Below are positions 1-64,000 of a stretch of 64,000 nt of DNA, one piece after another; position 1 is the first letter of the stretch, and each line of letters opens with the position of its first letter. Source of the DNA: Candidatus Kerfeldbacteria bacterium (lineage in GTDB: Bacteria; Patescibacteriota; Patescibacteriia; SBBC01). Where the stretch lies: NCBI GenBank assembly GCA_016207275.1, contig JACQPY010000012.1, positions 1,706 to 65,705 of the forward strand, given 5' to 3'. The translations under genes were made by a program, and so were the position numbers. A model generated the notes under the pieces. The model was not told where the DNA came from. It was given only the letters and a program-made list of their open reading frames with translations, and did no database searches.

Positions 1-141
1 GAGGATGAAGAAGATGACGAAGACTTCGACGATGATGCCGACGACGACGGTCTCGATGACGACGCCGAAGATACTGACGACGACGATGACGGCGTTGCGG
101 ACGAAGTCGACGCTAACGCCTTATCCCGCTTCATTCGCTAA
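1..141 (+). CDS. 3' end of an upstream gene (partial); extremely acidic D/E-rich C-terminal tail ending ...ANALSRFIR*
   Basis: Open frame from position 1 to TAA at 139-141. Translation EDEEDDEDFDDDADDDGLDDDAEDTDDDDDGVADEVDANALSRFIR. Not in the ORF track because it is under 60 aa and has no start in the window. Confidence 0.3.
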   Translation, partial: EDEEDDEDFDDDADDDGLDDDAEDTDDDDDGVADEVDANALSRFIR

Positions 142-161
142 ATTTTAACCATCACCATTGA

Positions 162-203
162 CCCAGCACCACTTTTCCGGAATGACGGAAAAGTGGTGCT
201 GGG
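162..203. promoter_or_regulatory. Perfect 18-bp inverted repeat with a 6-nt loop (CCCAGCACCACTTTTCCG-gaatga-CGGAAAAGTGGTGCTGGG). Could be a U-tract-less terminator of the upstream gene or an operator abutting the rpsO -35.
   Basis: Read directly from the sequence. The right arm ends at 203 and TTGACA starts at 204. Confidence 0.5.
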
Positions 204-232
204 TTGACAGCGCCGGGAACGTATGGTACGCT
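204..232 (+). promoter_or_regulatory. Candidate sigma70-like promoter for rpsO (TTGACA-17-TACGCT)
   Basis: The -35 is a perfect hexamer. The -10 is weak (3/6). Confidence 0.3.
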
Positions 233-359
233 CTCGGCGATCTATTCTATGACCTTAAAACCTACGGCCACTTGGTGCTGCGAATAGCTACGAATTACAG
301 CGAATGTAATCGTCTATTGCGCGCAACTTGGTGACCGCGGACGAAAGCCGCCGACACGC

Positions 360-629
360 ATGCCACTCGAAAAGTCAGCCAAAGATCGGATTATCAAAAA
401 GTACAAAACGCACGAAGGTGACACCGGTTCGCCGGAAGTGCAAATCGCCATTCTGACGGCCGAGATCGATCAGCTGACCGGCCATCTTAAGTCGCACAAA
501 AAAGACTTCTCGTCTCGTCGCGGTCTCCTCCGCAAGGTCGGCCTCCGTCGGCGCCTCTTAAGCTACTTAAAGAAAGAGAATCCGACCGGCGCCCAGGCGC
601 TCGCCGAAAAGCTCAAGCTGAAGATTTAG
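360..629 (+). CDS. rpsO: 30S ribosomal protein S15
   Basis: 89 aa. Sequence of the form [33 protein letters not shown]...RRGLL..LSYL is a characteristic S15 sequence. Confidence 0.95.
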
Positions 630-1202
630 ATGGACACCAAGGCTTCCAAGCACAAAGATCAGCGGGTCGGCGTTTTCGTCGACGGCTCGAACATGTACCA
701 TTCGTCGAAGGCGCTCTACCAAACCAACGTCAACTTTGGGAAGATTCTCGAGCAGGCAGTGGCCGGCCGTCGGCTGCTCCGCGCCCTCGCCTATGTTATT
801 AAATCGTCGGCCCAGGACGAACAGTTGTTCTTTGACGCCCTGAAGAAGCAAGGTTTTGAAGTCAGGTCAAAGGATTTGCAAGTTTTTTCCAGCGGCGCGA
901 AAAAGGGCGACTGGGACGTTGGCATTGCGCTCGACACCATTTCCTTAGCCGAACGACTGGATACGGTCGTGCTCGTCTCCGGCGACGGCGACTTCGTTCC
1001 GTTGGTCGAGTATTTGCAGCGAACGAATGGTTGCCGAGTCGAGGTGATGGCCTTCGGCGAGTCGGCGTCGCTCAAACTGAAGGAAGTCGCCGACGAGTTC
1101 GTTGATTTGTCAGCCGATCGCAAGACCTTTCTGCTGCCGTTACGACCGTTCCGCAATCGCCTCATTCGGGGCAACCGCCAGCCGGAACAACCAGCAAACT
1201 GA
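630..1202 (+). CDS. NYN-domain (LabA/PIN-like) putative ribonuclease
   Basis: VFVDGSNMYH...VLVSGDGDF pattern of NYN/LabA-like domains. Its ATG directly abuts the rpsO stop (TAGATG), so it is translationally coupled and sits between rpsO and pnp. Confidence 0.7.
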   Translation: MDTKASKHKDQRVGVFVDGSNMYHSSKALYQTNVNFGKILEQAVAGRRLLRALAYVIKSSAQDEQLFFDALKKQGFEVRSKDLQVFSSGAKKGDWDVGIALDTISLAERLDTVVLVSGDGDFVPLVEYLQRTNGCRVEVMAFGESASLKLKEVADEFVDLSADRKTFLLPLRPFRNRLIRGNRQPEQPAN

Positions 1203-1404
1203 AGGCGCGCGACGCCAACCATTCGCGGAGCGACCGCCACCCTGCTCTTTCATCGGTCACTACCATTAATAGCTGTTGGTCGGCAGACCGATAGACTATA
1301 CCAGCTTTCGCCCGTCACCAGCAGCTTTCCGCCAACCGCCGAAAGCCGCGGCCGAACGCTGTCAGTAGTCTAGAGCCTGCTGGCCAGCTCAGAGGATTAG
1401 ACTT

Positions 1405-3765
1405 GTGCCAAAACAATTTTCGATTGAACTCGGCGGTCGAACCCTGACCATCGAGACCGGTCAGTACGCCGCCCAAGCCCACGGCAGCGTCACCGTTCGC
1501 TACGGCGATACGGTGGTGCTCGGTACGGTGGTAATGAGCAGCGAGCAGCGTGAAGGCATCGATTACTTCCCGCTCCTGGTTGATTACGAGGAACGGCTCT
1601 ATGCCGCCGGCAAGATTAAGGGTTCGCGCTTCATTAAGCGCGAGGGTCGGCCGTCCGATGAAGCGATCTTGACCGCCCGTTTGGTCGATCGCTCCATTCG
1701 ACCGCTGTTTAGCGACCAGCTGCGCCACGACGTGCAGGTGGTTATCACCGTCTTGTCGTACGACCAGGAAAACGATCCCGACATCGTCGCCCTGGTGGCG
1801 GCTTCGGCGGCCTTGGCGATTTCTAGAATTCCCTGGGGCGGTCCGATCGGTGCGGCTCGCGTCGGCCGAATTAACAACGAGTGGGTCCTCAACCCGACCA
1901 ACACGGCGCGCGAGAAGAGCGAGCTCGACCTGGTGCTGGCCGGGACCAAGAACGAGGAAGTGATGATTGAGGCGGCGGCCAAGGAAGTGTCGGAGGACGT
2001 CATTGATGAGGCTTTGGTTTTTGCCCAGAAGAACGTCCGCCAGGTTATTCGCTTGATTGAAGACGTGACGAGTGCGGTGGGCGCACCGAAGCAGGAAATT
2101 ATCGACGAGTTCAGCCCGGCAGACCGGGCGCAGCTCAGTCAGGTTGAAGCAAAGGTTCGCGAGATTGTGGGCGATCGTTTGAAGAACGTCCTCAAGACCA
2201 AAGATATGACTGAGCGCGAGGCCAAACGGACGGTCCTGGTGGTTGAGCTTGACGAGAAGCTCAAGGCTGACAGCGAGGTCTCAAAGGAACTGCGGGCGAA
2301 AGGACTGACGATGGTTGATCGGCTGGTCGAGGAAGCTTCTCGCCAGCTGGTGCTGGACGACGGCGTCCGGGTCGACGGCCGGAAACTCGACGAGATTCGG
2401 CCGCTGTCCGCCGCCGTCGGCATCCTGCCGCGAACGCATGGTTCTGGTTTGTTCCAGCGCGGCGAGACGCAAGTATTGTCGATCGTCACCCTGGGCAGCC
2501 CTGGCGACGAGCAGCTGCTCGATACCATGGAGCTGTCCGGTAAGAAGCGTTACATGCACCACTACAACTTCCCTGGCTTTTCGACGGGCGAAGTAAAGCC
2601 GATCCGACAGCCCGCCCGACGGGAAATCGGTCACGGCGCCTTGGCCGAAAAAGCCATGCTCCCGGTCTTGCCGCCGAAAGAGGAGTTCCCCTACACCATC
2701 CGGGTGGTCTCCGAGGTCTTGAGCTCGAACGGCTCGACCTCGCAAGCTTCGATCTGCGGCTCGACCCTAGCGTTGATGGACGCTGGCGTGCCAATTACGG
2801 CACCGGTCGCCGGCATTTCCATGGGGTTAATTACCAATCACCAGACCAAGGAACACAAGCTCCTGACCGATATTCAGGGCTTTGAAGACCACTACGGCGA
2901 CATGGACTACAAGGTCGCCGGCACAACCAAGGGCGTGACCGCCATCCAACTCGACATCAAGCTTGGCGGCATTCCGCATCAGGTTTCCGTTGAGGTCTTG
3001 GCTGGCGCTCAGAAAGCCCGCGAACAGATACTGGCCGTGATGCGCAAAGCCATTGCCGAACCGCGGGCTGAACTATCGCCGTACGCGCCGCGCATCGTCT
3101 CCATCCAGATTGCTCCGGATAAGATACGCGAAGTCATCGGTAAGGGAGGCGAAACGATTAACAAGATTATTGACGAGTGCGACGGTCCGGACGTCACCAA
3201 GATCGATATCGAAGACTCTGGTTTGGTAATGGTCACCTCGCACAATCAAGAAATGTCCGACCGGGCGATCGCCTGGATTCAGAACTTGACCCGTGAAATT
3301 CAACCGGGTGAAATCATTGCGGGCACGGTCAGCCAGATTGTCAAAGACCGGATGAGCGGTAAGGAGATTGGCGCGGTGGTTGATCTCTTTCCGGGTAAGG
3401 ACGGTATGGTCCACATTTCCGAACTGGCGATTAACCACGTACCCTCGGTATCTGACGTGGTCAAGATCGGCGACAAGGTCAAAGTCAAAGTGGTCGAAGT
3501 TGATAAGGAGCGCGGGCGCATCTCGTTGTCCATGAAGCAGCTCGATCCGAACTATGACCCGAACGCCTTTCCGCCGCGCGATCGGAATGGCGGACGCGGC
3601 GGCTTCGGTCGCGGGCCGCGCTTCGGCGGGGGGTTCCGTCGCGGGGGCGATCGCGGCGGATTTAGCCGTGACCGTGGACCGCGTCGAGAGTTCCGACGCG
3701 ACGACCGGCCGCGCGGAGACGGCGGACCAACGATTGATCCGCTCAACCCAATGAGTGATATGTAA
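1405..3765 (+). CDS. pnp: Polyribonucleotide nucleotidyltransferase (PNPase) with KH and S1 domains and an RGG/Arg-Gly-rich C-terminal extension
   Basis: 786 aa. Two RNase PH-like domains, then a KH-like segment (IGKGGETINKI) and an S1 domain, then the tail GGRGGFGRGPRFGGGFRRGGDRGGFSRDRGPRREFRRDDRPRGDGG. GTG start preceded by AGAGGA. Confidence 0.95.
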   Translation: MPKQFSIELGGRTLTIETGQYAAQAHGSVTVRYGDTVVLGTVVMSSEQREGIDYFPLLVDYEERLYAAGKIKGSRFIKREGRPSDEAILTARLVDRSIRPLFSDQLRHDVQVVITVLSYDQENDPDIVALVAASAALAISRIPWGGPIGAARVGRINNEWVLNPTNTAREKSELDLVLAGTKNEEVMIEAAAKEVSEDVIDEALVFAQKNVRQVIRLIEDVTSAVGAPKQEIIDEFSPADRAQLSQVEAKVREIVGDRLKNVLKTKDMTEREAKRTVLVVELDEKLKADSEVSKELRAKGLTMVDRLVEEASRQLVLDDGVRVDGRKLDEIRPLSAAVGILPRTHGSGLFQRGETQVLSIVTLGSPGDEQLLDTMELSGKKRYMHHYNFPGFSTGEVKPIRQPARREIGHGALAEKAMLPVLPPKEEFPYTIRVVSEVLSSNGSTSQASICGSTLALMDAGVPITAPVAGISMGLITNHQTKEHKLLTDIQGFEDHYGDMDYKVAGTTKGVTAIQLDIKLGGIPHQVSVEVLAGAQKAREQILAVMRKAIAEPRAELSPYAPRIVSIQIAPDKIREVIGKGGETINKIIDECDGPDVTKIDIEDSGLVMVTSHNQEMSDRAIAWIQNLTREIQPGEIIAGTVSQIVKDRMSGKEIGAVVDLFPGKDGMVHISELAINHVPSVSDVVKIGDKVKVKVVEVDKERGRISLSMKQLDPNYDPNAFPPRDRNGGRGGFGRGPRFGGGFRRGGDRGGFSRDRGPRREFRRDDRPRGDGGPTIDPLNPMSDM

Positions 3766-3771
3766 CTTACG

Positions 3772-3821
3772 GCACAGCGCGCCCCGAGTGCAGGCTTAAA
3801 CCTGCGTTATAGGCGCGCTGT
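3772..3821. terminator. Complex hairpin after pnp: perfect 11-bp outer stem (CACAGCGCGCC/GGCGCGCTGTG) enclosing an inner 5-bp hairpin (GCAGG-cttaaa-CCTGC). Terminator-like, with no clear U tract.
   Basis: Inverted repeat read from the sequence. Followed by an A-rich stretch before the next gene. Confidence 0.3.
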
Positions 3822-3835
3822 GTTATGATAAAAAG

Positions 3836-4393
3836 GTGATCATCACCATCAGCGGCACGCCGGGGTCGGGCAAGAGCACCATCGGTCAGATGCTGGCCCG
3901 ACGACTGCGGTACCGACGAGTTGACATCGGCCAGATTCGGCGGCGACTGGCCAAAAAACGTGGCCTAACGCTCGAACAGTACACCGCCTTGAGCGAGACT
4001 GATCCGCGCTACGACCGATTGGTTGACGATTACCAGCGCCGCCTCGGCCGCCGCCGTAAAAACTACATCATGGAAGGGCGTCTGTCGTTCCACTTCATTC
4101 CCCGTTCGTTCAAGATTTTTCTGTACGTCTCACCGACCGTTGGTGCACAGCGGGTTTGGCGCGACATCAAGCTCCGTCGTTCGCGCAACGAAGGTCGTCG
4201 CTTAACCAGTTTGTCTCGCGTGGCCGCTTCACTTCGGCGACGGATGAAGAGCGACCGACAGCGGTATCAGCAGTACTACGGTCTCAACCCATTCACCAGG
4301 GACCATTACGATCTTTACCTCGATACCTCAAAACTTAGGCCACGGCAGGCGTTTAAGGTTGTTTGGCAAGCGGTTCAGGCGAAACTTAGATAA
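3836..4393 (+). CDS. Cytidylate kinase-like P-loop NMP kinase
   Basis: 185 aa. N-terminal ISGTPGSGKST P-loop. Size and pattern fit the short (archaeal-type) CMP kinase family. Confidence 0.55.
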   Translation: MIITISGTPGSGKSTIGQMLARRLRYRRVDIGQIRRRLAKKRGLTLEQYTALSETDPRYDRLVDDYQRRLGRRRKNYIMEGRLSFHFIPRSFKIFLYVSPTVGAQRVWRDIKLRRSRNEGRRLTSLSRVAASLRRRMKSDRQRYQQYYGLNPFTRDHYDLYLDTSKLRPRQAFKVVWQAVQAKLR

Positions 4394-4410
4394 CTGAAGA
4401 TATCCACAAT

Positions 4411-4439
4411 TTGACACTGGTGTACGTGCGTGCTATACT
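4411..4439 (+). promoter_or_regulatory. Strong sigma70-like promoter TTGACA-17-TATACT
   Basis: Perfect -35 at 4411-4416, 17-nt spacer, TATACT at 4434-4439. Shares the GTGCTATA context with the promoter at 18451. Confidence 0.6.
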
Positions 4440-4445
4440 AGCGGC

Positions 4446-4830
4446 AGCTCGTAAAAATATGAAAAAGTATGATGGTCGAAGAGCTCTGGCGCTTGAGAGG
4501 CGACAGCGCTTCTCGACTATCCGTATCGAGGGTTTCCGAGACCCTGAAACAAAACAAAATTTGGGTGTTCTGCTGTCCCATTTATGGGCGGCGGATTCAC
4601 CAGAAGGACGGTCGAGAAAACGCGCTCATTCTAGACTCGGATACGAATCGAGCATTAGCTTCTAAGGCCGTGATCGCCTTGGCTGCGATGCGATGCACCG
4701 AAGTGAGCCGGCTCGGCGCATGGTATCGCGGCCACGGCGTTAGCCTCAGGAGCTTCAGGGCGCGTTTGGCCTCAATTTTCTATATTCCCCATTTGGGGAG
4801 GGGGCGCACAACGCGCCCTCTTCCTTTATT
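4446..4830 (+). ncRNA. Candidate ~385-nt non-coding transcript (unclassified) or long structured leader, bounded by a strong promoter and a GC hairpin
   Basis: No convincing protein ORF. The two track ORFs overlap in different frames, start upstream of the promoter, and have Arg-rich, unprotein-like composition. Several internal hairpins. Does not match RNase P, tmRNA or SRP conserved motifs by eye. Confidence 0.3.
4797..4830 (+). terminator. GC-rich hairpin (GGGCGC-acaac-GCGCCC) followed by TCTTCCTTTATT; candidate intrinsic terminator or attenuator just upstream of lspA
   Basis: Stem-loop plus T-rich tail read from the sequence. The T tract is short. Confidence 0.4.
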
Positions 4831-4860
4831 GAGAACGCAGTCAGTGGTATAGATGATGGT

Positions 4861-5310
4861 ATGAGGTATGGCCGTCAGGCTGCCGGGTTAGTGGCGCTCG
4901 GGCTGGTCGGTTTTGTGATTGATCGGGGGCTGAAGGCCTTAGCCCTGGCTGGCCAGACGTTCGGACCGGCTGACGGCGGGGTACGGTTCGAGCTGTTTCC
5001 CAATCCGGACATTGGTTTTAGCCTCCGCTTTCCCGCCGCGGCTAGTTTGCTGTTAATACCGATGGCCTTAATGGCATTCGTCTGGCTCGGCTGGCGGTGG
5101 TGGCGACGCGGTGATCTGGTTCGTTCAGCCGCGACGATGGTGATCATCATGTCCGCGGTCAGCAACTACCTCGATCGGCTCAGACATGGCTACGTAGTTG
5201 ACTACGTCAGCCTCGGCACCTGGTTTCCCGTATTCAACTTGAGCGACGTGGTGATTGTCTGCGGCTTGGTCTTGATGGCGGTGGCCGCAAAAAGGAAGTT
5301 AGGTAGTTAG
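4861..5310 (+). CDS. lspA: Lipoprotein signal peptidase (signal peptidase II)
   Basis: 149 aa, 4 TM. Conserved SNYLDR, VVDY and FNLSD motifs of LspA. Confidence 0.85.
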   Translation: MRYGRQAAGLVALGLVGFVIDRGLKALALAGQTFGPADGGVRFELFPNPDIGFSLRFPAAASLLLIPMALMAFVWLGWRWWRRGDLVRSAATMVIIMSAVSNYLDRLRHGYVVDYVSLGTWFPVFNLSDVVIVCGLVLMAVAAKRKLGS

Positions 5311-5400
5311 GGGTTAGGTTGCTAGGGCCATTAGAAGAGTGGTTAGTGGTTAGTAGGGAGTAGTGAGCATGAGGTGTTTGGTGTAAGAAGGTCAGTAGCA
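5296..5400. repeat. Degenerate TTAGG/GTTAG purine-rich tandem repeat tract overlapping the lspA stop codon
   Basis: gttaggtagttaggggttaggttgctagggccattagaag...ggttagtggttagtagggagtag. Same family as the tracts at 7024-7068, 7454-7500 and 51172-51262. Confidence 0.5.
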
Positions 5401-5513
5401 GGGGATGAATACAAGAATTGTTCATCGGGCAACAAGGGCTTGACAGGTTGACTGGCATGGTCTAGGCTTTACCGTAGACATTCGCGTGGCGCTGATTGGA
5501 GCCGCGCGTTTTC

Positions 5514-7028
5514 ATGCTTGCCCGCGTTACGACCGCGGCGGTGGTCGGAATCGAGGCCGAACCGATTACCGTTGAGGCCGACATTACCAGCAACGTGCCG
5601 AAGTTCTTCATGGTCGGTTTGCCGGATACCGCGGTGACCGAGGCGCAAGAGCGCATCCGTTCAGCCATTAAGAACACGCCGGGTGTTGACTGGCCGTTGC
5701 AGCGAATCACCATCAACCTGGCGCCGGCTGACCTGCGCAAAGAAGGGACGGGTTTTGATTTGGCGTTGGCGATGGCGATCGTTTGTGCCCGCGGTGACGC
5801 ACCGCTGCCTCCCGACAGCACCTGCTTTCTCGGTGAGCTAAGCTTAGAAGGGAAGCTGCGACCGACCAGCGGCGTCCTGCCGATTGTCGCCTGTTTGCGC
5901 GACCGCGGCGTCGACACGTTTATCGTGCCTGAGCCGAATGCGGCCGAGGCGGGGTTGGTCCACGGGGTAACCGTTTTTCCGGCGCAAACCCTCCGCGACG
6001 TCGTCCGCCACGTCCGCGGCAGGCGATTACTCGATCCGTACGTGCCGACGGCGTCGACCGTCGCGGCCTCGGCGCCGGGCGTTGATCTGGCTGATATTGC
6101 CGGACAGCCGCAGGCCAAGCGCTGCCTGGAAATCGCCGCGGCCGGCGGCCACAACGTCCTGTTGTCCGGGCCGCCGGGCTCAGGCAAGACCCTGCTGGCC
6201 CGGGTCTTATCGGGCATTTTACCGCCGCTGACCGATCCGGAAGCCTTGGAAGTAACCAGGATTTACAGCGTCGCCGGCCTGGTTGATCCCGATCAGCCGC
6301 TCCTGGTCGAACGTCCATTCCGCAGTCCGCACCATACGGCCTCAACCGTGGCTGTGGTCGGCGGCGGATCGTCGCCTCGGCCCGGCGAAATCACGCTGGC
6401 GCATCGCGGCGTTCTGTTTTTGGACGAATTTCCTGAGTTTCCTCGGGCCGTCCTGGAAGCGCTGCGTCAGCCGCTCGAAGACGGGTTTGTCAGCGTCAGT
6501 CGGGCCCAGGCCAGTGTTCGGTTTCCGGCTCGCTTCACGCTGTTGGCCAGTCAAAACCCTTGTCCGTGCGGCTACCTCGGCGATTCGGCGCACCGTTGTC
6601 GTTGCACGCCGTCGCAACTCGAACGCTACCGCCGGCGCGTATCCGGGCCGTTGCTTGACCGGATCGACTTGCACTGTCTCGTGCCGCGGCTGCCGCCCGA
6701 GGATTTGGAAGCAAAAGTGAAGTCAGAACCGTCAAGCGCGGTTCGCGATCGCGTCGTGCTGGCCCGAAAACGGCAGCAGCAGCGGTTCGTCGGCACCGAG
6801 CTGATTGCCAATGCGGAAATGCGGTTGGTCGAGTTGAAGCATTACTGCGCCTTGGATGACGAAACGTTGCAGCTATTGCGGTCAGCGGCCAGTGTGTTGC
6901 AGCTGTCCGGCCGCGCCTACCATCGGGTGATGCGCGTGAGTCGGACGATTGCCGATTTGGAAGGTGCTGAGCGAATTGACAGTCAACACGTGGCCGAGGC
7001 GTTGCAGTATCGGCAGCGGGCTGGGTAA
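5514..7028 (+). CDS. yifB: YifB/ComM family Mg-chelatase-like AAA+ ATPase
   Basis: N-terminus MLARVTTAAVVGIEAEPITVEADI, Walker A LSGPPGSGKT, C-terminal Mg-chelatase ChlI-like domain. An upstream TTG at 5496 is possible, but ATG 5514 matches the family N-terminus. Confidence 0.9.
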   Translation: MLARVTTAAVVGIEAEPITVEADITSNVPKFFMVGLPDTAVTEAQERIRSAIKNTPGVDWPLQRITINLAPADLRKEGTGFDLALAMAIVCARGDAPLPPDSTCFLGELSLEGKLRPTSGVLPIVACLRDRGVDTFIVPEPNAAEAGLVHGVTVFPAQTLRDVVRHVRGRRLLDPYVPTASTVAASAPGVDLADIAGQPQAKRCLEIAAAGGHNVLLSGPPGSGKTLLARVLSGILPPLTDPEALEVTRIYSVAGLVDPDQPLLVERPFRSPHHTASTVAVVGGGSSPRPGEITLAHRGVLFLDEFPEFPRAVLEALRQPLEDGFVSVSRAQASVRFPARFTLLASQNPCPCGYLGDSAHRCRCTPSQLERYRRRVSGPLLDRIDLHCLVPRLPPEDLEAKVKSEPSSAVRDRVVLARKRQQQRFVGTELIANAEMRLVELKHYCALDDETLQLLRSAASVLQLSGRAYHRVMRVSRTIADLEGAERIDSQHVAEALQYRQRAG

Positions 7029-7068
7029 GGGATAAGGGGTAAGTATGAAGGGGTATGGTATCAAGAAT
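7024..7068. repeat. Left purine-rich GGTAAGG/GGTATGG repeat arm. Overlaps the 5' end of the four-helix-bundle gene. Inverted relative to 7454-7500.
   Basis: ggtaagggataaggggtaagtatgaaggggtatggtat. The reverse complement of the right arm contains ggggtaagg and ggggtatgg. Confidence 0.5.
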
Positions 7069-7461
7069 GACGGGAATATCGGGAGAGGAAAAGTCGTCAC
7101 GTTTACTGATTTGATGGCGTGGAAACAAGGGCATGCGTTAGCGTTGAAGATTTACCAAATAACCAAAGATTTTCCAAACCGTGAAAAGTTTGGCCTGACA
7201 AGTCAAATACGGAGATGTGCACTGTCAGTCACTTCAAATATCGCGGAGGGATTCAGTCGGAAGTCATTTCGAGAAAAAGCACAATTCTACTCGACAGCGC
7301 TTGGGTCGTTGACCGAATTACAAAATCAACTCATGCTCGCACGCGACGTGCAATACGTCTCACCAGACGTATACGCGGATACGTATCGATACTCTGTGCT
7401 CGTTCATAAACTCATCACCGGATTGATCAAATACGCAAAGAACGCAAGTCGTACCCCTTAG
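7045..7461 (+). CDS. Four-helix-bundle protein (the family often annotated as 23S rRNA intervening-sequence protein)
   Basis: 138 aa. Residues such as ALALKIY, SQIRRCALSVTSNIAEGFSRKS and LGSLTELQNQL are typical of this family (TIGR02436/PF05635-like). Confidence 0.8.
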   Translation: MKGYGIKNDGNIGRGKVVTFTDLMAWKQGHALALKIYQITKDFPNREKFGLTSQIRRCALSVTSNIAEGFSRKSFREKAQFYSTALGSLTELQNQLMLARDVQYVSPDVYADTYRYSVLVHKLITGLIKYAKNASRTP

Positions 7462-7500
7462 CCCTAACCGCCTTACCCCTTAATACTACCCCCATACCCC
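7454..7500. repeat. Right arm of the inverted repeat flanking the four-helix-bundle gene (C-rich on + strand; reverse complement GGGGTATGGGGGTAGTATTAAGGGGTAAGGCGGTTAGGGCTAAGGG)
   Basis: Read directly. Imperfect inverted copy of the 7024-7068 arm. Confidence 0.5.
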
Positions 7501-7665
7501 ATCTCTCTTACTAACCACGAAAGGAGGTTATACTCTTTACAAAGCCGTCCTTCCGCAGTACAGTCACCCCGCTCATTGACAACTGAATAAAGCAGAAAAT
7601 CGCGAATTCGGTTGTCGCTCACGGAAACCGTTGTGATGTCTGACTTTCAAGAGGAGGCAGTGAAG

Positions 7666-7902
7666 GTGAAGAAGCTCATCGTGTTGTTTGCGTTCTGCGC
7701 TGTTGCGCTGCTGTCTGTCTCATTAGCCTTTGCCGAAGACTCGCCGCCGTTCATCCTGAAGTGGGGGGAGCAGGGAACGGGGCCGGGGCAGTTCAACACA
7801 GCACGTGGCATCGCCGTTGATCAGTCGGGCAATGTCTTTGTTACTGACGGCTCCGAAAGAGTTCAGAAGTTCACCCAGCCCCACGGAAGCCACGGGTGTT
7901 AA
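7666..7902 (+). pseudogene. Truncated NHL-repeat secreted protein: signal peptide plus a single NHL repeat, stop inside a palindromic element
   Basis: AGAGGAGG SD then GTG at 7666, giving MKKLIVLFAFCAVALLSVSLAFA signal peptide and an NHL motif (GQFNTARGIAVDQSGNVFVTDGSERVQKF). Full NHL proteins have several repeats; here the frame ends at TAA in the loop of the 7890-7909 palindrome. Confidence 0.4.
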
Positions 7903-7909
7903 CCCGTGG
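7890..7909. repeat. Palindromic element CCACGGGTGTTAACCCGTGG (copy 1)
   Basis: Perfect inverted repeat. A related copy at 7951-7970 and a third CCACGTGGAACGTGG at 7995-8009. Confidence 0.6.
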
Positions 7910-7950
7910 AAGAAGTGGAGAAGTAATCCCGAGGTGCAACCACCCCGAGG

Positions 7951-7970
7951 CCACGGCTGTAAAGCCGTGG
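7951..7970. repeat. Palindromic element CCACGGCTGTAAAGCCGTGG (copy 2)
   Basis: Perfect inverted repeat with the same CCACGG...CCGTGG architecture as copy 1. Confidence 0.6.
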
Positions 7971-8011
7971 AGCTGGGTTCACTCTTTCCAAAGTCCACGT
8001 GGAACGTGGCC

Positions 8012-8053
8012 GCCCCCGCGCTTGTTCATCAGGCGGGGGCTTTGATTTTTTTG
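8012..8053 (+). terminator. Rho-independent terminator (GCCCCCGC-loop-GCGGGGGC followed by TTTGATTTTTTTG)
   Basis: 8-bp GC stem plus a long T tract, read directly. Confidence 0.65.
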
Positions 8054-8103
8054 CGTCCTTGTGATGAGCCTCGATCTGAGGCGTATGGTACAATGTTCTC
8101 GGT

Positions 8104-9441
8104 ATGCAGGTCACCCCAGGCATTTTTAAAACCTACGACATTCGGGGGATTTGGGGGAAAGACCTGACGCCCGAAATTGCGAAGGCCATCGGCAAGGCTT
8201 ACGCTACGTTTTTGCAACCGAAACGGATAGTCTGTGGCCACGACGTGCGGAACTCGAGTCCGGCTCTATCCGAAGCGTTGATGGATGGAATGAGCAGCGG
8301 GGGGGTCGAGGTGACGGATATCGGCCTGGTCACCTCCGACGCGCTGTACTTCGCCGTTGGCAAACACGGATTTGACGGCGGCGCGATGGTGACCGCGTCA
8401 CACAACCCGCCGGAATGGAATGGGGTCAAGTTGACGCGGGATCGAGCCATTCCGATTGTTGGTGACGAGAATAAAACGATCGGAAGAATTGTTGAGCGAG
8501 AATCATTTGCATCCGTCGATGGACCGGGAAAACGATTGTCGTTCGACATTGCGGCTCAGTATATTGCCCAGGTCTTGTCCTTCAGTACGCATGAGGCCGG
8601 TCGATCGATGAAGGTCGTCATTGATGCCGGTAACGGAACAGTTATTCCCTTTCTACCAGCGATCATGGCCAAATTGCCCTTTGCCTGGGAAGGCATGAAC
8701 ATGACGCCGGACGGAAATTTCCCGGGACGCAATCCGAATCCGCTGGCCGAGGGGGCGCTCGACGGTTTGCAGCGGAGGATTGTGGCCACCACGGCCGACG
8801 TGGGGGTGGCCTTCGACGCCGACGCTGACCGAATGTTCTTCTTGGACGAGCATGGGGAACGAGTGCTCGGTGATGTCCTGACGGCGCTCTTGGCCAAGCA
8901 GTTCCTGCGGCAGCATCCCGGCTCGACGATCGTCTATAATCTCATCAGCTCCCACATGGTTCCCGAAGAAATCCTCAAAGCCGGCGGGAAACCTATTCGA
9001 TCAGCCGTTGGTCATGCGCATATGAAGCCGGCGATGCGACAGCGCCAGGCTGTGTTCGGTGGCGAAATTTCCGGGCACTACTTCTTCCGCGACCACTACT
9101 ACGCCGATTCCGGCCTGATTGCCATGGTGGTGGGCTTAAGTTATTTGAACCAGCAAGACAAACCATTATCCGAGCTGGTCCGCGAGATTGACGTTTACGC
9201 TCACACCGCCGAGGTCAACTCCGCGGTTGAGGACATTCCTGGCACACTGGCAAAAATCAAAGCCGCCTACCAGGGTGGCCAGCTCGACGAAACCGACGGG
9301 GTGACGGTGGAGTACCGTGACTGGTGGTTCAACGTCCGGCCGTCGAATACCGAGCCCTTGCTGCGCTTGAGCGTGGAAGCAAAAACGCCGGCGGAGATGG
9401 AGCGGCGGCGGGATGAGATTTTGCGAATTATTCGCGGTTAG
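8104..9441 (+). CDS. manB: Phosphomannomutase/phosphoglucomutase (alpha-D-phosphohexomutase family)
   Basis: 445 aa. TASHNPPEWNG active-site serine loop, GDxDxDR metal-binding loop (FDADADRMF) and sugar-binding loop of PGM/PMM enzymes. Confidence 0.9.
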   Translation: MQVTPGIFKTYDIRGIWGKDLTPEIAKAIGKAYATFLQPKRIVCGHDVRNSSPALSEALMDGMSSGGVEVTDIGLVTSDALYFAVGKHGFDGGAMVTASHNPPEWNGVKLTRDRAIPIVGDENKTIGRIVERESFASVDGPGKRLSFDIAAQYIAQVLSFSTHEAGRSMKVVIDAGNGTVIPFLPAIMAKLPFAWEGMNMTPDGNFPGRNPNPLAEGALDGLQRRIVATTADVGVAFDADADRMFFLDEHGERVLGDVLTALLAKQFLRQHPGSTIVYNLISSHMVPEEILKAGGKPIRSAVGHAHMKPAMRQRQAVFGGEISGHYFFRDHYYADSGLIAMVVGLSYLNQQDKPLSELVREIDVYAHTAEVNSAVEDIPGTLAKIKAAYQGGQLDETDGVTVEYRDWWFNVRPSNTEPLLRLSVEAKTPAEMERRRDEILRIIRG

Positions 9442-9481
9442 AAAAAGTACCGGCCGGAATCTCGCGACCTCACGCGAGTTG

Positions 9482-9529
9482 ATGGAGCAAGAGCGGGACG
9501 AGGTACTGGCGATGATTCAGCGGCAGTAG
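9482..9529 (+). other. Short duplicated relic of the manB 3' end (encodes MEQERDEVLAMIQRQ*, compare manB C-terminus MERRRDEILRIIRG*)
   Basis: Sequence similarity seen by eye 40 nt downstream of the manB stop. Confidence 0.35.
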
Positions 9530-9549
9530 TTACGGTTTTTTGTAACTAC
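9526..9549. terminator. Hairpin GTAGTTAC-ggtttttt-GTAACTAC between the convergent manB and M23 peptidase genes
   Basis: Perfect 8-bp stem with a T-rich loop, read directly. Confidence 0.4.
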
Positions 9550-9613
9550 CCAGCAACGCGGTGTCTGGGGATCCTTCGCGTTTGCTCAGGGTGAATCCCC
9601 TTTCTTTGTTTAC

Positions 9614-10990
9614 TTATAGATAGGTCAGTGGGTTGACCTTCCGGCCACTGACCCAGGTTTCGAAGTGGACGTGCGTACCAGAGGACCGGCCGGTTGAACC
9701 GCACATCGCAATCGTTTGGCCGCGGCTGACACGCTGGCCGGGCTTGACGAAGATTTTGGAGGCGTGGCCGTAGAGCGTCTGCAAGCCGCCGCCGTGGTTA
9801 ATCACAATGTGGTAGCCGTAGCCCCAGCGCTGGTAGACCACGGCCGAAACCGTACCTTCGCGGGCGGCGAAGAGGGGATTGCCGTAGGCGCACTCGGCGT
9901 CAATGCCGGTATGCCCGTAGCGGAAGTATTGGTTGATGCGCCGACCAACCGTCGGCCAGTTGAGCCGACCGCCGCCAATCGCCGGGGCCGGACCAGGGAT
10001 CGGACCAACAAAGCCAGGCCGACCAGGTGCCGCCAACGACGGTCGTTCAGCCGGAAGCTCGGGAATCTCGCCGCCCGGCACGATGATGGTTTGGTCAACG
10101 CTGATGGCCGAGGCGTCAGCCAGGTGATTAAAGTCGAGGATCTCTTGGGCTTCGACTTTATACTTAGTAGCGATTGAAGCAATCGTGTCGCCTTTAACCA
10201 CTTTGTGGAGCACGCCGGTGATGGGCGGGATGAGGAGTTCTTGACCCGGCTTAATGAAATCCGCGTTCGACATCTTGTTAGCGGCCAAGATAGTTTTCTG
10301 GGTCACGCCGAAGCGGTTGGCAATGCCGCCGATGGTGTCGCCGCCCTGGATAATGTAGGTGACCACGTCTGACCGTTGCTGAACTTCGCTACTGCTGGCG
10401 ACGGGAATCTGGAGGGCGCTGCCGTCGGCGCTGACCGCCGCTTCGGCATCGACGACGCTGCCGATCTCGGCTTCGAGCAAATCATCCGGGGCAATAGCGT
10501 TTTGACGGCTGACGTAGGCGACTTTTCGGGCTGGCGCGCGCTCGACGATGTCCTGCTCTTCTGGGTTGGTCGCGCTGACCACTTGGCTCAAGACGCTGTC
10601 GCCAGCCACGTCAGCCAACCCGGCGCCGCGGGCGCTGAGGTTGTTGACCGCGACGCTGACGGTCAAGAGGAAGACGGCGGTATGGACGACGTAGCGGCTG
10701 GTCAGGACCGAGAGGACGGTGGCTTGGGCTGACGAACCGCGGCGAAGGGCGATGGTGCGGTGCTTGGCGGTGAAGAGCAGGCGGTAGAGCGGGAGTAAGA
10801 GGCGCACGGTCAACCGGCTGACCAGCCGCAGCGGTCGGACCGTCAGTTGCATCAAAACCAAGCCCACGGTTCGACCGAGCCAGGTCAGCAGCCGCGCGAG
10901 ACCGACTAAGATCCGGAGGGCGAGTTGTGTCAGGCGATTACGAATAGCGTTATTCCGTCTGCGCGCCGGGCCCACCAACTGTAAAAACAA
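9614..10990 (-). CDS. Membrane-anchored LysM-domain M23 family metallopeptidase (peptidoglycan endopeptidase)
   Basis: 458 aa. N-terminal TM, two LysM-like segments (YIIQGGDTIGGIANRFGV..., HKVVKGDTIASIATKYKV...), C-terminal M23 motifs HTGIDAECAYGNPLFAAREGTV and GSTGRSSGTHVHFE. Confidence 0.85.
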   Translation of the reverse strand: MFLQLVGPARRRNNAIRNRLTQLALRILVGLARLLTWLGRTVGLVLMQLTVRPLRLVSRLTVRLLLPLYRLLFTAKHRTIALRRGSSAQATVLSVLTSRYVVHTAVFLLTVSVAVNNLSARGAGLADVAGDSVLSQVVSATNPEEQDIVERAPARKVAYVSRQNAIAPDDLLEAEIGSVVDAEAAVSADGSALQIPVASSSEVQQRSDVVTYIIQGGDTIGGIANRFGVTQKTILAANKMSNADFIKPGQELLIPPITGVLHKVVKGDTIASIATKYKVEAQEILDFNHLADASAISVDQTIIVPGGEIPELPAERPSLAAPGRPGFVGPIPGPAPAIGGGRLNWPTVGRRINQYFRYGHTGIDAECAYGNPLFAAREGTVSAVVYQRWGYGYHIVINHGGGLQTLYGHASKIFVKPGQRVSRGQTIAMCGSTGRSSGTHVHFETWVSGRKVNPLTYL

Positions 10991-11131
10991 CTGATGTTAA
11001 TGCAGTCAGTTAGGAAACACGCAACAGACAGATTACCATGCGCAGCCGTCAGTGTCAACACTCGGTATGATAGTATCATACAATACGTAAACGGTGGACG
11101 GCGGCGAGCGCGACCGCTAGAATGAACGCGT

Positions 11132-14116
11132 ATGGAAAAGTACAACCACCGCGCGGTCGAAGCGAAGTGGCAGCAGCGTTGGGAAGAGGCGGGAGTGTTT
11201 GCGGCGAAGGACCTCACCCCCGCCCGCTCCGCCGTGCGGAGCATGGCGGGCGGGTCGGCCTCCAGCAGCTCCCACCCCCTCAGCGCTTCGCGCAGCTCCC
11301 CCTCAGGCAGGGGGAGCAACTCCGTGTACGTCCTCGACATGTTTCCCTACCCGTCGAGCGACGGATTGCATGTCGGACACCCCGAGGGTTACACGGCCAG
11401 TGACATTGTGGCGCGCTACATGCGGATGAACGGCAAGAACGTCCTGCACCCGATGGGCTGGGACGCATTCGGTTTGCCAGCGGAAAACGCGGCGATCAAG
11501 AAAGGCGTCCACCCGCGGATCGTGACTGAGCAGAACGTCAACAATTTCAAGCGGCAGATCAAGTCGCTGGGCTTTTCCTACGACTGGTCGCGCGAAGTCA
11601 ACACCACTGATCCTCGGTATTACAAGTGGACCCAGTGGATTTTTCTGCAGCTCTTCAAGATGGGCTTGGCTTACGAAGCCGAGGTGCCGATTTGGTGGTG
11701 TCCGAAAGACAAAACCGGACTGGCGAATGAGGAGGTGGTGAATGGTTGTTGTGAGCGGTGTGGAACGAAAGTGGAACGAAAAAAACTGCGTCAATGGTTA
11801 TTGCGAATCACGAAGTACGCCGATCGCTTGCTCGCCGGTTTGGAAAAACTCGATTGGCCCGAGTCAATTAAGGCCTTGCAGCGGAATTGGATTGGGAAGA
11901 GCGAGGGAGCGGAGGTGGTGTTTGAAGTAGGAAGTATGGAGTATGAAGTATGGGGTAAGGGAGGCGAAAGGGTTGCTGATACCATGCAGTTTGTTCCGGA
12001 GCTAGTGCCGTTGGTGCTCAACGGTTCGAAGTTCAAGACGTATCGCTTTTTTGAACCGAAAAATGTCCGTAAGGGTGATAGTGTTGAGTTTATTAATGCA
12101 TCCACAAAAGAGAGTTTTGCGATGGCGCGGATCACCAAGGTGGAAAAACGAAATTTCATCGACATTCCGCTGCACGACAAAGGCCATGAGCCAGATGTTT
12201 CCATTGAAGCGAGAAGGAAAAGGTACGAAGGGTACTATAAGAAAATAGTGAATAATGATACTCCGGTATGGATTTACTCGTTTATTTTGGAAAAAACGAA
12301 GGGAAAAGCGAGATTCCGGATCAAGTCCGGAATGACAGATAAGAAAAAGCATAGTGTGCCTGTCTTCACCACCCGTCCAGACACGTTGTTTGGCGCGACG
12401 TACCTCGTGCTCTCGCCGGAACATCCGCTCGTGGACATGATTACGAGCGAGAAACAGAAGAAGGCGGTGGAGAAATACAAGAAGGATGTCGCAAGCAAGA
12501 CGGACCTTGAACGTACTTCTCTGGAAAAGGAAAAAACTGGCGTGTTCACTGGCGCGTATGCGGTGAATCCGGTGAACAACGAGAAAATTCCAGTTTGGAT
12601 TGCCGATTACGTGTTGATGTCCTACGGCACCGGCGCGATTATGGCCGTGCCGGCGCATGATGAGCGGGATTATGAATTTGCCAAGAAGTTTAAGTTGCCG
12701 ATTTTGAAAGTAATCAAGCCGCCGTCGGTCATGCCGAAGAACCCCGTGGAAACCATCATCAGTCCTGGAGGGTGGGGACATCTCGGCAGCGAACTTGAGA
12801 GCGATTGCTGGACCGGCGAAGGAACGATGGTGAACTCAGGGAAGTTTGATGGCCTCTTGAGCGAAAAAGGGCGGAAGAAAATCATCGAGTGGCTCGAACA
12901 CGAAGGTAAAGGAAGATTTGCCGTCAACTACAAACTCCGCGACTGGGTGTTTTCACGGCAGCGTTATTGGGGCGAGCCGATTCCGCTGGTGCACTGTCCA
13001 AACCACGGCGTCGTGCCAGTGCCGGAAGATCAATTACCAGTGCTGTTACCGGACGTGGAGAAGTACGAGCCGACGGGGACTGGAAAGTCTCCTCTGGCAG
13101 GGATGAAGGAATGGGTGCAAACGCAATGCCCGCTGGGAGACGGTCCGGCAGAGCGCGAAACCAACACCATGCCGCAGTGGGCTGGTTCGTGCTGGTATTA
13201 CTTGCGCTACCTTGATCCGAAGAACGAGCAGGCGTTGGCCGATCCGGAAACAATGAAGCAGTGGCTGCCGGTTGATGTGTACGTCGGTGGGGCAGAGCAC
13301 GCCGTGCTGCATTTGCTGTACTCACGTTTCTGGCATATGGCGCTCTACGATGCTGGCGTACTTCCAAAGGACGTTGGCGATGAGCCTTTCATAAAATTGA
13401 AGAACCAAGGCCTCATCCTAGGTCCGGACGGCGAAAAAATGTCGAAGTCGCGCGGTAACGTCATCAACCCCGACCCATTGATAGCCAAGTTCGGAGCAGA
13501 CAGCTTCCGGATGTACGAAATGTTCATGGGGCCGTTTGAAGACGCCAAGCCGTGGAGCACGAACGGGATCGTGGGGGTGAGGAGGTTTTTGCAAAGAATC
13601 TGGAATATAGCGCATAGCGGTAGAGTTCAAAAAACAACACTTATAGAAGACCCGAATCTTCGTAGACGGCATATATATACAGCTTCCATTGAATATGGTA
13701 TCGATAGTTTCAAATTTAATACTTGTGTTAGTGAGTTAATGAAGTGGAGCAATAGTTGGGATGAACCAACAAAAGATGCGTACGTCGATAAAGACGAATT
13801 CGAAGTTTTCTTAAAGCTTCTTTCGCCCTTTGCTCCGCATATTTCAGAGGAGCTTTGGTCAAAGCTAGGACACGGAACATTGCTAGTGCAGGAGGAATGG
13901 CCAATATTCAATCGTGATTTAATAAGACCTAGCGAAGTCAGGATCGCAATTCAAGTCAACGGTAAATTGCGGGGAACAGTAACAATGCCAAGCGGTTCCG
14001 CAAAGCATGATGTGGAAGCGGCGGCCAAAGCCGAGCCGAATGTGGCGAAGTATTTGAACGGTAAGCCGAAGAAGGTAGTATATATAAAAGATCGTTTACT
14101 GAATTATGTAGTCTAA
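11132..14116 (+). CDS. leuS: Leucyl-tRNA synthetase carrying two in-frame insertions (low-complexity Ser/Arg-rich N-terminal insert; ~144-aa ASCH/PUA-like insert before the editing domain) and an AT-rich 3' portion
   Basis: 994 aa. YVLDMFPYPSSDGLHVGHPEGY (HIGH region), VFTTRPDTLFGATY editing domain, KMSKS as KMSKSRGN, C-terminal IQVNGKLRG. Bacterial LeuS is typically ~800-870 aa. Confidence 0.95.
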   Translation: MEKYNHRAVEAKWQQRWEEAGVFAAKDLTPARSAVRSMAGGSASSSSHPLSASRSSPSGRGSNSVYVLDMFPYPSSDGLHVGHPEGYTASDIVARYMRMNGKNVLHPMGWDAFGLPAENAAIKKGVHPRIVTEQNVNNFKRQIKSLGFSYDWSREVNTTDPRYYKWTQWIFLQLFKMGLAYEAEVPIWWCPKDKTGLANEEVVNGCCERCGTKVERKKLRQWLLRITKYADRLLAGLEKLDWPESIKALQRNWIGKSEGAEVVFEVGSMEYEVWGKGGERVADTMQFVPELVPLVLNGSKFKTYRFFEPKNVRKGDSVEFINASTKESFAMARITKVEKRNFIDIPLHDKGHEPDVSIEARRKRYEGYYKKIVNNDTPVWIYSFILEKTKGKARFRIKSGMTDKKKHSVPVFTTRPDTLFGATYLVLSPEHPLVDMITSEKQKKAVEKYKKDVASKTDLERTSLEKEKTGVFTGAYAVNPVNNEKIPVWIADYVLMSYGTGAIMAVPAHDERDYEFAKKFKLPILKVIKPPSVMPKNPVETIISPGGWGHLGSELESDCWTGEGTMVNSGKFDGLLSEKGRKKIIEWLEHEGKGRFAVNYKLRDWVFSRQRYWGEPIPLVHCPNHGVVPVPEDQLPVLLPDVEKYEPTGTGKSPLAGMKEWVQTQCPLGDGPAERETNTMPQWAGSCWYYLRYLDPKNEQALADPETMKQWLPVDVYVGGAEHAVLHLLYSRFWHMALYDAGVLPKDVGDEPFIKLKNQGLILGPDGEKMSKSRGNVINPDPLIAKFGADSFRMYEMFMGPFEDAKPWSTNGIVGVRRFLQRIWNIAHSGRVQKTTLIEDPNLRRRHIYTASIEYGIDSFKFNTCVSELMKWSNSWDEPTKDAYVDKDEFEVFLKLLSPFAPHISEELWSKLGHGTLLVQEEWPIFNRDLIRPSEVRIAIQVNGKLRGTVTMPSGSAKHDVEAAAKAEPNVAKYLNGKPKKVVYIKDRLLNYVV

Positions 14117-14161
14117 TTATTTACTCATCACTTATCAATTAATGGGCGATCCATATGAATC

Positions 14162-14725
14162 ATGAATAACGAAGGCGGCGAGTCAAAGTTTGCTGACTGG
14201 AAGGCGCCGGACGAAGAAGCCGAGCGAAAACCATTTGGCGAAGCAGACGAAGCCGAACAAATTGAACGTACCAAACATCTACGTGAAACTTTCAGCCGCG
14301 AGTCTTCTTTGGGTGAATTTTGGGGCAATGCATATAAGTATTCAGAAAAACTACCAATTTTAGGGAAAACTCCTGATGAGGCAAGAAAATTAATCGCCGA
14401 AGCCGCCAGCGGAGTGAAATTGATCGAACAGGCACTCGAAACATTCAAATCAATCAAATTGCGCGAAACGGGCCAAGAGAATTACTTGATCCTTGGCGTG
14501 AACGAACTACAAGAAACAAACAACTGGCAATCTTTTTTGCAGGCCGGGAAACTCGACGTGCCGAAACTCAAGGAACTTATCCGCTGGTTGCTCGAAAGCC
14601 ACCGCCTCAAAGGGGCTGAGTTGGGTCGGCCGAGTGAACTCAAGCCCTCTGATATTGAGGAAATCTTTGATGATATGGACTATGTCTTGAAAAAAGTGAA
14701 CGATTATCTGCCGAGCAAAAAATGA
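14162..14725 (+). CDS. Hypothetical protein in a low-GC island
   Basis: 187-aa acidic protein with no recognisable motifs. About 40% GC versus ~60% for the surrounding chromosome. Followed by a conserved ~45-nt 3' element. Confidence 0.5.
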   Translation: MNNEGGESKFADWKAPDEEAERKPFGEADEAEQIERTKHLRETFSRESSLGEFWGNAYKYSEKLPILGKTPDEARKLIAEAASGVKLIEQALETFKSIKLRETGQENYLILGVNELQETNNWQSFLQAGKLDVPKLKELIRWLLESHRLKGAELGRPSELKPSDIEEIFDDMDYVLKKVNDYLPSKK

Positions 14726-14763
14726 TTTTCATGAATGATCAGTTGATTAATTTTGTGGTGTAG
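14723..14763 (+). repeat. Conserved 3' element copy 1 (TGATTTTCATGAATGATCAGTTGATTAATTTTGTGGTGTAG)
   Basis: About 80% identical to copy 2 at 15552-15597. Starts at the stop codon of the preceding gene and ends 2 nt before the next ATG. Confidence 0.55.
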
Positions 14764-14765
14764 TT

Positions 14766-15554
14766 ATGGAGTACAAAGGCGAACTGCCACAGAATCCAGA
14801 CCAAAAAGACTCATCGGAACTTGAAGCCGAGCGTCAACGGATTCGCGAAGAAATCCAATTAGAGCTAGAACAGCTCCCCGATGATGAGTCTGGACGTGAG
14901 CGTCGTGAGTTCCTCACTCGAGAGCCAGCATTTTATGCTTATGGTGGAAAGAGTTTCGAAGGACGCCGTCAAACCCCAGGATTCAGAATATCCAGTGCCG
15001 ATGCAAGAATGGGGGTGCTGCAAGATGTTTACGGCCTAAGGAGAGACCATGTTACCTTTGGGGTCGGACGGGGCTGGAATAGAAAGTACATAATTCATCG
15101 TGAACTTCAAAATCCGGATTATCGCGGCGGGTACCCATACACCTTCCTCTTCGATCCCGGTGAAGAGACCTGGCGTCTGTATGGGCAGAATGGAGCTTTG
15201 CTGCTTAGAAACGTTCAGCGCGACACGGAGATTCATGAATGGTTTACTCTCAAACCAGAAAAGATGACCGAGGCGCGCATGCAAGAATACGTTGAACGCC
15301 TTAACCAAGCCGATCGATCGGTTGAACCTCAGTCAAATGCCAGCTTGGAACAATTTCTCAAGACTTCAGGCCATCAAACGGACGTTCAACGGGTTGGATC
15401 GCGAGAAATGGCAGAACCAAACGTCGAACAGATGGCCGCTGCCCTGGCCGCGATGCCCGAATCAGCACGGAGGGAGAGTACGTGGCTGATTGGTGGAGGC
15501 AGTCTTCATGGTGAAGAATTGGGGGCACGAATAGTGTGGGACCCGAGAAAGTGA
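14766..15554 (+). CDS. Hypothetical protein in a low-GC island
   Basis: 262 aa, no recognisable motifs. Followed by copy 2 of the 3' element. Confidence 0.5.
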   Translation: MEYKGELPQNPDQKDSSELEAERQRIREEIQLELEQLPDDESGRERREFLTREPAFYAYGGKSFEGRRQTPGFRISSADARMGVLQDVYGLRRDHVTFGVGRGWNRKYIIHRELQNPDYRGGYPYTFLFDPGEETWRLYGQNGALLLRNVQRDTEIHEWFTLKPEKMTEARMQEYVERLNQADRSVEPQSNASLEQFLKTSGHQTDVQRVGSREMAEPNVEQMAAALAAMPESARRESTWLIGGGSLHGEELGARIVWDPRK

Positions 15555-15597
15555 TTTTCGTGCGTGAAGGATAAGCTGATTAATTTCGTAGTGTGAA
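15552..15597 (+). repeat. Conserved 3' element copy 2 (TGATTTTCGTGCGTGAAGGATAAGCTGATTAATTTCGTAGTGTGA)
   Basis: See copy 1. Followed immediately by a ~70% GC palindrome-dense segment. Confidence 0.55.
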
Positions 15598-15920
15598 GCG
15601 CCGCTCCCACCACCCCCGCCCGCGTAATTCCGTCCCTCGACCTCCCGATGGGATCGAGGTCGCCCCGAGCAAGGTCGAGGGGCGACAAGCTCGGGACGGA
15701 AAACGCGAGGCGGCCCCTCCCCCTTCGGCCTCCCGTTCAGGGTCTGAGGACCCCTCAGGGTCTCGAACGACGAGCTCATCTCGATGCCGAGCCCTCGATG
15801 CCGAGGCAGGGCTGAGAGGTCGGGCAGGAGGGGGAGACCACCCCGTCCCGACCGCGGAGCGCGTCGGGACACCCCTCCTTACAAAGGCGGAGATGAGATG
15901 AAGGTCGGCACCTCATCACA

Positions 15921-16475
15921 ATGGCATCATTAAAACAAGCGGTATCTATTATCAAAGCGGGAGGAGTAGTGGCCTATCCAACCGAGTCCTTTTATGCGCT
16001 GGGCGCGGACGCGACGAACCCCGCCGCGATTGCTCGGGTATTTCGCTTAAAAGGGCGGGACAAAAAACCGATCGCCTTGGTCGCATCGGACGAGCAACAA
16101 GTATCCAGGTTTTTTGCAGCTGATAAAGTGGAACGCGAAGTGGCCCGCTGGCATTGGCCAGGCGCGCTGACGATTGTCTTGAAACCAAAGAAGAGATTGG
16201 CAGCCAGCGCGCTTGGGTCACTGCGCATTGGTGTGAGAGTGCCGAAGCACAAGCTCGCGGCGGGGTTAGCCCGCCTGGTTGGAAAACCGATTACCGCGAC
16301 CAGCGCCAATCCGTCTGGCGGGCGGCCGACGAAGTCGGCCCGTCGCGTCCGAGCCTGGTGGCCGAACGTGCCGGTGGTCGCCGGAGCGTGCGGGCGCGCC
16401 ACTAAGCCGTCGACCGTAGTGGCCGTCGACGGTGGACAATTGATAACGTTACGCGCCGGCGCGACAAAAATCTAA
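15921..16475 (+). CDS. tsaC: L-threonylcarbamoyladenylate synthase (YrdC/TsaC family)
   Basis: 184 aa. VVAYPTESFYALGADATNP and KGRDKKPIALV motifs of the YrdC/Sua5 fold. Confidence 0.85.
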   Translation: MASLKQAVSIIKAGGVVAYPTESFYALGADATNPAAIARVFRLKGRDKKPIALVASDEQQVSRFFAADKVEREVARWHWPGALTIVLKPKKRLAASALGSLRIGVRVPKHKLAAGLARLVGKPITATSANPSGGRPTKSARRVRAWWPNVPVVAGACGRATKPSTVVAVDGGQLITLRAGATKI

Positions 16476-16479
16476 AACC

Positions 16480-17628
16480 ATGCGTCCACTATTTCACTTC
16501 CATTATTTTAAAATCCACCTGCCGGTCCAGCTGGAGGAACTGTACCTGACCGCGGCCTTGATGGATTTTGCCGGCGCGGCGATTGCGCTCTTCGAGCCAA
16601 TTTTCCTGTGGACACTCGGCTACGGCATCCGTCAGATCATGATGTTTTACTTGCTGCTCTATGGCGTGTATTTCTTTTTGCTGCCGCTCGGCGGAAAATT
16701 TGTCGCTCGGTTTGGTCCGGAACGGTCGATCATGATCTCGACCATCTGTTTGATCGGGTACTTCTTAGCACTGGTGGGGATTCAAGCCTACTCGATGCTG
16801 TTTATGGTGGCACCGCTGCTGTTTGCGCTGCAGAAAACCTTTTACTGGCCGGCCTACCATTTCGAGTTCATGCGGTATTCGCCGAAGCAAGAACGCGGCC
16901 GCGAGTTTTCCGGCATCTGGACCATCACCACCCTGATGTACGTGCTCGGCCCGGTGACCGGCGGGTTGGTAGTCAAGTTCTTTGGGTTTACGGCCCTGTT
17001 CGTCGGCGCCGCGGCCATTATTTTGTTGTCCAGTCTGCCGCTCTTCGCCACGAAGAACCAGCCCAAACGCGAAGCCTACTCGTACCTGAAGAGTTTGGTG
17101 TTGCCGTTCCGGCGACGGTACCTAAAAAGTACCTTCGGCTACGTTGGTTTGGGCGCCGAATTGATCGGTATGACAGTGTGGCCAATCTTCATCTTTTTGA
17201 TCTACAAGGATTTGTTCAACCTCGGTTTACTGGTCGGCGCGGCCGCTTTGGTGACGGCCGTAACGACGTTGGCGGCCGGTAAGTGGACCGACCGGACGGC
17301 CAAGCGACACGTGCTCACTGTTAGTAGCATCAGCGAAGCGGTCACCTGGCTGCTGCGGATCTTCACCCGCTTCCCGCCGTTTGTCTTCTTGCTTGATGCC
17401 CTCGGTCGGATTACGCACAACAGCGTCTTTGTCAGCTTGACGGCAATGACCTACGATCGGGCGCACGACGATGATTACTCGTGGCACGGCGTGTACTACG
17501 AGCAAGGATTTGCGCTGGGCAAGTCGCTGATGGCCGTGATGGTCATCGGCCTGGCCGCGGCCGGCGATCCGTTCAACGTCGCTTTCTTGCTGGCTAGTTT
17601 GTTTAGCTTCTTGCACCTTGCCTTCTAG
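16480..17628 (+). CDS. MFS-type transporter (about 11-12 TM)
   Basis: 382 aa, highly hydrophobic with repeated TM segments. 4-nt gap after tsaC and 11-nt overlap with rsmA, giving an operon arrangement. Confidence 0.65.
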   Translation: MRPLFHFHYFKIHLPVQLEELYLTAALMDFAGAAIALFEPIFLWTLGYGIRQIMMFYLLLYGVYFFLLPLGGKFVARFGPERSIMISTICLIGYFLALVGIQAYSMLFMVAPLLFALQKTFYWPAYHFEFMRYSPKQERGREFSGIWTITTLMYVLGPVTGGLVVKFFGFTALFVGAAAIILLSSLPLFATKNQPKREAYSYLKSLVLPFRRRYLKSTFGYVGLGAELIGMTVWPIFIFLIYKDLFNLGLLVGAAALVTAVTTLAAGKWTDRTAKRHVLTVSSISEAVTWLLRIFTRFPPFVFLLDALGRITHNSVFVSLTAMTYDRAHDDDYSWHGVYYEQGFALGKSLMAVMVIGLAAAGDPFNVAFLLASLFSFLHLAF

Positions 17629-18454
17629 CCAGCTGGTGGCCAACCGCGCGGCCCTGAAAACCATCCTGGCGCAGTTGGGAATCAGGCCGCGGCGCAGCGC
17701 CGGCCAGCATTTTTTGGTTGACCCTCAAACCGTCGACGACTTAGTTGACGCGGCCGATGTCCGAGCGAGCGAGACCGTCCTCGAGGTTGGTCCGGGCTTG
17801 GGCGTGGTGACTGAGGCACTGGCAAATCGTGGCGCCACGGTACTGGCCATCGAGCTCGATCGAACGCTGGCGGCGTGGTTGACGAGACGGTACCGGGGAC
17901 GTCCAAATATCACCGTTGTTCAAGGTGACATCCGGCGCTGGCGCCTGCCCGAGTATGTCCAGGATGGCCGATACAAAGTGGTCTCGAGTTTGCCGTTCAA
18001 CGTCACCTCGCTCGTCCTGCGCCGGTGGCTTGAGCACCCGCCCCGGCCGACCGTGCTGAGTTTGCTGATCCAGAAGGAAGTGGCTGAACGGGTGACGGCG
18101 CCACCCGGCCGCATGAGCTTGCTGAGCGTATCAGTTCAGTACCTCGGGACGCCGACCATCGTTCGCCCGGTGTCACAAGAACTGTTCTGGCCGCCGCCCG
18201 AGGTTGACGGGGCGGTCATTCGCATCGAGGTCAAGCCGTTGCCGCCGGAAGCCGAACGGAAAAAACTGTGGCGGTTGGCGCGAATCGGCTATTCGGCTCG
18301 ACGAAAAATGTTGTACCGCAACCTGGCGGCTGGATTACGAATCGAGCCGGCCAAGGTTAACGACGCGCTACGGTCGGCGGGTCTTAACGAGGGCTGTCGC
18401 GCCCAAGATGTACGCGTTGAACAGTGGCTAGCGTTGGCCAAAAAGTTACTTTGA
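17618..18454 (+). CDS. rsmA: 16S rRNA (adenine1518/1519-N6)-dimethyltransferase
   Basis: 278 aa. GQHFLVD, VLEVGPGLGVVTEALA (SAM-binding) and LPFNVTS motifs of KsgA/RsmA. Confidence 0.9.
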   Translation: MPSSQLVANRAALKTILAQLGIRPRRSAGQHFLVDPQTVDDLVDAADVRASETVLEVGPGLGVVTEALANRGATVLAIELDRTLAAWLTRRYRGRPNITVVQGDIRRWRLPEYVQDGRYKVVSSLPFNVTSLVLRRWLEHPPRPTVLSLLIQKEVAERVTAPPGRMSLLSVSVQYLGTPTIVRPVSQELFWPPPEVDGAVIRIEVKPLPPEAERKKLWRLARIGYSARRKMLYRNLAAGLRIEPAKVNDALRSAGLNEGCRAQDVRVEQWLALAKKLL

Positions 18455-18479
18455 CGTGAACGCCTAGATGTGCTATAAT
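18451..18479 (+). promoter_or_regulatory. Near-consensus sigma70 promoter TTGACG-17-TATAAT driving the 18499-51169 gene supercluster
   Basis: TTGACG 18451-18456, 17-nt spacer, TATAAT 18474-18479. Same GTGCTATA context as the promoter at 4411. Confidence 0.6.
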
Positions 18480-18498
18480 TTTTGCATAAAATGAAACA

Positions 18499-19209
18499 AT
18501 GGAGCAGCGATTTTCTTCAGAAACTGAACGTCAGCCTGGAGCACCAGATTCAGGTGAATCATTGGAACGCGCGGCTCAACGAAAACGGTTGTTCACCGTC
18601 CTGGCCGCCATCGGTGGGGCGGCCTTAGTACTGGGCGTGGTCGGTTTAGTCAACACGATTACCTCGCCGTTTCCGCGTCCGACCGTGCCGAACACGAACG
18701 GTCAGGAGCGGGTGCTCGAGGAACTGAAGCAACAGGACACGGACGGCGATGGCCTGAAGGACTACGACGAGGTTTTCACGTACCGGACTAGCGCTTTTGT
18801 CCGCGACAGCGACAGCGACGGTTTGTCTGATGGCGACGAAGTGGCGGCGCGAGCCGATCCGAACTGTCCGCCGGGCCAGTCGTGCGGCGCGGTGGCCGTG
18901 ACTAACGTCAACATCAACGGCGTGATCAGCAATCCGACGGCCAGCGCCCTGCGTAAAGCGTTAAAGCAGGCGGGCGCGCCGGCCTACATTATTGACCAGA
19001 CCGACGACCAGACGTTGCTCGAGCAGTACCGTGGCGTCCTGGTCGGCACCAATGCCAACGTCAGCCTTAAGCAAAGCGATTTGACGAACCTTTCAGCGGC
19101 CCAGATTAGGGAGTTGCTCAGATCGAACGGCGTGGCCGACGACGCGTCGCTGGCCCAGATTGATGACGAAACCTTGATTGCCATCTATCAAGATGCCTTG
19201 TCGAATTAA
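18499..19209 (+). CDS. Membrane-anchored protein with thrombospondin type-3-like Ca-binding repeats
   Basis: 236 aa. TM LFTVLAAIGGAALVLGVVGLV. DTDGDGLKDYDE and DSDSDGLSDGDE (DxDxDGxxDxxE) motifs. Confidence 0.55.
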   Translation: MEQRFSSETERQPGAPDSGESLERAAQRKRLFTVLAAIGGAALVLGVVGLVNTITSPFPRPTVPNTNGQERVLEELKQQDTDGDGLKDYDEVFTYRTSAFVRDSDSDGLSDGDEVAARADPNCPPGQSCGAVAVTNVNINGVISNPTASALRKALKQAGAPAYIIDQTDDQTLLEQYRGVLVGTNANVSLKQSDLTNLSAAQIRELLRSNGVADDASLAQIDDETLIAIYQDALSN

Positions 19210-22200
19210 TGCCCGCTGTGAACGTTTATCGAAAAAAGCTGGCGACTAAACCGGGAACTGAGTTGAGCGTCTCTGACGGTCGGGCTTCACGCTCTCCGAC
19301 ACGGCGAACGCTGCCGTACTTCGCCGTACCGTTCGCCACGGTCGTGGTGATTGGCAGCTTGCTGTTGCTGCCGCGCGCCGTGCCAGTTAAAGCTTTCTTC
19401 CCTCCCTTTCTTAATATTGGTCAGGAACTTTCCACGGTAGTCGGGGTTGGTGTTCCGGTTACCGAAACCGGCAGCATTCCCCAGGCCAAGACCAATATCG
19501 TCAATCGGATCCGCGAGCGCCTTAAAGATCTGCTCAAGGTCGCCGGCGACGTCGCCTACAAAACGGGCGTCCGAATTTTCTACCAGCAGCTGACCAACGT
19601 CACCACCGAGTTTATTCGCACCGCCGGCACCGGCCAAAAACCAATTTTCATCACTGATCCGCACTACTGGGAAAAGGTTTTTGACGCCGCCCAGAACGAC
19701 TTTCTCGACTCGGTCGGCAAGCAAGTGTTTGGTATTGAGCTGAGCCGACCGCTCGATGCCGAGAAGGAAAAGCAGATTGGCTTGCTGGTGCGAGGCATTC
19801 TTAACCCCGGCACGGTCTGCGAGGACGACTGCCAGAAGCGGTACAACGAGAAGCAGGTTAGGATTAAAGAAATCCAACAAGACCTCGGCATCGTCAAGCG
19901 CATGGAACCGGATCCGAACGTCGATCCGAACTGTCCGAAGTGCATTCCCTGCCCGATTGCCGGCGACCCGAACAAGAACCCGGCCTGGGATTCAAAAGGT
20001 CAGCAGTTCATTGATAAAAAGAAATGTCAGGCCGTGCTCGGCGACATCCTGTCGATCGAACGCGCTCAAGTGACCAGGGACTACACCAACTGTACGAACT
20101 CATGCCGGCGGCAACGCGGGGCCGTCCGGACCGACCCGATCCTGAAAGAAGTCGTCGGCAACGAAGCCGTCGCCGCCGCGGTCCAGGAGTACTACGATCC
20201 GCGAAAGAACGACTTCGGCAACATCCTGGCGGTTCTCAACAAGGCGGCTGACCGAAGTCAGAGCGCCGTCCGCGCTGAACAGACTGCTTTCGGGACAAAC
20301 ATCGCGCCGAGCCGAACGACCGCCGGCATCATCACGGCCCCGGCCGTGTTGGTGGAAGAACGTGCCAAGAAGGCGCTTCAAACGGCGACCAACGACGTTG
20401 ACATCGTCACCGGCTCGCGAATTGCCGACGTGATCAGCAAGGCGATCGGCAACGCCTTGATCCAACGGATCACTCGCGAGTGGTTTAATCGCAAGTGCGG
20501 CTTAAACCCGGACGCCTGCCGTCAGCCGGTCGGCACGTCGCCACAAGCGAGGTTCTTGTTTGGCAACCAACCGGCCCAGCTGGCCGCCGACATCAAACCT
20601 GTCCAGATTGGTCGTAATGATATTGTCCTGGGCGAGCCGTCGCGGAATCCCGTGCCGACCGCGGACATCCTGGAAGCGAGTGGTTTGATCGATTCGCGAT
20701 TTCGACAGGCCATTGAACAGCGACTGACAGTTCGCGAAGCACTCGACCAGGGCTTTCTCGACGCGACTCGGACCTTTGGGTATGACCGGGAAGGTAAGGA
20801 GCCGCTCGATGGCTACCCCTACCAGAGCATTTTGTACTTGAAAAAGTCGCGAATCGTGCCGGTCGGTTGGCAACTAGTAGCCGAATACATCCGTCAAGCT
20901 GAACCTCAGGACACCAGCCTTGGTGAGCTGATTAACCAATTCTCGATGTGCGGTCAGGATGCTGCGCATGACGCTGATCCAGCAGCCACCAAAGCCTGCT
21001 CAAATAATCGAACGCAAGTTTGTGCGGCTGACAGAGACTGTACGCCGACGCCGGGCGGAACGTGTCTCTCGACGACGAGTACGTGTGTTGGTGGTCCGCA
21101 GCCGGGCGCGGCTTGTACGTCTGACGTTGACTGTGCGTTTCCTGCTCCGACGTGTATGGAAACCTACTCACCGAGTCCATTCTGCGGCTTAGTCGATCCA
21201 GACTGGGTCTTGAAAGCGCCACTGACCTACTGCCGTAAGCAAGGTGCCGGCGAAGAATTAGTGACCAGGATTTTCCTGTGCGACGAAGATACCAACGCCA
21301 ACGGCCGGATTGACTGCAGCGAGGGTGTCGGCGGCGGCGACATCGGCCATTTTGAAATTCAACGCAAAGACGAGGTCTGTGTCGATGAGCCGACCTGCGT
21401 GGCCGAGAATGAAGACGGTTCGTGCTTGTCGTATGGGTACTGCTTCCAGGATCGTCGCACGTTCAGGTTCGACGGCGACCGCTGTCCCTCGTACTACGCC
21501 TCGTGTCAGGCCTACGCCGATCCGGATGGCAACAGCGTGTCCTTTCTCAAAAAGACGATCGACGTCAATGGCTGCTCGTCGGACAGTGCCGGTTGCAGCG
21601 CTTTCTGCAGCGACCGGCGCGACAAGGACGGCAGTTGGCTGTGCACGTCCGATCCTGGCCGCGATCCGGCCGTGGCCGCCGCGGCGACCAAGTGTCCGGT
21701 CGGCGAAACCTGCACGTGTCGATTGCCGAGCGGTGAGACCTGCACGGTCGGCAACGGCACAGATAATTGCACCACTAATTCTGGCGCCCGCTGTACGCTG
21801 GGCGCGAACTACAGCTACTTCGACCGCGACGTTGAAGTCTGCAGTGAAACCGACGCCGGTTGCCGGGAATTCATTGACGCGAATGGCTCTGCGAACCTGC
21901 TCGCCAACGGCGGCTTCGAGCTCTTCGAGGGTACGGCTGATGACAGCGGCGCGGCCGCCGACGACGTGGTCAAAGGCTGGGGCGGCGTGACGGCATTTAT
22001 CAGTACCTCGCATGCCCAAGTCGTGACGTCGGACCTGGGGGTGACGAACAATAACAAGTCGGCTGTCCGCCTGCCGGCCACGGGCGGCTCGACGCAGGGG
22101 CTGGTTTTCACCAACGACCGGCCGTCGAATACGCCGGCCCGGCAAGGTATTGATACCGGGCGGCCGCTCAGCTTCCGGACGTTTACCTTGTCGTACTACG

Positions 22201-24959
22201 GTCGGGCAGAAAATCCTGGCACCTCGTGCAGCGGCGCCTACGGACTACGGGCGGCCAACTCCTCATATGTAACCAGTGACAACGCCGTCTACACGCCAAC
22301 CTGGACGCGATTCTCGACCGTCATCACCTGGCCTGATCGCGGGTACGACAACAACCCAGACAACCACGTGGTTCAGGCCTTCGTCGAGGCTTCGTCGGAT
22401 TGCAACGTGCTGATTGATAACGTTCAGTTGGAAGCGGCCGACCAGGTAAGTGCCTACGCCGACTACGGGACGGCCAACCTCATCTACCTCAATGCTGATC
22501 GCCGGACCTGCGACCGGGTCGACGTCGGCTGTGAGAAGTACACGCCTGTGACCGGCGGCGGCGAGGCGATCACCGGCGTAGTCAATACGAAAGACCGCTG
22601 CTCGGCTGAGGTGGTTGGCTGCAAGCAGTACCGGAAAGAAGCGATCGATCACATACCCTTCCGAGCGGCAGTTGACCCGCTTAACCTCGTGCCGACGTCA
22701 GCCCGACAGTGCCGGGCCGACCAGGTCGGCTGCGAAGAGTACACCAACCTCGACGTCTTGGCCCAAGGCGGCGAAGCGCGGGAGTTTTTTACGGCCATCC
22801 GCCAGTGCGTCAAACCGGTGACCGGCGCGGCCGACCAGGCGACCTACTTTACTTGGGTCGGTGATGACCGGACTGGCTTCCAGCTCAAGTCGTTCCGCTT
22901 GAAGCAGTCCAACGTCGACGGCGGTCCTTGCACGAACATCGCCTTGGGCACCTCAACCAGTGACAACAACCCAGCCTGCGTCGATGCGGGTGGGGCCAAC
23001 TCGAACATCGCCCAGTGCGATCCGGCCGACGTCGGCGTTAATCCGGACTGCGCGCAGTACTTTGATAGCAGCGGCAATGTTTTCCACCGCCGGCAGAGCC
23101 GAACCGTTCCAGTCAGCGACGATTGCCATCCCTACCGTAATACCATTGATGAACGCAATAACCAGTCGAACGTGTACCTGGTGCTGGCCAGAGAGAGCAC
23201 CACCTGCGCCGCCGAAGCCGCCGAGTGTCGCGCGTTTACCGGCAACGCTGGCAGTAACACTCGGGTGATAGTCAGTTATAATTTTGAGAACTCCAACGCG
23301 GTCTCGGCCGACTGGCAATACGTCGGCGCCGGTTCGAACGTCAGTCCCAGCCCGGCCAGCGTCTCGGCCGGCGGCAAGTCGATGAGCGCGACCGGCACCG
23401 TCGCCACCCAAGACCACGTTCTCCAAGACAAGCTGCAGCAGAACAAGAGCTACACACTGTCGTTCTGGGCCAGTCCGGATTCGGCCACGACGCTCGATGC
23501 CTACCTGCTGATTAACGGCACCGTCACGCGTCCGATCGTCACCAGCCTTAACCTGGCGTCGGAGTGGCACCCGTACACCGTTGGTCCGGTAACGGTCGAC
23601 GTTGATCCGCAGGGTGTGCCGGTCCAGCTGCGACTGACCCTCCGCGACGGCAGTGGCAACCCGGCCACCGCCTACCTTGACAACCTCCAACTGCGCGAGA
23701 TCACCGACAGTCTATTCCTGATTGATAATTCCTTCCGGACTTGCGCTGATGCCGATCTCGGCTGCGAAGCCTACGTTGACCGGGCCAATGCCCGACACAA
23801 CCTTAAGAGCTTTACCCGTTTGTGCAGCCCCGACGTGCTTGGTTGCAGCGCCCTGATCGACACCCAGAATTCGTCGAGTCCCTTCCTCAGCCTGCCTTTG
23901 CGCGGCGTCCAGGTGCCGGCCGACGCGACCGTGAGCTTGGTCAACGAAAAAAATGCCCAGTGCTCGGCTGACGCGAAAGGCTGTACGGCGTTTGGTCAGC
24001 CGACGCTCAACGTCAGCAAGCGGGTGGGCGCATTCCAGACGGTTTACCTCAAGGATCAACCAGACAAGCACCTGCAGATTCTCTGTACCGCCAATGAACT
24101 GTCGTGCACCGAGTACACGGCCGACAGCGGCAGCAAAGAGTACTTTAAGAATCCCGGCGCGCAGACCTGCGAATTCAAACGGTTGACCGGTGACACCGGC
24201 TACCATTGGTACATCACGGGGACGACGTTCCGCTGCCCGGTGAATACGCCGCCGACCGATGGCCTGCCGACCGGCCGGGCTTGCGTCAAGACCTGCACGG
24301 GCGGCGAACGAGGCGGCTTGGCCTGCGTCAGTAACAACGATTGTCTAGAAGCAGTCGGCATCTGCAGCAGCGGCATTTGCCAGGGCGGCGGCGCCAATGA
24401 CGGGACCAGTTGCTCAGCTAACAGCGACTGCCTGGAAACCGCGAGCTGCACCGGCGACGATGCCGTAGTCGGACGAACCTGTCGGATCAACGCTGATTGC
24501 GGCGGCGGCCTGACCTGCGACAGTTGGGTTGGCAGCTGCCCGGAAGAACAAAGCGGCTGCAACGAGTATCGTGATCCCTCGGATCCAAAGTCCTGTCGGA
24601 CTAACTGCCCGCTGGAACTGTCCGGCGGCAAGCCGCTGTACGTCGATGATTCGTGTCAGCCGACGGTATGCCGCGGCGGAAAGAAGGACGGCGATTCCTG
24701 CCGTGATAACTCCGACTGTCCCGGCGTCTGCTCGAATGCCGCCCTGGCCTGCACCTCGTCGTCACAGTGTCCAAGCGGCGGGACGTGTTCGACCGCGACC
24801 TGTTCGGGCGAGGGAATTCCCGGCTGCCGTTCGTACTACTACTTAAAGCAAACGATCGAGCAGAATGCGGCCGAATGCAATGGTCGCGTTGACATTGCTA
24901 ACGGCTGCCGACCGTTCAACGACACGTCGAACCAGACCCTTAACTTCCGAGCGTTCTAA
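19209..24959 (+). CDS. Giant (1916 aa) secreted/membrane-anchored cysteine-rich surface protein with repeated C-x-[AST]-[DN]-x-D-C-x(3-6)-C modules
   Basis: N-terminal TM (YFAVPFATVVVIGSLLLL). Dozens of Cys in repeated disulfide-type motifs (CVSNNDCLEAVGIC, CSANSDCLETASC, CRINADCGGGLTC, CRDNSDCPGVC, CAADRDCTPTPGGTC). Start is adjacent to the upstream stop. Confidence 0.7.
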   Translation: MPAVNVYRKKLATKPGTELSVSDGRASRSPTRRTLPYFAVPFATVVVIGSLLLLPRAVPVKAFFPPFLNIGQELSTVVGVGVPVTETGSIPQAKTNIVNRIRERLKDLLKVAGDVAYKTGVRIFYQQLTNVTTEFIRTAGTGQKPIFITDPHYWEKVFDAAQNDFLDSVGKQVFGIELSRPLDAEKEKQIGLLVRGILNPGTVCEDDCQKRYNEKQVRIKEIQQDLGIVKRMEPDPNVDPNCPKCIPCPIAGDPNKNPAWDSKGQQFIDKKKCQAVLGDILSIERAQVTRDYTNCTNSCRRQRGAVRTDPILKEVVGNEAVAAAVQEYYDPRKNDFGNILAVLNKAADRSQSAVRAEQTAFGTNIAPSRTTAGIITAPAVLVEERAKKALQTATNDVDIVTGSRIADVISKAIGNALIQRITREWFNRKCGLNPDACRQPVGTSPQARFLFGNQPAQLAADIKPVQIGRNDIVLGEPSRNPVPTADILEASGLIDSRFRQAIEQRLTVREALDQGFLDATRTFGYDREGKEPLDGYPYQSILYLKKSRIVPVGWQLVAEYIRQAEPQDTSLGELINQFSMCGQDAAHDADPAATKACSNNRTQVCAADRDCTPTPGGTCLSTTSTCVGGPQPGAACTSDVDCAFPAPTCMETYSPSPFCGLVDPDWVLKAPLTYCRKQGAGEELVTRIFLCDEDTNANGRIDCSEGVGGGDIGHFEIQRKDEVCVDEPTCVAENEDGSCLSYGYCFQDRRTFRFDGDRCPSYYASCQAYADPDGNSVSFLKKTIDVNGCSSDSAGCSAFCSDRRDKDGSWLCTSDPGRDPAVAAAATKCPVGETCTCRLPSGETCTVGNGTDNCTTNSGARCTLGANYSYFDRDVEVCSETDAGCREFIDANGSANLLANGGFELFEGTADDSGAAADDVVKGWGGVTAFISTSHAQVVTSDLGVTNNNKSAVRLPATGGSTQGLVFTNDRPSNTPARQGIDTGRPLSFRTFTLSYYGRAENPGTSCSGAYGLRAANSSYVTSDNAVYTPTWTRFSTVITWPDRGYDNNPDNHVVQAFVEASSDCNVLIDNVQLEAADQVSAYADYGTANLIYLNADRRTCDRVDVGCEKYTPVTGGGEAITGVVNTKDRCSAEVVGCKQYRKEAIDHIPFRAAVDPLNLVPTSARQCRADQVGCEEYTNLDVLAQGGEAREFFTAIRQCVKPVTGAADQATYFTWVGDDRTGFQLKSFRLKQSNVDGGPCTNIALGTSTSDNNPACVDAGGANSNIAQCDPADVGVNPDCAQYFDSSGNVFHRRQSRTVPVSDDCHPYRNTIDERNNQSNVYLVLARESTTCAAEAAECRAFTGNAGSNTRVIVSYNFENSNAVSADWQYVGAGSNVSPSPASVSAGGKSMSATGTVATQDHVLQDKLQQNKSYTLSFWASPDSATTLDAYLLINGTVTRPIVTSLNLASEWHPYTVGPVTVDVDPQGVPVQLRLTLRDGSGNPATAYLDNLQLREITDSLFLIDNSFRTCADADLGCEAYVDRANARHNLKSFTRLCSPDVLGCSALIDTQNSSSPFLSLPLRGVQVPADATVSLVNEKNAQCSADAKGCTAFGQPTLNVSKRVGAFQTVYLKDQPDKHLQILCTANELSCTEYTADSGSKEYFKNPGAQTCEFKRLTGDTGYHWYITGTTFRCPVNTPPTDGLPTGRACVKTCTGGERGGLACVSNNDCLEAVGICSSGICQGGGANDGTSCSANSDCLETASCTGDDAVVGRTCRINADCGGGLTCDSWVGSCPEEQSGCNEYRDPSDPKSCRTNCPLELSGGKPLYVDDSCQPTVCRGGKKDGDSCRDNSDCPGVCSNAALACTSSSQCPSGGTCSTATCSGEGIPGCRSYYYLKQTIEQNAAECNGRVDIANGCRPFNDTSNQTLNFRAF

Positions 24960-24961
24960 CT

Positions 24962-27900
24962 ATGGGCCGCCGGTCAACCTATCTCTGTCTTGCCTCAGTC
25001 GCCGCCCTGTCGACCGCGATGGTGCTGCTGTGGTCGACCTCCGCTCGGGCTTTGACGATTACGCCCATGCCGCCGACGGCGACCCAAGTCTCGCCAACGC
25101 AGGAGACGATTACCTGGCAGACTGACGCGACGACCACCTCCGACCAGGTCCAGTACGGATTGAGCTACAGCCTGCAGTGGACCGCCAAGCAGCTGAGCAT
25201 TAGCGGCTCGCCGCGAAATGAAACAGTGGTCGGGGTTAAGGCGGTCAACGCGCAGCGCGCATTCGTTGCAACTGCCCCGACCGGCGGGACGTCGGTGCTG
25301 TACGAAACCACAAACGGCGGAACCAGCTGGACCGAGCGGTGGTCGTACACACTCGAATCGCCGGGAGCGCTCGAAGTCGACGTGCCGGCTAACCGAGTGT
25401 ACGTCGGCACGGCCAATGGATTCGTCCATGTTTTGACGTTAAGCGGTAGCTCGGTGGCGCAGTGCGACACGCAGCTGGGCATTACCGATATGGCCCTGGC
25501 CAACAGAAAGTTGTGGGTAGTGGGGCTCGGAACGACCACGGTCAAAGAAGTTGATCCGGCCAGCTGCGCCGTCGTTAACCACGCCGTCAACCTCAGCGCG
25601 GTTGATCCGTCGGCGACCTACCTGACTGACATCGCCGCGATAACTATCGGTGGTACCACGACGCTGTGGGTGACGAGCAACGACGTATCGATCGCCACCT
25701 CGACCAACAGCGGTTCAACCTGGAGTACGGCCGTGCTCGGCACGCCTGGCTCGCCGCTGGGCTTCGAGGACATCGGGGCGGTTTCGAACGCTCGCGCCTA
25801 CGCGGTCGGCCGGAACGGCGGCATCTACCTGTACAGCGGCGGAACGTGGAGCGTCGCGCCGACGACAACCAGCCTTGACTTTTTGAGCCTCGGCGTGGGC
25901 AGCGACAGCAAGATTTTCGCCTTCGGCTGCTGCACCGGTGGGTTCGATTACTACTCGTTTAGCGGCGACGGCAGCAGCTGGTCGTCATTGGTGACGATGG
26001 CGACCAGCACCAATGCGCTGGCCGCTTCATTTGTTACGCCCAACGTCGGATGGCTGGGCGGTTTTTCCGGCCGGCTGGCGTTGCACAGCGTCGCTTACCC
26101 GAGCAGCACGCCGGCCAGCAACGGGACGAACCACACGGCTACGGTGAGCGGTCTGCAGGAGGCGACCTACTACCACGCCAGTGCTATTTCGAATACCTCG
26201 ACCCAAACCGCCGAGTCAGGTAACTTCGCGTTCAAAACGCAGGAACTAACCATTACTGATCCGCTCGGTCCGACGGCCACCACCACCTCGTCGAGTGCGA
26301 CAATTACCTGGAACACGCCGAATCAGGCGAGTTTGGCGGCGGATTCGAGAATATACTTATCGGCCAATCCTGGTTGGCAGTCAACTTCGATTAGCGGGTC
26401 GTCTCTAAGAGGAATCAGCGCCGTTGGTGACGGCGCTTACTTAGTTGGCCAAACCAGTAACGCCATTTTTAGAGCCAACGGCCTTGCCCCCAACCCCCCG
26501 TTGAGTTTAATAGCTCCACCCGGCAGAGCAGAAGGAATTGTGATGGTTGGTAATCGCGGGTGGGCGGTCGGACAGAACTTTATCATGCGGACGAATGACG
26601 CCGGAGCAATTCACGACGGAACGTCATGGGTGAGCCAATCGAATGGCGTTCCCTCCAGCACGTATTTCACCAACGTGACCGCTATTGACGATCAACACGC
26701 TTGGGTAGTCGGCGATAATATTATCCTCCGAACCACTGACGGAGGAAGTAATTGGAACACCGTCCTTGCTCCGCTCCGGGTCTTGTATGATACCGCAGTC
26801 GTTGACGCCCTGACGTTGGTGGCGGCCGGTGATAATGGTTATATTCACCGTAGTACCGATAGCGGGGCAACCTGGACGCAGCTTCCAAGAACATTGCCTG
26901 ACGCTGCCGTTTTTGGGTTGAGTTTTGCCAGCGCAACTGCGGGGTGGGCGGCTGGGTTTGGCGGAGTAATTGGTCAGAGTATCGATGGAGGAAAAACATG
27001 GTCGGAACCATTCAACGCTACCTCCTGTGGATTTAATACAACCACGTTCTACGATGTCGCCGCGATTTCCCCGAACGACGTGTGGTTCGTCGGAAGTGGC
27101 GGAAAAGTACTCCATTGGACTGGCGCCGGTTCGTGCCCCCAGACTGTTTTAATTGGTACCGCCACAAATTTGCGAAGCGTCGATGTTGATGGAGCGAATG
27201 TCTGGATAACTGGGGAAAATGGATTAGTCGCGCGGTACGGAGTCGATACAGCCAGCTCCAGCTATCGTTCACTCACTGATGCTTCGCTAACCCGGGCTCA
27301 TTCTTTGACCGTTAATGTTCCACCCCTTACCCCCAACACCACCTACAACTATTTTGTCCAATCCTACGACGCGGCCGGCTACACCGCCGTCAGTCCATTA
27401 AAAACATTTACTACCCAGGCCGTTCCGCAGCTTCAGGTAACACCGTCAAGCCTAAGCTTTACCGCGACGCAGGGACAAAATCCGGCGCCGCAGACCTTCC
27501 TCGTCAAAGACCAGAACAACGGCAACATCGGCGGGTGGAATCTAAGTTCAACCACCGCCTGGTTATCGTCCCCCGGCGCGGTCACACCGACCAGCGGGCC
27601 GGGCACGCCGTCCGATACGGTCAGCGTCACCCCGAACGTGGCCGGTCTTACGGTTGGGACGTACACTGGCACGGTCACCGTCAACGCCACTGATCCAGGC
27701 GTCGATCCGACCTCGACGCCGAAGACGGTTAACGTCTCATTGACGATCACGCCGCCGCCCAAGCTGACGGTATCGAGCACCTCGTTGTCGTTTACCGCCC
27801 AAGAGAACGGCTCGGCGCCCGGCCTCCAGACAGTGGACGTGACTAATGGCGGGGGCGGAACACTGACCTACACTACCGACACCGGCGGTACGACCTGGCT

Positions 27901-30118
27901 CAGCGCCACGCCGAACGTGCCGCCCGACGGCGCCAACCGGTACGCGACGCCGAGTAAAGTTAACGTGGCACCGACCACGACGGCCTTGGCGCCGGGCACC
28001 TACAACGCCACCATCACCCTTGACGGCGGCCCGGGTGTGGACAGCTCGCCGCAGCCGATCGCAGTAACCTACGTCATTACCGCCGCGCCGCGCTTACAAC
28101 TGACGCCCGGACCAAACCCGACTTTGGCGTTCACCGCCACCCAGTCGTCGGGAACCGACCCGGCGCCGCAGGACGTGGTCGTGCAGAACGCCGGCGGCGG
28201 GGCGATCACCTGGACGGCGACGAACCCGGTCAGCTGGATTACGTTGACTAATTCAAGTGACGGCAACGGGCCGACGACGATGCGGATTCAAGTGCGTAAT
28301 GTCCTGGCCGCCGGCGACTACACCGCCGCCATCACCGTCACCGCCACGACCGGCGGCGGGTCAGTCGTCGACAGCCCGCAAACCATTGCCGTCCAGTTCC
28401 ACGTTGACCCGGCGCCGGTGCTGTCGGTCAGCAAGTCCAGCCTGACGTTCACCACCACGCAGGGTACGAACCCGCCGGAACAAACGTTCATCGTTCAGAG
28501 CGGCGCGCCGGCCGGCTGGAGCGGCACGACCAGCGTCACGCCGCCCTTAAACTGGCTGTCGATCACGCCGACCACCGGCACCAACTACAATGACCCGAAT
28601 GATCCGGTGCACGTCCGGGTTGACGTCGCTGGCTTGGCCGTCGGTACCTACGCCGGCACGATCACCATCAGTTCGTCCGGCGCCGTGCCTTCCTCGATGA
28701 CCATCAATGTGACCTTGAACGTCACGGCGCCGCCAGTGCTCGACGTTAATCCGCGTTCGATCACGGTGACCACCGATGAGGGCACGACCGCCACGACTCA
28801 GCTTGGAATCTTCAACAACGGCGGGGCGGGCACGACCATGAACTGGGATATGGCCCAGCCGGCCGCCACCTGGGTTCGTTTATCGTTGACCGCCAGCTGC
28901 GCTGGTCCGTTCGGACCGATCAGCGGCGCGTTGGTCGGCGGACAGTCGGTCGTGGTCACGGTCTGTATCGACACGGTCAATCCGACGCTGTTGACGCCGG
29001 CGGCGTATGCTTCGACGCTGACCATCAACGCGCCGGGCGCGCAACCGGCGGCTGCCGGCGTCAACAACGTCCCGGTGACGCTGAACGTTCTGGCCGACAC
29101 CACCGGTCCGACGGTCGTCGCTGGCAGTATCATCATCGACGCCGACGGCGTGTGCGTCGGCGGCGGTCCGCCGTACTACTTCGGCCGAATCAAGTGGCAA
29201 ACCAGCGAACCAGCCGACTCGCGCGTCGAGTGGGGTGAGCAATTAGTGAGCGGAGTTCCGCCGTATGAACTCGGCTCACTGGTGAGGCCGGAGGGTCTCG
29301 ATACCGCGGCCCACACAGGCGGGGTGGTTGATCACGAGGTCATACTCGATAACTTAAACGGCATTGTCGGCGGCCACACCTACTACGTTCGGTTAACTTC
29401 AATGGATCGGTACCGCAATGTTAGTCCCTGGACCGACCACTTTGAGGTCCCACGCAGCAACGAATTCTTGAGCTTCACCGTGCCGAATGCCTGCGATACT
29501 ACGCCGCCGACCAACGTGATTCTGACCGTGCCGCCGGGCACCCTGTCGGGAACGGTCAACGTCAACCTCAGCGCCGAAGACCAGTCGCGGATTGATCGCT
29601 TTGAAATCTATGAGGGGTTAACGCCCGGTCGTTCGGTGGTGGCCACGGTAGCCGTTCCGGCCGCCGCCTGCTTCTCGACCGGACCGACCTTCAGCTGCAG
29701 CGTCACCTACGCGCTTGATACACGCCTGCTGCCTGACGGTCAGGCCCAACTGTACGCCCGGGCCTTCGACCTGGCCGGGAACTCGGCCGATTCGCCCAAC
29801 GTGGCGATTACCGTGAACAATGCCGTGCCGCGGGTGTCGAACGTCAAGGCCGTCCCGTCAGTACTGGCTAACGGCCTGTGGCAGGCGCTCGTTACCTGGG
29901 ACACTGATCTGCCGTCGAACTCGCTGGTGGACTACGGCATGGAAGACGACGACGGCAACTTCAACGGCTACACCGATCAGCAAAGTCCTGATGACAGCGG
30001 TCGGAACGACCTGATCGCCGGTCATCAAGTGACCCTGACCAATTTGCCGGCCGGCCACATCTTCCACTACCGCGTGACCTCCTGCTCATCGGCTAACCCG
30101 ACCTTGTGCGGAAACTAA
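24962..30118 (+). CDS. Giant (1718 aa) secreted protein: signal peptide, BNR/Asp-box beta-propeller region, then multiple Ig-like/BACON-like beta-sandwich repeats
   Basis: Signal peptide MGRRSTYLCLASVAALSTAMVLLWSTSARA. At least five S-x-D-x-G-x-T-W Asp-boxes (TTNGGTSW, STNSGSTW, TTDGGSNW, STDSGATW, SIDGGKTW). Repeated ~90-aa units with an L-x-V-S-x-S-S-L-S-F-T...W-L-S...G-T-Y-T-G-T-V-T-V pattern. Confidence 0.7.
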   Translation: MGRRSTYLCLASVAALSTAMVLLWSTSARALTITPMPPTATQVSPTQETITWQTDATTTSDQVQYGLSYSLQWTAKQLSISGSPRNETVVGVKAVNAQRAFVATAPTGGTSVLYETTNGGTSWTERWSYTLESPGALEVDVPANRVYVGTANGFVHVLTLSGSSVAQCDTQLGITDMALANRKLWVVGLGTTTVKEVDPASCAVVNHAVNLSAVDPSATYLTDIAAITIGGTTTLWVTSNDVSIATSTNSGSTWSTAVLGTPGSPLGFEDIGAVSNARAYAVGRNGGIYLYSGGTWSVAPTTTSLDFLSLGVGSDSKIFAFGCCTGGFDYYSFSGDGSSWSSLVTMATSTNALAASFVTPNVGWLGGFSGRLALHSVAYPSSTPASNGTNHTATVSGLQEATYYHASAISNTSTQTAESGNFAFKTQELTITDPLGPTATTTSSSATITWNTPNQASLAADSRIYLSANPGWQSTSISGSSLRGISAVGDGAYLVGQTSNAIFRANGLAPNPPLSLIAPPGRAEGIVMVGNRGWAVGQNFIMRTNDAGAIHDGTSWVSQSNGVPSSTYFTNVTAIDDQHAWVVGDNIILRTTDGGSNWNTVLAPLRVLYDTAVVDALTLVAAGDNGYIHRSTDSGATWTQLPRTLPDAAVFGLSFASATAGWAAGFGGVIGQSIDGGKTWSEPFNATSCGFNTTTFYDVAAISPNDVWFVGSGGKVLHWTGAGSCPQTVLIGTATNLRSVDVDGANVWITGENGLVARYGVDTASSSYRSLTDASLTRAHSLTVNVPPLTPNTTYNYFVQSYDAAGYTAVSPLKTFTTQAVPQLQVTPSSLSFTATQGQNPAPQTFLVKDQNNGNIGGWNLSSTTAWLSSPGAVTPTSGPGTPSDTVSVTPNVAGLTVGTYTGTVTVNATDPGVDPTSTPKTVNVSLTITPPPKLTVSSTSLSFTAQENGSAPGLQTVDVTNGGGGTLTYTTDTGGTTWLSATPNVPPDGANRYATPSKVNVAPTTTALAPGTYNATITLDGGPGVDSSPQPIAVTYVITAAPRLQLTPGPNPTLAFTATQSSGTDPAPQDVVVQNAGGGAITWTATNPVSWITLTNSSDGNGPTTMRIQVRNVLAAGDYTAAITVTATTGGGSVVDSPQTIAVQFHVDPAPVLSVSKSSLTFTTTQGTNPPEQTFIVQSGAPAGWSGTTSVTPPLNWLSITPTTGTNYNDPNDPVHVRVDVAGLAVGTYAGTITISSSGAVPSSMTINVTLNVTAPPVLDVNPRSITVTTDEGTTATTQLGIFNNGGAGTTMNWDMAQPAATWVRLSLTASCAGPFGPISGALVGGQSVVVTVCIDTVNPTLLTPAAYASTLTINAPGAQPAAAGVNNVPVTLNVLADTTGPTVVAGSIIIDADGVCVGGGPPYYFGRIKWQTSEPADSRVEWGEQLVSGVPPYELGSLVRPEGLDTAAHTGGVVDHEVILDNLNGIVGGHTYYVRLTSMDRYRNVSPWTDHFEVPRSNEFLSFTVPNACDTTPPTNVILTVPPGTLSGTVNVNLSAEDQSRIDRFEIYEGLTPGRSVVATVAVPAAACFSTGPTFSCSVTYALDTRLLPDGQAQLYARAFDLAGNSADSPNVAITVNNAVPRVSNVKAVPSVLANGLWQALVTWDTDLPSNSLVDYGMEDDDGNFNGYTDQQSPDDSGRNDLIAGHQVTLTNLPAGHIFHYRVTSCSSANPTLCGN

Positions 30119-30122
30119 TCGT

Positions 30123-33100
30123 ATGACCGTCCGACCTTGGCCACGATCGAAGATTAATCACCGGGCGTTTGTCCGCAGGCTACTTATTGCTTCCGCGACA
30201 ATGATTGTTGGGGTAGCGACAATATTCTCGTTGGTGCGAGTGGCCGCGATCCCAGACGCGGCCGAAGCGCGACAGTGTTTACCAGGTCAAGGTTACTGCC
30301 CGACCAGCCCGACCTCTCGGGTTTGTGACGGCGACTGCTACGGCAACCAGCGGTGCGTGGCTGAGCCGTTTGAAACCGTCGGTACGTTGGTGCCGGATTC
30401 GACATGCAGCGGTTCGACCACCCTGACCATTTCTAACGTCAGTCACGGCACGCCGGGGTCTGACCGAGCGACCATCACCTGGACGACTAACCTGGCCGCC
30501 AGCACCGAGCTTCGCTACGGCCTGACCAGCTTCCTCGGCTCCACGCAGGTTAATACCGTGCCGAGCTCAACCAGCCATTCAGTCACCATTACCGGCCTGC
30601 AGCCGTCAACCACCTACTATTATCAAGCCTACTCAGAAACCGGTCCTGACCCCGACGACCTGCGCGCGACCAGCAGCCTTCGTAACTTTACCACCTCGAG
30701 CGGCGCGCTCGGCGGGACCTTACCGACCATCGTCCTCGGACCCGAAGAACGGGTCAACATCGATACCGCCCGCATCACCTTCAAGACCAACGTTCCGACC
30801 GCGGCGCTGATTGAGTTCAGCACAGAACCGAACACTCAGCCTGATTCCGGTAATCCCGGCTACAGCCAGGTCTGCGACGCCTCGGCCAACTGCAGTTCGC
30901 CCCCACCGCAGCCGAACGTTTTAAACATCGATCACACCATCAATCTGACGGGCTTATCACAGCCGTCGAGCCCATACTTCTACCGCATCACGATTATTGA
31001 CGCCAACCGCAACGTCTTCGCGCTGCCTGATCGCTTTACCACGACGGCCAGCTCGAACGACTACATCTTTTCCACCGGCGACTGCGACGACGGTACGCCG
31101 CTGCGGCAGTGCAACGCCGATAAAAAGTTCTGCCGACCCGGCAACCGCGACCCGGTTTTCGACTGTCGGCCGAATATCGCCTGTCCCTACACCTGCCCGG
31201 GCGGGTCAACCTGCGCAGAATCCGGCGACTGCATACAAGATCCGGCCCTCGGCACCTCGCCGACCGAGTGCAATCCCAAGTCGTGTTACCTCAAGTGCGA
31301 CGGCAACAGCGGCAGCTTCAGCGGTCGTCGCTGCGGCATTGACGCCGACTGCAACGGCGGCAAGTGCATTGTCGGCTCGTTCACTACGCCGGCCGGGCCG
31401 GGCTGCTACGCCAGCTGGCCGTCGTGCGACGCGAACGTCATCCTGAAAGTCAGGCCCGACCGCGTCTGCGACAAGTGGCTGACCTGCAAGACCTCGCTGC
31501 CGGTGACCAACGCCCAGGGCCAGACCCAAAACCAGTGCTTAGATTTGACCATCTGCGATTCCTTGACGCCGAACGGCCAGTGCAACAACGTCCTCGAAGG
31601 CCGGCAGTGCGACAACGACCCGTTGCGGTTTTGCGCCGACGATGCTGACTGCCCGGGCGGCCGGTGCTCGCTCGCTAACGAACCGCGGGCCCTGACCTTC
31701 CGCACGCCGGAAGAAGTGTCGCAAATCAGCGGCTTGACCGGCTATTCCGTCGCTGGTCTCGACTGGCATGGCCAGCCGAACTCACTGAAGATTGATGGTT
31801 ACTACCCGCTGTCGGTCGCCAAGCAGGTCGGCACGCGCTTCGACATTCCCAACAGCAATTTCGAGGATTCGGTCGTGGTTCAGCGATGCCAGAACCCTAT
31901 TACGAAGTCGTGCACTCAGGACAACGACTGCACGCCGAGCAAGTGCATTTTCTTGAGCTCGCTGTCGCACCCGAACGTGCGCAACATCTTGGTCGCCGAG
32001 CACTGGGAGCCGGTCAATCCGGTCGGCTCGACCAAGAACGCGGCCGTGACGCTCGACAGTGAGACGTCGAAAACCAGCCCCAACCACATGCTGAAGATTA
32101 CCCCCTCGAACCTGGCTGATTCCGGTGCGCAGACGTCGGCCGGCGTTGAGCTGCGAACGTCTGCTCAGGCTGAGTACCTGCTCAGTTTCCGGATCCGGTC
32201 AGAGCAGAACGAGCAGCCCGTGACGGTCAGCCTGGTCAACCCGACGACCGGCGATCGGCAAGTCCTCGGCGACCTTTTCTTGACCACTGGCTGGCAGGCC
32301 TTGCTGCTCGGTCCGAAAGCGGGCGTCAACGGCGACACCCGAATTGCGTTTACCACGCCGGTCACCGGCGAACCGGTGTCGTTCTGGATTGATGATGTGG
32401 CGATGCTGCCGGCCCTGAAGGTCAGCGATACGAAGTACGTCCCGCAATCCTGCCGTCTCTACCCGAGCGACGGCGCGCCGACCTGCGACTTCACCGACCG
32501 CAACGGTTTGCTGTTTAAAGGATTAAAAGGCTACTGCCTGGAGCGCGACTCGCTCAATTCAGCGATCTGCTTGTCGTGGTGGCCGGTTGACGCAGTCTTT
32601 GGCGACAGCGTGTTTGGGGCGGCTGACCAGGAAGCCGGCTACCGCGACCGCCAGCCGCTCTATGCCTGCGCCGAGGCGGTCGGGCAGTCTTCGAGCTTTA
32701 ACACCGGCGCAACAATATTTACCGGCGTTGACTGCGATGCGGACACGGCCGGTCCAGTGATTGCGCTCTATCCGGGCGGATCCGGAGGGCTATGCAACGA
32801 GCAGCTCGGCCCGTACCGGCCAATGACGACAAAATTCCCTGCAACAGCTGATGCCATTAAATTATACGGCCAAAATTTCGGTGGGCCTTGTAATACGATA
32901 GAAGATAGAGCCGAATGTCGGGACGGTACTCAGCCGGGATTCTGCTTCTGTTCAAAGCTAGGATACGACTCGGGGTTGACAACGCCGTCCGCAACGGATC
33001 AGAAAATACACAAATATGACGTTGAGTACTTCCGTGTCCATATGATGCGGTATAACCAGAACGGCGACAGCACGTGGGACAGAATTGTGCCAATCGCGGG

Positions 33101-34763
33101 GGATATCATTCTCAACGAGGGCAATGGGTGGTTTGCCCGGGCAGGAGCGGACGCATCTAACTGTGCAGGCATGTGGTTTGAACTGAAGTGGGATTCGGTT
33201 GACCAACACCTCACGGGAATCAACTGGGGGGCGCAACGATGCGCAAATAGCAATGAGGCCGCGTCAGGATTCTGGGCTCAAGGTTTGTTCTTCATGAAGG
33301 AGCGCTGCACAAAACTGGTCCAGGTAGCAACTGACGATAGCGTGACAGCCTGGGCAGACCGGACTTCGAACGCAGCGACGTACGTGGTACCCGATCTCAA
33401 CTATCGCTACGTCAATGATTTGGCGCCGTTCGGCACGGCCGCCCCGCGGACCGTTGAAGAGCCGGATGACTGGAATAAGTTTGAGCCGTTGACAGTCCAA
33501 GGACCAGACGTCAGCCGGCCCTCGCCGAATCAAGTGCGAGCCGGCAGCGCCTACGCTTGCAAAGGAAATTGCAGCGGTCGGGTGTGTTCGAACTTGAGCG
33601 GCCGCCAGGCCGGGCAGTTCTGCCTGGATTCCTCCGACTGTTTCGACGACAATGGCACGCCGAAGGATTCAACTGACGACCGTCAGGGCACCTGCGAAGG
33701 CAATGGTTTTTGCGCCACGTACGATGCGGGCACAAAGACCTATGACTTCGACCAGGAAACAGCTAAAGCCTGCACTCGCGGTTACAGCACTGGCACGCGC
33801 TGCGACGCCAACAGCAGCGTCAATAAAGGAGCGACCTGCACGGCTGACGCGGATTGCCAATTTACGACTGGCCGGTGCGTGAATCTGCCAGGCCAACTGC
33901 GTGGCAAATGCGACGGCAACAGCGGCAGCAAGTCTAGCAGTTCGTGTTTCAATGACAGTGAATGCCGCGATACAGCTGGACGCTGCGTCACCGGCGTCTG
34001 TCCAGCTGGCCAGCAATGCTGCAGCCAGCCGAACGAAGAGTGCATTGGCGGCGCAGCCTCGAATCGCGGCACCCAGACGCTGAACTCGTCCGTACCGACG
34101 CTGGCGAGCGGCAGCTACGCCCAGTACAACTTAATGCGCCTGTTTGCCAAAACCTACGGCCTGTGGGAGTGGAACATAACCAGCGGCAAGTACGAGCAAC
34201 AAACATCGTTCAGTTCTTGGAACCCGCCAACGACGCTCTGCAAGGTCTGCTCTGGCGGAGCCGACGCGAACAAAGCCTGCACCGCTGACGGCGATTGCAC
34301 CGGCGGCACCTGCGTAGACGCGGTTCGTCACTCGTCTGAAGCGGTGACGAGCGAACCGACCGCTGACTACTGCGCCATCAAGCCGACCATCACCAACATT
34401 TCCAATCGTGACGTCGCCTCGGTCGTACTCGATGAAGGTGTAACGTACACCTTGCGGTTCAATAGCAACGTTGATCTGGAACAGCGGCCGCTGACCGAGG
34501 TAGCGATTGATTGGGGTGACGGCGATACTACGGTTGACGGCAACTTACGAATTGCCCCGCGCGACGATCCGAATCGGCCGCATGCCTACACTCACGTCTA
34601 CCACTGCGGGCGCAAAGGGATCTGTAATTACCAAGTGAAAGTGCGCATCCGCGACAACTGGGGCTGGTGCGACAACGGGGTGGCTAGTACGCCATGTAAG
34701 CCGACCGTCGGTACCAGCACGGCTGACTGGCAGAACGGCCCGCTCATCCAGGTAGTTCGCTAA
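30123..34763 (+). CDS. Giant (1546 aa) membrane-anchored cysteine-rich surface protein sharing the CxxDxDC-type modules with the 19209 gene
   Basis: N-terminal TM (LLIASATMIVGVATIFSLV). Motifs CADDADCPGGRC, CTQDNDCTPSKC, CTADADCQFTTGRC, CFNDSECRDTAGRC, CTADGDCTGGTC, CGIDADCNGGKC. Confidence 0.7.
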   Translation: MTVRPWPRSKINHRAFVRRLLIASATMIVGVATIFSLVRVAAIPDAAEARQCLPGQGYCPTSPTSRVCDGDCYGNQRCVAEPFETVGTLVPDSTCSGSTTLTISNVSHGTPGSDRATITWTTNLAASTELRYGLTSFLGSTQVNTVPSSTSHSVTITGLQPSTTYYYQAYSETGPDPDDLRATSSLRNFTTSSGALGGTLPTIVLGPEERVNIDTARITFKTNVPTAALIEFSTEPNTQPDSGNPGYSQVCDASANCSSPPPQPNVLNIDHTINLTGLSQPSSPYFYRITIIDANRNVFALPDRFTTTASSNDYIFSTGDCDDGTPLRQCNADKKFCRPGNRDPVFDCRPNIACPYTCPGGSTCAESGDCIQDPALGTSPTECNPKSCYLKCDGNSGSFSGRRCGIDADCNGGKCIVGSFTTPAGPGCYASWPSCDANVILKVRPDRVCDKWLTCKTSLPVTNAQGQTQNQCLDLTICDSLTPNGQCNNVLEGRQCDNDPLRFCADDADCPGGRCSLANEPRALTFRTPEEVSQISGLTGYSVAGLDWHGQPNSLKIDGYYPLSVAKQVGTRFDIPNSNFEDSVVVQRCQNPITKSCTQDNDCTPSKCIFLSSLSHPNVRNILVAEHWEPVNPVGSTKNAAVTLDSETSKTSPNHMLKITPSNLADSGAQTSAGVELRTSAQAEYLLSFRIRSEQNEQPVTVSLVNPTTGDRQVLGDLFLTTGWQALLLGPKAGVNGDTRIAFTTPVTGEPVSFWIDDVAMLPALKVSDTKYVPQSCRLYPSDGAPTCDFTDRNGLLFKGLKGYCLERDSLNSAICLSWWPVDAVFGDSVFGAADQEAGYRDRQPLYACAEAVGQSSSFNTGATIFTGVDCDADTAGPVIALYPGGSGGLCNEQLGPYRPMTTKFPATADAIKLYGQNFGGPCNTIEDRAECRDGTQPGFCFCSKLGYDSGLTTPSATDQKIHKYDVEYFRVHMMRYNQNGDSTWDRIVPIAGDIILNEGNGWFARAGADASNCAGMWFELKWDSVDQHLTGINWGAQRCANSNEAASGFWAQGLFFMKERCTKLVQVATDDSVTAWADRTSNAATYVVPDLNYRYVNDLAPFGTAAPRTVEEPDDWNKFEPLTVQGPDVSRPSPNQVRAGSAYACKGNCSGRVCSNLSGRQAGQFCLDSSDCFDDNGTPKDSTDDRQGTCEGNGFCATYDAGTKTYDFDQETAKACTRGYSTGTRCDANSSVNKGATCTADADCQFTTGRCVNLPGQLRGKCDGNSGSKSSSSCFNDSECRDTAGRCVTGVCPAGQQCCSQPNEECIGGAASNRGTQTLNSSVPTLASGSYAQYNLMRLFAKTYGLWEWNITSGKYEQQTSFSSWNPPTTLCKVCSGGADANKACTADGDCTGGTCVDAVRHSSEAVTSEPTADYCAIKPTITNISNRDVASVVLDEGVTYTLRFNSNVDLEQRPLTEVAIDWGDGDTTVDGNLRIAPRDDPNRPHAYTHVYHCGRKGICNYQVKVRIRDNWGWCDNGVASTPCKPTVGTSTADWQNGPLIQVVR

Positions 34764-34767
34764 GGCC

Positions 34768-37700
34768 ATGGTTCTTATTAACTTCATCCAGCGCCACCAA
34801 AAACCAACCGCCGTCATCCTGGCGGTCGTCTTACTGTCGGCATTCTGGCTGGCCGTGCCGCATGAAGTTAAGGCCGTCGGCGAGGGCATCATCGCCAACA
34901 TCCTGTCGTGGCTGGCGTACCAGTTGATCACCCTGATGGCCAACCTGCTGGTGGTGGTGGTCAACATCTTGGTCGCCGTCGCCCAGTACAACAACTTCCT
35001 CGGCGCGCCGGCGGTTGAGCGCGGCTGGGTGATTGTCCGCGACATCGCCAACATGTTCTTCATTGTGGTTTTGCTGATCATCGCCTTCGGCACGATTTTG
35101 CGACTGGAAAACTACCGCTACAACCGCCTGCTGGCACGGCTCATCGTCATGGCCATCTTGGTTAACTTCTCCAAGTTCATCGCCGGTTTCTTCATCGACT
35201 TCGGCCAGGTCATCATGCTGACCTTTGTCAATGCCTGGCGTGACGTGGCCGCCGGCAACATCACCCACGCCCTCGGCCTGACCGAGATCATTCAGCTCCG
35301 CAACCAACCGCTGCCCAGCGGCCAGGAGATCAGTTCGGGAGCGGTGCTGACCGCGCTGCTGCTCGGCTTGTTCCTGGTGACGGTGGCCGTTATCGTCCTG
35401 GCGATCATGGCGATCGTCCTGATTTTGCGCGTCCTGGCCCTGTGGTTCTTGGTTGTCCTGTCGCCGCTGGCATACCTCTTCCGGACCTACCCGGCGACCG
35501 AGAAATATGCGGCCCGCTGGTGGCAGGAATTCGGCCGTTACGTCGTGGTCGGGCCGGTGATGGCGTTTTTGCTGTGGTTAAGCTTGGCGGTCATGACGGC
35601 GCCGGTGCAGTTTAGCGAAGAAGTGTTTACCGTCGTTAAAACTACCGAGGGATCGGCAGTGATCGAGCCGACCGACAGCGCCACCGCCAACAACGTGGCC
35701 GCCGCCATTTCGACCATTGGCCAGTCCGACAAGCTGTTGGGTTACATCACCGGTATTATGCTCCTGGTCGGCACGCTGATGATTACCCGCGAGCTGGGCG
35801 TGGCCGGCGGCCAGCTGGCTGGGCAGTGGGCCGAGAAGATTCGGGGGTTTGCCACCAAGGCGGCGGTGGTCGGGGGCGCTGGTGCGGCTTTCGGAGCGTT
35901 AGGAGTAGCTGGCGTGACGGTTGGCAGGCCGGCGGCCAAGCTGGCCGGCAAAGGGATTGCGGCTGGCGCAAAAGGGCTTGGCAATGCGATTATCGACCGT
36001 GCACAAGTTGCCCTGGGAGGAATTCCGCTCAGACCGAGCGTCTGGGCCGAGGGATTCAAGCGCGCCAGCGCCCGGCGTCGCCATGATTGGGAGGAAAAAC
36101 GTTGGCAAGCGGCGAACAAGAACATGGAAGAGGCGCTCAAGCCGGCGGTCGGCAAGAAGATGAGCGCTGCCCGGCGAGCCTGGAAATTCGCAGTTGGCGC
36201 CGCCGGTTCGCCGGAATACTTTAAGTATAATCTTCTGACTTTTGGCAACTTCGGTAAAATGATAGCTGGCCGAGGCGGCGAGGTGTTGGGCGGGGATTTC
36301 TCCGAAGCCAGCGAGGACTACAACCGGACGCGAGAGCGAGCCAAGGCCATGGCTCGCGAACGGGAACTAATGCAGGGCTCGCGCGACCTTGGACAGTTTT
36401 ATGTTCAGGAGACCGCTGGTCAACGCGTCCAGTCAGACGTTAATGCGGAGGCAGAAAAAATCAGGTCCGAGCGGACCCGCGATCTTCGCGCTGACGTCAA
36501 CTTCTTCGAAGAGAAGGACCACGAAGGAAAGGTCGTGCGACGCCTGCCGCTGGCTGAATACATCAGCGGTTTGATGCGCGATGAGGGGTATGATCCGACC
36601 TCAGGCGACGAGCGGACCGTGCGACGTCGAGCGGCCCTGGAAAAAGAGCATGATGAGCAGTTGGCGCGGTCACGCCTGGTGAAAGAGGAACAGCAAGGAC
36701 AGCTAACGGCCAAGGTCGCCGAGGTCGCCAAGGACCGGGCTGCCAACCCGGCCAGCCGCTATGGCCGTAAGACGGTCAAAAAGGACAAAGAAGAGGTCGA
36801 AGTCAGCTTCGCCGATGCACTGGATGAAGCCATGGACAAGAAGTTCCCTAAGAATTTTAATCGCTATCTAGAGTCTCAGGGGATTGATCCGCGCGCCAAG
36901 GATGATGGGACTAAGTTGAAGATTGAGGCACTCCGGCCGGGATACGAGGCGATTTTCAAGAAAGAGTTTGAGGACAATTGGAATAAGGAACAGGCTGAAG
37001 CCGAACTGGAGTTAAGTCCAGAATACCAGGATCCGATGGCCACGCGGGAGGAGCGTTATCGCCAGGAAATCCTGAAATCAGCGCCGGAAAACGAGCTCCG
37101 ACGGCGGGGACAAGCAGTGCATGAGGAAGAGGTTAAAAAGCTGCGCGATCAGGCAGCCGCGATCAGGGCCGGCGGATTAACCGAGGGGCAGCATGAACGG
37201 AGAGAGAAGGAGCTGATTGAGGTCATTAAGAAGCTCGAACAGATTGACAAGGATTTGAAGACCCACTCTCCTGGAACGCCGGAGTACTCGCGGCTGATGG
37301 AGGAGCGCGCCGAACGCGAAAAGCAACGGCAGCTGCTTGAGCGTTACCTCAAGCCGAAACCTGGTGAAAAACCGCCGCTGAACGACGATGAGAAGAAAGA
37401 AGGCGAGAAAGAAGCCGAGAAACTGGAAGAGGCAGCCAACCTCCAAGAAGGAATGGCTAAGCGTCGCGTGACCGATACTGAGCTGCGGTTGATGGACGAA
37501 GCCATAGACGCGCAGGAGAAGAAAGTGCGCGACCAGGCTAAGGTCGTCAGCCGGCTCCGTCCGGCCGTGCCCAAGGAACTGCGACGCGAGCTGCGCGCGT
37601 CGATTGCCGAGAAAAAGAAGGAAATTACGACTGAGCAGTGGCAGGAGCAGCTGTCAATTTTCGAGGACGCGGTTCGGCGCGGCGATGCGAGTACGGCTGC

Positions 37701-38424
37701 GGCCGCGGGTATCCGGGCGGCCGAGGATTTTAACTTGAATGAGTTTCAAACCAACTTAGGATACGATTCCGACGCTGAAGGCCTGAAACAGATGATAGAC
37801 GATTACTTCATCGGCAAACTGGGCATGTCCGAGGATCAGGCGCTGTCGATCGCCAACGACATGTCGCATGCCGCCGAAAAGGTCAACCACTGGGGAGTGG
37901 CGCGGGCAGTCAAGACCGACACCGTTACCGGTCGGCAGCACTTCCAGGATGAGCTTGATCGAGAAATGGAGGTAAGCGCTGAGATCCGGAAAGGCGACTT
38001 TGAAGGCACTATCCGTCGCTTTAATCGTCTGGCCTGGGGCAAAGAAGTGATTGGCGCCGGTACTGACATGGAGCGCGCCTCGCCAGCAGAACGCGCCGAG
38101 TACTATCGCCAGACCGGTGACCGCAGCTTCGTTTCTCTGCCTTACGGCCTGGCCTTCTTGGCTGAAAACTTCGGAAAGTCCGAGCGGAACATCAAAACCG
38201 GTCGGTTCAACCCCAACTATGCCACCAAGTTGTTCGACCCGGCAAACCGCCAGATGCTTGAAATGTTAGTAAAAGCGCTTGGTAATTTTACCCAGCTCGG
38301 GGATTCGCGTAAGGTCACGATGCCGGAAATCTTAGCACTCATACGGCAGTTCGGCGCCAGGGATCGCAGCGCGGCAGGCGATTTCGACCGCTTGCGAGAC
38401 TTCTGGCGCCGGTCCGGCCGCTAG
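34768..38424 (+). CDS. VirB6/TrbL-like polytopic membrane protein with a ~900-aa charged/coiled-coil cytoplasmic tail
   Basis: 1218 aa. The N-terminal ~330 aa hold at least 6 hydrophobic helices rich in aromatic and small residues, typical of TrbL/VirB6. The remainder is a highly charged, low-complexity K/E/R-rich region. Confidence 0.5.
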   Translation: MVLINFIQRHQKPTAVILAVVLLSAFWLAVPHEVKAVGEGIIANILSWLAYQLITLMANLLVVVVNILVAVAQYNNFLGAPAVERGWVIVRDIANMFFIVVLLIIAFGTILRLENYRYNRLLARLIVMAILVNFSKFIAGFFIDFGQVIMLTFVNAWRDVAAGNITHALGLTEIIQLRNQPLPSGQEISSGAVLTALLLGLFLVTVAVIVLAIMAIVLILRVLALWFLVVLSPLAYLFRTYPATEKYAARWWQEFGRYVVVGPVMAFLLWLSLAVMTAPVQFSEEVFTVVKTTEGSAVIEPTDSATANNVAAAISTIGQSDKLLGYITGIMLLVGTLMITRELGVAGGQLAGQWAEKIRGFATKAAVVGGAGAAFGALGVAGVTVGRPAAKLAGKGIAAGAKGLGNAIIDRAQVALGGIPLRPSVWAEGFKRASARRRHDWEEKRWQAANKNMEEALKPAVGKKMSAARRAWKFAVGAAGSPEYFKYNLLTFGNFGKMIAGRGGEVLGGDFSEASEDYNRTRERAKAMARERELMQGSRDLGQFYVQETAGQRVQSDVNAEAEKIRSERTRDLRADVNFFEEKDHEGKVVRRLPLAEYISGLMRDEGYDPTSGDERTVRRRAALEKEHDEQLARSRLVKEEQQGQLTAKVAEVAKDRAANPASRYGRKTVKKDKEEVEVSFADALDEAMDKKFPKNFNRYLESQGIDPRAKDDGTKLKIEALRPGYEAIFKKEFEDNWNKEQAEAELELSPEYQDPMATREERYRQEILKSAPENELRRRGQAVHEEEVKKLRDQAAAIRAGGLTEGQHERREKELIEVIKKLEQIDKDLKTHSPGTPEYSRLMEERAEREKQRQLLERYLKPKPGEKPPLNDDEKKEGEKEAEKLEEAANLQEGMAKRRVTDTELRLMDEAIDAQEKKVRDQAKVVSRLRPAVPKELRRELRASIAEKKKEITTEQWQEQLSIFEDAVRRGDASTAAAAGIRAAEDFNLNEFQTNLGYDSDAEGLKQMIDDYFIGKLGMSEDQALSIANDMSHAAEKVNHWGVARAVKTDTVTGRQHFQDELDREMEVSAEIRKGDFEGTIRRFNRLAWGKEVIGAGTDMERASPAERAEYYRQTGDRSFVSLPYGLAFLAENFGKSERNIKTGRFNPNYATKLFDPANRQMLEMLVKALGNFTQLGDSRKVTMPEILALIRQFGARDRSAAGDFDRLRDFWRRSGR

Positions 38425-38427
38425 CCT

Positions 38428-39735
38428 ATGGATGCCCCTCGATCGTCATCAGCTAACATCGAACAGCTTGATCTCCTTGACCAAGCGGTATTCAAGCAGA
38501 TGCAGGAGTACGTAGATTGGATTGTAATTTACGACTCAGCCGAAGACGCTTTCTTTATCGCTCGGGGTTTGCCGCGGGTGCTGGCGCAATATCCCCAGCT
38601 GACTGGCCGACCGTCGGAGCTGGCTTCGGGCTACGAGCGGATGTTGGCGGTGACGCGGGCCGCGGCTTTACCGCGGCTGAACGACGAAGAAATTATGACC
38701 TTGTTTCAGAAAGGGATTGTGACCGTCGCCCGCACTTCCGAGATTGACCTGATCGGAAAAATCACCGCCAAGTTGGTCCAAATCCCATGGGTTGAGGACC
38801 GAGACGAATACCGGAAGAAACTCCGTTTCGAACTGCGACAGAATAACGAATGGTTGACGCTTCAGAACATTCGGACGACTGCCGGCGTTGTTCCGCCAAC
38901 GGTCAAGGAGTGGATTTCGCTGGCCGAAAAATCCGCGTTCGAAAACGAGCCGCTGACCTCCGCGATTTTTACTAACAAAGTCTTTCAGGGTCTATCCAGA
39001 AACGAACAGATCGTGGTCCAGCGCATCCTGGCGATTGACGACTTTTTGTCGCTCTCGTCGGCCTCGCCCGAAGGCTTTGAACTCGCCACAACGGTAGTGG
39101 ACGAGAACGGACAGCGATTGGTATTCGAGGGCGGAGAAGTCCGTCCAGCGGCTGATCCGAAATCTGAGCAGCTCCTGAAGCAGTATTTTACCATCCGCCG
39201 TTCGATCGTTCAACTTCGTACCGCCCATGCCGCCGCCGACGAAGCTCGCTACGAACAACAGGAAGCGCTGCTGCAGCAAACCGGCTCGGACATGAACAAG
39301 GTGCTGCCAATGCTCAAGGACGCGCTGGTGCGTTCGGATTTGCCGCGCGTCGTGACCGCCACGATGGTGCTGGTTCGGGCCGGCGCAATCAAAGACGTGC
39401 TCAAAGACCAGGCAGTTCGTGATGGCCTAGTAACCAACCTACTCAAGCCACTGGCTGACCGCGCTGGCGTGCCGCTGGCCACGGTGCTGGCCAAGTTGAA
39501 CGCGAACGTTGATCAGCCGGTATACGTCGGCGCCTGCCTGCGCTGGTTGCTGGAAACGGCCTTCCCGGGCAACCCGGCTGAGGCCGCGCGGGTCGGCCAC
39601 CAAGCCGAGCAGCTGCTCGGCGCGCTCGGCAACACCAGCCTGACTGGCCTAACCTACTTTGACACGCGAGCAAACCAGTTTGCCTGGACGCCGATGCGGA
39701 TGAATCCGGACGGAATGCTGGTGTGGCAACGGTGA
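38428..39735 (+). CDS. Hypothetical soluble protein; N-terminal region paralogous to the 40572 gene
   Basis: 435 aa. AAALPRLNDEEIMTLFQKGIVTVARTSEIDL aligns with ALALPLLTDREILAMFDQLVTIVADERIGL of the 40572 product. Confidence 0.5.
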   Translation: MDAPRSSSANIEQLDLLDQAVFKQMQEYVDWIVIYDSAEDAFFIARGLPRVLAQYPQLTGRPSELASGYERMLAVTRAAALPRLNDEEIMTLFQKGIVTVARTSEIDLIGKITAKLVQIPWVEDRDEYRKKLRFELRQNNEWLTLQNIRTTAGVVPPTVKEWISLAEKSAFENEPLTSAIFTNKVFQGLSRNEQIVVQRILAIDDFLSLSSASPEGFELATTVVDENGQRLVFEGGEVRPAADPKSEQLLKQYFTIRRSIVQLRTAHAAADEARYEQQEALLQQTGSDMNKVLPMLKDALVRSDLPRVVTATMVLVRAGAIKDVLKDQAVRDGLVTNLLKPLADRAGVPLATVLAKLNANVDQPVYVGACLRWLLETAFPGNPAEAARVGHQAEQLLGALGNTSLTGLTYFDTRANQFAWTPMRMNPDGMLVWQR

Positions 39736-39738
39736 GGT

Positions 39739-40038
39739 ATGAGGTTCACGGTGCCTCGTCCGGCCAACACCACGGTAGCCGTCCAACGCTGCGGCTACGC
39801 TCGCTTCCGCGATCCGCGGACCGGGCAAGAAAGCTACACACTGCGGTTAGGTTCGGGATTTTATCCACGATGGCACTTGTATGCGGAAGAACGTGCTGAT
39901 GAGCTGGTGTTGAATTTGCACTTGGACCAGAAAAAACCGTCATACGGTGTTGGCCACGCGCATAGTGGCGAGTACGAAGGCGCGATTGTTGAAACAGAGA
40001 CTTTACGTTTGAAATCACTTTTGAACAACAGGAGTTAA
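39739..40038 (+). CDS. Hypothetical small protein
   Basis: 99-aa ORF, tightly spaced after the preceding gene. No recognisable motifs. Confidence 0.35.
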   Translation: MRFTVPRPANTTVAVQRCGYARFRDPRTGQESYTLRLGSGFYPRWHLYAEERADELVLNLHLDQKKPSYGVGHAHSGEYEGAIVETETLRLKSLLNNRS

Positions 40039-40097
40039 GAAAATTATCCTTGCTTGATAGGCAGACCGCGGCAATTCCACAAGTTATCCAAAAAGTT

Positions 40098-40131
40098 TCG
40101 AGGCCCTGATCACTTCGTATCAAGGCCTCGA
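40098..40131. terminator. Hairpin TCGAGGCC-(18 nt)-GGCCTCGA between convergent genes; candidate bidirectional terminator
   Basis: Perfect 8-bp inverted repeat, read directly. Confidence 0.4.
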
Positions 40132-40138
40132 TTGGCAT

Positions 40139-40327
40139 CTAATAGCCTGACTCAATTACTGCTCCAGCGGTGCCGATTATTTCTCCACAACTCTTGCAGA
40201 AGATGATGAAAACGAAATCCTCTCGTTTTCCCCCCGGTGCGCGGAGCGGAAACTCCCGGCCAATGTCCTTGTAATCGAATTCTATTCCTTCACATTCCGG
40301 ACACCTCGGCTCTTCCACTTTACTCAC
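40139..40327 (-). CDS. Small zinc-ribbon protein (CPEC...CKSC)
   Basis: 62-aa ORF with two CxxC pairs. GGAGG SD on the minus strand. The true start may be the internal GTG three codons downstream. Confidence 0.45.
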   Translation of the reverse strand: MSKVEEPRCPECEGIEFDYKDIGREFPLRAPGGKREDFVFIIFCKSCGEIIGTAGAVIESGY

Positions 40328-40522
40328 CTCCTTAAGGAACGAACCCTAGCTGGTAATTGAGCATCCTTTTGGCCAATTAGTATTTTAGTATTATTGAAGG
40401 AACTACTCTCGAACGAACAGGGAAGTATATAAGTTTGTACAAAAAAGTCAAGGTACTTCTCGACTCGGTCGCTAACGCGCCCTCGCTCGAAGAGCAAGCT
40501 TTTTTCTAACAAATCCACCGTT

Positions 40523-40549
40523 TTCAGGACGGCTGATTTATGGTATACT
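40523..40549 (+). promoter_or_regulatory. Candidate promoter with extended -10 (TGgTATACT) in an AT-rich divergent intergenic region upstream of the 40572 gene
   Basis: TTCAGG-15-TGGTATACT. The surrounding 240 nt are conspicuously AT-rich relative to the window. Confidence 0.4.
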
Positions 40550-40571
40550 ATAGCCACTTTTCCGCTACACC

Positions 40572-42326
40572 ATGATCGATTTTGTTGAGCTTGAGCAGTT
40601 GGATTTCCGGGGAGGGGATGCCCTTACCAAACTTGATGATGTACTGTCCGAGGTCGCGGCCTATGCCGAGGCCCGAACCGCAGTCCAGGTGGCGCAGATC
40701 TTGCAACGCCAGCGGCAGGCCGATCCCGAACTGGCCAGAACGATTGATCCGTACCTGATTAAATTTCGCGCCCTGGCCTTGCCGCTGCTGACTGACCGCG
40801 AAATTTTAGCCATGTTCGACCAGTTGGTTACCATCGTCGCCGACGAGCGGATCGGCCTGTACGAGCGGCTGCGGGCCAGGTTGCTGGCCCTGCCCGTAAC
40901 GCGTCGGACCACCCTGGCGCAGCAGATTCTGGGCGTACTTCGGCAGAGTCGCCAGCCCTTAGGGTCAGACACGGTCGGTTCCTGGATCCAGCTCTTCGAA
41001 GCACGAGGCGGACAGCGCAGTCCACAGGCCTTGTTCCAACTGCCGGAGTTTAAACGCCTGAATGACCAGGACGACCACAGCCTGCGTCACATCGTCCACG
41101 TGGTTAGCTTGCTGGCTTCGCCCGAGACGATTGAGCTAGCCGTGCCGCCACCGGTACCAACGGCTGAATCGGCCCCGACGGCGACCGCGGTTCCGCCGGC
41201 GCCGCCAGCCAACCTGCCAGTCGCCCCCGCTCCAGCTGACGTCCCGGTCGGGGCGGCGCCGGTCCTGAGGCCGAGCAGGGTTGAACCCCCGGCCGCTCGG
41301 CCGCCGCCGCTTTCCCGCACTGATCACGGGCCGACGATGGCCTCGGTCATGGCCCGACTGCAGCAGTCGCAGCAGGCGACGGCCGCGATCCCGCCGACGG
41401 TCGCCCACCTGACGCCGGACGATGAGCAGGAAATCCGGCAGCAGGCTGACGTCTTAGCCGGATTGCCAGCCGGTCCGAATGTCCACGACGTGGTCGCCGA
41501 CGCGATTAACCGTTTGATCCGCGAAAACAATTTGATCTTCACCGACGACAACCTGCGACGACGGTTCGTGACCATCATGACGGCGCGGATCAAAGACATC
41601 CGAACTTCGAACGAGACCATTGAACTACTGGTCCGGGCGGAGAAAATAGGCGGTTTGGGTTTTGAATCAACGCTGGCCGATAAGCTGGTCGCCGCCGCCA
41701 GCCTGGAAGCCGCTCGCTTCCATAACCACGACGAAGTCCGACGCCTGGTCACCCAGCAAGCCGTTAAGCAGTCGTCGCCGCTGCCGTCACCGCCGCGGGT
41801 ACCGGCCGCCCCGCCGCCGTCGAGCGCGCCGCTGACCGCGCCGGTTCCGCTTCGCGCCACCATGCCGACGCCACCACCGTCACGGCCGTCGCCGGCACTC
41901 GAGCCGACCGCAGCGGTTCTGACCCCGCCGCTGCCGACCGCCGCTACTAGGCCGGCCCAGCCGGAACGGGCAACGGTGGCAGATATTCGCGGCCGGTCGC
42001 GTCTGGTCGGACCGGTGGAAGAGTTGCGCGGTCTGACCGTGGTCGATTTCCGACGTCTCGGTGCTGATCCGGTGGCCTGCGTTCGGCGGGTCTACGAAAA
42101 AATCCAACAGCTGGCTCGCGAATCGTTCACCAAGCGAGCCGACGGTATCAAAGCCTGGCGCGAATCAGAACCCCATCGCCTGTACGTCGCCATGGGTCAA
42201 CAGGGTTTACTGTCGTCGAAATCGGTCCGCGAGGTCCTGTATGCTCGACAGCAAGCCGGCCAAGCAGCTTTGACCGAACAGGAGTTTACCTTGATCGCCG
42301 ATCTCAATCGTAAACTCAGATTCTAG
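40572..42326 (+). CDS. Hypothetical protein with long Pro-rich linkers; N-terminal domain paralogous to the 38428 gene
   Basis: 584 aa. PPVPTAESAPTATAVPPAPPANLPVAPAPADVP and PLPSPPRVPAAPPPSSAPLTAPVP low-complexity linkers. Confidence 0.5.
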   Translation: MIDFVELEQLDFRGGDALTKLDDVLSEVAAYAEARTAVQVAQILQRQRQADPELARTIDPYLIKFRALALPLLTDREILAMFDQLVTIVADERIGLYERLRARLLALPVTRRTTLAQQILGVLRQSRQPLGSDTVGSWIQLFEARGGQRSPQALFQLPEFKRLNDQDDHSLRHIVHVVSLLASPETIELAVPPPVPTAESAPTATAVPPAPPANLPVAPAPADVPVGAAPVLRPSRVEPPAARPPPLSRTDHGPTMASVMARLQQSQQATAAIPPTVAHLTPDDEQEIRQQADVLAGLPAGPNVHDVVADAINRLIRENNLIFTDDNLRRRFVTIMTARIKDIRTSNETIELLVRAEKIGGLGFESTLADKLVAAASLEAARFHNHDEVRRLVTQQAVKQSSPLPSPPRVPAAPPPSSAPLTAPVPLRATMPTPPPSRPSPALEPTAAVLTPPLPTAATRPAQPERATVADIRGRSRLVGPVEELRGLTVVDFRRLGADPVACVRRVYEKIQQLARESFTKRADGIKAWRESEPHRLYVAMGQQGLLSSKSVREVLYARQQAGQAALTEQEFTLIADLNRKLRF

Positions 42327-42328
42327 CC

Positions 42329-42841
42329 ATGCCGCAGTTTATCGTCCCGCAGTTCATCGATGTCGAGGACAAAATCATTGGTCCGATCTCGGTCCGCCAA
42401 TTCCTGACTTTCCTGGTCGGGGCCGCGCTCATTTTTGCCAACTATCAGATTGTCTACAAAGTTTTGTACCCCAATTTCTGGGTTTTTGCCATTAGTTCAA
42501 TCTTCATTTTCGCCGTGGCCGGCACCTTTGCCTTTTTGAAAATAAACGGCCGAACCTTCCACTACTTTCTACTCAACTTATTTGTCACTATGCAAAAGCC
42601 GCGGCTACGAGTCTGGAATAAACGACTGCGCCGCAGCGATTTCCTCACCAAGGAAGAAGCGGTTGAGATCGCCGCCCCCCTACCGGTCAAAGCACCCCTG
42701 ACCATGCGCAAGCTGACCGAGCTGTCGTTGATCGTCGATACCGGCGGCGCCTACCGCGAAGAGCTTCCCGAAGAGTCCACCCCGCCGTCCACAACCACTA
42801 AACCCGGCACGGTCACTGACATCTTCGCCGACCTCGCCTAG
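42329..42841 (+). CDS. PrgI-like (VirB3-like) small membrane protein of Gram-positive/CPR-type T4SS
   Basis: 170 aa. N-terminus MPQFIVPQFIDVEDKIIGPISVRQFLTFLVGAALIF matches the characteristic PrgI-family start, followed by two TM helices. Confidence 0.5.
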   Translation: MPQFIVPQFIDVEDKIIGPISVRQFLTFLVGAALIFANYQIVYKVLYPNFWVFAISSIFIFAVAGTFAFLKINGRTFHYFLLNLFVTMQKPRLRVWNKRLRRSDFLTKEEAVEIAAPLPVKAPLTMRKLTELSLIVDTGGAYREELPEESTPPSTTTKPGTVTDIFADLA

Positions 42842-42845
42842 CGAT

Positions 42846-43547
42846 ATGGTCAAAACGAAAGTCGTCAAACCGAAACCCAGCGTCAAAATTCAGAAGAAAG
42901 CTGAGTCGACTCAACGGTACCTCGACATCCTCGAGATTAAAGATGACGTGGTCGTGCTCAAGGATGGTTCGGTCCGCGCGGTCGTCTTGGTCGCATCGAT
43001 TAACTTCGACCTGAAGAGCGAGGAAGAGCAAGCGGCGGTCATTTCCAGCTACGTCCAGTTTCTCAACGCGATTGATTTTCCCCTCCAGATCGTAGTCCAA
43101 TCGCGCAAGCTCAACATTGACAGCTACTTGGATAAACTCAAGGACCTCGAAAAGCAGCAAACCAACGAGCTGCTGAAGCAACAAACGGTTGAGTACCGCC
43201 AATACATTCAAGAGTTGGTCGAAATCGCCGACATCATGACTAAGCGATTTTACGTGGTGGTGCCGTACTCGGAACAGTCGGGACGACCAAAGAGGTTCTG
43301 GTCGCGAGCGGTCGACGCTTTTTCGCCGACCAACGTGATCCACCTCAAACAGAAGAAGTTTGAAGAGTTCCGGACCGAGCTCTTCAAGCGGGTCGAGTAC
43401 GTCATCGACGGCCTGGCTTCGGCCGGGCTAAAATCGGCGGTGCTCGATACCCAGAGCTTGATCGAGCTGTACTACAACACCTACAACCCCGAGACCTCGG
43501 CTGAACAGCATTTGGTTGAGGTCGGGAAGATCCAATTAGAAGCTTAG
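42846..43547 (+). CDS. VirB4-family N-terminal domain encoded as a separate ORF (first piece of a split VirB4)
   Basis: 233 aa. YLDILEIKDDVVVLKDGSVRAVVLVASINFDLKSEEEQAAVISSYVQFLNAIDFPLQIVVQSRKL follows the conserved N-terminal pattern of Gram-positive VirB4/TcpF/PrgJ-type ATPases. Confidence 0.5.
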   Translation: MVKTKVVKPKPSVKIQKKAESTQRYLDILEIKDDVVVLKDGSVRAVVLVASINFDLKSEEEQAAVISSYVQFLNAIDFPLQIVVQSRKLNIDSYLDKLKDLEKQQTNELLKQQTVEYRQYIQELVEIADIMTKRFYVVVPYSEQSGRPKRFWSRAVDAFSPTNVIHLKQKKFEEFRTELFKRVEYVIDGLASAGLKSAVLDTQSLIELYYNTYNPETSAEQHLVEVGKIQLEA

Positions 43548-43662
43548 AGCTTGTAGCGGTTAGCTTTTAGGGACCCATCGAATAACCACTTGCCTGATGA
43601 AAATTAATCACTCTTCGCTACCGCTACCAGCTACCAGCTAAAAGCTATCAGCTTCTTCAACC

Positions 43663-45564
43663 ATGGCTGACATCAACCTATCCAAACTTAAAGCTGGTCA
43701 GACCCTGCCGACCAAGCAGGAAATCCAGCGTGAACGACCGCCGGCGCCGGTCAGCGCCGCCGAGCTGATCGAGGCCGAGCGGATCTACCGTCGCGGCGTC
43801 ATTTCAGTCCGTGACCTAATCGCCCCGGCGGCCCTGCGCGTCGATACCAACTTCATTCAGCTTGGCGCCAAGCACGTTCGGACCCTGTTTGTCGTGACCT
43901 ACCCGCGTTACATTGCGGTCGGCTGGTTTGCGCCGATCATCAACTTCAATTCGCCGCTTGACATCGGCATGTTCTTCTACCCGGTCGAGTCGAAAATCAT
44001 TTTGAAGCAGCTGAAGAACAAGGTTGGTGCGCTCGAGGCGCAAATCCTGTCCGACGCCGAGAAGGGCGCGCCGCGTGACCCGATCCGCGAGACGGCGCTG
44101 CGCGATATCGAGAAGCTGCGCGACGACCTGACCCAAGGCACCGAGCGGTTTTTCCAGTTCGCCCTCTACGTTACGCTCTACGCCAACTCGCGCGACGAGC
44201 TCGATCGCTTGACCGAAAAGATCGAGGGCTTGTTCGGCTCGCGGTTGGTCTACAGCAAGCGGGCGTTATTCCAGGCAGAGCAAGGATTTGTCTCGACCGT
44301 GCCGCTCGGCCTTGACCAACTACTGGTCACCTTCAACATGAACTCCAGCCCGGTGGCCAGTTCGTTCCCCTTCATCTCCAGCGACTTGACCAGCGACAAC
44401 GGCATTCTCTACGGCATTAACCGACACAACAACTCGTTGATTCTGTTCGATCGGTTTAGCTTGCAGAACGCCAATTTTACGGTTTTTGCCACCTCGGGCG
44501 CCGGCAAGAGTTACGCGGTTAAGTTAGAAATTCTCCGTTCGATGATGTTCGGCACTGATATGATTGTCATCGATCCGGAGAACGAGTACAAGTATTTATC
44601 GGACGCGGTTGGCGGTACCTACGTCAGCATTTCGCTTAACTCCGATTCGAAAATCAACCCGTTTGACTTGCCGCGAGCCGTCCACGGCGATGAAAAGCCG
44701 GCCGACATCATCCGCTCCGCGGTCATTACCCTGAAATCGCTCATTCGCTTGATGCTGGGCGAGCTGACTAACGAAGAAGATTCGATCATTGATCGAGCGC
44801 TGTTAGAAACCTACGCCAAGAAAGACATCACCCCGGACAGTGACCTGGCGACGGTTGAACCGCCACTGATGAAGGACTTTGAAGAGGTCCTGGCCGGCAT
44901 GGTCGGGGCGGAAAATCTGGTCCAGCGGCTGAAGAAGTACACCGAAGGCACCTTTGCCGGCTTGTTCAACAGCCCAACCAACGTCGAGGTCAACAACCAG
45001 CTGATGGTTTTCTCGGTTCGGGATTTGGAAGACGAGCTGCGGTCGATCGGCATTTCGATGATTGTCAGCTACATTTGGAACGTCGCCCGCTCCAAGCTCA
45101 AGAAGCGCATTCTGACGATTGATGAGGCTTGGTGGCTGATGCAGAACGAAGATTCGGCCAAGTTCATCTACTCGCTGGTCAAGCGGGCCCGTAAGTACTA
45201 CCTCGGCGTGACCACCATCACCCAGGACGTCAATGATTTCCTCCGCTCGCCCTACGGTCAGGCGATCGTCAACAACTCGGCCTTGCAGCTGTTGATGAAG
45301 CAGTCGCCGGCCGGCATCGATATTGTGGCCAAAACCTTTTTGCTGACCCAGAGCGAGCGCTACCTCTTGCTCGAAGCTGGCGTCGGCGAGGGGATCTTCT
45401 TTGCCGGCGCCAAGCACGCCGCCATCAAGGTGGTGGCCAGTTACACCGAGGATCAAGTGATTACCTCCGACCCGCGGCAGCTGCTGGAGATCGAGGAAGC
45501 CAAGAAGGAGTTTGAAGAGTCGCTGGCCCGCGGTGAGGTTCCAACCACCGCCGATGTCCGCTGA
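43663..45564 (+). CDS. virB4: VirB4/TrbE/CagE-family T4SS ATPase (second piece; contains the ATPase domain)
   Basis: 633 aa. DLIAP...YIAVGWF, DIGMFFYP, Walker A FATSGAGKSYAV, IVIDPENEY, TQ sensor region. Confidence 0.85.
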   Translation: MADINLSKLKAGQTLPTKQEIQRERPPAPVSAAELIEAERIYRRGVISVRDLIAPAALRVDTNFIQLGAKHVRTLFVVTYPRYIAVGWFAPIINFNSPLDIGMFFYPVESKIILKQLKNKVGALEAQILSDAEKGAPRDPIRETALRDIEKLRDDLTQGTERFFQFALYVTLYANSRDELDRLTEKIEGLFGSRLVYSKRALFQAEQGFVSTVPLGLDQLLVTFNMNSSPVASSFPFISSDLTSDNGILYGINRHNNSLILFDRFSLQNANFTVFATSGAGKSYAVKLEILRSMMFGTDMIVIDPENEYKYLSDAVGGTYVSISLNSDSKINPFDLPRAVHGDEKPADIIRSAVITLKSLIRLMLGELTNEEDSIIDRALLETYAKKDITPDSDLATVEPPLMKDFEEVLAGMVGAENLVQRLKKYTEGTFAGLFNSPTNVEVNNQLMVFSVRDLEDELRSIGISMIVSYIWNVARSKLKKRILTIDEAWWLMQNEDSAKFIYSLVKRARKYYLGVTTITQDVNDFLRSPYGQAIVNNSALQLLMKQSPAGIDIVAKTFLLTQSERYLLLEAGVGEGIFFAGAKHAAIKVVASYTEDQVITSDPRQLLEIEEAKKEFEESLARGEVPTTADVR

Positions 45565-45640
45565 TCCCGTTAGAAAGCCTTTCGCTACAACGAGAAATAG
45601 TCGACTCTTATGAAACAACACAGGCTGACTTTCTAACGGG

Positions 45641-46183
45641 ATGATGCGACGCTGGCTGATTATCAGCGCGTTGTTGGCGGCGGCGGGAGCGGCGGCGCTG
45701 GTCGTCGTGCGACAGCCGAAGACCGGCCCGGCGACGAATACGGCGCCGATTTCTACGGTCAACCGAACAGTCATCCCTGAAAACACCAACGCCGAACCCG
45801 CGCCAACGACCGACCAACTTTTAGCCACGGCGCGAGTTTTTGCCGAGCGGTTCGGTTCGACCTCGAGCGACGCGCCGACCGCGCACCTCCAGGCTGTCCT
45901 ACCGTTTTGCAGCTCCGCTTTGACCCAGTCATTTCGCCGATTAATCAACCAGCCGACCAACTCGCCGGGCAACGCCACCCGTACGACCAGTCGTGCCTTG
46001 GCTTTCGCAACGCCGTCGGTCGATGAACGGCTTGGGTTAGCGGAGGTGGTAGTTACGCTTCAGCGGCAGGAGCAAATCGGGACTGAACCAGCGACGATTT
46101 ACAACCAAGAGCTGGCGCTCCAGTTCGTTCGCGAAAGCGGCGCCTGGAAAGTGAACGTCGCGACCTGGGGTAAGCAATCGTAA
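45641..46183 (+). CDS. Hypothetical secreted/membrane-anchored protein
   Basis: 180 aa. N-terminal hydrophobic segment LIISALLAAAGAAALVVV. Confidence 0.45.
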   Translation: MMRRWLIISALLAAAGAAALVVVRQPKTGPATNTAPISTVNRTVIPENTNAEPAPTTDQLLATARVFAERFGSTSSDAPTAHLQAVLPFCSSALTQSFRRLINQPTNSPGNATRTTSRALAFATPSVDERLGLAEVVVTLQRQEQIGTEPATIYNQELALQFVRESGAWKVNVATWGKQS

Positions 46184-46189
46184 CGTCGC

Positions 46190-46894
46190 ATGGCAGTCAA
46201 AGCCTCCAACCCGAAGCAAGCGATCAAGGAACAAGAACGTCGGTTCCGCGAAGAAACGCGGCGCCTGCGTCAGGAGCCAGCCACCGGCAGCGAGGGGTAC
46301 ACTAACGTCTACCTTAAAGAACCTGTCGAGCCCGAAGAGGAGCAGCCAGCCGATGATCAAGCTTCCGGCCAAGTTTCCACAGCTCGATTTCCTCGGCGGC
46401 AGTCGTTCCGGCCAGCCAGCGTTGAAGAAGAACCTTCGCCCACCCCCAAAACAAGCGGCCAGACCGGGCCAGGCCAAGGACCTGAGCCTGCACCCACCGC
46501 CGCTGAGCCGAGCGGACGGACTTCAACTGAGCAGCTGTCTCGCGGCGCCCAGTTTGCCGAGCGAACCAGGGCTTTGCAACAAGCGGCCGGCACGGCTCAG
46601 CAAGCGGCTCAGACTGAGCGTACGGTGGCAGCGACTGCCCGCGGAATAGCGGCGACTGCCCGGGGCGCCGCAGCGGTAGGACGGGGCATCGCCTTACTTT
46701 TCTCTCCACCAACCTGGCCGGTCTGGATCGGCGTGCTGATCGCCGCCAGCATCTTTTTCGTCGTCCTCTTGGTGCTGGCCGCGGCCTGCATTCCACTCGG
46801 CACCGGCGAAGGATTGACCGAAAAAGCTGCGCTGGGGAGCGCCATCCTGAGCCTGCGATTGGCGCTGGGAATTGATTGCGGCGGGTCGCCATGA
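46190..46894 (+). CDS. Hypothetical protein with a low-complexity N-terminal half and a C-terminal two-helix membrane anchor
   Basis: 234 aa. WPVWIGVLIAASIFFVVLLVLAAACIPLG. Possibly pilin-like. Confidence 0.4.
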   Translation: MAVKASNPKQAIKEQERRFREETRRLRQEPATGSEGYTNVYLKEPVEPEEEQPADDQASGQVSTARFPRRQSFRPASVEEEPSPTPKTSGQTGPGQGPEPAPTAAEPSGRTSTEQLSRGAQFAERTRALQQAAGTAQQAAQTERTVAATARGIAATARGAAAVGRGIALLFSPPTWPVWIGVLIAASIFFVVLLVLAAACIPLGTGEGLTEKAALGSAILSLRLALGIDCGGSP

Positions 46895-48381
46895 AACGCA
46901 ACCGCGCGGTTAGCCTGATCCTCGCCGCGGTAGCGTGGTCAGCCTTGATCACAACGGTCAGCGCCCAGATCCGCCCGGCCGAACTTGATGCTGGCGACGG
47001 CGCCGGCACTACCGCCCCGCAGCTGGTTGACTTCGGCTCTTGCACGTACCAAACCGACGATGGCCGGGAGTCGTGCGTCAATAACGTGACCGCCACCGAT
47101 TGCGCCAAAAGAAAGGGAGGCCAGTTCGCCGCCCTGACCAGCTGCCGGCTGACCTTCACGCCGAACGTGCCGATTCCGGGATTGTTTGAGGGGACGCAGC
47201 GCGTTGATGAAACGCTGCTCGGTCGGTACATCAGCGGCTTCTACGTTTTCTTCGCCGGCGTGGCCGGGATTTTGGCGGTGGTGATGATGATGTGGGGCGG
47301 TTTCCACTACATTACGGCCGCCGGCAACCCGCAGCGGATGAACGAAGGCAAGAGCATCATTAGCGGCGCAATCATCGGACTGATCCTAGTGCTCATCTCG
47401 TACCTGTTGCTGAACGCCATTAATCCGCGGTTGATTCAGTTCCAGGTGCCGAGCTTACGGTACATTCCGCAAATTTTGGTGGCCGATCAGTACTGTGAAG
47501 CGCAGGGGCCGAAAGCCATTGCCGCCGCTCAGCAGGCCGGGGCCGAGTGCGGCGACTACGTTGATTACGAAGACAACGGCGTTCGACGGACGTGCATTTC
47601 CTTGTACATTCCCGGTCAGATAGCCTTACCCTGGGACCAGCAGCTGGCTTGCTTCCCACGGGTAGGAATTGACAAAGTCACCGACCCCAGCGGCAAAACC
47701 TCGACCAGTACGCACACCGTCTACGAACGGCGGAAAGCGGCGGGCAAAGACGGCGTTTGCGAAAACAATAACTACACCGCTGACGATCGGTGTGTTTATA
47801 CGCAGCGGATTCTCGGTTTGCAAACGTGGCTGGCCGGAGCGTGTAAAAAGGCGAAGTATGAAACCAAAATAACAGCTCCAAGTCAGGGAAAGGATATTTG
47901 TCACTACACCAAGTTTTTGTTTTGCCCGACCAGCGATTCGGAACAGGTGCGGTGTGATGCGGGGGTGCGCACACGCGAGACGGACTGCTGGAGTGGTGGG
48001 AAGCCTAGAGAGATGACTTCTGCTCCAACCGCCTTTTCCGGTTTGACCGCTGTTTGTCGAGATCCCAACGTCGGCACCCGGCCAATCGAATTAATCGACG
48101 GTATCTGTTGTCAGGCTAACCTAAAACGCGATATATTTTGTACGAGTCGAGAAGTTGAAGATACCGTTGAGTTGTCGACAGAAGAGTGTGCCGCTCTCAG
48201 TGCCGATGCGGGTACGCCGTTTGCCCAAGTGTGTTACACTGAACGCCTCGGTGACCGGGGAACGATTCGAAGGATCTGTGAGGACGTCGTTACCCGATGC
48301 GATTTACCGAAGAAATGCAAGGCGCGAATCGATTTCATTTTTGTCAACACCGACCCGCCGGGCTCCCCGCTGTTCAAATAA
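46876..48381 (+). CDS. Secreted Cys-rich protein containing a VirB2/TrbC-like (pilin-like) two-helix hydrophobic hairpin; paralog of the 49637 gene
   Basis: 501 aa. Signal peptide, then TFTPNVPIPGLFEG...FYVFFAGVAGILAVVMMMWGGFHYITAAGNPQRMNEGKSIISGAIIGLILVLISYLLLNAINP (about nt 47170-47430) is about 70% identical to the equivalent segment of the 49637 product. 14+ Cys in the C-terminal half. Confidence 0.5.
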   Translation: MRRVAMKRNRAVSLILAAVAWSALITTVSAQIRPAELDAGDGAGTTAPQLVDFGSCTYQTDDGRESCVNNVTATDCAKRKGGQFAALTSCRLTFTPNVPIPGLFEGTQRVDETLLGRYISGFYVFFAGVAGILAVVMMMWGGFHYITAAGNPQRMNEGKSIISGAIIGLILVLISYLLLNAINPRLIQFQVPSLRYIPQILVADQYCEAQGPKAIAAAQQAGAECGDYVDYEDNGVRRTCISLYIPGQIALPWDQQLACFPRVGIDKVTDPSGKTSTSTHTVYERRKAAGKDGVCENNNYTADDRCVYTQRILGLQTWLAGACKKAKYETKITAPSQGKDICHYTKFLFCPTSDSEQVRCDAGVRTRETDCWSGGKPREMTSAPTAFSGLTAVCRDPNVGTRPIELIDGICCQANLKRDIFCTSREVEDTVELSTEECAALSADAGTPFAQVCYTERLGDRGTIRRICEDVVTRCDLPKKCKARIDFIFVNTDPPGSPLFK

Positions 48382-48396
48382 TCCTGCCCCTTCACC

Positions 48397-49635
48397 ATGG
48401 CTATTAACTGGAAACGACTGCTGCTGGTGCTCGGGTTCCTCTTGGTTACCATTGGTATTGGCGTGACGATTTACTTCGTCTTCTTCCGCAATATCTTCGG
48501 TCCGCCGGCCGCTAACCAGAACATCAACGGCGTCATTTTCCCGCTGGCGAATGAAAACCGCAATGCCGGCGTGGGACCAGCTAACGTTAATGCCTTGCCA
48601 AACGTCAACGCGGCGGTCGGTCAACCGCGGCCAGTGGCTGACGGCGGGCCGACGCAGGTGGTGCCGATCGTCAGCACGCTGCCGGGCGGGGCGACGCTGG
48701 CCAACAACGGCCGTGATCTACTCTACTACGATCCGCGGACCGGCAAGTTCTACCAAATTTCTCCCGACGGCCGGACCCGGACCGAGCTGACGCCGGACCG
48801 CTATCCGGCGGCCGACAAGGTGACCTGGGCGCCGCTTCGTGACAAGGCGGCGATCGAGTTTCCCGACGGCAGCAAGTTCATCTACGACTTTCGACAGCAG
48901 AAGCAGTATACCCTGGCCCCGGAAATGGAAGAAATCACTTTCTCGCCGACCGGCGACAAGATTTCGTTCAAGTTCATTGGCGACGACCCGGCTGACCGGT
49001 TGTTGGTGACGGCAAATTTCGACGGCACCGGCGCGACCACCATTGAGCCGCTGGCCGACAAAGCTGACCAGTTTGACGTTAACTGGTCACCGCTCGGCAA
49101 CGTCGTCGCTACCTTCCGCGAATCGATCGATGCCGATCGGCAGCGGGTCATCCCGATTGGGTTATTGGGGGAAAATTTTTCCTCCTTTAACGTCCCTGGT
49201 CGCGGTTTCCAACACATCTGGTCGACCGACGGCAGTAACATTTTGTTCAGCGTCTTCCGCAAAGACACCGGCTACAATCCAAACTTGTACATTGCCAGCG
49301 GGCGGACCGAATCGCTCGGCAACAACATGATTAACCTGGACTTGCAAACGTGGCCGGACAAGTGCGTCTTCGGGTCGGCGGCCGCCTTGTTCTGCGCCGT
49401 GCCGCAGTACTTGGAACAGGGAACCGGCTTGTTCCCGAACCTGGCCAGCGAAGTGCCGGACGACTTCTACCGAATCGACTTGGCCACTGGTCAGAAGCAG
49501 CTGATCGCCCGGCCGGTCAATGCCGACGGCGAGTCGTCTTACACCGCCTCGCAGCTGATACTGTCAGCCGATGAGACCGTGCTGTACTTCTTTGACCAGC
49601 GGACCAATCAGGTCCAGAAAATTCAGTTGAAGTAG
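48397..49635 (+). CDS. Membrane-anchored beta-propeller (TolB/PD40-like) protein
   Basis: 412 aa. N-terminal TM LLLVLGFLLVTIGIGVTIYFVFF. Repeated hydrophobic/Gly/Asp beta-strand patterns. Confidence 0.45.
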   Translation: MAINWKRLLLVLGFLLVTIGIGVTIYFVFFRNIFGPPAANQNINGVIFPLANENRNAGVGPANVNALPNVNAAVGQPRPVADGGPTQVVPIVSTLPGGATLANNGRDLLYYDPRTGKFYQISPDGRTRTELTPDRYPAADKVTWAPLRDKAAIEFPDGSKFIYDFRQQKQYTLAPEMEEITFSPTGDKISFKFIGDDPADRLLVTANFDGTGATTIEPLADKADQFDVNWSPLGNVVATFRESIDADRQRVIPIGLLGENFSSFNVPGRGFQHIWSTDGSNILFSVFRKDTGYNPNLYIASGRTESLGNNMINLDLQTWPDKCVFGSAAALFCAVPQYLEQGTGLFPNLASEVPDDFYRIDLATGQKQLIARPVNADGESSYTASQLILSADETVLYFFDQRTNQVQKIQLK

Positions 49636-49636
49636 C

Positions 49637-51169
49637 ATGCGACGCTGGTGGGTGGTGTTAAGCTTGACAGTAGGGCTGACGATTGCGGTCGGCGCGTCGG
49701 CTCAGAGTACTGGCTGCTGCGTTACGTCAAGCCAAACGTGTGTCCCAAACCTAACCCAGTTGGCCTGCGATCAAACCTACCCGGGCGGCAGCGCCGGCGG
49801 CAACTTTTACGCAGTCGCCAGCTGCAACGACGTGCCTTTTTGCGCCACGCTGGGCAAGTGCGAACGGACCAGCCCGGCTGACTGCAAGAACCTGAAGCGC
49901 TGGGAGTGCGACCAGTTGAGCGGCCAGGGCTACAATTTTTTTGCGAACCAGGTTTGCGGCGGCGGCGTGGCCACGGGACGTTGCTGCGCCGAGGACAAAT
50001 CAGCGCGTAACCCGTCGTGTCGCGAAGACCTTGATCGTAATAGTTGCCAGTTGATTGGCTGGGAGTACTACACCACCGCCTGCAGCGCTGTCGCTCACTG
50101 TCCGCAAGCGCGGTCCGGAACGCCGTTCGGCAAAGTCATCGGTTCCTGTACCTTGCCTGACGGCACGTGCACGAATAGCTTGAGCCTCGAAGACTGTACT
50201 AAGCGGCAAGGCAAGTTTGCAAAGGATCAGGTATGCCCGTTATTTTTCACGCCCAACGTCCCAATTCCGGGGCTGTTCGAAGGCGAGCAGCAGGTCAGCG
50301 GCACGTTATTTTCCCGCTACCTCGGCGCTTTTTTCGTCTACTTCATCGGCGTGGTCGGTATCTTGGCCGTGGTCATGATGATGTGGGGCGGGTACCACTA
50401 CATCGTGTCAGCCGGAAATCCGCAGAAGATGAACCAGGGCAAGGAAATCATCAGCGGGGCGATCATTGGCTTGGTACTGGCCCTAACCTCATTCTTACTG
50501 TTGCAGACGATTAACCCGGCCTTGGTCAACTTTCGCGGGATTCTACCGATCTACATCGGCCAGATTTTAGTCAGGGAAGAGCGCGAGGCCACGCCGCTGA
50601 AGAAAGACGTGGCGACCAAAGCGGACGTGAGCACCTCGACGCTCAAATCGATATTGTCGCTGGTCAAGCAAAATAGCTACGATCGGATGGTTCTATCTGA
50701 AGCGAACAACGATAAGGAGGTTGCCTATCGGGCCCTGTCCATCCTCTTCATTGAGTCGTCAGGCGTTGCTAACGCAAAATCAATCGCCAACGCTTACGGA
50801 CTGATGCAGTTGCTTCCGGCGACAGCGGAAACCTGCGGCGTCGCTGTCAACGATCTGTTCGATCCAGCCAAGAACATCAAGGCCGGCGTTTGTTACCTCA
50901 AGAGTCTCTTGAGCAATCCTTGCCCGACGCCGGAACAGATGAAAAAAAGAAATGTCGTGTGCCGAGTTGGTGAGGTTTGCAAAAAAAGCGAGATCAAGTT
51001 TGTCTACGCTGCCTACAACGGCGGATCAGCCGCAAACTTCTGTTCCAGCACTTGTCTCGGCCAAACCTGGTGGCAGTGCACGGAAAACCCTGGATATGAG
51101 GAAACGAGAGTCTACGCTCAAAAGGCTCAGCTGGTGTATGACTGGCTGTGGGAGCAGAAGGTGTACTAG
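49637..51169 (+). CDS. Tripartite protein: Cys-rich secreted N-domain, pilin-like hydrophobic hairpin, then a C-terminal lytic transglycosylase (SLT/VirB1-like) domain
   Basis: 510 aa. Signal peptide. Pilin-like block FFTPNVPIPGLFEGEQQV...MMMWGGYHYIVSAGNPQKMNQGKEIISGAIIGLVLALTSFLLLQTINP. SLT motifs ESSGVANAKS...AYGLMQLLPATAETCGV...AAYNGG. Confidence 0.6.
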   Translation: MRRWWVVLSLTVGLTIAVGASAQSTGCCVTSSQTCVPNLTQLACDQTYPGGSAGGNFYAVASCNDVPFCATLGKCERTSPADCKNLKRWECDQLSGQGYNFFANQVCGGGVATGRCCAEDKSARNPSCREDLDRNSCQLIGWEYYTTACSAVAHCPQARSGTPFGKVIGSCTLPDGTCTNSLSLEDCTKRQGKFAKDQVCPLFFTPNVPIPGLFEGEQQVSGTLFSRYLGAFFVYFIGVVGILAVVMMMWGGYHYIVSAGNPQKMNQGKEIISGAIIGLVLALTSFLLLQTINPALVNFRGILPIYIGQILVREEREATPLKKDVATKADVSTSTLKSILSLVKQNSYDRMVLSEANNDKEVAYRALSILFIESSGVANAKSIANAYGLMQLLPATAETCGVAVNDLFDPAKNIKAGVCYLKSLLSNPCPTPEQMKKRNVVCRVGEVCKKSEIKFVYAAYNGGSAANFCSSTCLGQTWWQCTENPGYEETRVYAQKAQLVYDWLWEQKVY

Positions 51170-51171
51170 GA

Positions 51172-51262
51172 GGTTAGGTCTTAGGAAATTAGGAAGTTAG
51201 GTTTTAGGGGATTAGGGAATTAGGGGTTAGGAAATTAGGCAGTTAGGAAGTTAGGTTGTTAG
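51172..51262. repeat. Tandem array of about 13 TTAGG units separated by 1-3 purine-rich nt (degenerate telomere-like (TTAGG)n)
   Basis: ggTTAGGtcTTAGGaaaTTAGGaagTTAGGttTTAGGGgaTTAGGGaaTTAGGGgTTAGGaaaTTAGGcagTTAGGaagTTAGG, read directly. Confidence 0.75.
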
Positions 51263-51265
51263 CAA

Positions 51266-51310
51266 TAAAAAGAAAGCCCGTGAGCACGGAGTTGAACCAT
51301 GCGCACGGGC
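51266..51310 (-). terminator. Hairpin (GCCCGTG-21 nt-CACGGGC) followed on the minus strand by TTTCTTTTT; candidate terminator of the minus-strand zinc-ribbon gene
   Basis: Read directly. The loop is large, so stability is moderate. Confidence 0.45.
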
Positions 51311-51369
51311 GGATCTTCGGCTACCAACCTCCTTGTGGTGGGGGAATTACGTTCACCGAAGCGAACGTA

Positions 51370-51636
51370 CTAGCTGGTCGTCCCGTACTGCCGGGCGAGG
51401 ACGCCATCGATGACGCCATCGCAGGGCTTGCAGAACGGCCCGGTCTCGCCCGAAGCCAAAGGCTCCAGGCACCGCGAGCACAGCTGCTTGGGGCCATCCG
51501 AGATGGTCAGGAACCCTCCCTTGCCGAGCACCAGGACCTTATCGTCCACGTGTACGGCTCGTCTGATCGGGTCGCTCTGAACCTCGGTGAGAGGCAGTGT
51601 GCGCATGATCGCGGGACCAGCAGGTGGTGCTTCCAT
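51370..51636 (-). CDS. Small zinc-ribbon domain protein (C-x2-C-x12-FC-x2-C)
   Basis: 88 aa. AAGGAAG SD 5 nt upstream of the ATG on the minus strand. LCSRCLEPLASGETGPFCKPCDG resembles zinc_ribbon_2-type motifs. The overlapping + strand ORF has poor composition. Confidence 0.55.
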   Translation of the reverse strand: MEAPPAGPAIMRTLPLTEVQSDPIRRAVHVDDKVLVLGKGGFLTISDGPKQLCSRCLEPLASGETGPFCKPCDGVIDGVLARQYGTTS

Positions 51637-51945
51637 GTTAAACTTCCTTGTTTTTGACCCCCTCAGTAAGGGTCAGGTGTACATCACAAACAACAAGGGG
51701 AAAGATGGCTAGATGCCGCTCAGGCGGCGTCGGTACTCAATAGGAAATCCTCCATGGGTTGAAGGCAGCTTCGAAGTGGAAAGGTCAAGGGAGGGGGCGG
51801 CCGCAGACTGGTGGGCTACAACCCGTACGAACATGCTGATGGTAGCAGTCTCCAGCATGCCGATGCGAGCCTGATGGGATGTTGTCCCAACTGAGTTTTC
51901 AGGCCTCTGGGCCAAACCCCCTCCACGTTGAGACGAGCGAATAGT
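51637..51945 (-). ncRNA. About 300-nt 5' leader or structured RNA element between a consensus promoter and the zinc-ribbon gene (possible riboswitch or cis-regulatory RNA; unclassified)
   Basis: Long-range complementarity (GGAGGGGGTTTGGCC ... GGCCGCCCCCTCC) closes a domain containing internal hairpins (GGCATGCTGGAGACTGCTACCATCAGCATG). No ORF. Confidence 0.3.
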
Positions 51946-51950
51946 TAAAG

Positions 51951-51978
51951 ACTATACCTCTTGTGTTGAGTGTGTCAA
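51951..51978 (-). promoter_or_regulatory. Consensus sigma70 promoter on the minus strand: TTGACA-16-TATAGT
   Basis: Minus-strand TTGACA is the complement of 51973-51978. TATAGT is the complement of 51951-51956. Confidence 0.6.
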
Positions 51979-51980
51979 CC

Positions 51981-54068
51981 CTACTCCCGGTGCAGCGTCC
52001 GGTAAAAGGCTTGGGCTTTACGGGCCAGCAGGCGATGCTGGGCTAAGTCAGGATCGGCTTGGAGCAGCGATGTGGCACTATCGTGAGCCCGCTTCATCAA
52101 GGGCAGATCGGTCAGCGTCGCCAGTCGGAATGCCGGCAACCCGGACTGGCGAATGCCGTAGAGGTCGCCGGGACCGCGCCGGCGGAGGTCTTCCTCGGCC
52201 AGCGCAAAGCCGTCGGTGGTCCGTTCGACAATCGCCAGCCGGTCGCGGACCTCGGAATCGTCGCTTTCGGTGAGCAAAAAGCAGGACGACGGCTTGGCGC
52301 TGCGGCCGACGCGACCGCGCAGCTGGTGGAGCTGGGCCAGGCCAAACCGCTCGGCGCCGAGAATGACCATGGTCGTCGCGTTGGGCACGTCGACGCCGAC
52401 CTCGACCACCGGCGTCGCGACCAGGACGTCGAGCGAACCAGCGGCGAACTGCTGTAAGACAGCAGTTTTTTCTTTGGCTGGCAGTTTGCCGTGGAGCATG
52501 CCGATGGTCAGGTTGACGAGCGGGCCGGTCCGCAACCGTTCGTATTCGGTGGTCGCGGCGGCGACGCCCAATTCATCTGACTCCTCAATCAGCGGACAGA
52601 CCACGTAGGTTTGCTCGTCGGCCGCGGCGCGGTCCTGAACGTGCTGCCAGACCTGCGCCGCAGCCTGGGGAGCCACAACCGCGGTGGCGATTGGTTGCCG
52701 CCCCGGCGGCAGCTGGCGCAGGAACGAAAGGGTCAGGTCGCCGTAGAGGGATAAGGCTAAGGTTCGGGGAATGGGCGTGGCGGTCATTGAGAGGAGGTGC
52801 GGCACCAGGCCGTTTGCGCCTTTCAGCTGGAGCGCGTGTCGCTGCTCTACGCCAAAGCGCTGCTGCTCGTCTACCACCACCAAGGTCAGACGATGAAAGT
52901 TGACGGTTTCGGTCAGCAGGGCGTGTGTTCCGACCACCACGTCGATGCGGCCGTCGGCTAGCAGTTTCAAGAAGGAGCGTTTAGAGTTTGCTGGCTGGTT
53001 GCCGGCCTCGCGTTGCGTTCGGGTCAAGAGGCCAATCCGCAGGGATGAACTAAAGAAACGTTTCAACGTTTCGTAGTGCTGTCGAGCGAGGATGTCAGTC
53101 GGCGCCAGCAGGGCGGTTTGTGTGCTGGCTGAGGCGACACCGTGGGCGGCCACGGCCGCCACCGCTGTTTTGCCCGAGCCGACGTCGCCTTCGAGCAGCC
53201 GATTCATCGGCTGTTTCCTGGTCAGGTCTTTAAGGATTTCCCAGGCTGCCCGACGTTGGTCGTTGGTTAGAGTGAACGGTAACGACCGGACGAAAGCAGC
53301 AGTCTTTTCCTTGTTGAATGGCACGGGTGCGGCTTGACTGCTCGTTCGCAACTGGTCGGCGCGGAGGATTGCCAAACTGAAGAGCAACAGTTCGCCAAAC
53401 TTCAGCCGCTCCAACGACCGGGCAAGGACCTGTGGTGAGGGCGGAAAGTGAATGTCGTGAATAGCAGTTGGTAGCCGAACCAATCGTTCAGACGTCCGGA
53501 TTTTTTCGGGCAGCCAATCGGAGAGTGACTCAGCCAGGGGAAGCACCCGATGCATCAGTAACCGGATTTGCCGCTGCGTCAAACCGGCGGCGGCCCGGTA
53601 GACCGGCAAGATTCGACCGGCCAGGAGCTGCCGATCACCGACGCGTTCGATCAGCGGGGATTGCAACTGCTGGCCGTAGGGCGTGACCGCTAATTTACCC
53701 ACGGCAAACAGTTCGTCGCCCTGGCGAAAACTAGTCGCCAGGTAAGGCTGGTTAAACCAGATAATTTTAACGGTGCCGCTGTGGTCAGTCAGCAGCGCTT
53801 CAGTAATGGTCAGGCGTCGCCGGCGCCAGCCGCGACGAGATTGGATTAGCTGCAACCGTCCGCGCACGACCGCGGTTTGACCAACCCGTAGCTGCGCGAT
53901 CGGCGTCACGCGTCGGAGGTCTTCGTGTCGAATGGGAAAGTGCGACAGCACATCAACCGCCCGGAGGATGCCGAGGCGCCTGAGCTTGCTGGCTGTGGTC
54001 GGCCCGACCCCGGGCAGGTCAGCGACCGGCGTTGTGAGGGATAGCATACTGCTTTGCGACGCGGCCAA
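51981..54068 (-). CDS. recG: ATP-dependent DNA helicase RecG
   Basis: 695 aa. Wedge/OB N-terminal region, helicase motifs I (LEGDVGSGKT), II (VVDEQQRFGV) and VI (QLRGRVGR). Confidence 0.9.
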   Translation of the reverse strand: MAASQSSMLSLTTPVADLPGVGPTTASKLRRLGILRAVDVLSHFPIRHEDLRRVTPIAQLRVGQTAVVRGRLQLIQSRRGWRRRRLTITEALLTDHSGTVKIIWFNQPYLATSFRQGDELFAVGKLAVTPYGQQLQSPLIERVGDRQLLAGRILPVYRAAAGLTQRQIRLLMHRVLPLAESLSDWLPEKIRTSERLVRLPTAIHDIHFPPSPQVLARSLERLKFGELLLFSLAILRADQLRTSSQAAPVPFNKEKTAAFVRSLPFTLTNDQRRAAWEILKDLTRKQPMNRLLEGDVGSGKTAVAAVAAHGVASASTQTALLAPTDILARQHYETLKRFFSSSLRIGLLTRTQREAGNQPANSKRSFLKLLADGRIDVVVGTHALLTETVNFHRLTLVVVDEQQRFGVEQRHALQLKGANGLVPHLLSMTATPIPRTLALSLYGDLTLSFLRQLPPGRQPIATAVVAPQAAAQVWQHVQDRAAADEQTYVVCPLIEESDELGVAAATTEYERLRTGPLVNLTIGMLHGKLPAKEKTAVLQQFAAGSLDVLVATPVVEVGVDVPNATTMVILGAERFGLAQLHQLRGRVGRSAKPSSCFLLTESDDSEVRDRLAIVERTTDGFALAEEDLRRRGPGDLYGIRQSGLPAFRLATLTDLPLMKRAHDSATSLLQADPDLAQHRLLARKAQAFYRTLHRE

Positions 54069-54699
54069 CGAACGACCGCAACTGACGGTACGTTCGACCG
54101 GGGTACGGCGAGCGTTTGAATGCCGACCCCACCACGATTTCAGTGGCGCCAGCCGTGATGGCCGCTGGAATGGTGCGTTCGTTCATGGCGCCGTCAACGC
54201 TGATTTTCAAACGCGGAAATCGACGCCGCAGCGAGCGGACTACCTTGAGCTGGTTTGTGAGAAACGGTCTGCCCTGCTTTCCCGGACGGACGGTCATGAC
54301 CTGAATGGCTGAAGCGTAGCGGCGGTATGGGGAGAGAGCAGCGGGGGAGGTGCCTGGTTTCATGGCCAGGGTGATTTGAAATTGCCCTCTAAGTTTTTGG
54401 AGAAACTTTTGAGTGATCTTGGATTCTAGGTGGAGGATTAGGGTTCGAATACCGACCTTGGCGCAGGCTTGAATCCATGATGCCGGATTGGCAACCATCA
54501 GGTGGGCCGAGGAGTTTGGCGGGAGTTTCAGGCGCGCCAACGACGGCGGTCCAAATGAGCGGGTGGATACAAATCTGCCATCCGTCAGGTCGAGGTGGAT
54601 TGGGGCATGGAGTATACGCAAACGGTTGATGGACCGTTGCGCTTCGTGACGGGTTCGCCCCAAGACAGCGGGAACGATCCTAACGTGTGGCATGCTCAA
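54019..54699 (-). CDS. rpe: Ribulose-phosphate 3-epimerase-like TIM-barrel protein
   Basis: 226 aa. IHLDLTDGRFV, HLMV, MTVRPGKQGRPF, ISVDGAMN, VVGSAF motifs parallel Rpe (HxD...DG.FVP, HLM, PGFGGQ, VDGG, AGS). Confidence 0.75.
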   Translation of the reverse strand: MSMPHVRIVPAVLGRTRHEAQRSINRLRILHAPIHLDLTDGRFVSTRSFGPPSLARLKLPPNSSAHLMVANPASWIQACAKVGIRTLILHLESKITQKFLQKLRGQFQITLAMKPGTSPAALSPYRRYASAIQVMTVRPGKQGRPFLTNQLKVVRSLRRRFPRLKISVDGAMNERTIPAAITAGATEIVVGSAFKRSPYPGRTYRQLRSFVGRVAKQYAIPHNAGR

Positions 54700-55165
54700 T
54701 GGCCTTGATCTGTCGGATCCGTCGGCGGTCGCGCGTCGTATTTCGAAACCTCGTGGCCAAGAAGGTGCGAATGATTTTCCAGGAGGCGGCAGCGGTCAAG
54801 CGGTCGGCTGGCAGCGCCAGGACGTTGATGTTGTCGTCTCGTCGCGCACGTCTGGCAAGCCAAGGATCCGGAGCGACCGTAGCCCGGACGCCCATCACTT
54901 TATTTGCGACTACCGCCACGCCAACGCCAGAACGACACAGGAGAATGCCGCGGTTTCCTTGGTCACGAGTGACGGCTCGGGCAACTCGCGCAGCGATTGG
55001 TGGGTAGTCGTCAGACGGATCGAGGCGGCGGGCGCCTATGTCGATGAATGGAATTTTTGCTTTAGCCAGCATGTGCTTGAGCTGTTCTTTGAGTTTGTAT
55101 CCGCCGTGGTCGGTTCCGAGGAAGATTGTTAGACGTTTGACGTTTGACATGTGACTTTTGACCAA
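54680..55165 (-). CDS. rpiB: Ribose-5-phosphate isomerase B (RpiB/LacAB family)
   Basis: 161 aa. LGTDHGGYKLKE, GILLCRSGVGVAVVANK motifs. Confidence 0.85.
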   Translation of the reverse strand: MVKSHMSNVKRLTIFLGTDHGGYKLKEQLKHMLAKAKIPFIDIGARRLDPSDDYPPIAARVARAVTRDQGNRGILLCRSGVGVAVVANKVMGVRATVAPDPWLARRARRDDNINVLALPADRLTAAASWKIIRTFLATRFRNTTRDRRRIRQIKAIEHATR

Positions 55166-55199
55166 AGGGTTCGTTTCATAAAAACATACAGCGCAGACT

Positions 55200-56057
55200 T
55201 TAGTCTGCGCGCCGCTTGTTCTGTTTCAACAATTCAAGGGCGCCGTACAGGCCGCCGACGTCGCCGAGTTGGGCTCGGGCGAGTTTGGGCATTCGGTAAC
55301 TGCTGAGAAGATGTCGCAGCTGCGTGCGCACCTCGTTGACGTCGATGCCGGGTTTTTTCATCATCGACCCGCCCAGAACAACTGCTTCGGGTGACCAAAA
55401 ATACGCGACATTTACTAAACCAACCGCCAACCTTTTCGCCGCTTCCTTCCAAACGGTTACGCTTCGAATCTGTCTCGGTGGTCGGTGGTAGCGATGTTGG
55501 ATGGCGGTTCCGGAAATTAAAGCCTCGAGCGTCCCACGCAAGTACGGGTTATGGTACGGTGGGTAGGTCGGACCGTCGAATTTGATGATTTGATGTCCGG
55601 GTTCGAGTCCGATCGCGGCCCGGTCTATCCGCCCACCGACAATCCGAGTACCGCCGACGCCGGTGCTGATGGTTAGGTAGGCCAGGATTGAGTAACCACG
55701 GCCGGCCCCATAGTGAGCCTCGCCAAGACCAGCTAAGTCGGCGTCGTTTTCCAATCGGACTGTCGTTTTCAGGTGGGTTGCTAGATCGCGAACCAACGGT
55801 TTTCCTGCCCAGCGGGGCAAATGCGTGCTGCTGAGCAGTCGGTCTTTATTCGGACTGAGTGCGCCGGGAACACCTCCGGTTGCCGCCGTAATTCGAGCGG
55901 AGCCGGTCAGCTGTCGAGCAAGGAGTGTAATCGTCGCGATCGCTGCTCGGTATTCTTTTGGACTCTTCGTAATGATCGGCGAACCAAAACGTCGGCCGTC
56001 GCGCGTGACTGCCAGCCGCATATTCGTTCCGCCGATGTCGAAGAGAAGGGCGTTCAT
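55200..56057 (-). CDS. ROK-family sugar kinase (glucokinase-like)
   Basis: 285 aa. LLFDIGGTNMRLAV N-terminal ATPase motif and ROK signature region. Confidence 0.8.
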   Translation of the reverse strand: MNALLFDIGGTNMRLAVTRDGRRFGSPIITKSPKEYRAAIATITLLARQLTGSARITAATGGVPGALSPNKDRLLSSTHLPRWAGKPLVRDLATHLKTTVRLENDADLAGLGEAHYGAGRGYSILAYLTISTGVGGTRIVGGRIDRAAIGLEPGHQIIKFDGPTYPPYHNPYLRGTLEALISGTAIQHRYHRPPRQIRSVTVWKEAAKRLAVGLVNVAYFWSPEAVVLGGSMMKKPGIDVNEVRTQLRHLLSSYRMPKLARAQLGDVGGLYGALELLKQNKRRAD

Positions 56058-56908
56058 TTCACTGCGGCCTGGAGAAGACTGTTCCAGTCTTCGGAGAATT
56101 TCGTTATTCCTTTGTCGGTGAGTTCATGGTGGAGATCGAAGCTCTGCCAATCTGCATTGAGGTTGAGTTCTTCGTAGGGTATGGATTGTAGTGGGGGTTG
56201 TGGCAGCGTGGAGATTTCTTCTCCTTTTGTCCACGCCAGGAGCACTTTTGCCGGCGCGGTGATGATATCAGCTTGGAGGTTAAGCAGGCTTTGTAGGTGT
56301 GCGACTGAACGGACGCTGGCGGCGAGTACCATGACGTGACCGCCGCCCTTCTGGTACATCTGTTGAATGTTCTTGATGAGATCGAGTCCTTGCTGGCCAA
56401 TGTCGTCAAGCCGTCCGATGAACGGCGACAGAAAAACGTCGCCGCGGGAGGCACCGGTGGTGGCGGAATATACCGCGGCCGCTTGGGATTGGGAAAATAC
56501 CAACGTCATGTTCACCCGGATCCCTTCGGCCAGTGCTTGACCAGCCGCCTTCAACCCCTCAGCGGTGGTTGGGAACTTGATGTGGGCATTGGGAATCCAG
56601 GAGTTGAACTCGCGTGCTTGCTTCAGCATCTTCTGGGCAGTGGTGGTAAGGTCAGCGTACGTCTCGATGGAGATCGACCCCTGAGGAACCAGACCGGAAA
56701 TTTCTTGGACCACGCGTTTGTAAAATTCCCAGAGCTCCTCGTTGGTAAAGGGCTGCCGCCGTTCCTTCCTGGCCGCAGCCTCGGGGGATTTGGCAATCAG
56801 CGTTGGGTTTGTAGTCTGGCCGTCGAGAAAGCCGAGGGTCTGAAGAACGGCTCTCGTCTCCCCGGGATCACCGCTATCAAGGAACATCTTTGTTGACGGA
56901 CGCTTCAT
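56054..56908 (-). CDS. tal: Transaldolase / fructose-6-phosphate aldolase family
   Basis: 284 aa. FLDSGD...GQTTNPTLI, active-site Lys region IKFPTT, RVNMTLVFS. Confidence 0.85.
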   Translation of the reverse strand: MKRPSTKMFLDSGDPGETRAVLQTLGFLDGQTTNPTLIAKSPEAAARKERRQPFTNEELWEFYKRVVQEISGLVPQGSISIETYADLTTTAQKMLKQAREFNSWIPNAHIKFPTTAEGLKAAGQALAEGIRVNMTLVFSQSQAAAVYSATTGASRGDVFLSPFIGRLDDIGQQGLDLIKNIQQMYQKGGGHVMVLAASVRSVAHLQSLLNLQADIITAPAKVLLAWTKGEEISTLPQPPLQSIPYEELNLNADWQSFDLHHELTDKGITKFSEDWNSLLQAAVK

Positions 56909-58791
56909 CGGAATTTCTTCACGACACGGACAATTGCTTGACTGTCAATGCCTTGGAAACGAAGCTGCTCCTCCGATTTGCCGCTCCTTGGGATTTTTGT
57001 GACCGCCAACGAGATGACGGTTCCGGCCAGCGGACCGAGCGCGCTGCGGACTGCCTCAGCCATGCCACCGGCCGGGTGGTGGTCCTCGACCGTGATCAGA
57101 TGTTTCGTCTCTCGCGCTGCCTGTCGTAGAGTGTTCGAATCGATCGGCTTGATGCTGTAGAGATCAATGACGCGGACATTAATCTTGCGTTTGGCTAATT
57201 CTTGGGCGGCTTTAAGCGCCTGGTGGAGAGTGATGCCAGCCGCAATAATGGTCGCACGGTCATGGTTACTTTTTCGCAGTATCGTACTTCCGCCGATCGT
57301 GAAGCGCGTGGTTGGTTTGTAAATGACCGGGGTGACACCTCGGGTGGCTCGAACATAGACTATGCCGCGCGCTTTCAAAGCACGCTCCACCAGACGTTCC
57401 ATCGAGATGGCATCCGACGGATAGAGCACCACTGAATCTTGGAGCGTTCGGAACATGGCGATGTCCTCTAGTCCCATCTGCGAAGCGCCATCCTCGCCTA
57501 TGGAAACCCCAACGTGGGTGCCGACGAACACGAGGTGCTGCTGGCTGTACTGCGCCATGCGGAGCTGGTCAAAGGCGCGGGTGAAAAAGGCGGCAAAGGT
57601 TGAGACCACCGGCAATTTACCTCGGGTGGCCAACCCCAGGGCCGTTCCCACCAAATTCTGTTCAGCAATGTACGATTGGATGAATTTTTTGGGGAATCGT
57701 TCGGCCAAAAGTTCGGTGAAAGTCGAATTCTTGACCTCGCCGTCGAGCACCATCAAGTTCGGGAAGGCCGGGGCGAGACGGACCAGCGCCTGGCCAAAGG
57801 CCTTACGCGTGGCGATCGCGTCATTCATTTTATACCGAAGCTCCTTAGCTGGTTTGCGAAGCGCCAGGGTCGGTCGGCGTTTCTCCGGAAGCTCAATGAC
57901 GGCGTGAAGTTTAGTGTTAATCGGCCCTAGTTCAGTTAGTGCAGTTTTTAGCTCCTCGGTGTTTAGAGCCTTGCCATGCCAGCCTTCTTTGTTTTCGAGA
58001 AACGATACGCCCTTGCCTTTGAGCGTTTTGGCAACGATCATGGTTGGTTTGTTTCTCGTGTTCGAAGCGCTGGCGTAGGCGCCGAGAACCTGTGACAAAT
58101 CGTGACCGTCAATGGCGATTGTCCGCCAGCCGAAACCGCCGACCCGCCGTTCGTACGCCCGAAGGTCGTGGCCAAGCATGGTTGGGCCGGACTGGCCTAA
58201 TTTATTGACGTCAAGAATAGCAGTTAGATTATCAAGGCGGTTAAACGATGCGAACTGAATGGCTTCCCAAATTGAACCTTCGGCCATTTCGCTGTCGCCG
58301 AGCAAGACGTATGTTCGGTATGGCAGCCGATCTAACTTAGCGGCCAGCGCCATACCCACGCCGACTGACAAACCTTGGCCGAGCGAACCGGTCGGGAATT
58401 CGGTGTAGGGGAATCTCGGCATCGGATGGCCTTCCAACCGACTACCGAATTTTCGAAGGCGCAGCAGTTCGCTCGGTTTGATTCGGCCAACCGCAGCGTA
58501 GAGTGCGTAAAGCAACGGAGCGGCATGTCCTTTGGAAAAGATTAAACGGTCGTTGTTGGGATTGTGCGGCCGGTTGAGATCTGATCGGAACGCGCCGCCA
58601 AACATTAAACCAACCATTAATTCCACGGCCGAGAGCGACGACGTCGGATGGCCAGAACCGGCAGCCGTGGTTGAGCGAAGGATATGAGAACGGACAAGTC
58701 GGGCGAGTGCCTTGAGGTGGTCCTGGGTTGTTGAAATTTTTTCTTTCATTATCCTTAAGTATGGCACATTATCCGTCGTTCTTCGAGCCAC
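56905..58791 (-). CDS. tkt: Transketolase
   Basis: 628 aa. TPP-binding GSGHPTSSLSAVEL and GDSEMAEGSIWEA motifs, pyrimidine-binding and C-terminal domains. Confidence 0.9.
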   Translation of the reverse strand: MARRTTDNVPYLRIMKEKISTTQDHLKALARLVRSHILRSTTAAGSGHPTSSLSAVELMVGLMFGGAFRSDLNRPHNPNNDRLIFSKGHAAPLLYALYAAVGRIKPSELLRLRKFGSRLEGHPMPRFPYTEFPTGSLGQGLSVGVGMALAAKLDRLPYRTYVLLGDSEMAEGSIWEAIQFASFNRLDNLTAILDVNKLGQSGPTMLGHDLRAYERRVGGFGWRTIAIDGHDLSQVLGAYASASNTRNKPTMIVAKTLKGKGVSFLENKEGWHGKALNTEELKTALTELGPINTKLHAVIELPEKRRPTLALRKPAKELRYKMNDAIATRKAFGQALVRLAPAFPNLMVLDGEVKNSTFTELLAERFPKKFIQSYIAEQNLVGTALGLATRGKLPVVSTFAAFFTRAFDQLRMAQYSQQHLVFVGTHVGVSIGEDGASQMGLEDIAMFRTLQDSVVLYPSDAISMERLVERALKARGIVYVRATRGVTPVIYKPTTRFTIGGSTILRKSNHDRATIIAAGITLHQALKAAQELAKRKINVRVIDLYSIKPIDSNTLRQAARETKHLITVEDHHPAGGMAEAVRSALGPLAGTVISLAVTKIPRSGKSEEQLRFQGIDSQAIVRVVKKFR

Positions 58792-59594
58792 CGAAGTAGC
58801 CTTTCCAGCGGCCAGGTGTTGATCACTCGTGATGCCGGAAAGCGTTGTTGCTGGAGTTGCCTAATGACCGGAATCGAGCTTAGTGAACCGCTGGCAATGG
58901 TCTGTTCACGGATCATGTTGCCGTGAATGTCGGAACCAAGGCTGATCAGCACCCCGCTTCGTACAATCGAGGTTATCAGCTCGGCTCCGAAGGGGTTTCT
59001 AAGATTGAGCTCAAAGGCAATTTCGAACTCGGTACAGAGTTGTAACAGTTGGCGGTATTGTGGCAGGGTGGCCGGTACGACGTAGCGCGTCGGGTGGCCG
59101 AGGATGTTGACCGGGCAATGGACAAAAAGATGTTGCAGCCGTCGGAGAGTTTCGTCCATGCGCCATTCCGTAGAATTGCCGTGTCGGGAAGCAATGACGA
59201 CTGAGAGCGAACAGAGAGTTTCTTTGGTTACATCGACATCGCCAGAAGCCAAGAGACTGGCCTCCACGCCGGCCAGAAGCACAGGCCCGGTTGGCCCGGC
59301 CTCGTTCCTGACTCGTTCAATGATATCTTTGTGTTCTCGGACAAGTTTTTCGGATGAGGCCGTTGGGGGTTCGGGAGCAAGCGGGTTGGTGGCATGATTG
59401 ACGATGGCCAAGTACTCGTATTCGCGCTTCGAAAGATAGGATCGCATTTCTTCAATCGCGCCTACGCCGCAGGTCTGGCCGTATTCAACCGGATCCCCTG
59501 ATTTGTGACTGTCGCAGATCGTGTGCTGGGCGTGGACATGGAGATCGCCACGAATCTGCCACGGTGAGCGAGTGGGCATAGCGGAGCGGTTCAA
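58755..59594 (-). CDS. PHP-domain (histidinol-phosphatase-like) metal-dependent phosphoesterase
   Basis: 279 aa. GDLHVHAQHT N-terminal His cluster, later His/Asp motifs. 37-nt overlap with the tkt start. Confidence 0.7.
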   Translation of the reverse strand: MNRSAMPTRSPWQIRGDLHVHAQHTICDSHKSGDPVEYGQTCGVGAIEEMRSYLSKREYEYLAIVNHATNPLAPEPPTASSEKLVREHKDIIERVRNEAGPTGPVLLAGVEASLLASGDVDVTKETLCSLSVVIASRHGNSTEWRMDETLRRLQHLFVHCPVNILGHPTRYVVPATLPQYRQLLQLCTEFEIAFELNLRNPFGAELITSIVRSGVLISLGSDIHGNMIREQTIASGSLSSIPVIRQLQQQRFPASRVINTWPLERLLRWLEERRIMCHT

Positions 59595-59712
59595 TCAACT
59601 ACCAATCCGGCACCAGTTCGAAAATGAGTGAAAACCTGTCTTGAGTGCATCGAAGGGCGGGCTTTTCTCCCACCATCATCAGACCATTTAAAACTATAGC
59701 ATAGAGCTACGT

Positions 59713-60240
59713 TCATACAAATGATTTTCCGCTCTCTTCTTTGATACATTTTTCGCAGGGTTTATCGAGATGACGGAGAGTAAAGATGATGGAAATGAGC
59801 ATAAACACTATGGCAACTAGCACTACGTACCAACGGTACTGGATGATTGTCAACACAGTACCAAAACCGAGGAAGCCAAGAATCGCCGCAACACACGACG
59901 AGCATGCCGCAGATGCCAGGATCGCCGCGAGTGTGGCTGAAGCCCCGCCTGCACCAGCCTTGCCGATTGCTTGCCACCGCTTGCCTCCCCGGTGGCGGCG
60001 GAAGAGTTCAATCTGGATCACGGTGAATAATGAAGCAAGAAGCGCCAGTCCGGCCATGAGGACATAGTCTCGGTCCGTGAAGATGCTCAATTGGAACGCG
60101 AGACTGTTACCTGGGATGGTCAGGACGGGGATGCCGACGAACACCATGTACCACCCCACGGTCAGAAATAACAGAAGCAAAACATTGGTTCTCAATCGGA
60201 AGATGCGCGCTATCGTCTTAGTAAGGGCCATGTTAAACAA
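59713..60240 (-). CDS. MerT-like membrane protein (Cys-pair in first TM) in a low-GC island
   Basis: 175 aa. ILASAACSSCVAAILGFLGFG resembles the MerT TM1 Cys-containing motif. C-terminal CEKC. Confidence 0.4.
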   Translation of the reverse strand: MFNMALTKTIARIFRLRTNVLLLLFLTVGWYMVFVGIPVLTIPGNSLAFQLSIFTDRDYVLMAGLALLASLFTVIQIELFRRHRGGKRWQAIGKAGAGGASATLAAILASAACSSCVAAILGFLGFGTVLTIIQYRWYVVLVAIVFMLISIIFTLRHLDKPCEKCIKEESGKSFV

Positions 60241-60676
60241 CCTTCCGAAAACCGTTCATTCGGTAAATGGCGAATATCAGCAGCGCAATCGAAACCAATG
60301 AGAAGATCGGAGCGACACGACTCAAGAACACGTTGGCGGAAAGTGGCAGGAAGACCGCGATGGCGGGAATACAAGCTGGGCATGCGCCGAAGAACACGCC
60401 GACAAACGAGCCGGTCGCACCGGTTTTGACGCTTCCGACCGGACAGCAGGGTTGCACGGTTTTGTGGTATGTGTAGGTGCCAACGACAGTGCCAGACAAG
60501 AGGGCAATGGTCGGGTACAGATACGTGAGATACGATGAGCTGAGGTAGACGCGAAACCAGTCATCCAGCCCGCGGAGGGGGATGGCCGGCCACAAGAAGA
60601 TGGCTGCCGTGGTTCCCAACGCTGCCAGGACCGGCCAACGATGTCGAAAGATTTTTAGAATGAGGAAATTACTCAT
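60233..60676 (-). CDS. Membrane protein with CCP and CPAC thiol motifs (MerT/DsbD-like metal or thiol handling)
   Basis: 147 aa, 4 TM. QPCCPVGS and GACPAC. Confidence 0.4.
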   Translation of the reverse strand: MSNFLILKIFRHRWPVLAALGTTAAIFLWPAIPLRGLDDWFRVYLSSSYLTYLYPTIALLSGTVVGTYTYHKTVQPCCPVGSVKTGATGSFVGVFFGACPACIPAIAVFLPLSANVFLSRVAPIFSLVSIALLIFAIYRMNGFRKVV

Positions 60677-60681
60677 ATCCG

Positions 60682-61239
60682 TTAACCGACGATAGAACGA
60701 ACGAGCTTGAGATACTGTTCGTCGACAATCTGCGTGTTAAAGTCTCGGACAGTGCCATCTCCGTTGAGCAGGTACTTCGAGTCGAGAAATTTAATTTTGC
60801 TGCTGGCTGCCAGTCCGTTGTTCAGTGCCAACCTCCAGGATGGCCTGGCAAATTGTTCTCTCCATCTCCGAAGATCCGACGGTTGTTCCTTAGGATCAAC
60901 AAAGATCACCAGCACGTTGAAGCTTTGGGGCCCCAGTTCATCTTGGAGTTTCGCTACTGCTTCGGCGCCGATCTGGCACGGCGTGCACCAGGTTGCCGTG
61001 AACCAGATGATCGCCGGTTTCCCCTTGAGTGTACCGTTAGAAATTTTCTGTCCGTCAATATCTGTCACGCTAAACTCAGGAAAAGCGTTGTGAGCAGGAG
61101 TATTGACGCTTTGATTCCCGGGTTGATTTGCATTGGCGGAACGGCTAGTCGATCCGCCACGGTAAAAGAAAATGAATCCAATAATTATGAACGGCAAGGC
61201 GCAACAAATTCCGGCAATGGTGATGAATTTTTTCATCAT
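60682..61239 (-). CDS. TlpA/ResA-like thioredoxin-fold thiol-disulfide oxidoreductase lipoprotein
   Basis: 185 aa. Signal peptide with lipobox-like ...ITIAGIC. WCTPC active site. Confidence 0.75.
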   Translation of the reverse strand: MMKKFITIAGICCALPFIIIGFIFFYRGGSTSRSANANQPGNQSVNTPAHNAFPEFSVTDIDGQKISNGTLKGKPAIIWFTATWCTPCQIGAEAVAKLQDELGPQSFNVLVIFVDPKEQPSDLRRWREQFARPSWRLALNNGLAASSKIKFLDSKYLLNGDGTVRDFNTQIVDEQYLKLVRSIVG

Positions 61240-61280
61240 TTATTCATGAAGTCTCGCCACTGATAACACAGGCAATATTT

Positions 61281-62228
61281 TCAATCAACAATTGGGCTGA
61301 TTGTATGGCCGAACATTTTAGAAGCCTGTTCAGTATAATCGGCGATGTTTTCTTTAAAATACGGCGGATGGGATTTTTGAATCTGCCCGATAACGTAATA
61401 ACCAACCGCCATCATCGCCGCGTATCCCGCGTCGGCCGGCAGCGGTACATTCAGTCGATTTTCCGGCTGACCCCACATACGGTTTTCTTCGCCAAAACTT
61501 ACGAAGAGCTCATCGGCCGGCACCACTGTTACGGCGTGCTTCATATATTCGCTCGTTTCAACATCGCGAGCGATTTTTCGGCCAAACAACTCAATAAATT
61601 TGACCTGGAGCATTCTGACAATCTCGGAAAACTGCGGCGGAACGATCAGAAAGTATTTGTCGTAGCGAGAAAAATAAGGCCGGGAGAAGGTGTGTACGTT
61701 CTCCTCAATAAAGCGATACATGTCTGCCGGATTCTCTTTCGTGTAGCCTAATATCATCCCCATATACGTTGAGGTATTGTAGGTGTAGGGCTCGCGGTTT
61801 TTTGGGAAAACGTACTCGTCGTAGGAATGCGCTTGGTCCAATTCTTTGCTGGCTAAGGAATCAGCCGTGTTGGTAATGAGGGTTACATGCTTACCGTATT
61901 GCTTTGCTGTTCTAGCGATAAGCGGGGCATGTTTCCCTCCCGAGGCGGAAACAACTACCATTCCGTCAATGCTGTTAATGTTTTTCAATTTCTCCTCATA
62001 CGTGCTTTCGGAAGCGAAGACAGCGTCAAAATCTTTGAACATGATTCTGCCGGTTGCCTCCGCGTTGCCAGAGCCCACAACAAGCGGCCGGTCATACACG
62101 TCTTTCAATTCAATTTTGGGCAATGGCTCTTTTTGAAAAAGCTCCAGTGCCCCAAGCACCGCTACATCCAAGTCGGGCAAGTTTTCAAGCGTAAAAGTTT
62201 TGAGTTTAGAAATATATTTGACGCTCAT
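61281..62228 (-). CDS. Hypothetical protein (low GC)
   Basis: 315-aa ORF with no confident motif. Possible nucleotide/sugar-binding fold. Confidence 0.45.
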   Translation of the reverse strand: MSVKYISKLKTFTLENLPDLDVAVLGALELFQKEPLPKIELKDVYDRPLVVGSGNAEATGRIMFKDFDAVFASESTYEEKLKNINSIDGMVVVSASGGKHAPLIARTAKQYGKHVTLITNTADSLASKELDQAHSYDEYVFPKNREPYTYNTSTYMGMILGYTKENPADMYRFIEENVHTFSRPYFSRYDKYFLIVPPQFSEIVRMLQVKFIELFGRKIARDVETSEYMKHAVTVVPADELFVSFGEENRMWGQPENRLNVPLPADAGYAAMMAVGYYVIGQIQKSHPPYFKENIADYTEQASKMFGHTISPIVD

Positions 62229-62325
62229 GGTTTATCATTCCTATTTTTTACCTGCTGACCGCCGAATTGTTCTCGCCGGGCAGATAAAATTTTACCTATA
62301 ACATCTAAGGTGAATCCAGATAAAT

Positions 62326-62985
62326 TCATATATTTTTATGGCTATTGCCGAAACGCCGATAAAATGCGAGGGGCAAGAACGAACTTAAAAGAATAATCAT
62401 TCCGACCCACAGAAACACTGTTTGAAATCCTGCGCGGTCAATCAAAAATCCGCCCAAAGCAGTTGTCCCGGCCACGCCAAAACCAATAATGGTGTTATAA
62501 ATACTCCACTCAAACGCCGCTTGTTGTTTATCAATATGGTGGGTAAAAAGCGCATTCCAAGAAGGGTAGCTTAAGGCGTTGCCTAAACCACAGAAGAAAT
62601 TGGCCAAGAATACGTGCCAAGGAAGAGTACTGAAAGCGAGGACTAAGGGGCACAGAGCAATGACCGCGTAACCGCCCGAAAGAATGCCGACAATCCTGTT
62701 TTCGCTCGACGTTTTATCAACGAACCGGGAAAAAGGAATTTGTAGTGTAGATTTAGTGATCAAAAAAACCATTGAGGCGATGCCAACCACCGTTATCGTC
62801 CCGCCACTAATCCCTTTAGCAACAAACACAGCAACAAAGGGTCCGGCCATGGCAAAAATGGAAGTGAAAAAAAGTTCAGTGCCAATGAGTAGAAAAACAA
62901 GCCTGTTAATAGCGGTCTTTTTGTGAAAGGTGCACGCACCTTCAGGAGACCGCTGACATTCACTTATTGAGGTGAACAGCGGCAT
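62326..62985 (-). CDS. Half-size MFS-like transporter (6 TM; possibly a truncated gene)
   Basis: 219 aa, corresponding to the C-terminal six helices of an MFS permease. Only 117 nt separate it from merA upstream. Confidence 0.45.
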   Translation of the reverse strand: MPLFTSISECQRSPEGACTFHKKTAINRLVFLLIGTELFFTSIFAMAGPFVAVFVAKGISGGTITVVGIASMVFLITKSTLQIPFSRFVDKTSSENRIVGILSGGYAVIALCPLVLAFSTLPWHVFLANFFCGLGNALSYPSWNALFTHHIDKQQAAFEWSIYNTIIGFGVAGTTALGGFLIDRAGFQTVFLWVGMIILLSSFLPLAFYRRFGNSHKNI

Positions 62986-63102
62986 GGGGTAGATTGGAGA
63001 ATTTTTAGCAGTGAATTTCTAAACTAACACCCGCAACCGCCCTTTGGATCATCACCATAAATCTGGTCCATAATTCGTTCCTGACTCACCTTTTTAAGGC
63101 CT

Positions 63103-64000
63103 TTATATGCAGCAGGAAAGTTTAGAAATATCTTTGGTAAATGACAAGGCCACCGTTTTGATGGATTCGGAGAGTGTCGGGAACATTGGCAAAGAATTTA
63201 CCACATCATCAATCGTGTTTTTGTTTTTTATGAGCATCATCGCTTCGGCGATTAACTCGCCAGCGTTTGGCGCGAGAATGTGGACGCCCAAGATTTGTTT
63301 TGTTTGCGGATGAATCGCCATTTTGATAAGCCCTTCGGTGCGGCGCATGATAATTGCTTTCGGTATATCCTCAAACGAAACAGTGCGGCAGGCACAAACG
63401 CCCATTTGCTTCATTTGCTCTTCTTCGGTAAAGCCGACCCCGGCAAGCTGGGGATCGGTAAAAATCGTATAGGGCACAGTATGGTAATCAATCGAAAGTG
63501 TTGTGCCTTTTCCGCCAAAGGCGGATCCGCCTTGGGAGGAGAGCGCGTTTTCTGCCGCAAGCGTTCCTTCCCGTCCGGCGGTCGGTTCAAGACGCAGCGG
63601 GCCGTTAGTAACATCGCCAACTGCAAAAACGCTCTTATTGGAAGTTTGGAAATTTTGATTGACGACAACTGCCTGTCGCTTGTCAATTTCAACACCAGCA
63701 ACATCGAGGCCGAGTCCCTGTGTGTTTGGTGTTTTGCCTGCCGCTAGAAGTATCTCATCCGCGGATTCTTCTTCTTGCGTGCCGTTGATAGCGTAAGAAA
63801 TAACTTTTTTGTCGGCCTCCTTGCGCGCACTTTTTACCTCAGCATTTGTTTTGATAACGATTCCTTCTTTGGTAAGTACTTCGGTAAGACGATCGGTAAG
63901 CGTTTTTTCAGAGTGGGGAAAAATTGAAGGCTCGCGCTGTAAAACGGTTACTTTTGTTCCAAAACGCGCGAACATTTGAGCAAACTCCAAGCCAAGCGGG
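63103..64000 (-). CDS. merA: Mercuric reductase MerA (C-terminal part; gene continues beyond the window edge)
   Basis: Pyridine nucleotide-disulfide oxidoreductase NAD and dimerisation domains ending in the MerA-specific vicinal Cys pair (KLSCCI, compare LSCCAG in MerA). Confidence 0.7.
   Translation of the reverse strand, partial: PLGLEFAQMFARFGTKVTVLQREPSIFPHSEKTLTDRLTEVLTKEGIVIKTNAEVKSARKEADKKVISYAINGTQEEESADEILLAAGKTPNTQGLGLDVAGVEIDKRQAVVVNQNFQTSNKSVFAVGDVTNGPLRLEPTAGREGTLAAENALSSQGGSAFGGKGTTLSIDYHTVPYTIFTDPQLAGVGFTEEEQMKQMGVCACRTVSFEDIPKAIIMRRTEGLIKMAIHPQTKQILGVHILAPNAGELIAEAMMLIKNKNTIDDVVNSLPMFPTLSESIKTVALSFTKDISKLSCCI

Follow-up and report, generated by a model that had tools for sequence, protein, structure and literature searches.

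A conserved, highly structured RNA element between cmk and lspA in Candidatus Kerfeldbacteria

What is specified by the DNA between the genes for an archaeal-type CMP kinase (cmk) and LspA in Candidatus Kerfeldbacteria? In the 64-kb stretch analysed here (contig JACQPY010000012.1, referred to as the window) this space holds a strong promoter and, farther downstream, a GC-rich hairpin. An earlier note, made from the sequence by eye, had proposed that the two bound a transcript of about 385 nt and had offered three readings of it: an unclassified structured sRNA, a long regulatory leader or attenuator of lspA, or a hidden small basic protein. We compared the locus with its homologues, modelled its fold and weighed these readings, together with two others, against each other.

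Boundaries, conservation and distribution of the locus

The promoter of the RNA gene (4411-4439, forward strand) is composed of a -35 box, TTGACA (4411-4416), a 17-nt spacer and an extended -10 element, TGcTATACT (4431-4439; TG at 4431-4432, TATACT at 4434-4439), and matches the consensus at 11 of 12 positions. Only three such sites were found when both strands of the window were scanned, and this is one of the two that also carry the extended TG; the earlier note had rightly ranked it among the best promoters present. Across all 18 copies of the element (that of the window and those of 17 other contigs), TTGACA and TGCTAT(A/G)CT show little or no variation. By its sequence, the site is a predicted near-consensus, sigma-70-type promoter with an extended -10, and transcription is predicted to start at about position 4446.

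The presumed 3′ end of the RNA is a terminator-type hairpin with its tail (4796-4830, forward strand), in which GGGAGGGGGCGC-ACAAC-GCGCCCUCUUCC (4796-4824) is followed by UUUAUU. The isolated hairpin has a ΔG of -23.4 kcal/mol in the window, and its 12-bp stem gives -19.9 to -23.8 kcal/mol across the 18 copies. Its arms, T5′ and T3′, are 98.5% paired, with three pairs altered on both sides. The GC hairpin that the earlier note had placed at 4797-4830 is thus present, but its T tail is not a clean one: U and C dominate the 12 nt that follow the core stem, with 5-9 U in an interrupted run, and in about half of the copies the extended stem is followed by a poor U tract (UAUCC...). A simple terminator scan did not list the 4796-4830 hairpin because the T run is interrupted by C. 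The locus has its own predicted promoter and terminator around a conserved non-coding sequence, as is expected of a stand-alone RNA gene.

The LspA protein of the window is 100% identical to a protein of a Kerfeldbacteria MAG. Homologous elements were identified in 17 further contigs, all upstream of lspA and all flanked by cmk and lspA; the whole element is conserved in them, promoter and hairpin included, so the arrangement described in the earlier note is more than a product of chance. Every known copy lies directly 5′ of lspA on the same strand, with 25-50 nt between terminator and ATG; as nearly all copies were recovered via lspA, this synteny is partly a matter of ascertainment. The gene cmk is the upstream neighbour in all contexts seen, and the element is strictly single-copy and syntenic (cmk-RNA-lspA) in the known copies. 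The cmk stop codon lies 17 nt from the -35 box in the window and overlaps it in two homologues (L011 and L026), which leaves no room for a cmk terminator.

Among the homologues, the DNA identity of the element is 68-83%, as against 45-74% identity for LspA; judged by such comparisons, the RNA locus is apparently slower-evolving than the neighbouring protein genes. In alignments of the 18 copies, promoter, terminator and several sequence blocks are invariant. A metagenome DNA-pattern scan with one of these blocks, GAGCA-N2-3-GCTTnnnAGGCCnTGATCG, returned 10 loci, only one of which (L018) is a true homologue; the other nine were rejected as chance matches within high-GC coding DNA. A scan of viral contigs gave no matches, and a literature search found no described CPR or Kerfeldbacteria ncRNA or lspA leader. 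The element appears to be narrowly distributed, being so far specific to Candidatus Kerfeldbacteria (CPR/Patescibacteria), with about 20-30 known copies.

Covariation, predicted fold and alternative pairings

The segment 4446-4832 folds on the forward strand with -177.5 kcal/mol (z = -8.25 against shuffles; z = -5.27 for the reverse strand), and invariant U·G pairs fix the forward strand as that of the RNA. In the curated core alignment of 17 sequences (A5), which was hand-built from sequence anchors and so leans towards the structure model, 94.2% of 1155 cells are paired. Covariation in homologous intergenic regions, which the earlier note had named as a check, is present: 26 pairs of this alignment show compensatory, both-side changes. 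The covariation score of A5 is 0.295, compared with 0.121 for shuffles (0 of 500 reach the observed value) and 0.05-0.09 for slid controls. RNAalifold independently recovers most of the helices and counts 32 compensatory pairs.

In our model the RNA has a conserved two-domain fold, whose domains are tied together by a 6-bp kissing interaction between the loops of hairpins H3 and P5. A long-range helix, M:D, closes the modelled 5′ domain, within which lie an A-rich linker and the hairpins H3 and H4. To the 3′ domain the model assigns hairpin P5, the long hairpin P6, whose internal loop resembles a C/D-box k-turn, and a long terminator hairpin. All parts named below are on the forward strand.

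The transcript would begin with a variable leader (4446-4470), poorly conserved apart from a GUUC-like motif close to its predicted 5′ end (alignments A3 and A4). It is followed by strand U (GAUGGUCGAAGAGC, 4471-4484), whose first 10 nt are complementary to strand M and whose last four, GAGC, close hairpin P1 (4481-4511; closing pairs GAGC/GCUU). P1a is 98.5% paired and RNAalifold counts many compensatory pairs in P1; the sequence and length of the tip vary, but this part folds into a hairpin in every one of the 18 homologues. Strand M (CUCGACUAUCC, 4512-4522) is the 5′ strand of M:D, with U as its alternative partner, and strand D (GGACGGUCGAG, 4606-4616) is the 3′ strand, situated inside the invariant block CACCnnAAGGAyGGUyG. 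M:D is 100% paired in the 17 sequences, six of which have UC/GA in place of CU/AG, and two of its pairs are altered on both sides. The U:M helix together with P1a is 87.4% paired in the same 17 sequences, with three pairs altered on both sides.

Within the 5′ domain, hairpin H3 (4530-4544; GGGU-UUCCGAG-ACCC) has a stem that is 98.5% paired with two covarying pairs, and its loop (4534-4540) kisses that of P5. The single-stranded linker that follows (4545-4563; UGAAACAAAACAAAA...) is an A-rich tract of 16-25 nt in all copies, for which no pairing partner was found. Hairpin H4 (4564-4601) has an invariant base, GGUG/CACC (94% paired), and a variable body that forms a hairpin in all homologues with differing sequences.

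Hairpin P5 (4624-4653; GCUC...GAGC) contributes the second kissing loop, CUCGGAU (4636-4642). Its outer stem is 100% paired, and its inner stem differs in sequence and folds in nearly all homologues. The kissing helix of six base pairs is likewise 100% paired and covaries twice, the compensatory versions being UUGCGAG/CUCGCA (L024, L005) and UUCCAAG/CUUGGAA (L027). RNAalifold proposed a different helix here, CGCUC/GGGCG, joining the inner part of strand S1 to strand X; it was rejected for the local P5, whose outer stem is compensated in L027 (GCAC/GUGC), whereas CGCUC/GGGCG lacks such compensation. Strand S1 (AAAACGC, 4617-4623) is a weakly supported alternative partner of X. The S1:X helix is 75.5% paired, with one covarying position (C-G to U-A in L024/L027 and L007/L008, the remainder of the helix being broken in L007/L008); at this level of pairing it was kept as a weak alternative and not as a solid third helix.

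In the long hairpin P6 (4658-4753; 64-100 nt in total), a k-turn-like internal loop separates the basal helix (GCUUCUAAGGC/GCCUCAGGAGC) from an upper helix, which ends in a variable tip; the region forms a single hairpin in 17 of the 18 homologues. P6a is 89.8% paired with four covarying pairs, and P6c 86.1% with eight. In the internal loop, CGUGAU (4669-4674) faces UUA (4740-4742). Its pattern is GGC-CNU-GAU.../...U(G/U)A-GCC, with invariant flanks and with the letters of G·A, A·(U/G) and U·U invariant or restricted. This order of C-stem, 3-nt bulge, G·A, A·G (A·U in most copies) and U·U is that of a box C/D k-turn, and we take it to be the C-box (RUGAUGA)/D-box (CUGA) arrangement, as a sequence signature only. 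All 17 sequences have G·A at 1b·1n; position 2n, however, is G in five and U, not the G of a box C/D k-turn, in the other 12. The U at 2n is presumably a non-standard k-turn variant of the kind known from ribosomal Kt-23.

Strand X (AGGGCGCGUUUGGCCUC, 4757-4773) is the 5′ arm of the long 3′ hairpin, its partner being the sequence that forms the loop and 3′ arm in the short terminator hairpin. X:T3′ is 95.3% paired, six of its 10 pairs being altered on both sides, and opposite the "loop" positions of the short hairpin X shows four complementary triplets (GUU/AAC, AUU/AAU, GAU/AUC and GGU/ACC). Downstream of X, the small hairpin P8 (4785-4800; UUCCCC-AUUU-GGGGAG) includes CCCCATTTGGGG (4787-4798), the CCCC-AUUU-GGGG hairpin already pointed out in the earlier note. 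It is conserved and covaries (UUCCCC/GGGGAG, UCCCGU/ACGGGA, UUCCUC/GAGGAG and UUUCCC/GGGAAG).

Two strands of the RNA thus have two conserved, mutually exclusive partners each: M pairs with D or U, and the terminator 3′ arm with X or its local 5′ arm, both of the latter being conserved and covarying. The RNA is therefore probably bistable. In constrained folding the four conformer combinations differ by only a few kcal/mol in most homologues, so the energies do not decide between them. The isolated 3′ domain has a minimum free energy (MFE) of -28.6 to -41.8 kcal/mol across the 18 copies, and the long hairpin is its MFE structure in the four copies whose structures were inspected (the window, L007, L011 and L028). 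This long hairpin ends at the same base as the short one, beside the U/C tract, and for this reason X:T3′ was dropped as a classical antiterminator.

Known RNA families and coding potential

With the 4227 covariance models of Rfam 15, no match at gathering score was obtained in the whole window. At E<=10, the only matches in the element region were that of the terminator hairpin to ncr1241 (25.6 bits) and one noise match, and a permissive scan of 13 homologous loci found none inside the element. The comparison with Rfam that the earlier note had suggested thus yields no family that classifies the element. ARAGORN detected neither tRNA nor tmRNA in the window. Searches of the 18 copies by regular expression gave no RNase P CR-I (GGAAAGUC), AAAGUC or ACAGAA; GGCUUA occurs in only four, within helix P6a. 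The tmRNA T-loop motif is absent from them save for a chance GUUCGAUUC-like match in L024, and neither the SRP domain IV motif (GGAAGCAGC) nor the T-box sequence (GGUGGNACC) is found in any of the 18. The impression that RNase P, tmRNA and SRP signatures are lacking, gained by eye in the earlier note, agrees with all of these searches. The element represents a new RNA family, without match among catalogued RNA families.

It is very improbable that the element is instead an extremely diverged universal RNA (RNase P RNA, tmRNA, SRP RNA or 6S RNA) missed by Rfam models in CPR. In size and in having a strong promoter it resembles a housekeeping RNA gene, and none of these RNAs was found elsewhere in the 64-kb window. 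Bacterial RNase P RNA in particular shares with it a length of about 350-400 nt, a strong dedicated promoter, conserved-strand long-range helices and loop-loop contacts. CPR genomes are on record with RNase P RNAs so diverged that they score below the Rfam thresholds; those, however, were still detectable with RF00010 (PMC8172020). The element matches neither RF00010, RF00011 nor any other RNase P model, and none of the 4227 families at E<=10, in the window or in the 13 homologous loci. ARAGORN's negative result speaks against tmRNA, and the RNase P CR-I/CR-V, T-loop, SRP domain IV and T-box motifs are essentially absent from the 18 copies. Unlike bacterial RNase P RNA, CPR forms included (PMC8172020), the element is without CR-I and without the ACAGAA...GGCUUA of CR-V. 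Its helix topology also differs from RNase P P1-P4 or a tRNA-like domain: M:D covers a mere 100 nt or so of the 5′ half, whereas P4 spans the whole molecule.

Two overlapping forward-strand frames occupy the region, as the earlier note had observed, but they do not start upstream of the promoter. The 84-aa ORF (4411-4665) begins at a TTG inside the -35 box, and the 127-aa ORF (4469-4852) begins downstream of the promoter; two small ORFs are present on the minus strand as well. The presence of both forward frames in the window is what could be cited for a small basic protein, encoded by the 68-84-aa MKKYDGRRAL... ORF or the overlapping 127-aa ORF. We regard such a protein as next to impossible. 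Across 15 homologous loci the longest ORFs differ in frame, start, strand and length, none being conserved, and the variable hairpins carry indels whose lengths are not divisible by three. Substitutions are base-pair compensatory and not codon-like, a Shine-Dalgarno sequence is lacking, and neither the 68-aa MKKYDG... peptide (4459-4662) nor the product of the 127-aa ORF has a match in Pfam. The hidden 70-aa basic protein of the earlier note is abandoned on these grounds (lack of a conserved ORF, indel lengths, Pfam), and the element is predicted not to be translated.

Relation to the neighbouring genes and proposed role

A -10-like box lies outside the RNA, just before lspA (4848-4863, forward strand); in the window it reads TATAGA, 6-7 nt before the lspA ATG (4861). 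In most of 15 homologues TAnnnT stands at -12/-13 (or -15) from the lspA ATG, and seven of 11 show the pattern at the start of cmk too; the box in the window itself is not of the TAnnnT form. No enrichment of TAnnnT at -12/-13 was seen before the 40 long ORFs of the window, so leaderless promoters as a genome-wide habit were dropped, and the leaderless argument draws solely on conservation at lspA and cmk. This conservation suggests that lspA has a separate, leaderless promoter. On account of the -10-like box, we read the RNA as standing alone rather than as an attenuator of lspA.

The opposite reading, rather unlikely in our estimate, treats the element as a cis-acting leader of lspA, either riboswitch-like or a protein-dependent attenuator. 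Its two-domain fold would sense a ligand, a protein or an RNA, and the choices between U:M and M:D and among S1:X, X:T3′ and T5′:T3′ would set terminator read-through into lspA and a yifB/comM-like gene. Conserved mutually exclusive pairings are a hallmark of riboswitch and attenuator expression platforms, and k-turns and kissing loops occur in known large riboswitches (lysine, cobalamin, T-box). The element shares these traits with such attenuating leaders, having a k-turn-like loop, a kissing-loop contact, an intrinsic-terminator-type hairpin at its end and, in every copy, a co-oriented gene immediately 3′ of it. In each alternative pair both members are conserved, with compensatory changes, and the four helix combinations lie within a few kcal/mol in most homologues. 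The upstream same-strand position and the alternative pairings speak for the leader proposal of the earlier note, which other observations weaken. Both 3′ conformers put a GC helix against the U/C tract, so that no antiterminator is obvious, and X, the competing strand, binds the terminator 3′ arm, whereas antiterminators normally take the 5′ arm. The anti-antiterminator that would be needed, S1:X, is only 75.5% paired and broken in several copies. In contrast to the known leaders, the element is unmatched at E<=10 (no Rfam riboswitch or T-box match), has neither T-box sequence nor B12 box and is 1.5-2 times larger; a sensor of about 330 nt would exceed every known riboswitch aptamer. Moreover, lspA has its own -10-like box at leaderless spacing, lacks a Shine-Dalgarno sequence, and its AUG would presumably be poorly translated deep in a 430-nt leader.

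The position next to cmk admits a further explanation, in which the element belongs to the 3′ UTR of cmk mRNA and serves in its stabilisation or processing, or is an sRNA derived from that UTR, with a function tied to cmk expression. It would account for cmk being upstream in every context seen and for the lack of terminator space between its stop codon and the -35 box. We consider it improbable, as a mere 3′ UTR would not need an invariant near-consensus internal promoter, and the kissing loop and k-turn-like loop go far beyond what a stabilising 3′ hairpin requires.

We lean, on balance, towards reading 4411-4830 as an independent gene whose product is a highly structured, non-coding RNA of about 385 nt. 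This is the unclassified structured sRNA of the earlier note, and it accords with a locus that is conserved, non-coding and covarying, has its own promoter and terminator and lacks an Rfam match. Such an RNA would be made in large amounts as a discrete transcript and would act in trans as a folded molecule, most plausibly as a ribonucleoprotein scaffold. Contacts with protein or RNA would most obviously be made by the k-turn-like loop and by the A-rich and CACCAGAAGGA tracts, which are single-stranded and conserved, and the molecule may switch between two conformations. Because a GC helix adjoins the U/C tract in either 3′ structure, termination would be constitutive, and the terminator of the RNA would insulate the putative weak leaderless lspA promoter just downstream.

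The closest parallels are the orphan large ncRNAs (raiA motif RNA, OLE, ROOL, GOLLD and HEARO). Like the element, these are several hundred nt long and lineage-restricted, with many strongly covarying helices, long-range and loop-loop tertiary contacts, highly conserved single-stranded blocks, their own promoter and terminator and a function that is not deducible from sequence. The element differs from them in having no sequence or covariance-model similarity to any of them, in its much narrower distribution (one CPR lineage, strictly single-copy and syntenic) and in not being associated with prophages, tRNAs or IscB. Large orphan RNAs of such complexity have repeatedly proved to be ribozymes, RNP scaffolds or self-assembling particles; to our knowledge, almost none has been reported from CPR bacteria. 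A curated seed of 18 sequences with structure is provided for a covariance model of the family, and the mutually exclusive conserved helices make a conformational switch directly testable.

The genomes of CPR bacteria do not exceed about 1 Mb, and their intergenic regions are very short. For such an organism to keep a 450-bp non-coding locus that appears to evolve more slowly than its protein-coding neighbours makes it likely that the RNA does something important. Tentatively, and with more doubt than confidence, we suggest that it may be the first known representative of a new class of large, bistable structured RNA essential to Kerfeldbacteria-type CPR, either as an RNP or ribozyme subunit that toggles between two conformations kept by evolution or as the largest riboswitch-like sensor so far described, which would couple a signal to lipoprotein processing through lspA.

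Genomic surroundings, distribution and novelty of the element

The element at 4411-4830 (+) is preceded by a PNPase gene (1405..3765) and by cmk (3836..4393), which encodes a (d)CMP kinase of archaeal type (TIGR02173, 97 bits). It is followed by lspA (4861..5310) and by a gene for a YifB/ComM-type Mg-chelatase-like ATPase. The Peptidase_A8 product of lspA shows 100% identity to a Candidatus Kerfeldbacteria MAG protein, which places the window in CPR/Patescibacteria. The strong promoter proposed in the earlier note was confirmed at 4411-4439: TTGACA, a 17-nt spacer and TATACT preceded by TG match the sigma-70 consensus in 11 of 12 positions. Only three such sites were found in the window (both-strand scan, 64 kb), and this is one of two that also carry an extended -10 element. 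Both hairpins described previously are present as well, i.e. CCCC-AUUU-GGGG (4787-4798) and the GC hairpin GGGAGGGGGCGC-ACAAC-GCGCCCUCUUCC (4796-4824) followed by UUUAUU; the latter was missed by a simple terminator scan because its U run is broken by a C. Only 17 nt separate the cmk stop codon from the -35 box (4391-4416), and the two overlap in two homologous loci (L011, 2582-2585; L026, 1092-1095). As cmk has no space for its own terminator, its transcription necessarily continues into the RNA gene and ends at the terminator of the latter.

Loci were gathered via the LspA family (genomes and assemblies) and by one sequence-pattern scan of metagenomes, in which nine of ten matches were chance occurrences in coding DNA. 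Seventeen further copies were distinguished on other contigs (L003-L009, L011, L012, L018 and L023-L029), so that the sample comprises 18 copies, perhaps eight lineages of one clade according to the tree, nearly all ascertained through lspA. Each further copy occupies a 400-540-bp gap without a called gene, flanked by cmk on one side and lspA on the other, while the outer neighbours vary. The whole element was aligned by nhmmer (E from 1e-69 to 1e-115) and is present in a single copy in the window. DNA identity to the window element amounts to 68-83%, whereas LspA identity is only 45-74%, so that of all parts of the locus the RNA gene evolves most slowly. Its terminator and the -35 and extended -10 elements of its promoter are invariant, as are several internal blocks. 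A scan of viral contigs for the element retrieved nothing and, as far as seen, the family appears confined to the Kerfeldbacteria lineage.

The overlapping ORFs mentioned in the earlier note do exist, but they do not both start upstream of the promoter: the 84-aa frame uses the TTG within the -35 box as its start, and the frame of 127 aa begins at 4469, downstream of the promoter. The suggestion of a hidden small basic protein had to be abandoned, since ORFs in the homologues differ in strand, frame, start and length and none is conserved, indels sit in hairpin tips and their lengths are not multiples of three, and Pfam gave no match for the 68-aa peptide (MKKYDG...) or the 127-aa ORF.

The proposed Rfam search (Rfam 15) yielded no match at the gathering score anywhere in the 64-kb window, in which no tRNA, tmRNA or rRNA was found either; at E ≤ 10 the region gave nothing but noise, and in 13 homologous loci no match fell within the element. 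Diverged RNase P RNAs falling below default thresholds have been reported in CPR bacteria (PMC8172020), and signature motifs were therefore searched in all 18 copies. The CR-I and CR-V strands of RNase P and the SRP domain IV motif are missing from every copy, in agreement with the original by-eye judgement on RNase P, tmRNA and SRP; the T-box sequence is likewise absent from all 18, and a tmRNA T-loop-like motif matched in L024 only, by chance. Since every membership test run (RNase P, tmRNA, SRP, T-box, any Rfam family) failed and full-text literature searches revealed no description of the element, it constitutes a new RNA family, of a kind that is itself already known.

Several features were observed elsewhere in the window. 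The PNPase C-terminus (3550-3765) forms a tail of ~70 aa rich in RGG/RG repeats (GGRGGFGRGPRFGGGFRRGGDRGGF...), which suggests an extra RNA-binding extension, unusual among bacterial PNPases. The ATG of the YifB/ComM-like gene is directly preceded by a conserved GC hairpin (CGCGUGGCGC...GCGCCACG-type) and UUUUC (5483-5516), also found in L011, L012, L025, L026 and L029; in the window, a promoter (TTGACA-17-TAGGCT, 5441-5469) lies ahead of it. This hairpin may serve to terminate lspA transcripts or, alternatively, to control the start of yifB. Short + strand spacers at 5298-5353 and 51174-51270 are rich in GTTAG/TTAGG repeats and show a strong G-over-C skew, with GTTAGGTAGTTAGGG occurring twice at 15-nt spacing after the lspA stop and at least four TTAGG clustered within 80 nt near 51200; TTAGG is under-represented elsewhere in the window. 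On the minus strand, region 51978-51640 has another near-consensus promoter (TTGACA-16-TATAGT, 11/12) right after the stop of a 695-aa gene, followed by ~300 nt without a convincing ORF and then an 88-aa ORF (51636..51370). Its first ~145 nt can form a multi-branch closed by GGAGGGGG/CCCCCUCC. The region gave no Rfam match at E ≤ 10 and a whole-region fold z-score of only -1.57, and may be another leader or sRNA.

Fold of the RNA

The + strand of 4446-4832 folds at -177.5 kcal/mol (z = -8.25 against dinucleotide shuffles), compared with z = -5.27 for the opposite strand. RNAalifold, applied to a MAFFT alignment, predicted 74 pairs and showed compensatory changes in 32 of these. Because MAFFT misplaces some indels, helix strands were extracted from each sequence by sequence anchors and joined into A5, a gap-free core alignment of 197 columns and 17 distinct sequences, on which pairs were counted. 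The covariation check suggested for the homologous intergenic regions supported the fold: standard pairs fill 94.2% of the 1155 cells of the main model, a figure that favours the model, as A5 was curated by hand with its register set from the sequences, and both sides changed in 26 of 68 pairs. The covariation score of 0.295 compares with 0.121 ± 0.008 for shuffles (0/500 reach 0.295) and falls to 0.05-0.09 if partners are shifted by 1-3 columns. Invariant U·G pairs (e.g. A5 columns 25-70 and 123-132) would become A·C on the opposite strand, which identifies + as the RNA strand.

All helices lie on this strand. Hairpin P1 (4481-4511), with a variable tip, is followed by strand M (4512-4522), which forms a long-range helix with strand D (4606-4616); M:D is 100% paired, CU/AG being replaced by UC/GA in six sequences. 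Enclosed are hairpin H3 (4530-4544), whose stem covaries, a linker (4545-4563) conserved in its A-richness, for which no partner was found, and hairpin H4 (4564-4601), closed by invariant GGUG/CACC. Downstream lie P5 (4624-4653; GCUC/GAGC, but GCAC/GUGC in L027), the long hairpin P6 (4658-4753; 12 covarying pairs, a variable tip and a total of 64-100 nt), the small covarying hairpin P8 (4785-4800) and the 3' terminator region (4796-4830), which has two alternative structures. The P1 tip, H4, the P5 inner stem and the P6 tip are the same kind of hairpin in essentially all homologues, with differing sequences.

The loops of H3 (UUCCGAG, 4534-4540) and P5 (CUCGGA, 4636-4641) are complementary to each other. 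All six pairs of this kissing loop are kept in 17/17 sequences and compensated twice (UUGCGAG/CUCGCA in L024 and L005, UUCCAAG/CUUGGAA in L027); the predicted contact crosses helix M:D and ties both halves of the molecule together. In box C/D-type k-turns the C-stem is followed by a 3-nt bulge, a G·A pair, A·G or A·U, and finally U·U. The P6 internal loop, composed of GGC-C(G/A/U)U-GAU-(C/G)G on its 5' strand (4666-4676) and (C/G)-U(U/G)A-GCC on its 3' strand (4739-4745) and flanked by a covarying pair (C-G to G-C), probably represents such an arrangement.

Alternative pairings and relation to lspA

Strand M has a second partner, the upstream strand U (4471-4480), U and D being near-repeats (GAUGGUCGA and GGACGGUCGA). 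U:M plus helix part P1a is 87.4% paired, and its compensatory changes (U-A, A-U, C-G) fall where M:D has a mismatch. Similarly, the terminator 3' arm either forms a 12-bp hairpin with its local 5' arm (98.5% paired, ΔG -20 to -24 kcal/mol) or pairs, together with the hairpin loop, with strand X (4757-4766). X:T3' is 95.3% paired, with 6/10 pairs changed on both sides, and at the loop positions of the short hairpin it contains triplets of four kinds (GUU/AAC, AUU/AAU, GAU/AUC and GGU/ACC); in L026, where X carries G in place of C, the 3' arm correspondingly has C instead of G, and the local 5' arm G instead of C. The resulting long hairpin comprises X and its extension, P8 as its tip, and the 3' arm. 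For the four homologues whose structures were inspected (the window copy, L007, L011 and L028) it is the fold of lowest energy predicted for the 3' domain in isolation; the minimum energy of this domain is -28.6 to -41.8 kcal/mol across 18/18 copies. Strand S1 (4617-4623) is a possible third partner of X (S1:X only 75.5% paired). Constrained folding placed the four combinations of these alternative helices within a few kcal/mol of one another in most homologues, so the RNA looks bistable, or folds through a conserved intermediate.

Such mutually exclusive, conserved helices, and the constant position of the element immediately before lspA, in the same orientation, would be expected of a cis-acting leader or attenuator of lspA, a reading that we consider rather unlikely. 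In each of the two 3' structures the final GC helix stops at one and the same base, adjoining the U/C tract, and neither structure is an obvious antiterminator; X contends for the 3' arm of the terminator, not the 5' arm. Moreover, lspA lacks a Shine-Dalgarno sequence, and in most homologues its ATG is preceded by a TAnnnT box (TACAGT, TAGGCT, TACCGT and others) at 6-7 nt, the spacing of the -10 element of a leaderless mRNA. The same signature precedes cmk, also without a Shine-Dalgarno sequence, in 7/11 loci. These boxes (3823-3838 and 4848-4863 in the window, homologous positions in L009-L029) suggest that both mRNAs are leaderless, an argument of moderate weight, since lspA of the window itself has TATAGA as its box and TAnnnT boxes are not generally enriched before the 40 long ORFs of the window. 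An AUG inside a 430-nt read-through transcript would presumably start poorly, and the invariant near-consensus promoter would better suit an abundant stable RNA than a leader belonging to a membrane peptidase of low abundance.

The lack of room for a cmk terminator, which obliges cmk transcripts to end at that of the RNA gene, gives rise to a minor further reading, assignment of the element to the cmk 3' UTR, which seems highly improbable. On balance, we lean towards an independent RNA gene rather than an attenuator.

Proposed mode of action

Sequence comparison establishes the promoter, the absence of coding capacity, the fold with its tertiary contact, and the alternative helices; the following steps are proposed. 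The RNA would be transcribed from ~4446 to ~4828, with constitutive termination at one or other of the two overlapping hairpins, according to which of them forms. It would accumulate as a compact two-domain molecule held by M:D plus the kissing loop. Its action would be in trans, most likely that of a scaffold to which proteins bind, with contacts at the k-turn-like loop, at the linker rich in A and at the invariant CACCAGAAGGA stretch. Competition of U and D for M would provide a second state, and the terminator may also shield a weak lspA promoter from the strong upstream one.

In its proposed working and its look the element resembles the orphan large structured RNAs (raiA, OLE, ROOL/GOLLD), and it shares with large riboswitches two architectural devices, the kissing loop and the putative k-turn, the latter recognized by sequence pattern. 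Within a known distribution that is narrow, the element is noteworthy for being complex, for being conserved in a minimal genome and for a two-state design open to testing.

Follow-up and report, generated by a model that had tools for sequence, protein, structure and literature searches.

A YqfB-type ASCH domain nested in the editing domain of a Kerfeldbacteria leucyl-tRNA synthetase

Bacterial aminoacyl-tRNA synthetases are usually seen as architecturally frozen. In this regard, the leuS gene of a Candidatus Kerfeldbacteria bacterium raises a question, as a long in-frame segment stands at the entry of its editing domain. What is this segment, how did it enter an essential gene, and what may it do there? 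We analysed the gene within a stretch of 64,000 nucleotides (contig JACQPY010000012.1, assembly GCA_016207275.1), hereafter the 64-kb window.

The leuS gene and the position of the insert

The host gene encodes a protein of 994 aa that is 100% identical to P0001, a database entry labelled 'leucine--tRNA ligase [Candidatus Kerfeldbacteria bacterium]'. It matched TIGR00396 (leuS_bact), whose cut-off is 548.4 bits, with a score of 1030.6, and Pfam recognised tRNA-synt_1, the editing domain PF13603 and Anticodon_1. Together with the HIGH, KMSKS and editing-site motifs, this equivalog-level score places the protein among the bacterial leucyl-tRNA synthetases (LeuRS), and its dN/dS against the relative P0002 was 0.09-0.19. 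The features used below are as follows.

11132..14116, + strand: leuS, bacterial-type leucyl-tRNA synthetase, host of the insert (ORF of 994 aa)
11369-11380, + strand: HVGH motif of LeuS (direct reading)
11885..11929, + strand: host segment NWIGKSEGAEVVFEV, initial strand of the basal beta-hairpin of the CP1 editing domain, 5' of the insertion point
11898..12855, + strand: recombination tract holding the ASCH insert and most of the editing domain, P0002-like within a P0003-like gene
11930..11971, + strand: N-terminal linker of the insert, GSMEYEVWGKGGER (AF2 pLDDT below 50, query residues 1-15 and 17-19)
11972..12295, + strand: ASCH domain core, aa 281-388 (Pfam, AF2, Foldseek)
12023..12046, + strand: ASCH octapeptide GSKFKTYR of the 'GKTR' YqfB type, aa 298-305 (alignments A1 and A2, YqfB alignment)
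12182..12190, + strand: conserved G-H-E at aa 351-353, which may supply the active-site acid and His (almost unchanged throughout A1 and A2)
12296..12355, + strand: C-terminal linker of the insert, TKGKARFRIKSGMTDKKKHS, 20 aa (AF2 pLDDT below 50, query residues 131-147)
12356..12940, + strand: CP1 editing domain, continuing with VPVFTTRPDT directly after the insert
12368-12385, + strand: TTRPDT motif of LeuS (direct reading)
12626-12670, + strand: editing-site motif GTGAIMAVPAHDERD of LeuS (direct reading)
13436-13450, + strand: KMSKS motif of LeuS (direct reading)

By direct reading, the insert comprises 142 aa (aa 267-408, 11930-12355), preceded by the strand SEGAEVVFEV and followed by the strand VPVFTTRPDT, so that the coordinates 11923-12355 of the initial annotation were essentially right. 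In an alignment with P0016, an insert-free relative of 800 aa, it appeared as a single 138-aa insertion at aa 269-406. The NWIG.S and TTRPDT anchors lie 155 aa apart in the window's LeuS, whereas 17-25 aa separate them in most relatives. At 11885..11929, a host segment kept in all relatives, both the PF13603 and the TIGR00396 match break into two stretches, and the best PF13603 stretch covers aa 403-589 (model positions 17-185). The anchor distances, the P0016 alignment and the split TIGR00396 match thus bear out the proposed in-frame placement at the editing-domain entry. The HIGH, KMSKS and editing motifs, judged by their letters, are undisturbed by the insert, and with these motifs untouched the product is most likely bifunctional, combining a working LeuRS with a tethered small hydrolase. 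Elsewhere in the window, the other assignable large genes (PNPase, ComM-like, RecG, transketolase and T4SS proteins) have ordinary architectures, and domain nesting as a genome-wide habit was rejected on that basis.

The N-terminal linker (14 aa), modelled with low confidence, is probably flexible. It reads as made in part by an imperfect 21-nt tandem duplication (11916-11936 and 11937-11957, 76% identity), and 7 aa of the duplicated linker are missing from P0002. The GGGGTAAGGGAGG tract noticed near the 5' junction is indeed present at 11952-11964, where it adjoins the second copy of the duplication with a 6-nt overlap; it is not conserved in L001, the locus of a P0002-type relative (GCA_040960375.1). 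The C-terminal linker is basic and poorly conserved, with a different sequence in P0002 and almost nothing left in P0121 and P0157.

The insert has a GC content of 43.2%, within the lowest 1.2% of 433-nt windows across the 64 kb (mean 57.4%, sd 5.4). It lies 12 points under the upstream flank (55.2%, 11332-11914), and the downstream flank reaches 52.6% (12356-12940). The low GC first noticed is therefore real, but the flanks are not at about 60% and the contrast is smaller than supposed; equally low GC is seen at the 3' end of leuS and in the ORFs that follow it. GC3 of the insert was 50% in the window and 45% in L001, compared with 73% and 85% in the N-core. A single old transfer does not explain this persistently low GC3 in both genomes, despite saturated synonymous divergence.

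ASCH fold and catalytic residues

ASCH domains are members of the PUA-like beta-barrels. Pfam PF04266 matched aa 285-385 with 28.7 bits when the full protein was scanned and with 32.9 bits for the insert alone (E 1.1e-7), above the cut-off of 21.2, and the P0002, P0121 and P0157-type copies of the insert also match PF04266 or align with the window's domain. In the AF2 model, the core reached pLDDT 80-94, with low-confidence linkers on both sides. Foldseek returned E values of 5e-6 to 1e-3 against at least seven ASCH structures; the matches include 1t62, YqfB 9kyf (TM 0.80 on target), 3s9x, 5gus, 2z0t, 2dp9 and 3iuw. The 22 best PDB matches were all either ASCH-type structures or small proteins that share this fold but are uncharacterised, and the top ones included YqfB with bound ac4C. 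The initial annotation had proposed an ASCH domain from size and an L-x-G-x-K-x-x-x-x-R pattern; the pattern is present as LNGSKFKTYR (12023-12046), and the Pfam score, the AlphaFold check and the Foldseek matches all uphold the assignment. The Pfam and Foldseek E values, with the 237 homologues described below, put the match far outside what chance would give. The core corresponds to the full extent of a stand-alone ASCH protein, beginning at the first residue of the latter and reaching its last strand, and it probably folds on its own. With only the insert as query, a word-indexed search for homologues found nothing, and neither did phmmer against PDB sequences; exhaustive and fold searches were required. 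NCBIfam holds no model naming the insert.

Against the L001 copy, the core showed 79% amino-acid identity and a dN of 0.11 with saturated synonymous sites (pS 0.79), which equals the constraint on the editing domain (dN 0.10). Therefore, the domain is translated and constrained; by this sequence comparison, it is under purifying selection that is strong at the amino-acid level.

The octapeptide is in register with YqfB GRKTITIR, with K300, T303 and R305 aligned on YqfB K21, T24 and R26, whose mutation in each case inactivates YqfB (PMC6972931). Across 36 and 79 homologues (alignments A1 and A2), its K and T are invariant and its R invariant or nearly so. The GHE motif lies in the loop that carries H70 and E74 in YqfB, with E353 not placed exactly on E74, and a conserved Tyr falls in the region corresponding to Tyr89. 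The octapeptide K/T/R, the GHE motif and the Tyr are kept in all four LeuRS-embedded ASCH copies. Because these residues are kept, the nested domain looks like an enzyme and not a mere RNA-binding module; of the 'RNA-binding PUA-like domain' suggested at first, the PUA-like ASCH fold stands, while K300, T303, R305, GHE and Tyr point away from simple binding.

E. coli YqfB (PDB 9KYF/9KYH; PMC6972931, PMC9599836) shares the fold, the G-x-K-x-x-T-x-R signature, a conserved Tyr in the corresponding region and a size of about 100 aa. However, identity in the structural alignment is only 15%, the acid here probably comes from GHE instead of H70...E74, and YqfB is a free protein whereas the present domain is nested inside LeuRS, where its amidohydrolase activity is predicted. 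The GKTR and GKER subtypes of ASCH have been described, and 19/19 ASCH proteins tested removed ac4C from tRNA (bioRxiv 10.64898/2026.02.27.708502). The insert most likely hydrolyses N4-acylated cytidine (ac4C to cytidine); it would act either on the free nucleoside, in salvage by an organism reliant on scavenged nucleotides, or on cytidine in RNA.

Stand-alone relatives, nested relatives and mosaic ancestry

Searching 1.84 billion proteins, we found 237 homologues of the insert at E<=1e-3, mostly of 106-115 aa, and 3022 profile hits carried the name 'ASCH domain-containing protein', from Levyibacteriota, Niyogibacteria, Berkelbacteria, WWE3 and others. Over their whole length, stand-alone proteins of 107 aa align with the insert at 35-46% identity and have its invariant residues in common, for example P0274 (Levyibacteriota), P0301 (Niyogibacteria) and P0315 (Berkelbacteria). 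From these alignments, it evidently derives from a stand-alone ASCH family of about 107 aa that is very common in Patescibacteria. The stand-alone members are free genes (L003, L004), some of them fused to an S51 peptidase, a methyltransferase or NYN. The LeuRS-embedded copies form a loose clade within the family and have in common the derived (R/F)-x-EPK and PVWIY/FVIY features. The taxonomic spread of the embedded form is drawn from four protein clusters only. A GTDB genome scan with the embedded-ASCH alignment, whose patterns were too degenerate, returned one archaeal stand-alone homologue, and the embedded form was not found in two metagenome scans, one empty and the other with stand-alone 107-aa genes only.

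An ASCH domain at the window's site (site A) occurs in 2/120 of the closest LeuRS and in two distant lineages; besides the window's own LeuS, ASCH is thus present in the site-A loop of at least three further LeuRS lineages. A second ASCH site, of the GKER type, follows RQRYWGEPIP in 29/120 of the closest relatives; P0002 has both types, whereas the window's LeuS has the site-A ASCH only. In addition, related LeuRS nest NUDIX (PF00293), Ham1 (PF01725) and Ser_hydrolase/alpha-beta hydrolase (PF06821) domains. With the two ASCH subtypes and sites, this amounts to four hot spots and at least five cargo families in a patchy distribution. All are small hydrolases in the same or neighbouring loops of the same host family, although their folds differ. 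Recent intragenic hopping of the alpha/beta-hydrolase from site to site was rejected, as the copies cluster by site and cross-site identity is 22-41%.

This survey bears on two points about the insert. The ortholog alignment, proposed as a check for a normal lineage-specific LeuRS subdomain, shows that it is not one: the loop has 17-25 aa in most relatives, the domain occurs in 2/120 of the closest, its GC is low and it is homologous to free-standing proteins. Nor is the case isolated, with ASCH and other hydrolases nested at four sites in related LeuRS. Our literature search found no description of small hydrolase domains nested in these LeuRS, and the habit of Patescibacteria LeuRS to collect such domains is apparently undescribed.

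The gene itself is a mosaic. Its backbone is nearest to the insert-free P0003, and the tract 11898-12855 is nearest to the insert-bearing P0002, with a maximum chi-square of 86.4 that 0/200 permutations reached. The window's LeuS agreed with P0002 at 141/179 informative sites inside the tract, compared with 212/547 outside. The N-core and C1 segment trees join P0001 with P0003 as sisters (bootstrap 89 and 70 of 100, respectively); P0002 stands only at ranks 117 and 116 of 119. For the editing domain, P0001 and P0002 are each other's best match (82%) and sisters in 53/100 bootstrap trees, with P0001 and P0003 paired in 0/100. Correspondingly, dN in the N-core was 0.067 against P0003 and 0.253 against P0002, and in the tract 0.26 and 0.077; dN and dS both reverse between the segments, and sliding nucleotide identity along the gene likewise supports the tract. 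Given the bootstrap of only 53/100 and a clade-wide editing domain without the K1/K2 structure found in the rest of the gene, the donor is known only roughly, and a dS of about 1 within the tract makes the transfer old. On this evidence, the domain is no fresh insertion in this genome; homologous recombination brought in a tract of about 1 kb, ASCH together with the editing domain, and its source was a LeuS allele from a neighbouring lineage (the P0002 clade).

Rival readings and significance

Could the insert be a selfish element without a cell function, such as an intein-like or homing cassette, an intron or a transposon remnant, or else an assembly chimera? It is patchy, being absent from the nearest backbone relatives P0003-P0006 and present in the distant P0121 and P0157, it is low in GC and GC3, and it travelled on a recombination tract. 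In these respects it resembles inteins, which likewise sit in-frame at a conserved site of an essential gene and spread between alleles by recombination. However, the Pfam scan of LeuS at E<=1 found no Hint/intein family, and the insert has no homing endonuclease. It begins Gly-Ser-Met and ends Lys-His-Ser before Val, with no Cys/Ser/Thr first and no His-Asn last, and ASCH fold plus linkers fill it entirely in a continuous frame; the initial view that it is no intein was sound, and a conserved enzyme domain is evidently retained in the mature protein. The Rfam scan of the window gave no intron or structured RNA family, which rejects an insert of this kind. Around the insert we found neither target-site duplication, terminal inverted repeats nor endonuclease, only short repeats at chance level. 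A 13-nt pair at 11994/12314 was rejected as a target-site duplication (11/13 match, with about 2-3 chance occurrences estimated per 700 nt), and a hairpin at 12313-12333 was rejected as a fossil terminator, having no + strand T-run and being missing from L001. Independent transcription was likewise rejected, with no + strand promoter-like site inside leuS. The GGGGTAAGGGAGG tract, not conserved in L001, is unsupported as the fossil ribosome-binding site of a captured gene, and the SD-like AAGGGAGG, 7-10 nt upstream of the codon aligned with the stand-alone start, is not conserved there either. Moreover, the strong purifying selection and the identical in-frame architecture in independent assemblies (L001, GCA_040960375.1; P0121, ENA; P0157, JGI) leave the selfish or chimeric reading largely refuted and, in our judgement, hardly credible. 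Of the 'mobile segment' first proposed, the tract of other ancestry remains, attested by trees, dN and maximum chi-square, and no autonomous element was found. Instead, we regard it as fairly probable that a YqfB-type ASCH domain from the Patescibacteria family of about 107 aa, likely an N4-acylcytidine hydrolase, was nested in the CP1 hairpin tip and gained here on the recombined tract.

What such a domain does within LeuRS admits several answers. As a non-catalytic PUA-like add-on, the reading of the initial annotation, it would simply help LeuRS to bind tRNA more tightly or more specifically. Some ASCH domains do bind nucleic acids, the fold matches include the TRIP4 ASCH-DNA complex 9kyl and ZmASCH, and the C-terminal linker is basic (KGKARFRIKSGMTDKKKH). 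But plain binding needs no YqfB catalytic residues, and every embedded copy conserves the octapeptide K, T and R, the GHE motif and the Tyr; in tRNA-binding assays YqfB served as the nucleic-acid non-binding carrier and the lone ASCH catalytic domain of an archaeal homologue gave no detectable tRNA binding (bioRxiv 10.64898/2026.02.27.708502), so we consider this quite improbable. Alternatively, the domain might act in cis on LeuRS-held tRNA(Leu), by removing a cytidine N4-acyl group or by sensing or gripping C74/C75 of the CCA end, and would then be a modification eraser or quality check coupled to charging. ASCH was nested in LeuRS at least two times independently, in two subtypes (GKTR here, GKER at the second site), and the insertion point is the editing-domain neck, which moves with the tRNA 3' end (PMC4138327). 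ASCH proteins deacetylate tRNA ac4C, some of them needing an extra nucleic-acid-binding domain for tight tRNA binding, and eukaryotic ac4C12 is found in tRNA-Leu and tRNA-Ser (bioRxiv 10.64898/2026.02.27.708502). Nevertheless, the nesting of NUDIX, Ham1 and alpha/beta-hydrolase domains within this LeuRS family speaks for a generic permissive host and against an ASCH-specific logic, and neither a tRNA gene nor an acetyltransferase was found within the 64-kb window. Nor is ac4C in tRNA-Leu, or a writer for it, known from bacteria or from these organisms, and action in cis appears rather unlikely to us. A broader and similarly speculative view, to which we give only a small chance, takes the Kerfeldbacteria-like LeuRS as a scaffold for repeated hydrolase nesting at four editing-domain loops, with alleles shuffled within communities and the enzymes acting on LeuRS-held ligands. 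If so, the nested enzymes could erase N4-acyl marks of tRNA-Leu or destroy toxic or aberrant nucleotides and adenylate analogues, as a new multi-activity tRNA quality-control or self-protection machine and not as neutral fusions.

Returning to the nested YqfB-type enzyme as the preferred reading, known systems offer partial parallels. The CP1 editing domain is likewise a hydrolytic domain nested in-frame on two strands or linkers in a synthetase (PMC13114784, PMC4138327). CP1, however, is an ancient feature of all LeuRS, IleRS and ValRS, whereas the ASCH insert is lineage-restricted, patchy, of another fold and located inside CP1, which was never a host for insertions in a survey of 213 cases (PMC13114784). 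NCBIfam NF040702, 'isoleucine--tRNA ligase, N-acetyltransferase domain-containing' (ileS_w_GNAT), also joins a class Ia synthetase to a small-molecule enzyme domain, so that such chimeras are recognised in annotation; it differs in the synthetase and in an acetyl-transferring GNAT in place of a presumed deacylase.

Here, an essential class Ia synthetase holds a foreign and, by prediction, apparently active hydrolase inside its editing domain. ASCH proteins have lately been proposed as tRNA N4-acetylcytidine erasers and ac4C salvage enzymes. With ASCH and a synthetase joined covalently in nature, one can test directly whether such erasers are aimed at particular tRNAs. The hot spots, cargo families, patchiness and segmental recombination among co-occurring lineages make up a natural experiment on how domain insertions originate and spread and on which LeuRS loops accept cargo. 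This pattern is of use in protein engineering, and it is relevant to the genome economy of ultrasmall, salvage-dependent bacteria.

Host gene and identity of the insert

The leuS ORF encodes a bacterial-type leucyl-tRNA synthetase (LeuS) identical in sequence to P0001, the database entry 'leucine--tRNA ligase [Candidatus Kerfeldbacteria bacterium]', which places the organism in the Patescibacteria (CPR). LeuS matched TIGR00396 in two stretches with 1030.6 bits (cut-off 548.4), carried the Pfam domains tRNA-synt_1, LeuRS editing domain PF13603 and Anticodon_1, and contained all of the motifs HVGH, KMSKS, TTRPDT and GTGAIMAVPAHDERD. The spacing from NWIG.S to TTRPDT is 155 residues, versus 17-25 in most of the 120 closest LeuRS, and pairwise alignment with an insert-free relative of 800 aa (P0016), whose short loop reads DDHH, revealed a single insertion of 138 aa. 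The coordinates of the insert in the initial annotation agreed to within 7 bases with our direct reading of the sequence, which is used in the list below.

Features of leuS in the window
11132-14116, + strand: leuS, bacterial-type leucyl-tRNA synthetase, 994-aa ORF (TIGR00396, Pfam)
11898-12855: recombination tract (maximum chi-square scan)
11916-11957: imperfect 21-nt tandem duplication (VFEVGSM / EYEVWGK) in the N-linker
11930-12355, + strand: insert, aa 267-408
12023-12046, + strand: ASCH octapeptide G-S-K-F-K-T-Y-R with K300, T303 and R305, in register with G-R-K-T-I-T-I-R of YqfB
12313-12333: perfect 8-bp hairpin TTCCGGA-TCAAG-TCCGGAA in the C-terminal-linker DNA

The insert is flanked by the strand SEGAEVVFEV on its 5' side and the strand VPVFTTRPDT on its 3' side, and the Pfam editing-domain and TIGRFAM LeuRS matches are both broken exactly at the insertion point, which, judging from established LeuRS structures, is the basal hairpin of the CP1 editing domain. 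Separately, a GC-rich (67-73%) loop of about 36 aa, of low complexity and composed of Ser/Ala/Gly/Pro, separates the N-terminal helix of LeuS from the HIGH strand (11216-11323); the relatives P0002 and P0003 carry unrelated sequences of similar length at this spot, and the insert-free P0016 has none.

Pfam ASCH (PF04266) matched aa 285-385 with 28.7 bits in the full protein and 32.9 bits in the insert alone (cut-off 21.2). A phmmer search run exhaustively against 1.84 billion representatives returned 237 homologues of the insert, mostly free proteins of 106-115 aa with 35-42% identity, and a profile search added 3022 further proteins named 'ASCH domain-containing protein' from Levyibacteriota, Niyogibacteria, Berkelbacteria, WWE3 and other Patescibacteria. 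The insert aligned with the free ASCH proteins from their first residue through the last strand, which indicates that the captured piece spans the product of an entire gene. In an AlphaFold2 model of the insert built from 79 sequences, the core (query residues 20-130) reached pLDDT 80-94, and the first ~19 and last 17 residues formed disordered ends; in LeuS the ASCH core (aa 281-388) sits between linkers of 14 and 20 aa. The top Foldseek matches of this model in the PDB were all ASCH or ASCH-like, namely EF3133 (1t62), YqfB (9kyf/9kyh, TM 0.80 on target), 3s9x, ZmASCH (5gus), PH0355 (2z0t) and TTHA0113 (2dp9). The assignment to ASCH in the initial annotation is thus confirmed by the Pfam score, the homologues and the predicted fold.

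ASCH fusions of other kinds were also seen, in P0126 (ASCH-S51), P0168 (methyltransferase) and P0231 (NYN). At another locus (L004, 3004-3953), a free ASCH gene of 107 aa shares 4 nt with the start of an ORF classed as S51-peptidase-like by eye and by analogy with the fused form P0126.

Constraint, composition and junctions

The same insert occurs at the same place in P0002 (1296 aa), whose gene locus (L001) is syntenic, with an M23 peptidase upstream and Sua5 downstream. At the codon level, the ASCH cores of the window and P0002 share 79% amino-acid identity with dN 0.11 and pS 0.79 (saturated), a constraint as tight as that on the editing domain (dN 0.10). The reading frame is open through the insert, which contains no Rfam intron, and no promoter-like site was found on the + strand inside leuS. 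Across the 64-kb window, no Rfam family at the gathering threshold and no tRNA or tmRNA gene was found. The initial annotation had argued that the insert is not an intein, and this holds, since Pfam found no Hint or endonuclease domain in LeuS and intein-type junction residues are absent from the insert ends. Repeats flanking the insert are at chance level only. A selfish or artefactual origin of the insert can be all but dismissed.

With a GC content of 43.2%, the insert falls at the 1.2th percentile of equal-sized windows (window mean 57.4%, sd 5.4), so the GC-poor composition reported initially was reproduced, but its flanks have 55.2% and 52.6% rather than the ~60% then given. The leuS 3' end and two downstream ORFs are equally GC-poor. 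GC3 of the insert is low in both genomes, 50% in the window (11930-12355) and 45% in the P0002 gene (L001, 6760-7161), versus 73% and 85% in the N-terminal core. A single old transfer does not account for a GC3 that has stayed low despite saturated synonymous sites.

At the 5' junction, the GGGGTAAGGGAGG tract noticed initially is real on reading the sequence; it adjoins the 21-nt tandem duplication, overlapping its second copy by 6 nt, and is absent from L001. The duplication added seven residues to the N-linker and is absent from the P0002 gene, and the hairpin in the C-terminal linker is absent from L001. An SD-like AAGGGAGG at 11957-11964 also adjoins the duplication and is not conserved in the P0002 gene.

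Several other parts of the window were recorded. A variable region adjoins leuS (13559-15554), in which the last ~180 leuS codons show dN of 0.37-0.39 against both close relatives and a GC content of 37-47%, and two ORFs of 187 and 262 aa, neither with a Pfam match, lie between leuS and a Sua5/TsaC-like gene; the 187-aa ORF has no similarity to the small leuS-adjacent ORFs of loci L001 and L006. Four consecutive giant ORFs of 1916, 1718, 1546 and 1218 aa (19209-38424), presumably large surface proteins, carry CBM_4_9, BACON_2, BNR-like, fn3 and purple-acid-phosphatase N-terminal domains. Positions 43663-51169 encode a type IV secretion-like cluster comprising a TraG/VirB4-like P-loop ATPase, unannotated ORFs and two T4SS_pilin-domain proteins, one of which also has an SLT lytic transglycosylase domain. 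At the window end (61900-63300), the GC content drops a second time, to about 43-50%.

Mosaic ancestry of leuS

In the conserved core, the closest relatives of the window LeuRS are P0003 (77% identity) and P0004-P0006 (73-74%), all without the insert, and the insert-bearing P0002 reaches only 67%. For aa 60-261 and 601-810, P0001 is sister to P0003 with bootstraps of 89 and 70 of 100, and P0002 ranks 117th and 116th of 119. Over the editing domain (aa 407-600), P0001 finds its best match in P0002 and vice versa (82%), and the two form sisters in 53/100 replicates, versus 0/100 for P0001 with P0003.

The nucleotide comparison follows the same division. At 11912-12889, identity is 72-86% to the P0002 gene versus 38-66% to the P0003 gene, and the latter range excludes one universally conserved block. 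Over the rest of leuS to ~13.6 kb, identity is mostly 70-88% to the P0003 gene versus 54-75% to the P0002 gene, with lower values to the P0003 gene near the 5' edge of the tract and at the 5' end of the gene. Between the window and P0003, dN is 0.067 in the N-core and 0.26 in the tract (editing domain), versus 0.253 and 0.077 between the window and P0002, and dS also flips between the two. In the tract found by the chi-square scan, 141 of 179 informative sites favour P0002, versus 212 of 547 outside it (chi2 86.4, reached by 0/200 permutations). This segment-wise flip in ancestry, together with the chi-square tract, indicates that the ASCH insert arrived with the editing domain on one tract.

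We conclude that this ~1-kb recombination tract, ASCH insert plus editing domain, derives from a P0002-clade allele. The transfer was not recent, because dS is ~1 within the tract. Throughout the clade, however, the phylogenetic structure of the other parts of leuS is largely missing from the editing domain, so that the donor is identified only approximately, and such exchanges may be common. Both P0002 and P0003 come from assembly GCA_040960375.1, and insert-bearing and insert-free lineages therefore co-occur.

Insertion hot spots and predicted function

Large inserts occur in about half of the 120 closest LeuRS and fall at four hot spots; all-against-all clustering, Pfam and fold prediction resolved their cargos into five families.

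Hot spots and cargo families in LeuRS
Site A: loop of the window insert
Site B: last third of the editing domain
Site C: editing-domain exit
Site D: loop following RQRYWGEPIP
Alpha/beta-hydrolase (Ser_hydrolase type): sites A-D, sometimes two per protein
NUDIX: site B
Ham1-like: site A
~130-aa domain: site D, 29/120 proteins
Window-type ASCH: site A, only P0001 and P0002 among the 120 closest

The ~130-aa domain at site D is a second ASCH, of the GKER type. It carries the motif G-x-K-T-x-E-T-R, aligns with the ASCH family by hhalign (probability 90%, E 1.6e-6), is matched by PF04266 in 9 of 19 members, and gives an AlphaFold2 model (pLDDT 91.8) whose Foldseek matches are PH0355, YqfB and ZmASCH. 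In P0121 (longer cluster member P0392) and P0157, two distant LeuRS lineages with 53% and 46% core identity to P0001, ASCH likewise sits at site A. Insert states are patchy on the LeuRS tree and sister sequences are often unlike. The alpha/beta-hydrolase cargos group by site, not by host, and hence the cargo of each site is an old lineage that has been lost or exchanged time and again. Within the free-standing family, the site-A ASCH copies embedded in LeuRS fall into a loose clade, three of them grouping in 32/50 bootstraps and the fourth joining these three together with two free proteins.

No description of the LeuRS-ASCH architecture or of the hot-spot pattern was found in the open-access full-text literature, and a domain-insertion survey lists the LeuRS editing domain as never a host (PMC13114784). 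The proteins concerned are already in public databases, with ASCH marked by automatic Pfam annotation, and NCBIfam includes an IleRS with a GNAT domain, so synthetase-enzyme chimeras are already a known kind.

E. coli YqfB is an N4-acetylcytidine (ac4C) amidohydrolase whose essential residues are Lys21, Thr24 and Arg26, with contributions from Glu74, His70 and Tyr89 (PMC6972931). According to a 2026 preprint that makes no mention of synthetase fusions, ASCH proteins belong either to a Thr type ('GKTR') or to a Glu type ('GKER'), and 19/19 tested ASCH proteins removed ac4C from tRNA (bioRxiv 10.64898/2026.02.27.708502). Within the octapeptide, K and T are invariant in our two family alignments, A1 (36 homologues) and A2 (79 homologues), and R is strictly conserved in A2 and near-invariant in A1; a GHE motif, whose register with Glu74 of YqfB is ambiguous, and a Tyr are near-invariant. 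The K/T/R of the octapeptide, GHE and Tyr are kept in 4/4 LeuRS-embedded copies. At the sequence level, such conservation points to a catalytic site that has been kept rather than to a mere RNA-binding barrel. The initial annotation had described a PUA-like RNA-binding ASCH domain, of which the ASCH part stands, but because the catalytic residues are conserved, a purely RNA-binding role is less likely.

An attractive alternative is that the tethered ASCH acts in cis on the LeuRS-bound tRNA. This putative action is favoured by the capture of ASCH by LeuRS twice, independently, and by the deacetylation of tRNA by ASCH proteins; against it, bacterial tRNA-Leu is not known to carry an acylated cytidine. 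Patescibacteria are salvage-dependent. The best-supported reading of LeuS is a bifunctional protein in which an intact LeuRS tethers a YqfB-like amidohydrolase that is probably active. The predicted conversion of ac4C to cytidine in free-nucleoside salvage fits, because the free ASCH family is abundant in these salvage-dependent bacteria and other nucleotide 'house-cleaning' cargos occur alongside.

Follow-up and report, generated by a model that had tools for sequence, protein, structure and literature searches.

Single-gene DNA units apparently stacked at the 3' end of leuS in a Candidatus Kerfeldbacteria genome

Results

Sequence comparisons indicate that two small DNA pieces from other Patescibacteria were integrated successively into the genome of a Candidatus Kerfeldbacteria MAG, at a K-V codon junction 39 nt before the stop of leuS, the gene annotated as leucine--tRNA ligase. 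Each unit would consist of a surrogate leuS tail and one promoterless ORF. The interpretation favored here, held with moderate confidence, is an integrase-less accretion of CIME-like or integron-like cassettes at an attachment site provided by the leuS tail. The features are listed in Table 1, and "the window" refers to the whole 64-kb stretch of DNA that was analyzed. The arrangement is no assembly chimera, because two further assemblies, made independently from other sequencing runs, agree with the window at 100% identity across every junction.

Table 1. Features of the leuS-tsaC region, with positions in the window
Feature	Position	Strand	Basis
leuS, platform gene, 994 aa	11132..14116	+	Pfam tRNA-synt_1, editing, Anticodon_1, ASCH
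Low-GC3 3' part of leuS	13570..14074	+	GC3 profile and GC3 of relatives
u0, present leuS tail (VVYIKDRLLNYVV-stop), probably came with cassette 1	14075..14116	+	Identity to relatives, breakpoint, PSSM
Leader of ORF1, putative part of cassette 1	14117..14161	+	Similarity to P0002 5' leader in L081
ORF1, 187 aa, putative cargo of cassette 1	14162..14725	+	Homolog P0002, pN/pS
u1, relic leuS tail (MIFMNDQLINFVV-stop), probably supplied by cassette 2 and displaced by cassette 1	14722..14763	+	Translation, blastn, PSSM
ORF2, 262 aa, putative cargo of cassette 2	14766..15554	+	ORF list; HMMER homologs
u2, original leuS tail (VIFV[+CGTG]KDKLINFVV-stop)	15551..15596	+	Translations, identity to L082/L083 tails
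Ancestral tsaC start and GC-rich structured spacer	15593..15920	+	N-terminus match to L083 TsaC; RNA fold
tsaC, Sua5/YrdC family	15921..16475	+	Pfam PF01300; synteny

The leuS product contains an ASCH-domain insert. Both hypothetical genes named in the preliminary description, here ORF1 and ORF2, are present in the ORF list. They are tightly packed single-ORF units on the + strand, around which no match to a + strand promoter or terminator was found, so that they show the promoterless and co-oriented arrangement of integron-type cassettes. ORF1 has its stop codon, TGA, inside the relic u1, and ORF2 begins 2 nt past the u1 stop and has its own TGA inside the relic u2. The element shared by the ends of the two genes was located again by a pattern search and a repeat finder, for which 0 matches were expected by chance; its copies, at 14719-14763 and 15548-15597, are about 80% identical and differ by a 4-nt indel.

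These 45-nt elements are displaced old 3' ends of leuS, neither a regulatory motif nor attC. The copy behind ORF1 translates as KMIFMNDQLINFVV-stop, and the leuS tail of the relative L082 is 91% identical to it over 45 nt (blastn, E 3e-9). The copy behind ORF2, KVIFV[+CGTG]KDKLINFVV-stop, corresponds to the clade consensus, carries a 4-nt tandem duplication (CGTG, 15563-15566) that shifts its reading frame, and still adjoins the ancestral tsaC start; with CGTG removed, u2 is 93% identical to the L082 tail and 89% identical to the L083 tail. A PSSM derived from 143 LeuS tails gave 31.9 bits for u0, 10.7 for u1 and 37.1 for the repaired u2, against 6.3 for the best of the 85,628 other 14-mers of the window that served as the null. 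Between u1 and u2 there are 4 non-synonymous and 3 synonymous substitutions, too few for an argument from purifying selection, which was discarded.

The segment 15548-15639 aligns with the end of leuS and the start of tsaC in L083 (blastn, 84% over 95 nt, E 1e-18). A GTG at 15593, which overlaps the u2 stop by 4 nt, opens a reading frame whose N-terminus, VKRRSHHPRPRNSVPR, matches VSSRGSHHPRPRNSVPR of the L083 TsaC, and the spacer that follows has an RNA fold z-score of -3.4. These matches indicate that the ancestral leuS ended in ...KKVIFVKDKLINFVV-stop, with the stop overlapping the tsaC start. Eight close relatives (L082, L083, L084/85, L113, L196, L197 and L198), obtained via protein look-ups, have leuS followed directly by tsaC, which is the unoccupied site expected of an integrative element at a gene 3' end. 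In L086 the gap between the two genes is only 157 nt, and the synteny of leuS and tsaC holds in L082-L086, L113 and L196-L198. A scan of genome contigs with exact LeuS peptides returned no close relatives.

The tail that now serves leuS, which ends in KKVVYIKDRLLNYVV-stop, appears to be the foreign one, brought by cassette 1. The nucleotide identity of u0 to the tails of nine relatives is 58% (56-69% for individual clade tails), whereas these tails are 77.5% identical among themselves and the relics reach 77% and 82% in the same comparison; the nearest DNA matches of u0 come from more distant loci. The best identity breakpoint in leuS lies at -36 nt, the place where the relics also have their left edge, as shared attachment-site boundaries predict and a free homologous crossover does not. 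An arriving copy of the element would have restored the gene and displaced the native end distally, u0 being foreign and u2 being clade-typical and situated beside the old tsaC start. Of the initial proposal that an insertion into the 3' end of leuS had supplied a replacement C-terminal domain, the insertion and the replaced end were borne out, but the replacement is limited to the last 13 codons and the stop. The segment 14117-14161, suspected to be a weak third copy of the element, is no such copy (p=0.68 vs u2, 0.04 vs u1); the true third copy is the leuS end itself, 14075-14116, which is recognizable at the protein level.

Two further loci appear to be independent recurrences of the same architecture with unrelated cargo. 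L111 contains an ORF for a 159-aa membrane protein that terminates at the TGA of a relic tail, again at the K-V junction, and L190 contains a DUF433/DUF5615 toxin-antitoxin pair inside a 59-nt direct repeat of the leuS tail, the copies of which are 97% identical. Direct repeats of the target 3' end are accordingly seen at each unit, namely, u0/u1/u2, the L190 repeat and the L111 relic. The boundary is not universal, because the repeat of 59 nt in L190 compares with about 42-45 nt elsewhere, and a second tail is found at only ~4 of the ~150 leuS loci examined.

The sole homolog of ORF1 that was found is P0002 (54% identity), which sits in a classical, attC-flanked integron cassette on the contig L081, suggesting that this cargo family is mobile elsewhere. 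The 14117-14161 spacer resembles the 5' leader of P0002 (p=0.013), and ORF1 has a pN/pS of 0.38. An origin of the ORF1 C-terminus from LeuS was rejected, as P0002 has the same C-terminus in an unrelated context, and the 3' UTR of the P0002 cassette showed no significant trace of a leuS relic (p 0.05-0.5). An exhaustive HMMER search identified 184 remote homologs of ORF2, the conserved domain of which (~205 aa) matches no known family. Searches of Pfam, PHROGs, NCBIfam, PADLOC and PDB profiles returned no function for the cargo, and the AlphaFold model of ORF1 (pLDDT 53) was too poor for a structure search. ORF1, ORF2 and the LeuS C-terminal part have no detectable mutual homology. A relationship of ORF1 and ORF2 as paralogs of a duplicated unit was dismissed (hhalign probability 0.4%), as was the idea that either is a decayed copy of the LeuS C-terminal part (hhalign probability 0.1%, with DNA similarity ending at the relic). 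The latter had come from matching lengths (187 aa vs 182 aa) and weak tblastn extensions.

Discussion

According to the proposed course of events, cassette 2 (u1 and ORF2) would have entered first, leaving the displaced native tail u2 in front of tsaC. Cassette 1 (u0, leader and ORF1) would have followed at the same point, pushing u1 downstream. Throughout, leuS would have kept a working end, given by the newest arrival, and each cargo ORF would run into the next relic, where the out-of-frame TGA of (G/A)TGATT would serve as its stop. The units are likely to be read from the leuS transcript. Integration may proceed by recombination of small circles at the tail as the attachment site, brought about by a recombinase encoded elsewhere and acting in trans or by short-homology recombination of the Campbell type.

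The recombining enzyme is purely a postulate, since no integrase, transposase or Xer gene was found in the window or in the examined flanks of L111 and L190. The same DNA contains no cognate integrase, whether in cis as for an ICE or IME or in trans as for a CIME. The absence of an integrase from the window, already reported in the preliminary description, was confirmed in that none of the ORFs of at least 170 aa contains a recombinase domain; the window likewise contains no intI with an adjacent attI and promoter. Scans of viral contigs for a circular form or a free attP with the leuS tail or the cargo gave chance matches or none, tblastn searches of plasmids gave none, and Rfam and tRNA scans of the window returned nothing.

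The main alternative, possible but unlikely, is homology-facilitated illegitimate recombination with linear Patescibacteria DNA in which an ORF already lay beside leuS. The incoming DNA would have been anchored by pairing in conserved leuS and joined at its right end by microhomology in the recipient tail, so that neither a recombinase nor a cassette is required, and none of the genes nearby was found to encode a recombinase. The repeat length, which varies by lineage (~42-54 nt vs 59 nt), and possible cargo-less tail patches behind glmM of the window and behind leuS of L034 speak for this mechanism, as may the ends of the cargo genes. These carry patches of 12-15 nt that are similar to the leuS sequence bordering the relic on its left and that belong natively to the cargo families, since P0002 ends in ...CCCGAGAGAAATGATTT and the ORF2 relatives end in VWDPKKE-stop or VWDPDE-stop. 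ORF1 and P0002 end in ...AAATGATTT, to be compared with ...AAAGTGATTT of leuS, and ORF2 ends in GACCCGAGAAAGTGA, to be compared with GAACCCAAAAAAGTGA of leuS (p in the ~0.02-0.06 range for each single comparison). Both cargo genes natively end in P-x-K-K-like codons resembling the EPKK of leuS just left of the junction, which may point to microhomology-guided joining over a sequence-specific recombinase. However, the left crossover would have to hit the left boundary of the relic exactly, by coincidence, and four boundaries (u0, u1, u2 and the L111 relic) lie at the same K-V junction. No donor-derived tract of arbitrary length extends upstream, as identity is normal to ~39 nt before the stop. 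A donor leuS would also have offered little uninterrupted homology as an anchor, given the 56-69% identity of u0 to the clade tails, and the origin of an ORF behind the leuS tail of the donor is pushed back rather than answered.

Replication slippage or template switching might instead have duplicated the leuS-tsaC junction in tandem in situ, with the copies filled later and all tails derived from the native one. The L190 copies do resemble a fresh duplication in their 97% identity, but in the window it is the tail in use that diverges most, and the relics keep the clade type. Selection on a native tail would produce the opposite pattern. The cargo also has homologs elsewhere, and this history is considered very improbable.

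Another proposal was that a single low-GC island of ~2 kb, starting at 13570, had replaced the whole anticodon-binding and C-terminal domain of LeuS. It drew on a sharp drop in GC and GC3 at ~13570-13600, and the drop was confirmed, GC falling from 0.53-0.55 to 0.37-0.45 before returning to 0.69 at 15600, and GC3 at the codon level in leuS falling from 0.72-0.78 to 0.26-0.48. The low GC reported for both ORFs does not extend to ORF2, the GC of which is ~0.50-0.55 and not ~0.40. The GC3 drop inside leuS is real and clade-ancestral and lies outside the inserted DNA. It is not part of an island, because the insertion-free relatives L083 and L084, in which leuS directly precedes tsaC, have the same drop at the same leuS codon offset (0.95 to 0.33 in L083), and atypical composition is hence not confined to the insertion-carrying genome. 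The divergence of the LeuS C-terminal part from relatives is ordinary (ratio 0.82 vs an expected 0.84 +/- 0.13), and nucleotide identity to relatives stays normal (63% vs 61%) until ~39 nt before the stop. These comparisons already contradict a replacement of that extent, and a single island has next to no likelihood.

Least credible of all is a degenerate integron array or integrase-less attC cluster with the 45-nt elements as attC sites. In its favor are the single, promoterless and co-oriented ORFs, each followed by a shared element, and the genuine integron cassette of the ORF1 homolog. Against these stand elements that match the coding sequence of leuS collinearly, show no more folding than shuffled controls (z +0.3 to +0.7, compared with -3.5 and -2.4 for the L081 attC sites; z -0.4 to +0.7 for single strands of u0, u1, u2 and the relatives' tails, both strands) and have no intI within the window. 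The initial idea of a cassette array with a shared recombination sequence is therefore retained for the architecture but not for an attC-like hairpin, the shared sequence being a relic leuS tail.

A literature search returned nothing relevant on leuS as an integration site. The favored cassette accretion can be compared with several known systems. CIMEs and tandem accretion at the 3' end of a conserved gene are exemplified by the ICESt1/ICESt3-related elements at fda of Streptococcus thermophilus (review PMC5704250). As in CIMEs, the leuS units are inserted in the 3' end of a housekeeping gene and supply that end, and they are flanked by att-like direct repeats of it, have no integrase of their own and are stacked at one site. 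However, they are single ORFs of 0.6-0.8 kb and not decayed multi-kb elements like CIMEs, no integrase-bearing element related to them was found, and their host belongs to the Patescibacteria (CPR). With integron arrays they share compact, promoterless, single-ORF and co-oriented units behind a fixed platform, a short shared site after each unit that overlaps the ORF stop, and an ORF1 family that also occurs as a true cassette (L081). They differ in that their shared site duplicates part of the leuS coding sequence and is no hairpin-forming attC, in the lack of IntI, attI and Pc, and in the replacement of an essential gene's end by the most recent unit.

In staphylococci, rlmH (orfX) carries tandem SCC and pseudo-SCC islands at its 3' end, some with recombinase genes and some lacking them, and with direct repeats of the target end. 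The leuS units resemble them in their tandem placement at a conserved gene's 3' end and in the repeats that separate them, but SCC elements are far larger, have repeats of 15-18 bp and use Ccr serine recombinases, whereas no recombinase is known for the leuS units. Islands that target tRNA or tmRNA genes likewise restore the gene, and their distal boundary is recognizable by 45-60 nt of displaced 3' end; the leuS target is protein-coding, and its islands are miniature and integrase-less.

For annotation, the foreign u0 would explain the atypical C-terminus of the working LeuS, and the GC drop inside leuS should be read as a clade trait and not as a marker of an island edge. CPR/Patescibacteria genomes are tiny, and the route by which they gain accessory genes is poorly understood. 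Recurrent insertion into the final codons of an essential aminoacyl-tRNA synthetase gene would represent a concrete and searchable route of gene gain in CPR, for which single-gene units with a replacement tail, tandem stacking and recurrence with unrelated cargo in at least three lineages provide support. The diagnostic is a second LeuS tail downstream of leuS, and a search for it across metagenomes could bring to light the pool of cargo genes and perhaps also the missing recombinase. More speculatively, and on balance improbably, Patescibacteria may possess an undescribed gene-capture platform, in which the last 40-60 nt of leuS are a fixed attachment site for miniature circular cassettes. 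A recombinase encoded elsewhere, or the recombination machinery of the cell, would insert, stack and exchange them. Such cassettes may contain one ORF or a toxin-antitoxin pair together with a mimic of the leuS tail. If true, this would be an analogue of the integron built on the coding end of an essential gene, and it would share cargo with the classical ones, of which ORF1 and P0002 are the example.

Serial Insertion at the leuS Tail

In this MAG of Candidatus Kerfeldbacteria (Patescibacteria/CPR), serial insertion has occurred at one point in the tail of leuS, with the tail replaced by incoming DNA and the old tails retained. The preliminary description had reported a conserved element behind each of two open reading frames, and this element proved real, its copies being about 80% identical where none is expected by chance. 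Read in the proper frame, both copies encode the LeuS C-terminus. They are referred to here as the relic tails u1 (behind ORF1) and u2 (behind ORF2), and the present tail as u0 (see table). A weak third copy that had been suspected in the spacer behind leuS is unsupported; it is the tail of leuS itself that forms the third copy. The nearest publicly available LeuS proteins have ...EPKKVIFVKDKLINFVV as their C-terminus, so that u2, once repaired, corresponds to the clade consensus. All three tails exceeded the best other 14-mer of the window when scored against a position-specific matrix derived from the tails of 143 other LeuS proteins. In addition, u1 matched the leuS end of the relative L082 (91% DNA identity over 45 nt, E 3e-9), and 15548-15639 matched the relative L083 across its leuS end and the start of tsaC (84% over 95 nt, E 1e-18).

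Coordinates and LeuS-tail scores of the features discussed (window positions unless a contig is named)
Feature	Position	Strand	Description	Score (bits)
leuS	11132-14116	+		
LeuS N-terminal insertion	11212-11326			
ASCH domain in LeuS	11985-12290		aa 285-385	
Low-GC3 leuS stretch	13570-14074			
u0			present end of leuS, reads NGKPKKVVYIKDRLLNYVV, stop	31.9
Spacer (leader of ORF1)	14117-14161			
ORF1	14162-14725	+	hypothetical protein HY567_01945	
u1	14719-14763		reads KMIFMNDQLINFVV, stop	10.7
ORF2	14766-15554	+	hypothetical protein HY567_01950	
u2	15548-15597		VIFV, 4-nt tandem duplication (CGTG), KDKLINFVV, stop	37.1 repaired; 27.3 intact last nine residues only
Spacer before tsaC	15597-15920			
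tsaC (Sua5/YrdC)	15921-16475	+		
Best of 85,628 other window 14-mers			all six frames	6.3
glmM-like gene	8104-9441			
Second glmM-like tail	9476-9529			
Type IV secretion-like cluster	40572-51169			
L111 element	5742-5847			
L190 repeat and transposase	4176-4859 and 7501-8338			
L112 kinase gene	8474-9430			
L034 mini-ORF	5374-5433			

The u0 tail starts GTAGTATAT..., and ORF1 ends ...CCGAGCAAAAAA. The stop of ORF1 and that of ORF2 are each the TGA within the (A/G)TGATT that opens the next relic, and ORF2 starts 2 nt past the u1 stop. No plus-strand promoter or terminator match was found for either ORF. The arrangement is not a chimera, since contigs assembled from two further sequencing runs match it at 100% identity across 13513-15687 and 14383-15743.

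Ancestral Arrangement and Order of Insertion

The gene order M23 peptidase (minus strand), leuS, tsaC, MFS, rsmA was found in L082, L083, L084/85, L113, L196, L197, and L198, where leuS abuts or overlaps tsaC; a gap of 157 nt is present in L086. In the window, a GTG at 15593 is still overlapped by the u2 stop, and the frame that it opens starts VKRRSHHPRPRNSVPR, matching the TsaC start VSSRGSHHPRPRNSVPR of L083, and u2 is therefore the original tail in its original place. A GC-rich spacer of 324 nt separates u2 from tsaC. It occurs once in the window, folds much more strongly than shuffled controls (z -3.4), and gave no match in Rfam. The initial ~40 nt of the spacer are also conserved in L083, and a 102-aa ORF that opens at the ancestral tsaC start runs within it, out of frame with the present tsaC.

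The last 39 nt of leuS share 77.5% identity among nine relatives. Identity to these sequences amounts to 77% for u1 and 82% for u2, whereas the working tail u0 reaches 58%; upstream of the tail, the window gene is 63% identical to its relatives, which are 61% identical among themselves. The best breakpoint lies at -36 nt, at a K|V codon junction, which is also where the relics begin. It follows that the newest tail is of foreign origin and that its predecessors were displaced downstream. Cassette 2 (u1 and ORF2) entered first, followed by cassette 1 (u0, a 45-nt leader, and ORF1).

Recurrence at Other leuS Loci

Of roughly 150 leuS loci, about 4 have a second tail. In L111, which encodes the LeuS closest in core sequence, the order is leuS, 1 nt, a 159-aa membrane ORF, a relic tail (MIFVKDRL...LVNYVV, stop), and tsaC, and the TGA of the membrane ORF is part of the (A)TGATTTT of the relic. 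This relic is interrupted by an element of 106 nt that looks like a MITE, its ends being perfect inverted repeats of 16 nt (ACCCCGTTAGAGGTGG / CCACCTCTAACGGGGT). L190 is a CPR contig of low GC in which a 59-nt direct repeat of the leuS tail, 97% identical between copies, encloses a toxin-antitoxin pair, DUF433/DUF5615 (PIN-like), the leuS stop being TAG and the relic stop TGA; an IS200-like Y1 transposase gene is located 130 nt upstream of leuS. In the relative L112, leuS and tsaC are separated by an APH-family kinase (phosphotransferase) gene whose start overlaps the stop of leuS; a relic tail was not detectable. A second leuS tail without cargo occurs in L034, a Verrucomicrobiia MAG contig: 20 nt past the leuS stop, the mini-ORF MKKLVVATAKMVNIVARHV resembles the LeuS tail RKVIVVPGKLVNVVAS, both ending in a stop (PSSM 19 bits).

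In the window, the glmM-like gene, with the tail AEMERRRDEILRIIRG, is followed ~35 nt on by a similar second tail, ELMEQERDEVLAMIQRQ, each with a stop, and then by a hairpin. The second copy may be a cargo-less tail relic, with an E of 0.007 over 90 ORFs that alone is not significant.

Possible Mechanisms of Insertion

We somewhat favor a mechanism in which small circular units of tail plus ORF would integrate with the leuS tail as attachment site, the joining being accomplished by a recombinase acting in trans or by a short-homology Campbell-type event. This reading is favored because the left edge of the foreign leuS patch coincides with that of the relics, because L111 repeats the same junction, and because the architecture is that of integrase-less elements (CIMEs), which accrete at gene 3' ends (PMC5704250). 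Four results count against it. As noted previously for integrases, no recombinase was seen among window ORFs of at least 170 aa, nor in the L111 and L190 flanks, the Y1 gene of L190 aside; the leuS tails are unstructured; no free element with tail or cargo was found among viral contigs and plasmids; and ORF1 and ORF2 natively end in P-x-K-K-like codons resembling the leuS EPKK beside the junction, which microhomology-guided illegitimate events would use. Homology-facilitated illegitimate recombination is therefore the main rival, although we consider it rather improbable. Duplication in situ is unlikely.

Cargo Genes and the Link to Integrons

Compared with each other and with LeuS, ORF1 and ORF2 showed no relationship. 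A search of 5.8 billion proteins returned one homolog of ORF1, P0002 (54% identity). With saturated synonymous sites and a pN/pS of 0.38 between the two, ORF1 is a real gene. P0002 is encoded on L081 (1-2992), a 3-kb metagenome contig whose cassettes form a classical integron array with five or more attC sites. An attC-like site (...AACAGCGCGTA...TACGCGCRAACGTT...) follows each small ORF, the R'' of every site complements the beginning of the cassette to which it belongs, and folding is much stronger than in shuffled controls (z -3.5 and -2.4). The 45-nt leader of ORF1 is similar to that of the P0002 cassette (p=0.013). That a dedicated integron-like capture system exists at leuS is doubtful, and an attC integron at this locus is unlikely.

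ORF2 appeared to be an orphan in a word-indexed search, whereas exhaustive HMMER search retrieved 184 relatives (P0124-P0272 among the proteins). Their domain of ~205 aa is often N-terminal in proteins of 700-1100 aa, is present twice in P0124, carries the motifs AYGG, RGGYxYT, DPGE, WNxA, WLxGGG, and VWDP, and has no match in Pfam, NCBIfam, PADLOC, or PDB. P0125, P0127, P0130, and P0132 are among the relatives of ORF2 that stand alone.

Composition of leuS and Its Surroundings

Measurement bore out a drop in GC inside leuS, from ~0.54 to 0.37-0.45 at about 13570-13600, and an abrupt rise to 0.69 at 15600; of the low GC proposed for both ORFs, that of ORF1 (~0.43-0.48) held, and ORF2 lies at ~0.50-0.55. 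GC3 within leuS falls sharply from 0.72-0.78 to 0.26-0.48. Since GC3 falls at an identical codon offset in L083 (0.95/0.85 to 0.33), and likewise in L084, neither of which has an insertion, and since C-part divergence is ordinary (C-part/core identity ratio 0.82, against 0.84 +/- 0.13 among relatives), the low-GC3 stretch lies outside the insertion. The replacement C-terminal domain proposed earlier thus shrinks to 13 replaced codons, and a domain-replacement island is unlikely. In several high-GC relatives, irrespective of any insertion, GC3 of the final ~180 leuS codons is far below that of the preceding codons and of the neighboring genes, as in L083 (0.33 versus 0.8-0.95 elsewhere).

LeuS also contains an inserted low-GC ASCH domain; related CPR LeuS proteins carry NUDIX, alpha/beta hydrolase/Ser_hydrolase, or Ham1 domains at comparable places. 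A GC-rich (~0.70) insertion of ~35 aa near the N-terminus (SAVRSMAGGSASSSSHPLSASRSSPSGRGSNS) aligns only with L083 and is missing in L082, L084, and L086. Elsewhere, the type IV secretion-like cluster encodes a PrgI-family protein, a VirB4/TraG-type ATPase, two T4SS-pilin-domain proteins, an SLT transglycosylase, and a weak Mobilization_B match.

Relation to Known Elements

Elements that hit a conserved gene 3' end, bring a substitute end, keep the old one as a direct repeat, and stack in tandem are a kind already known, and the leuS units are of this kind. What is new at leuS is the small scale, with single promoterless ORFs as units, together with the leuS coding end as target, the CPR host, the occurrence without any integrase-bearing relative, and a cargo linked to a classical integron.
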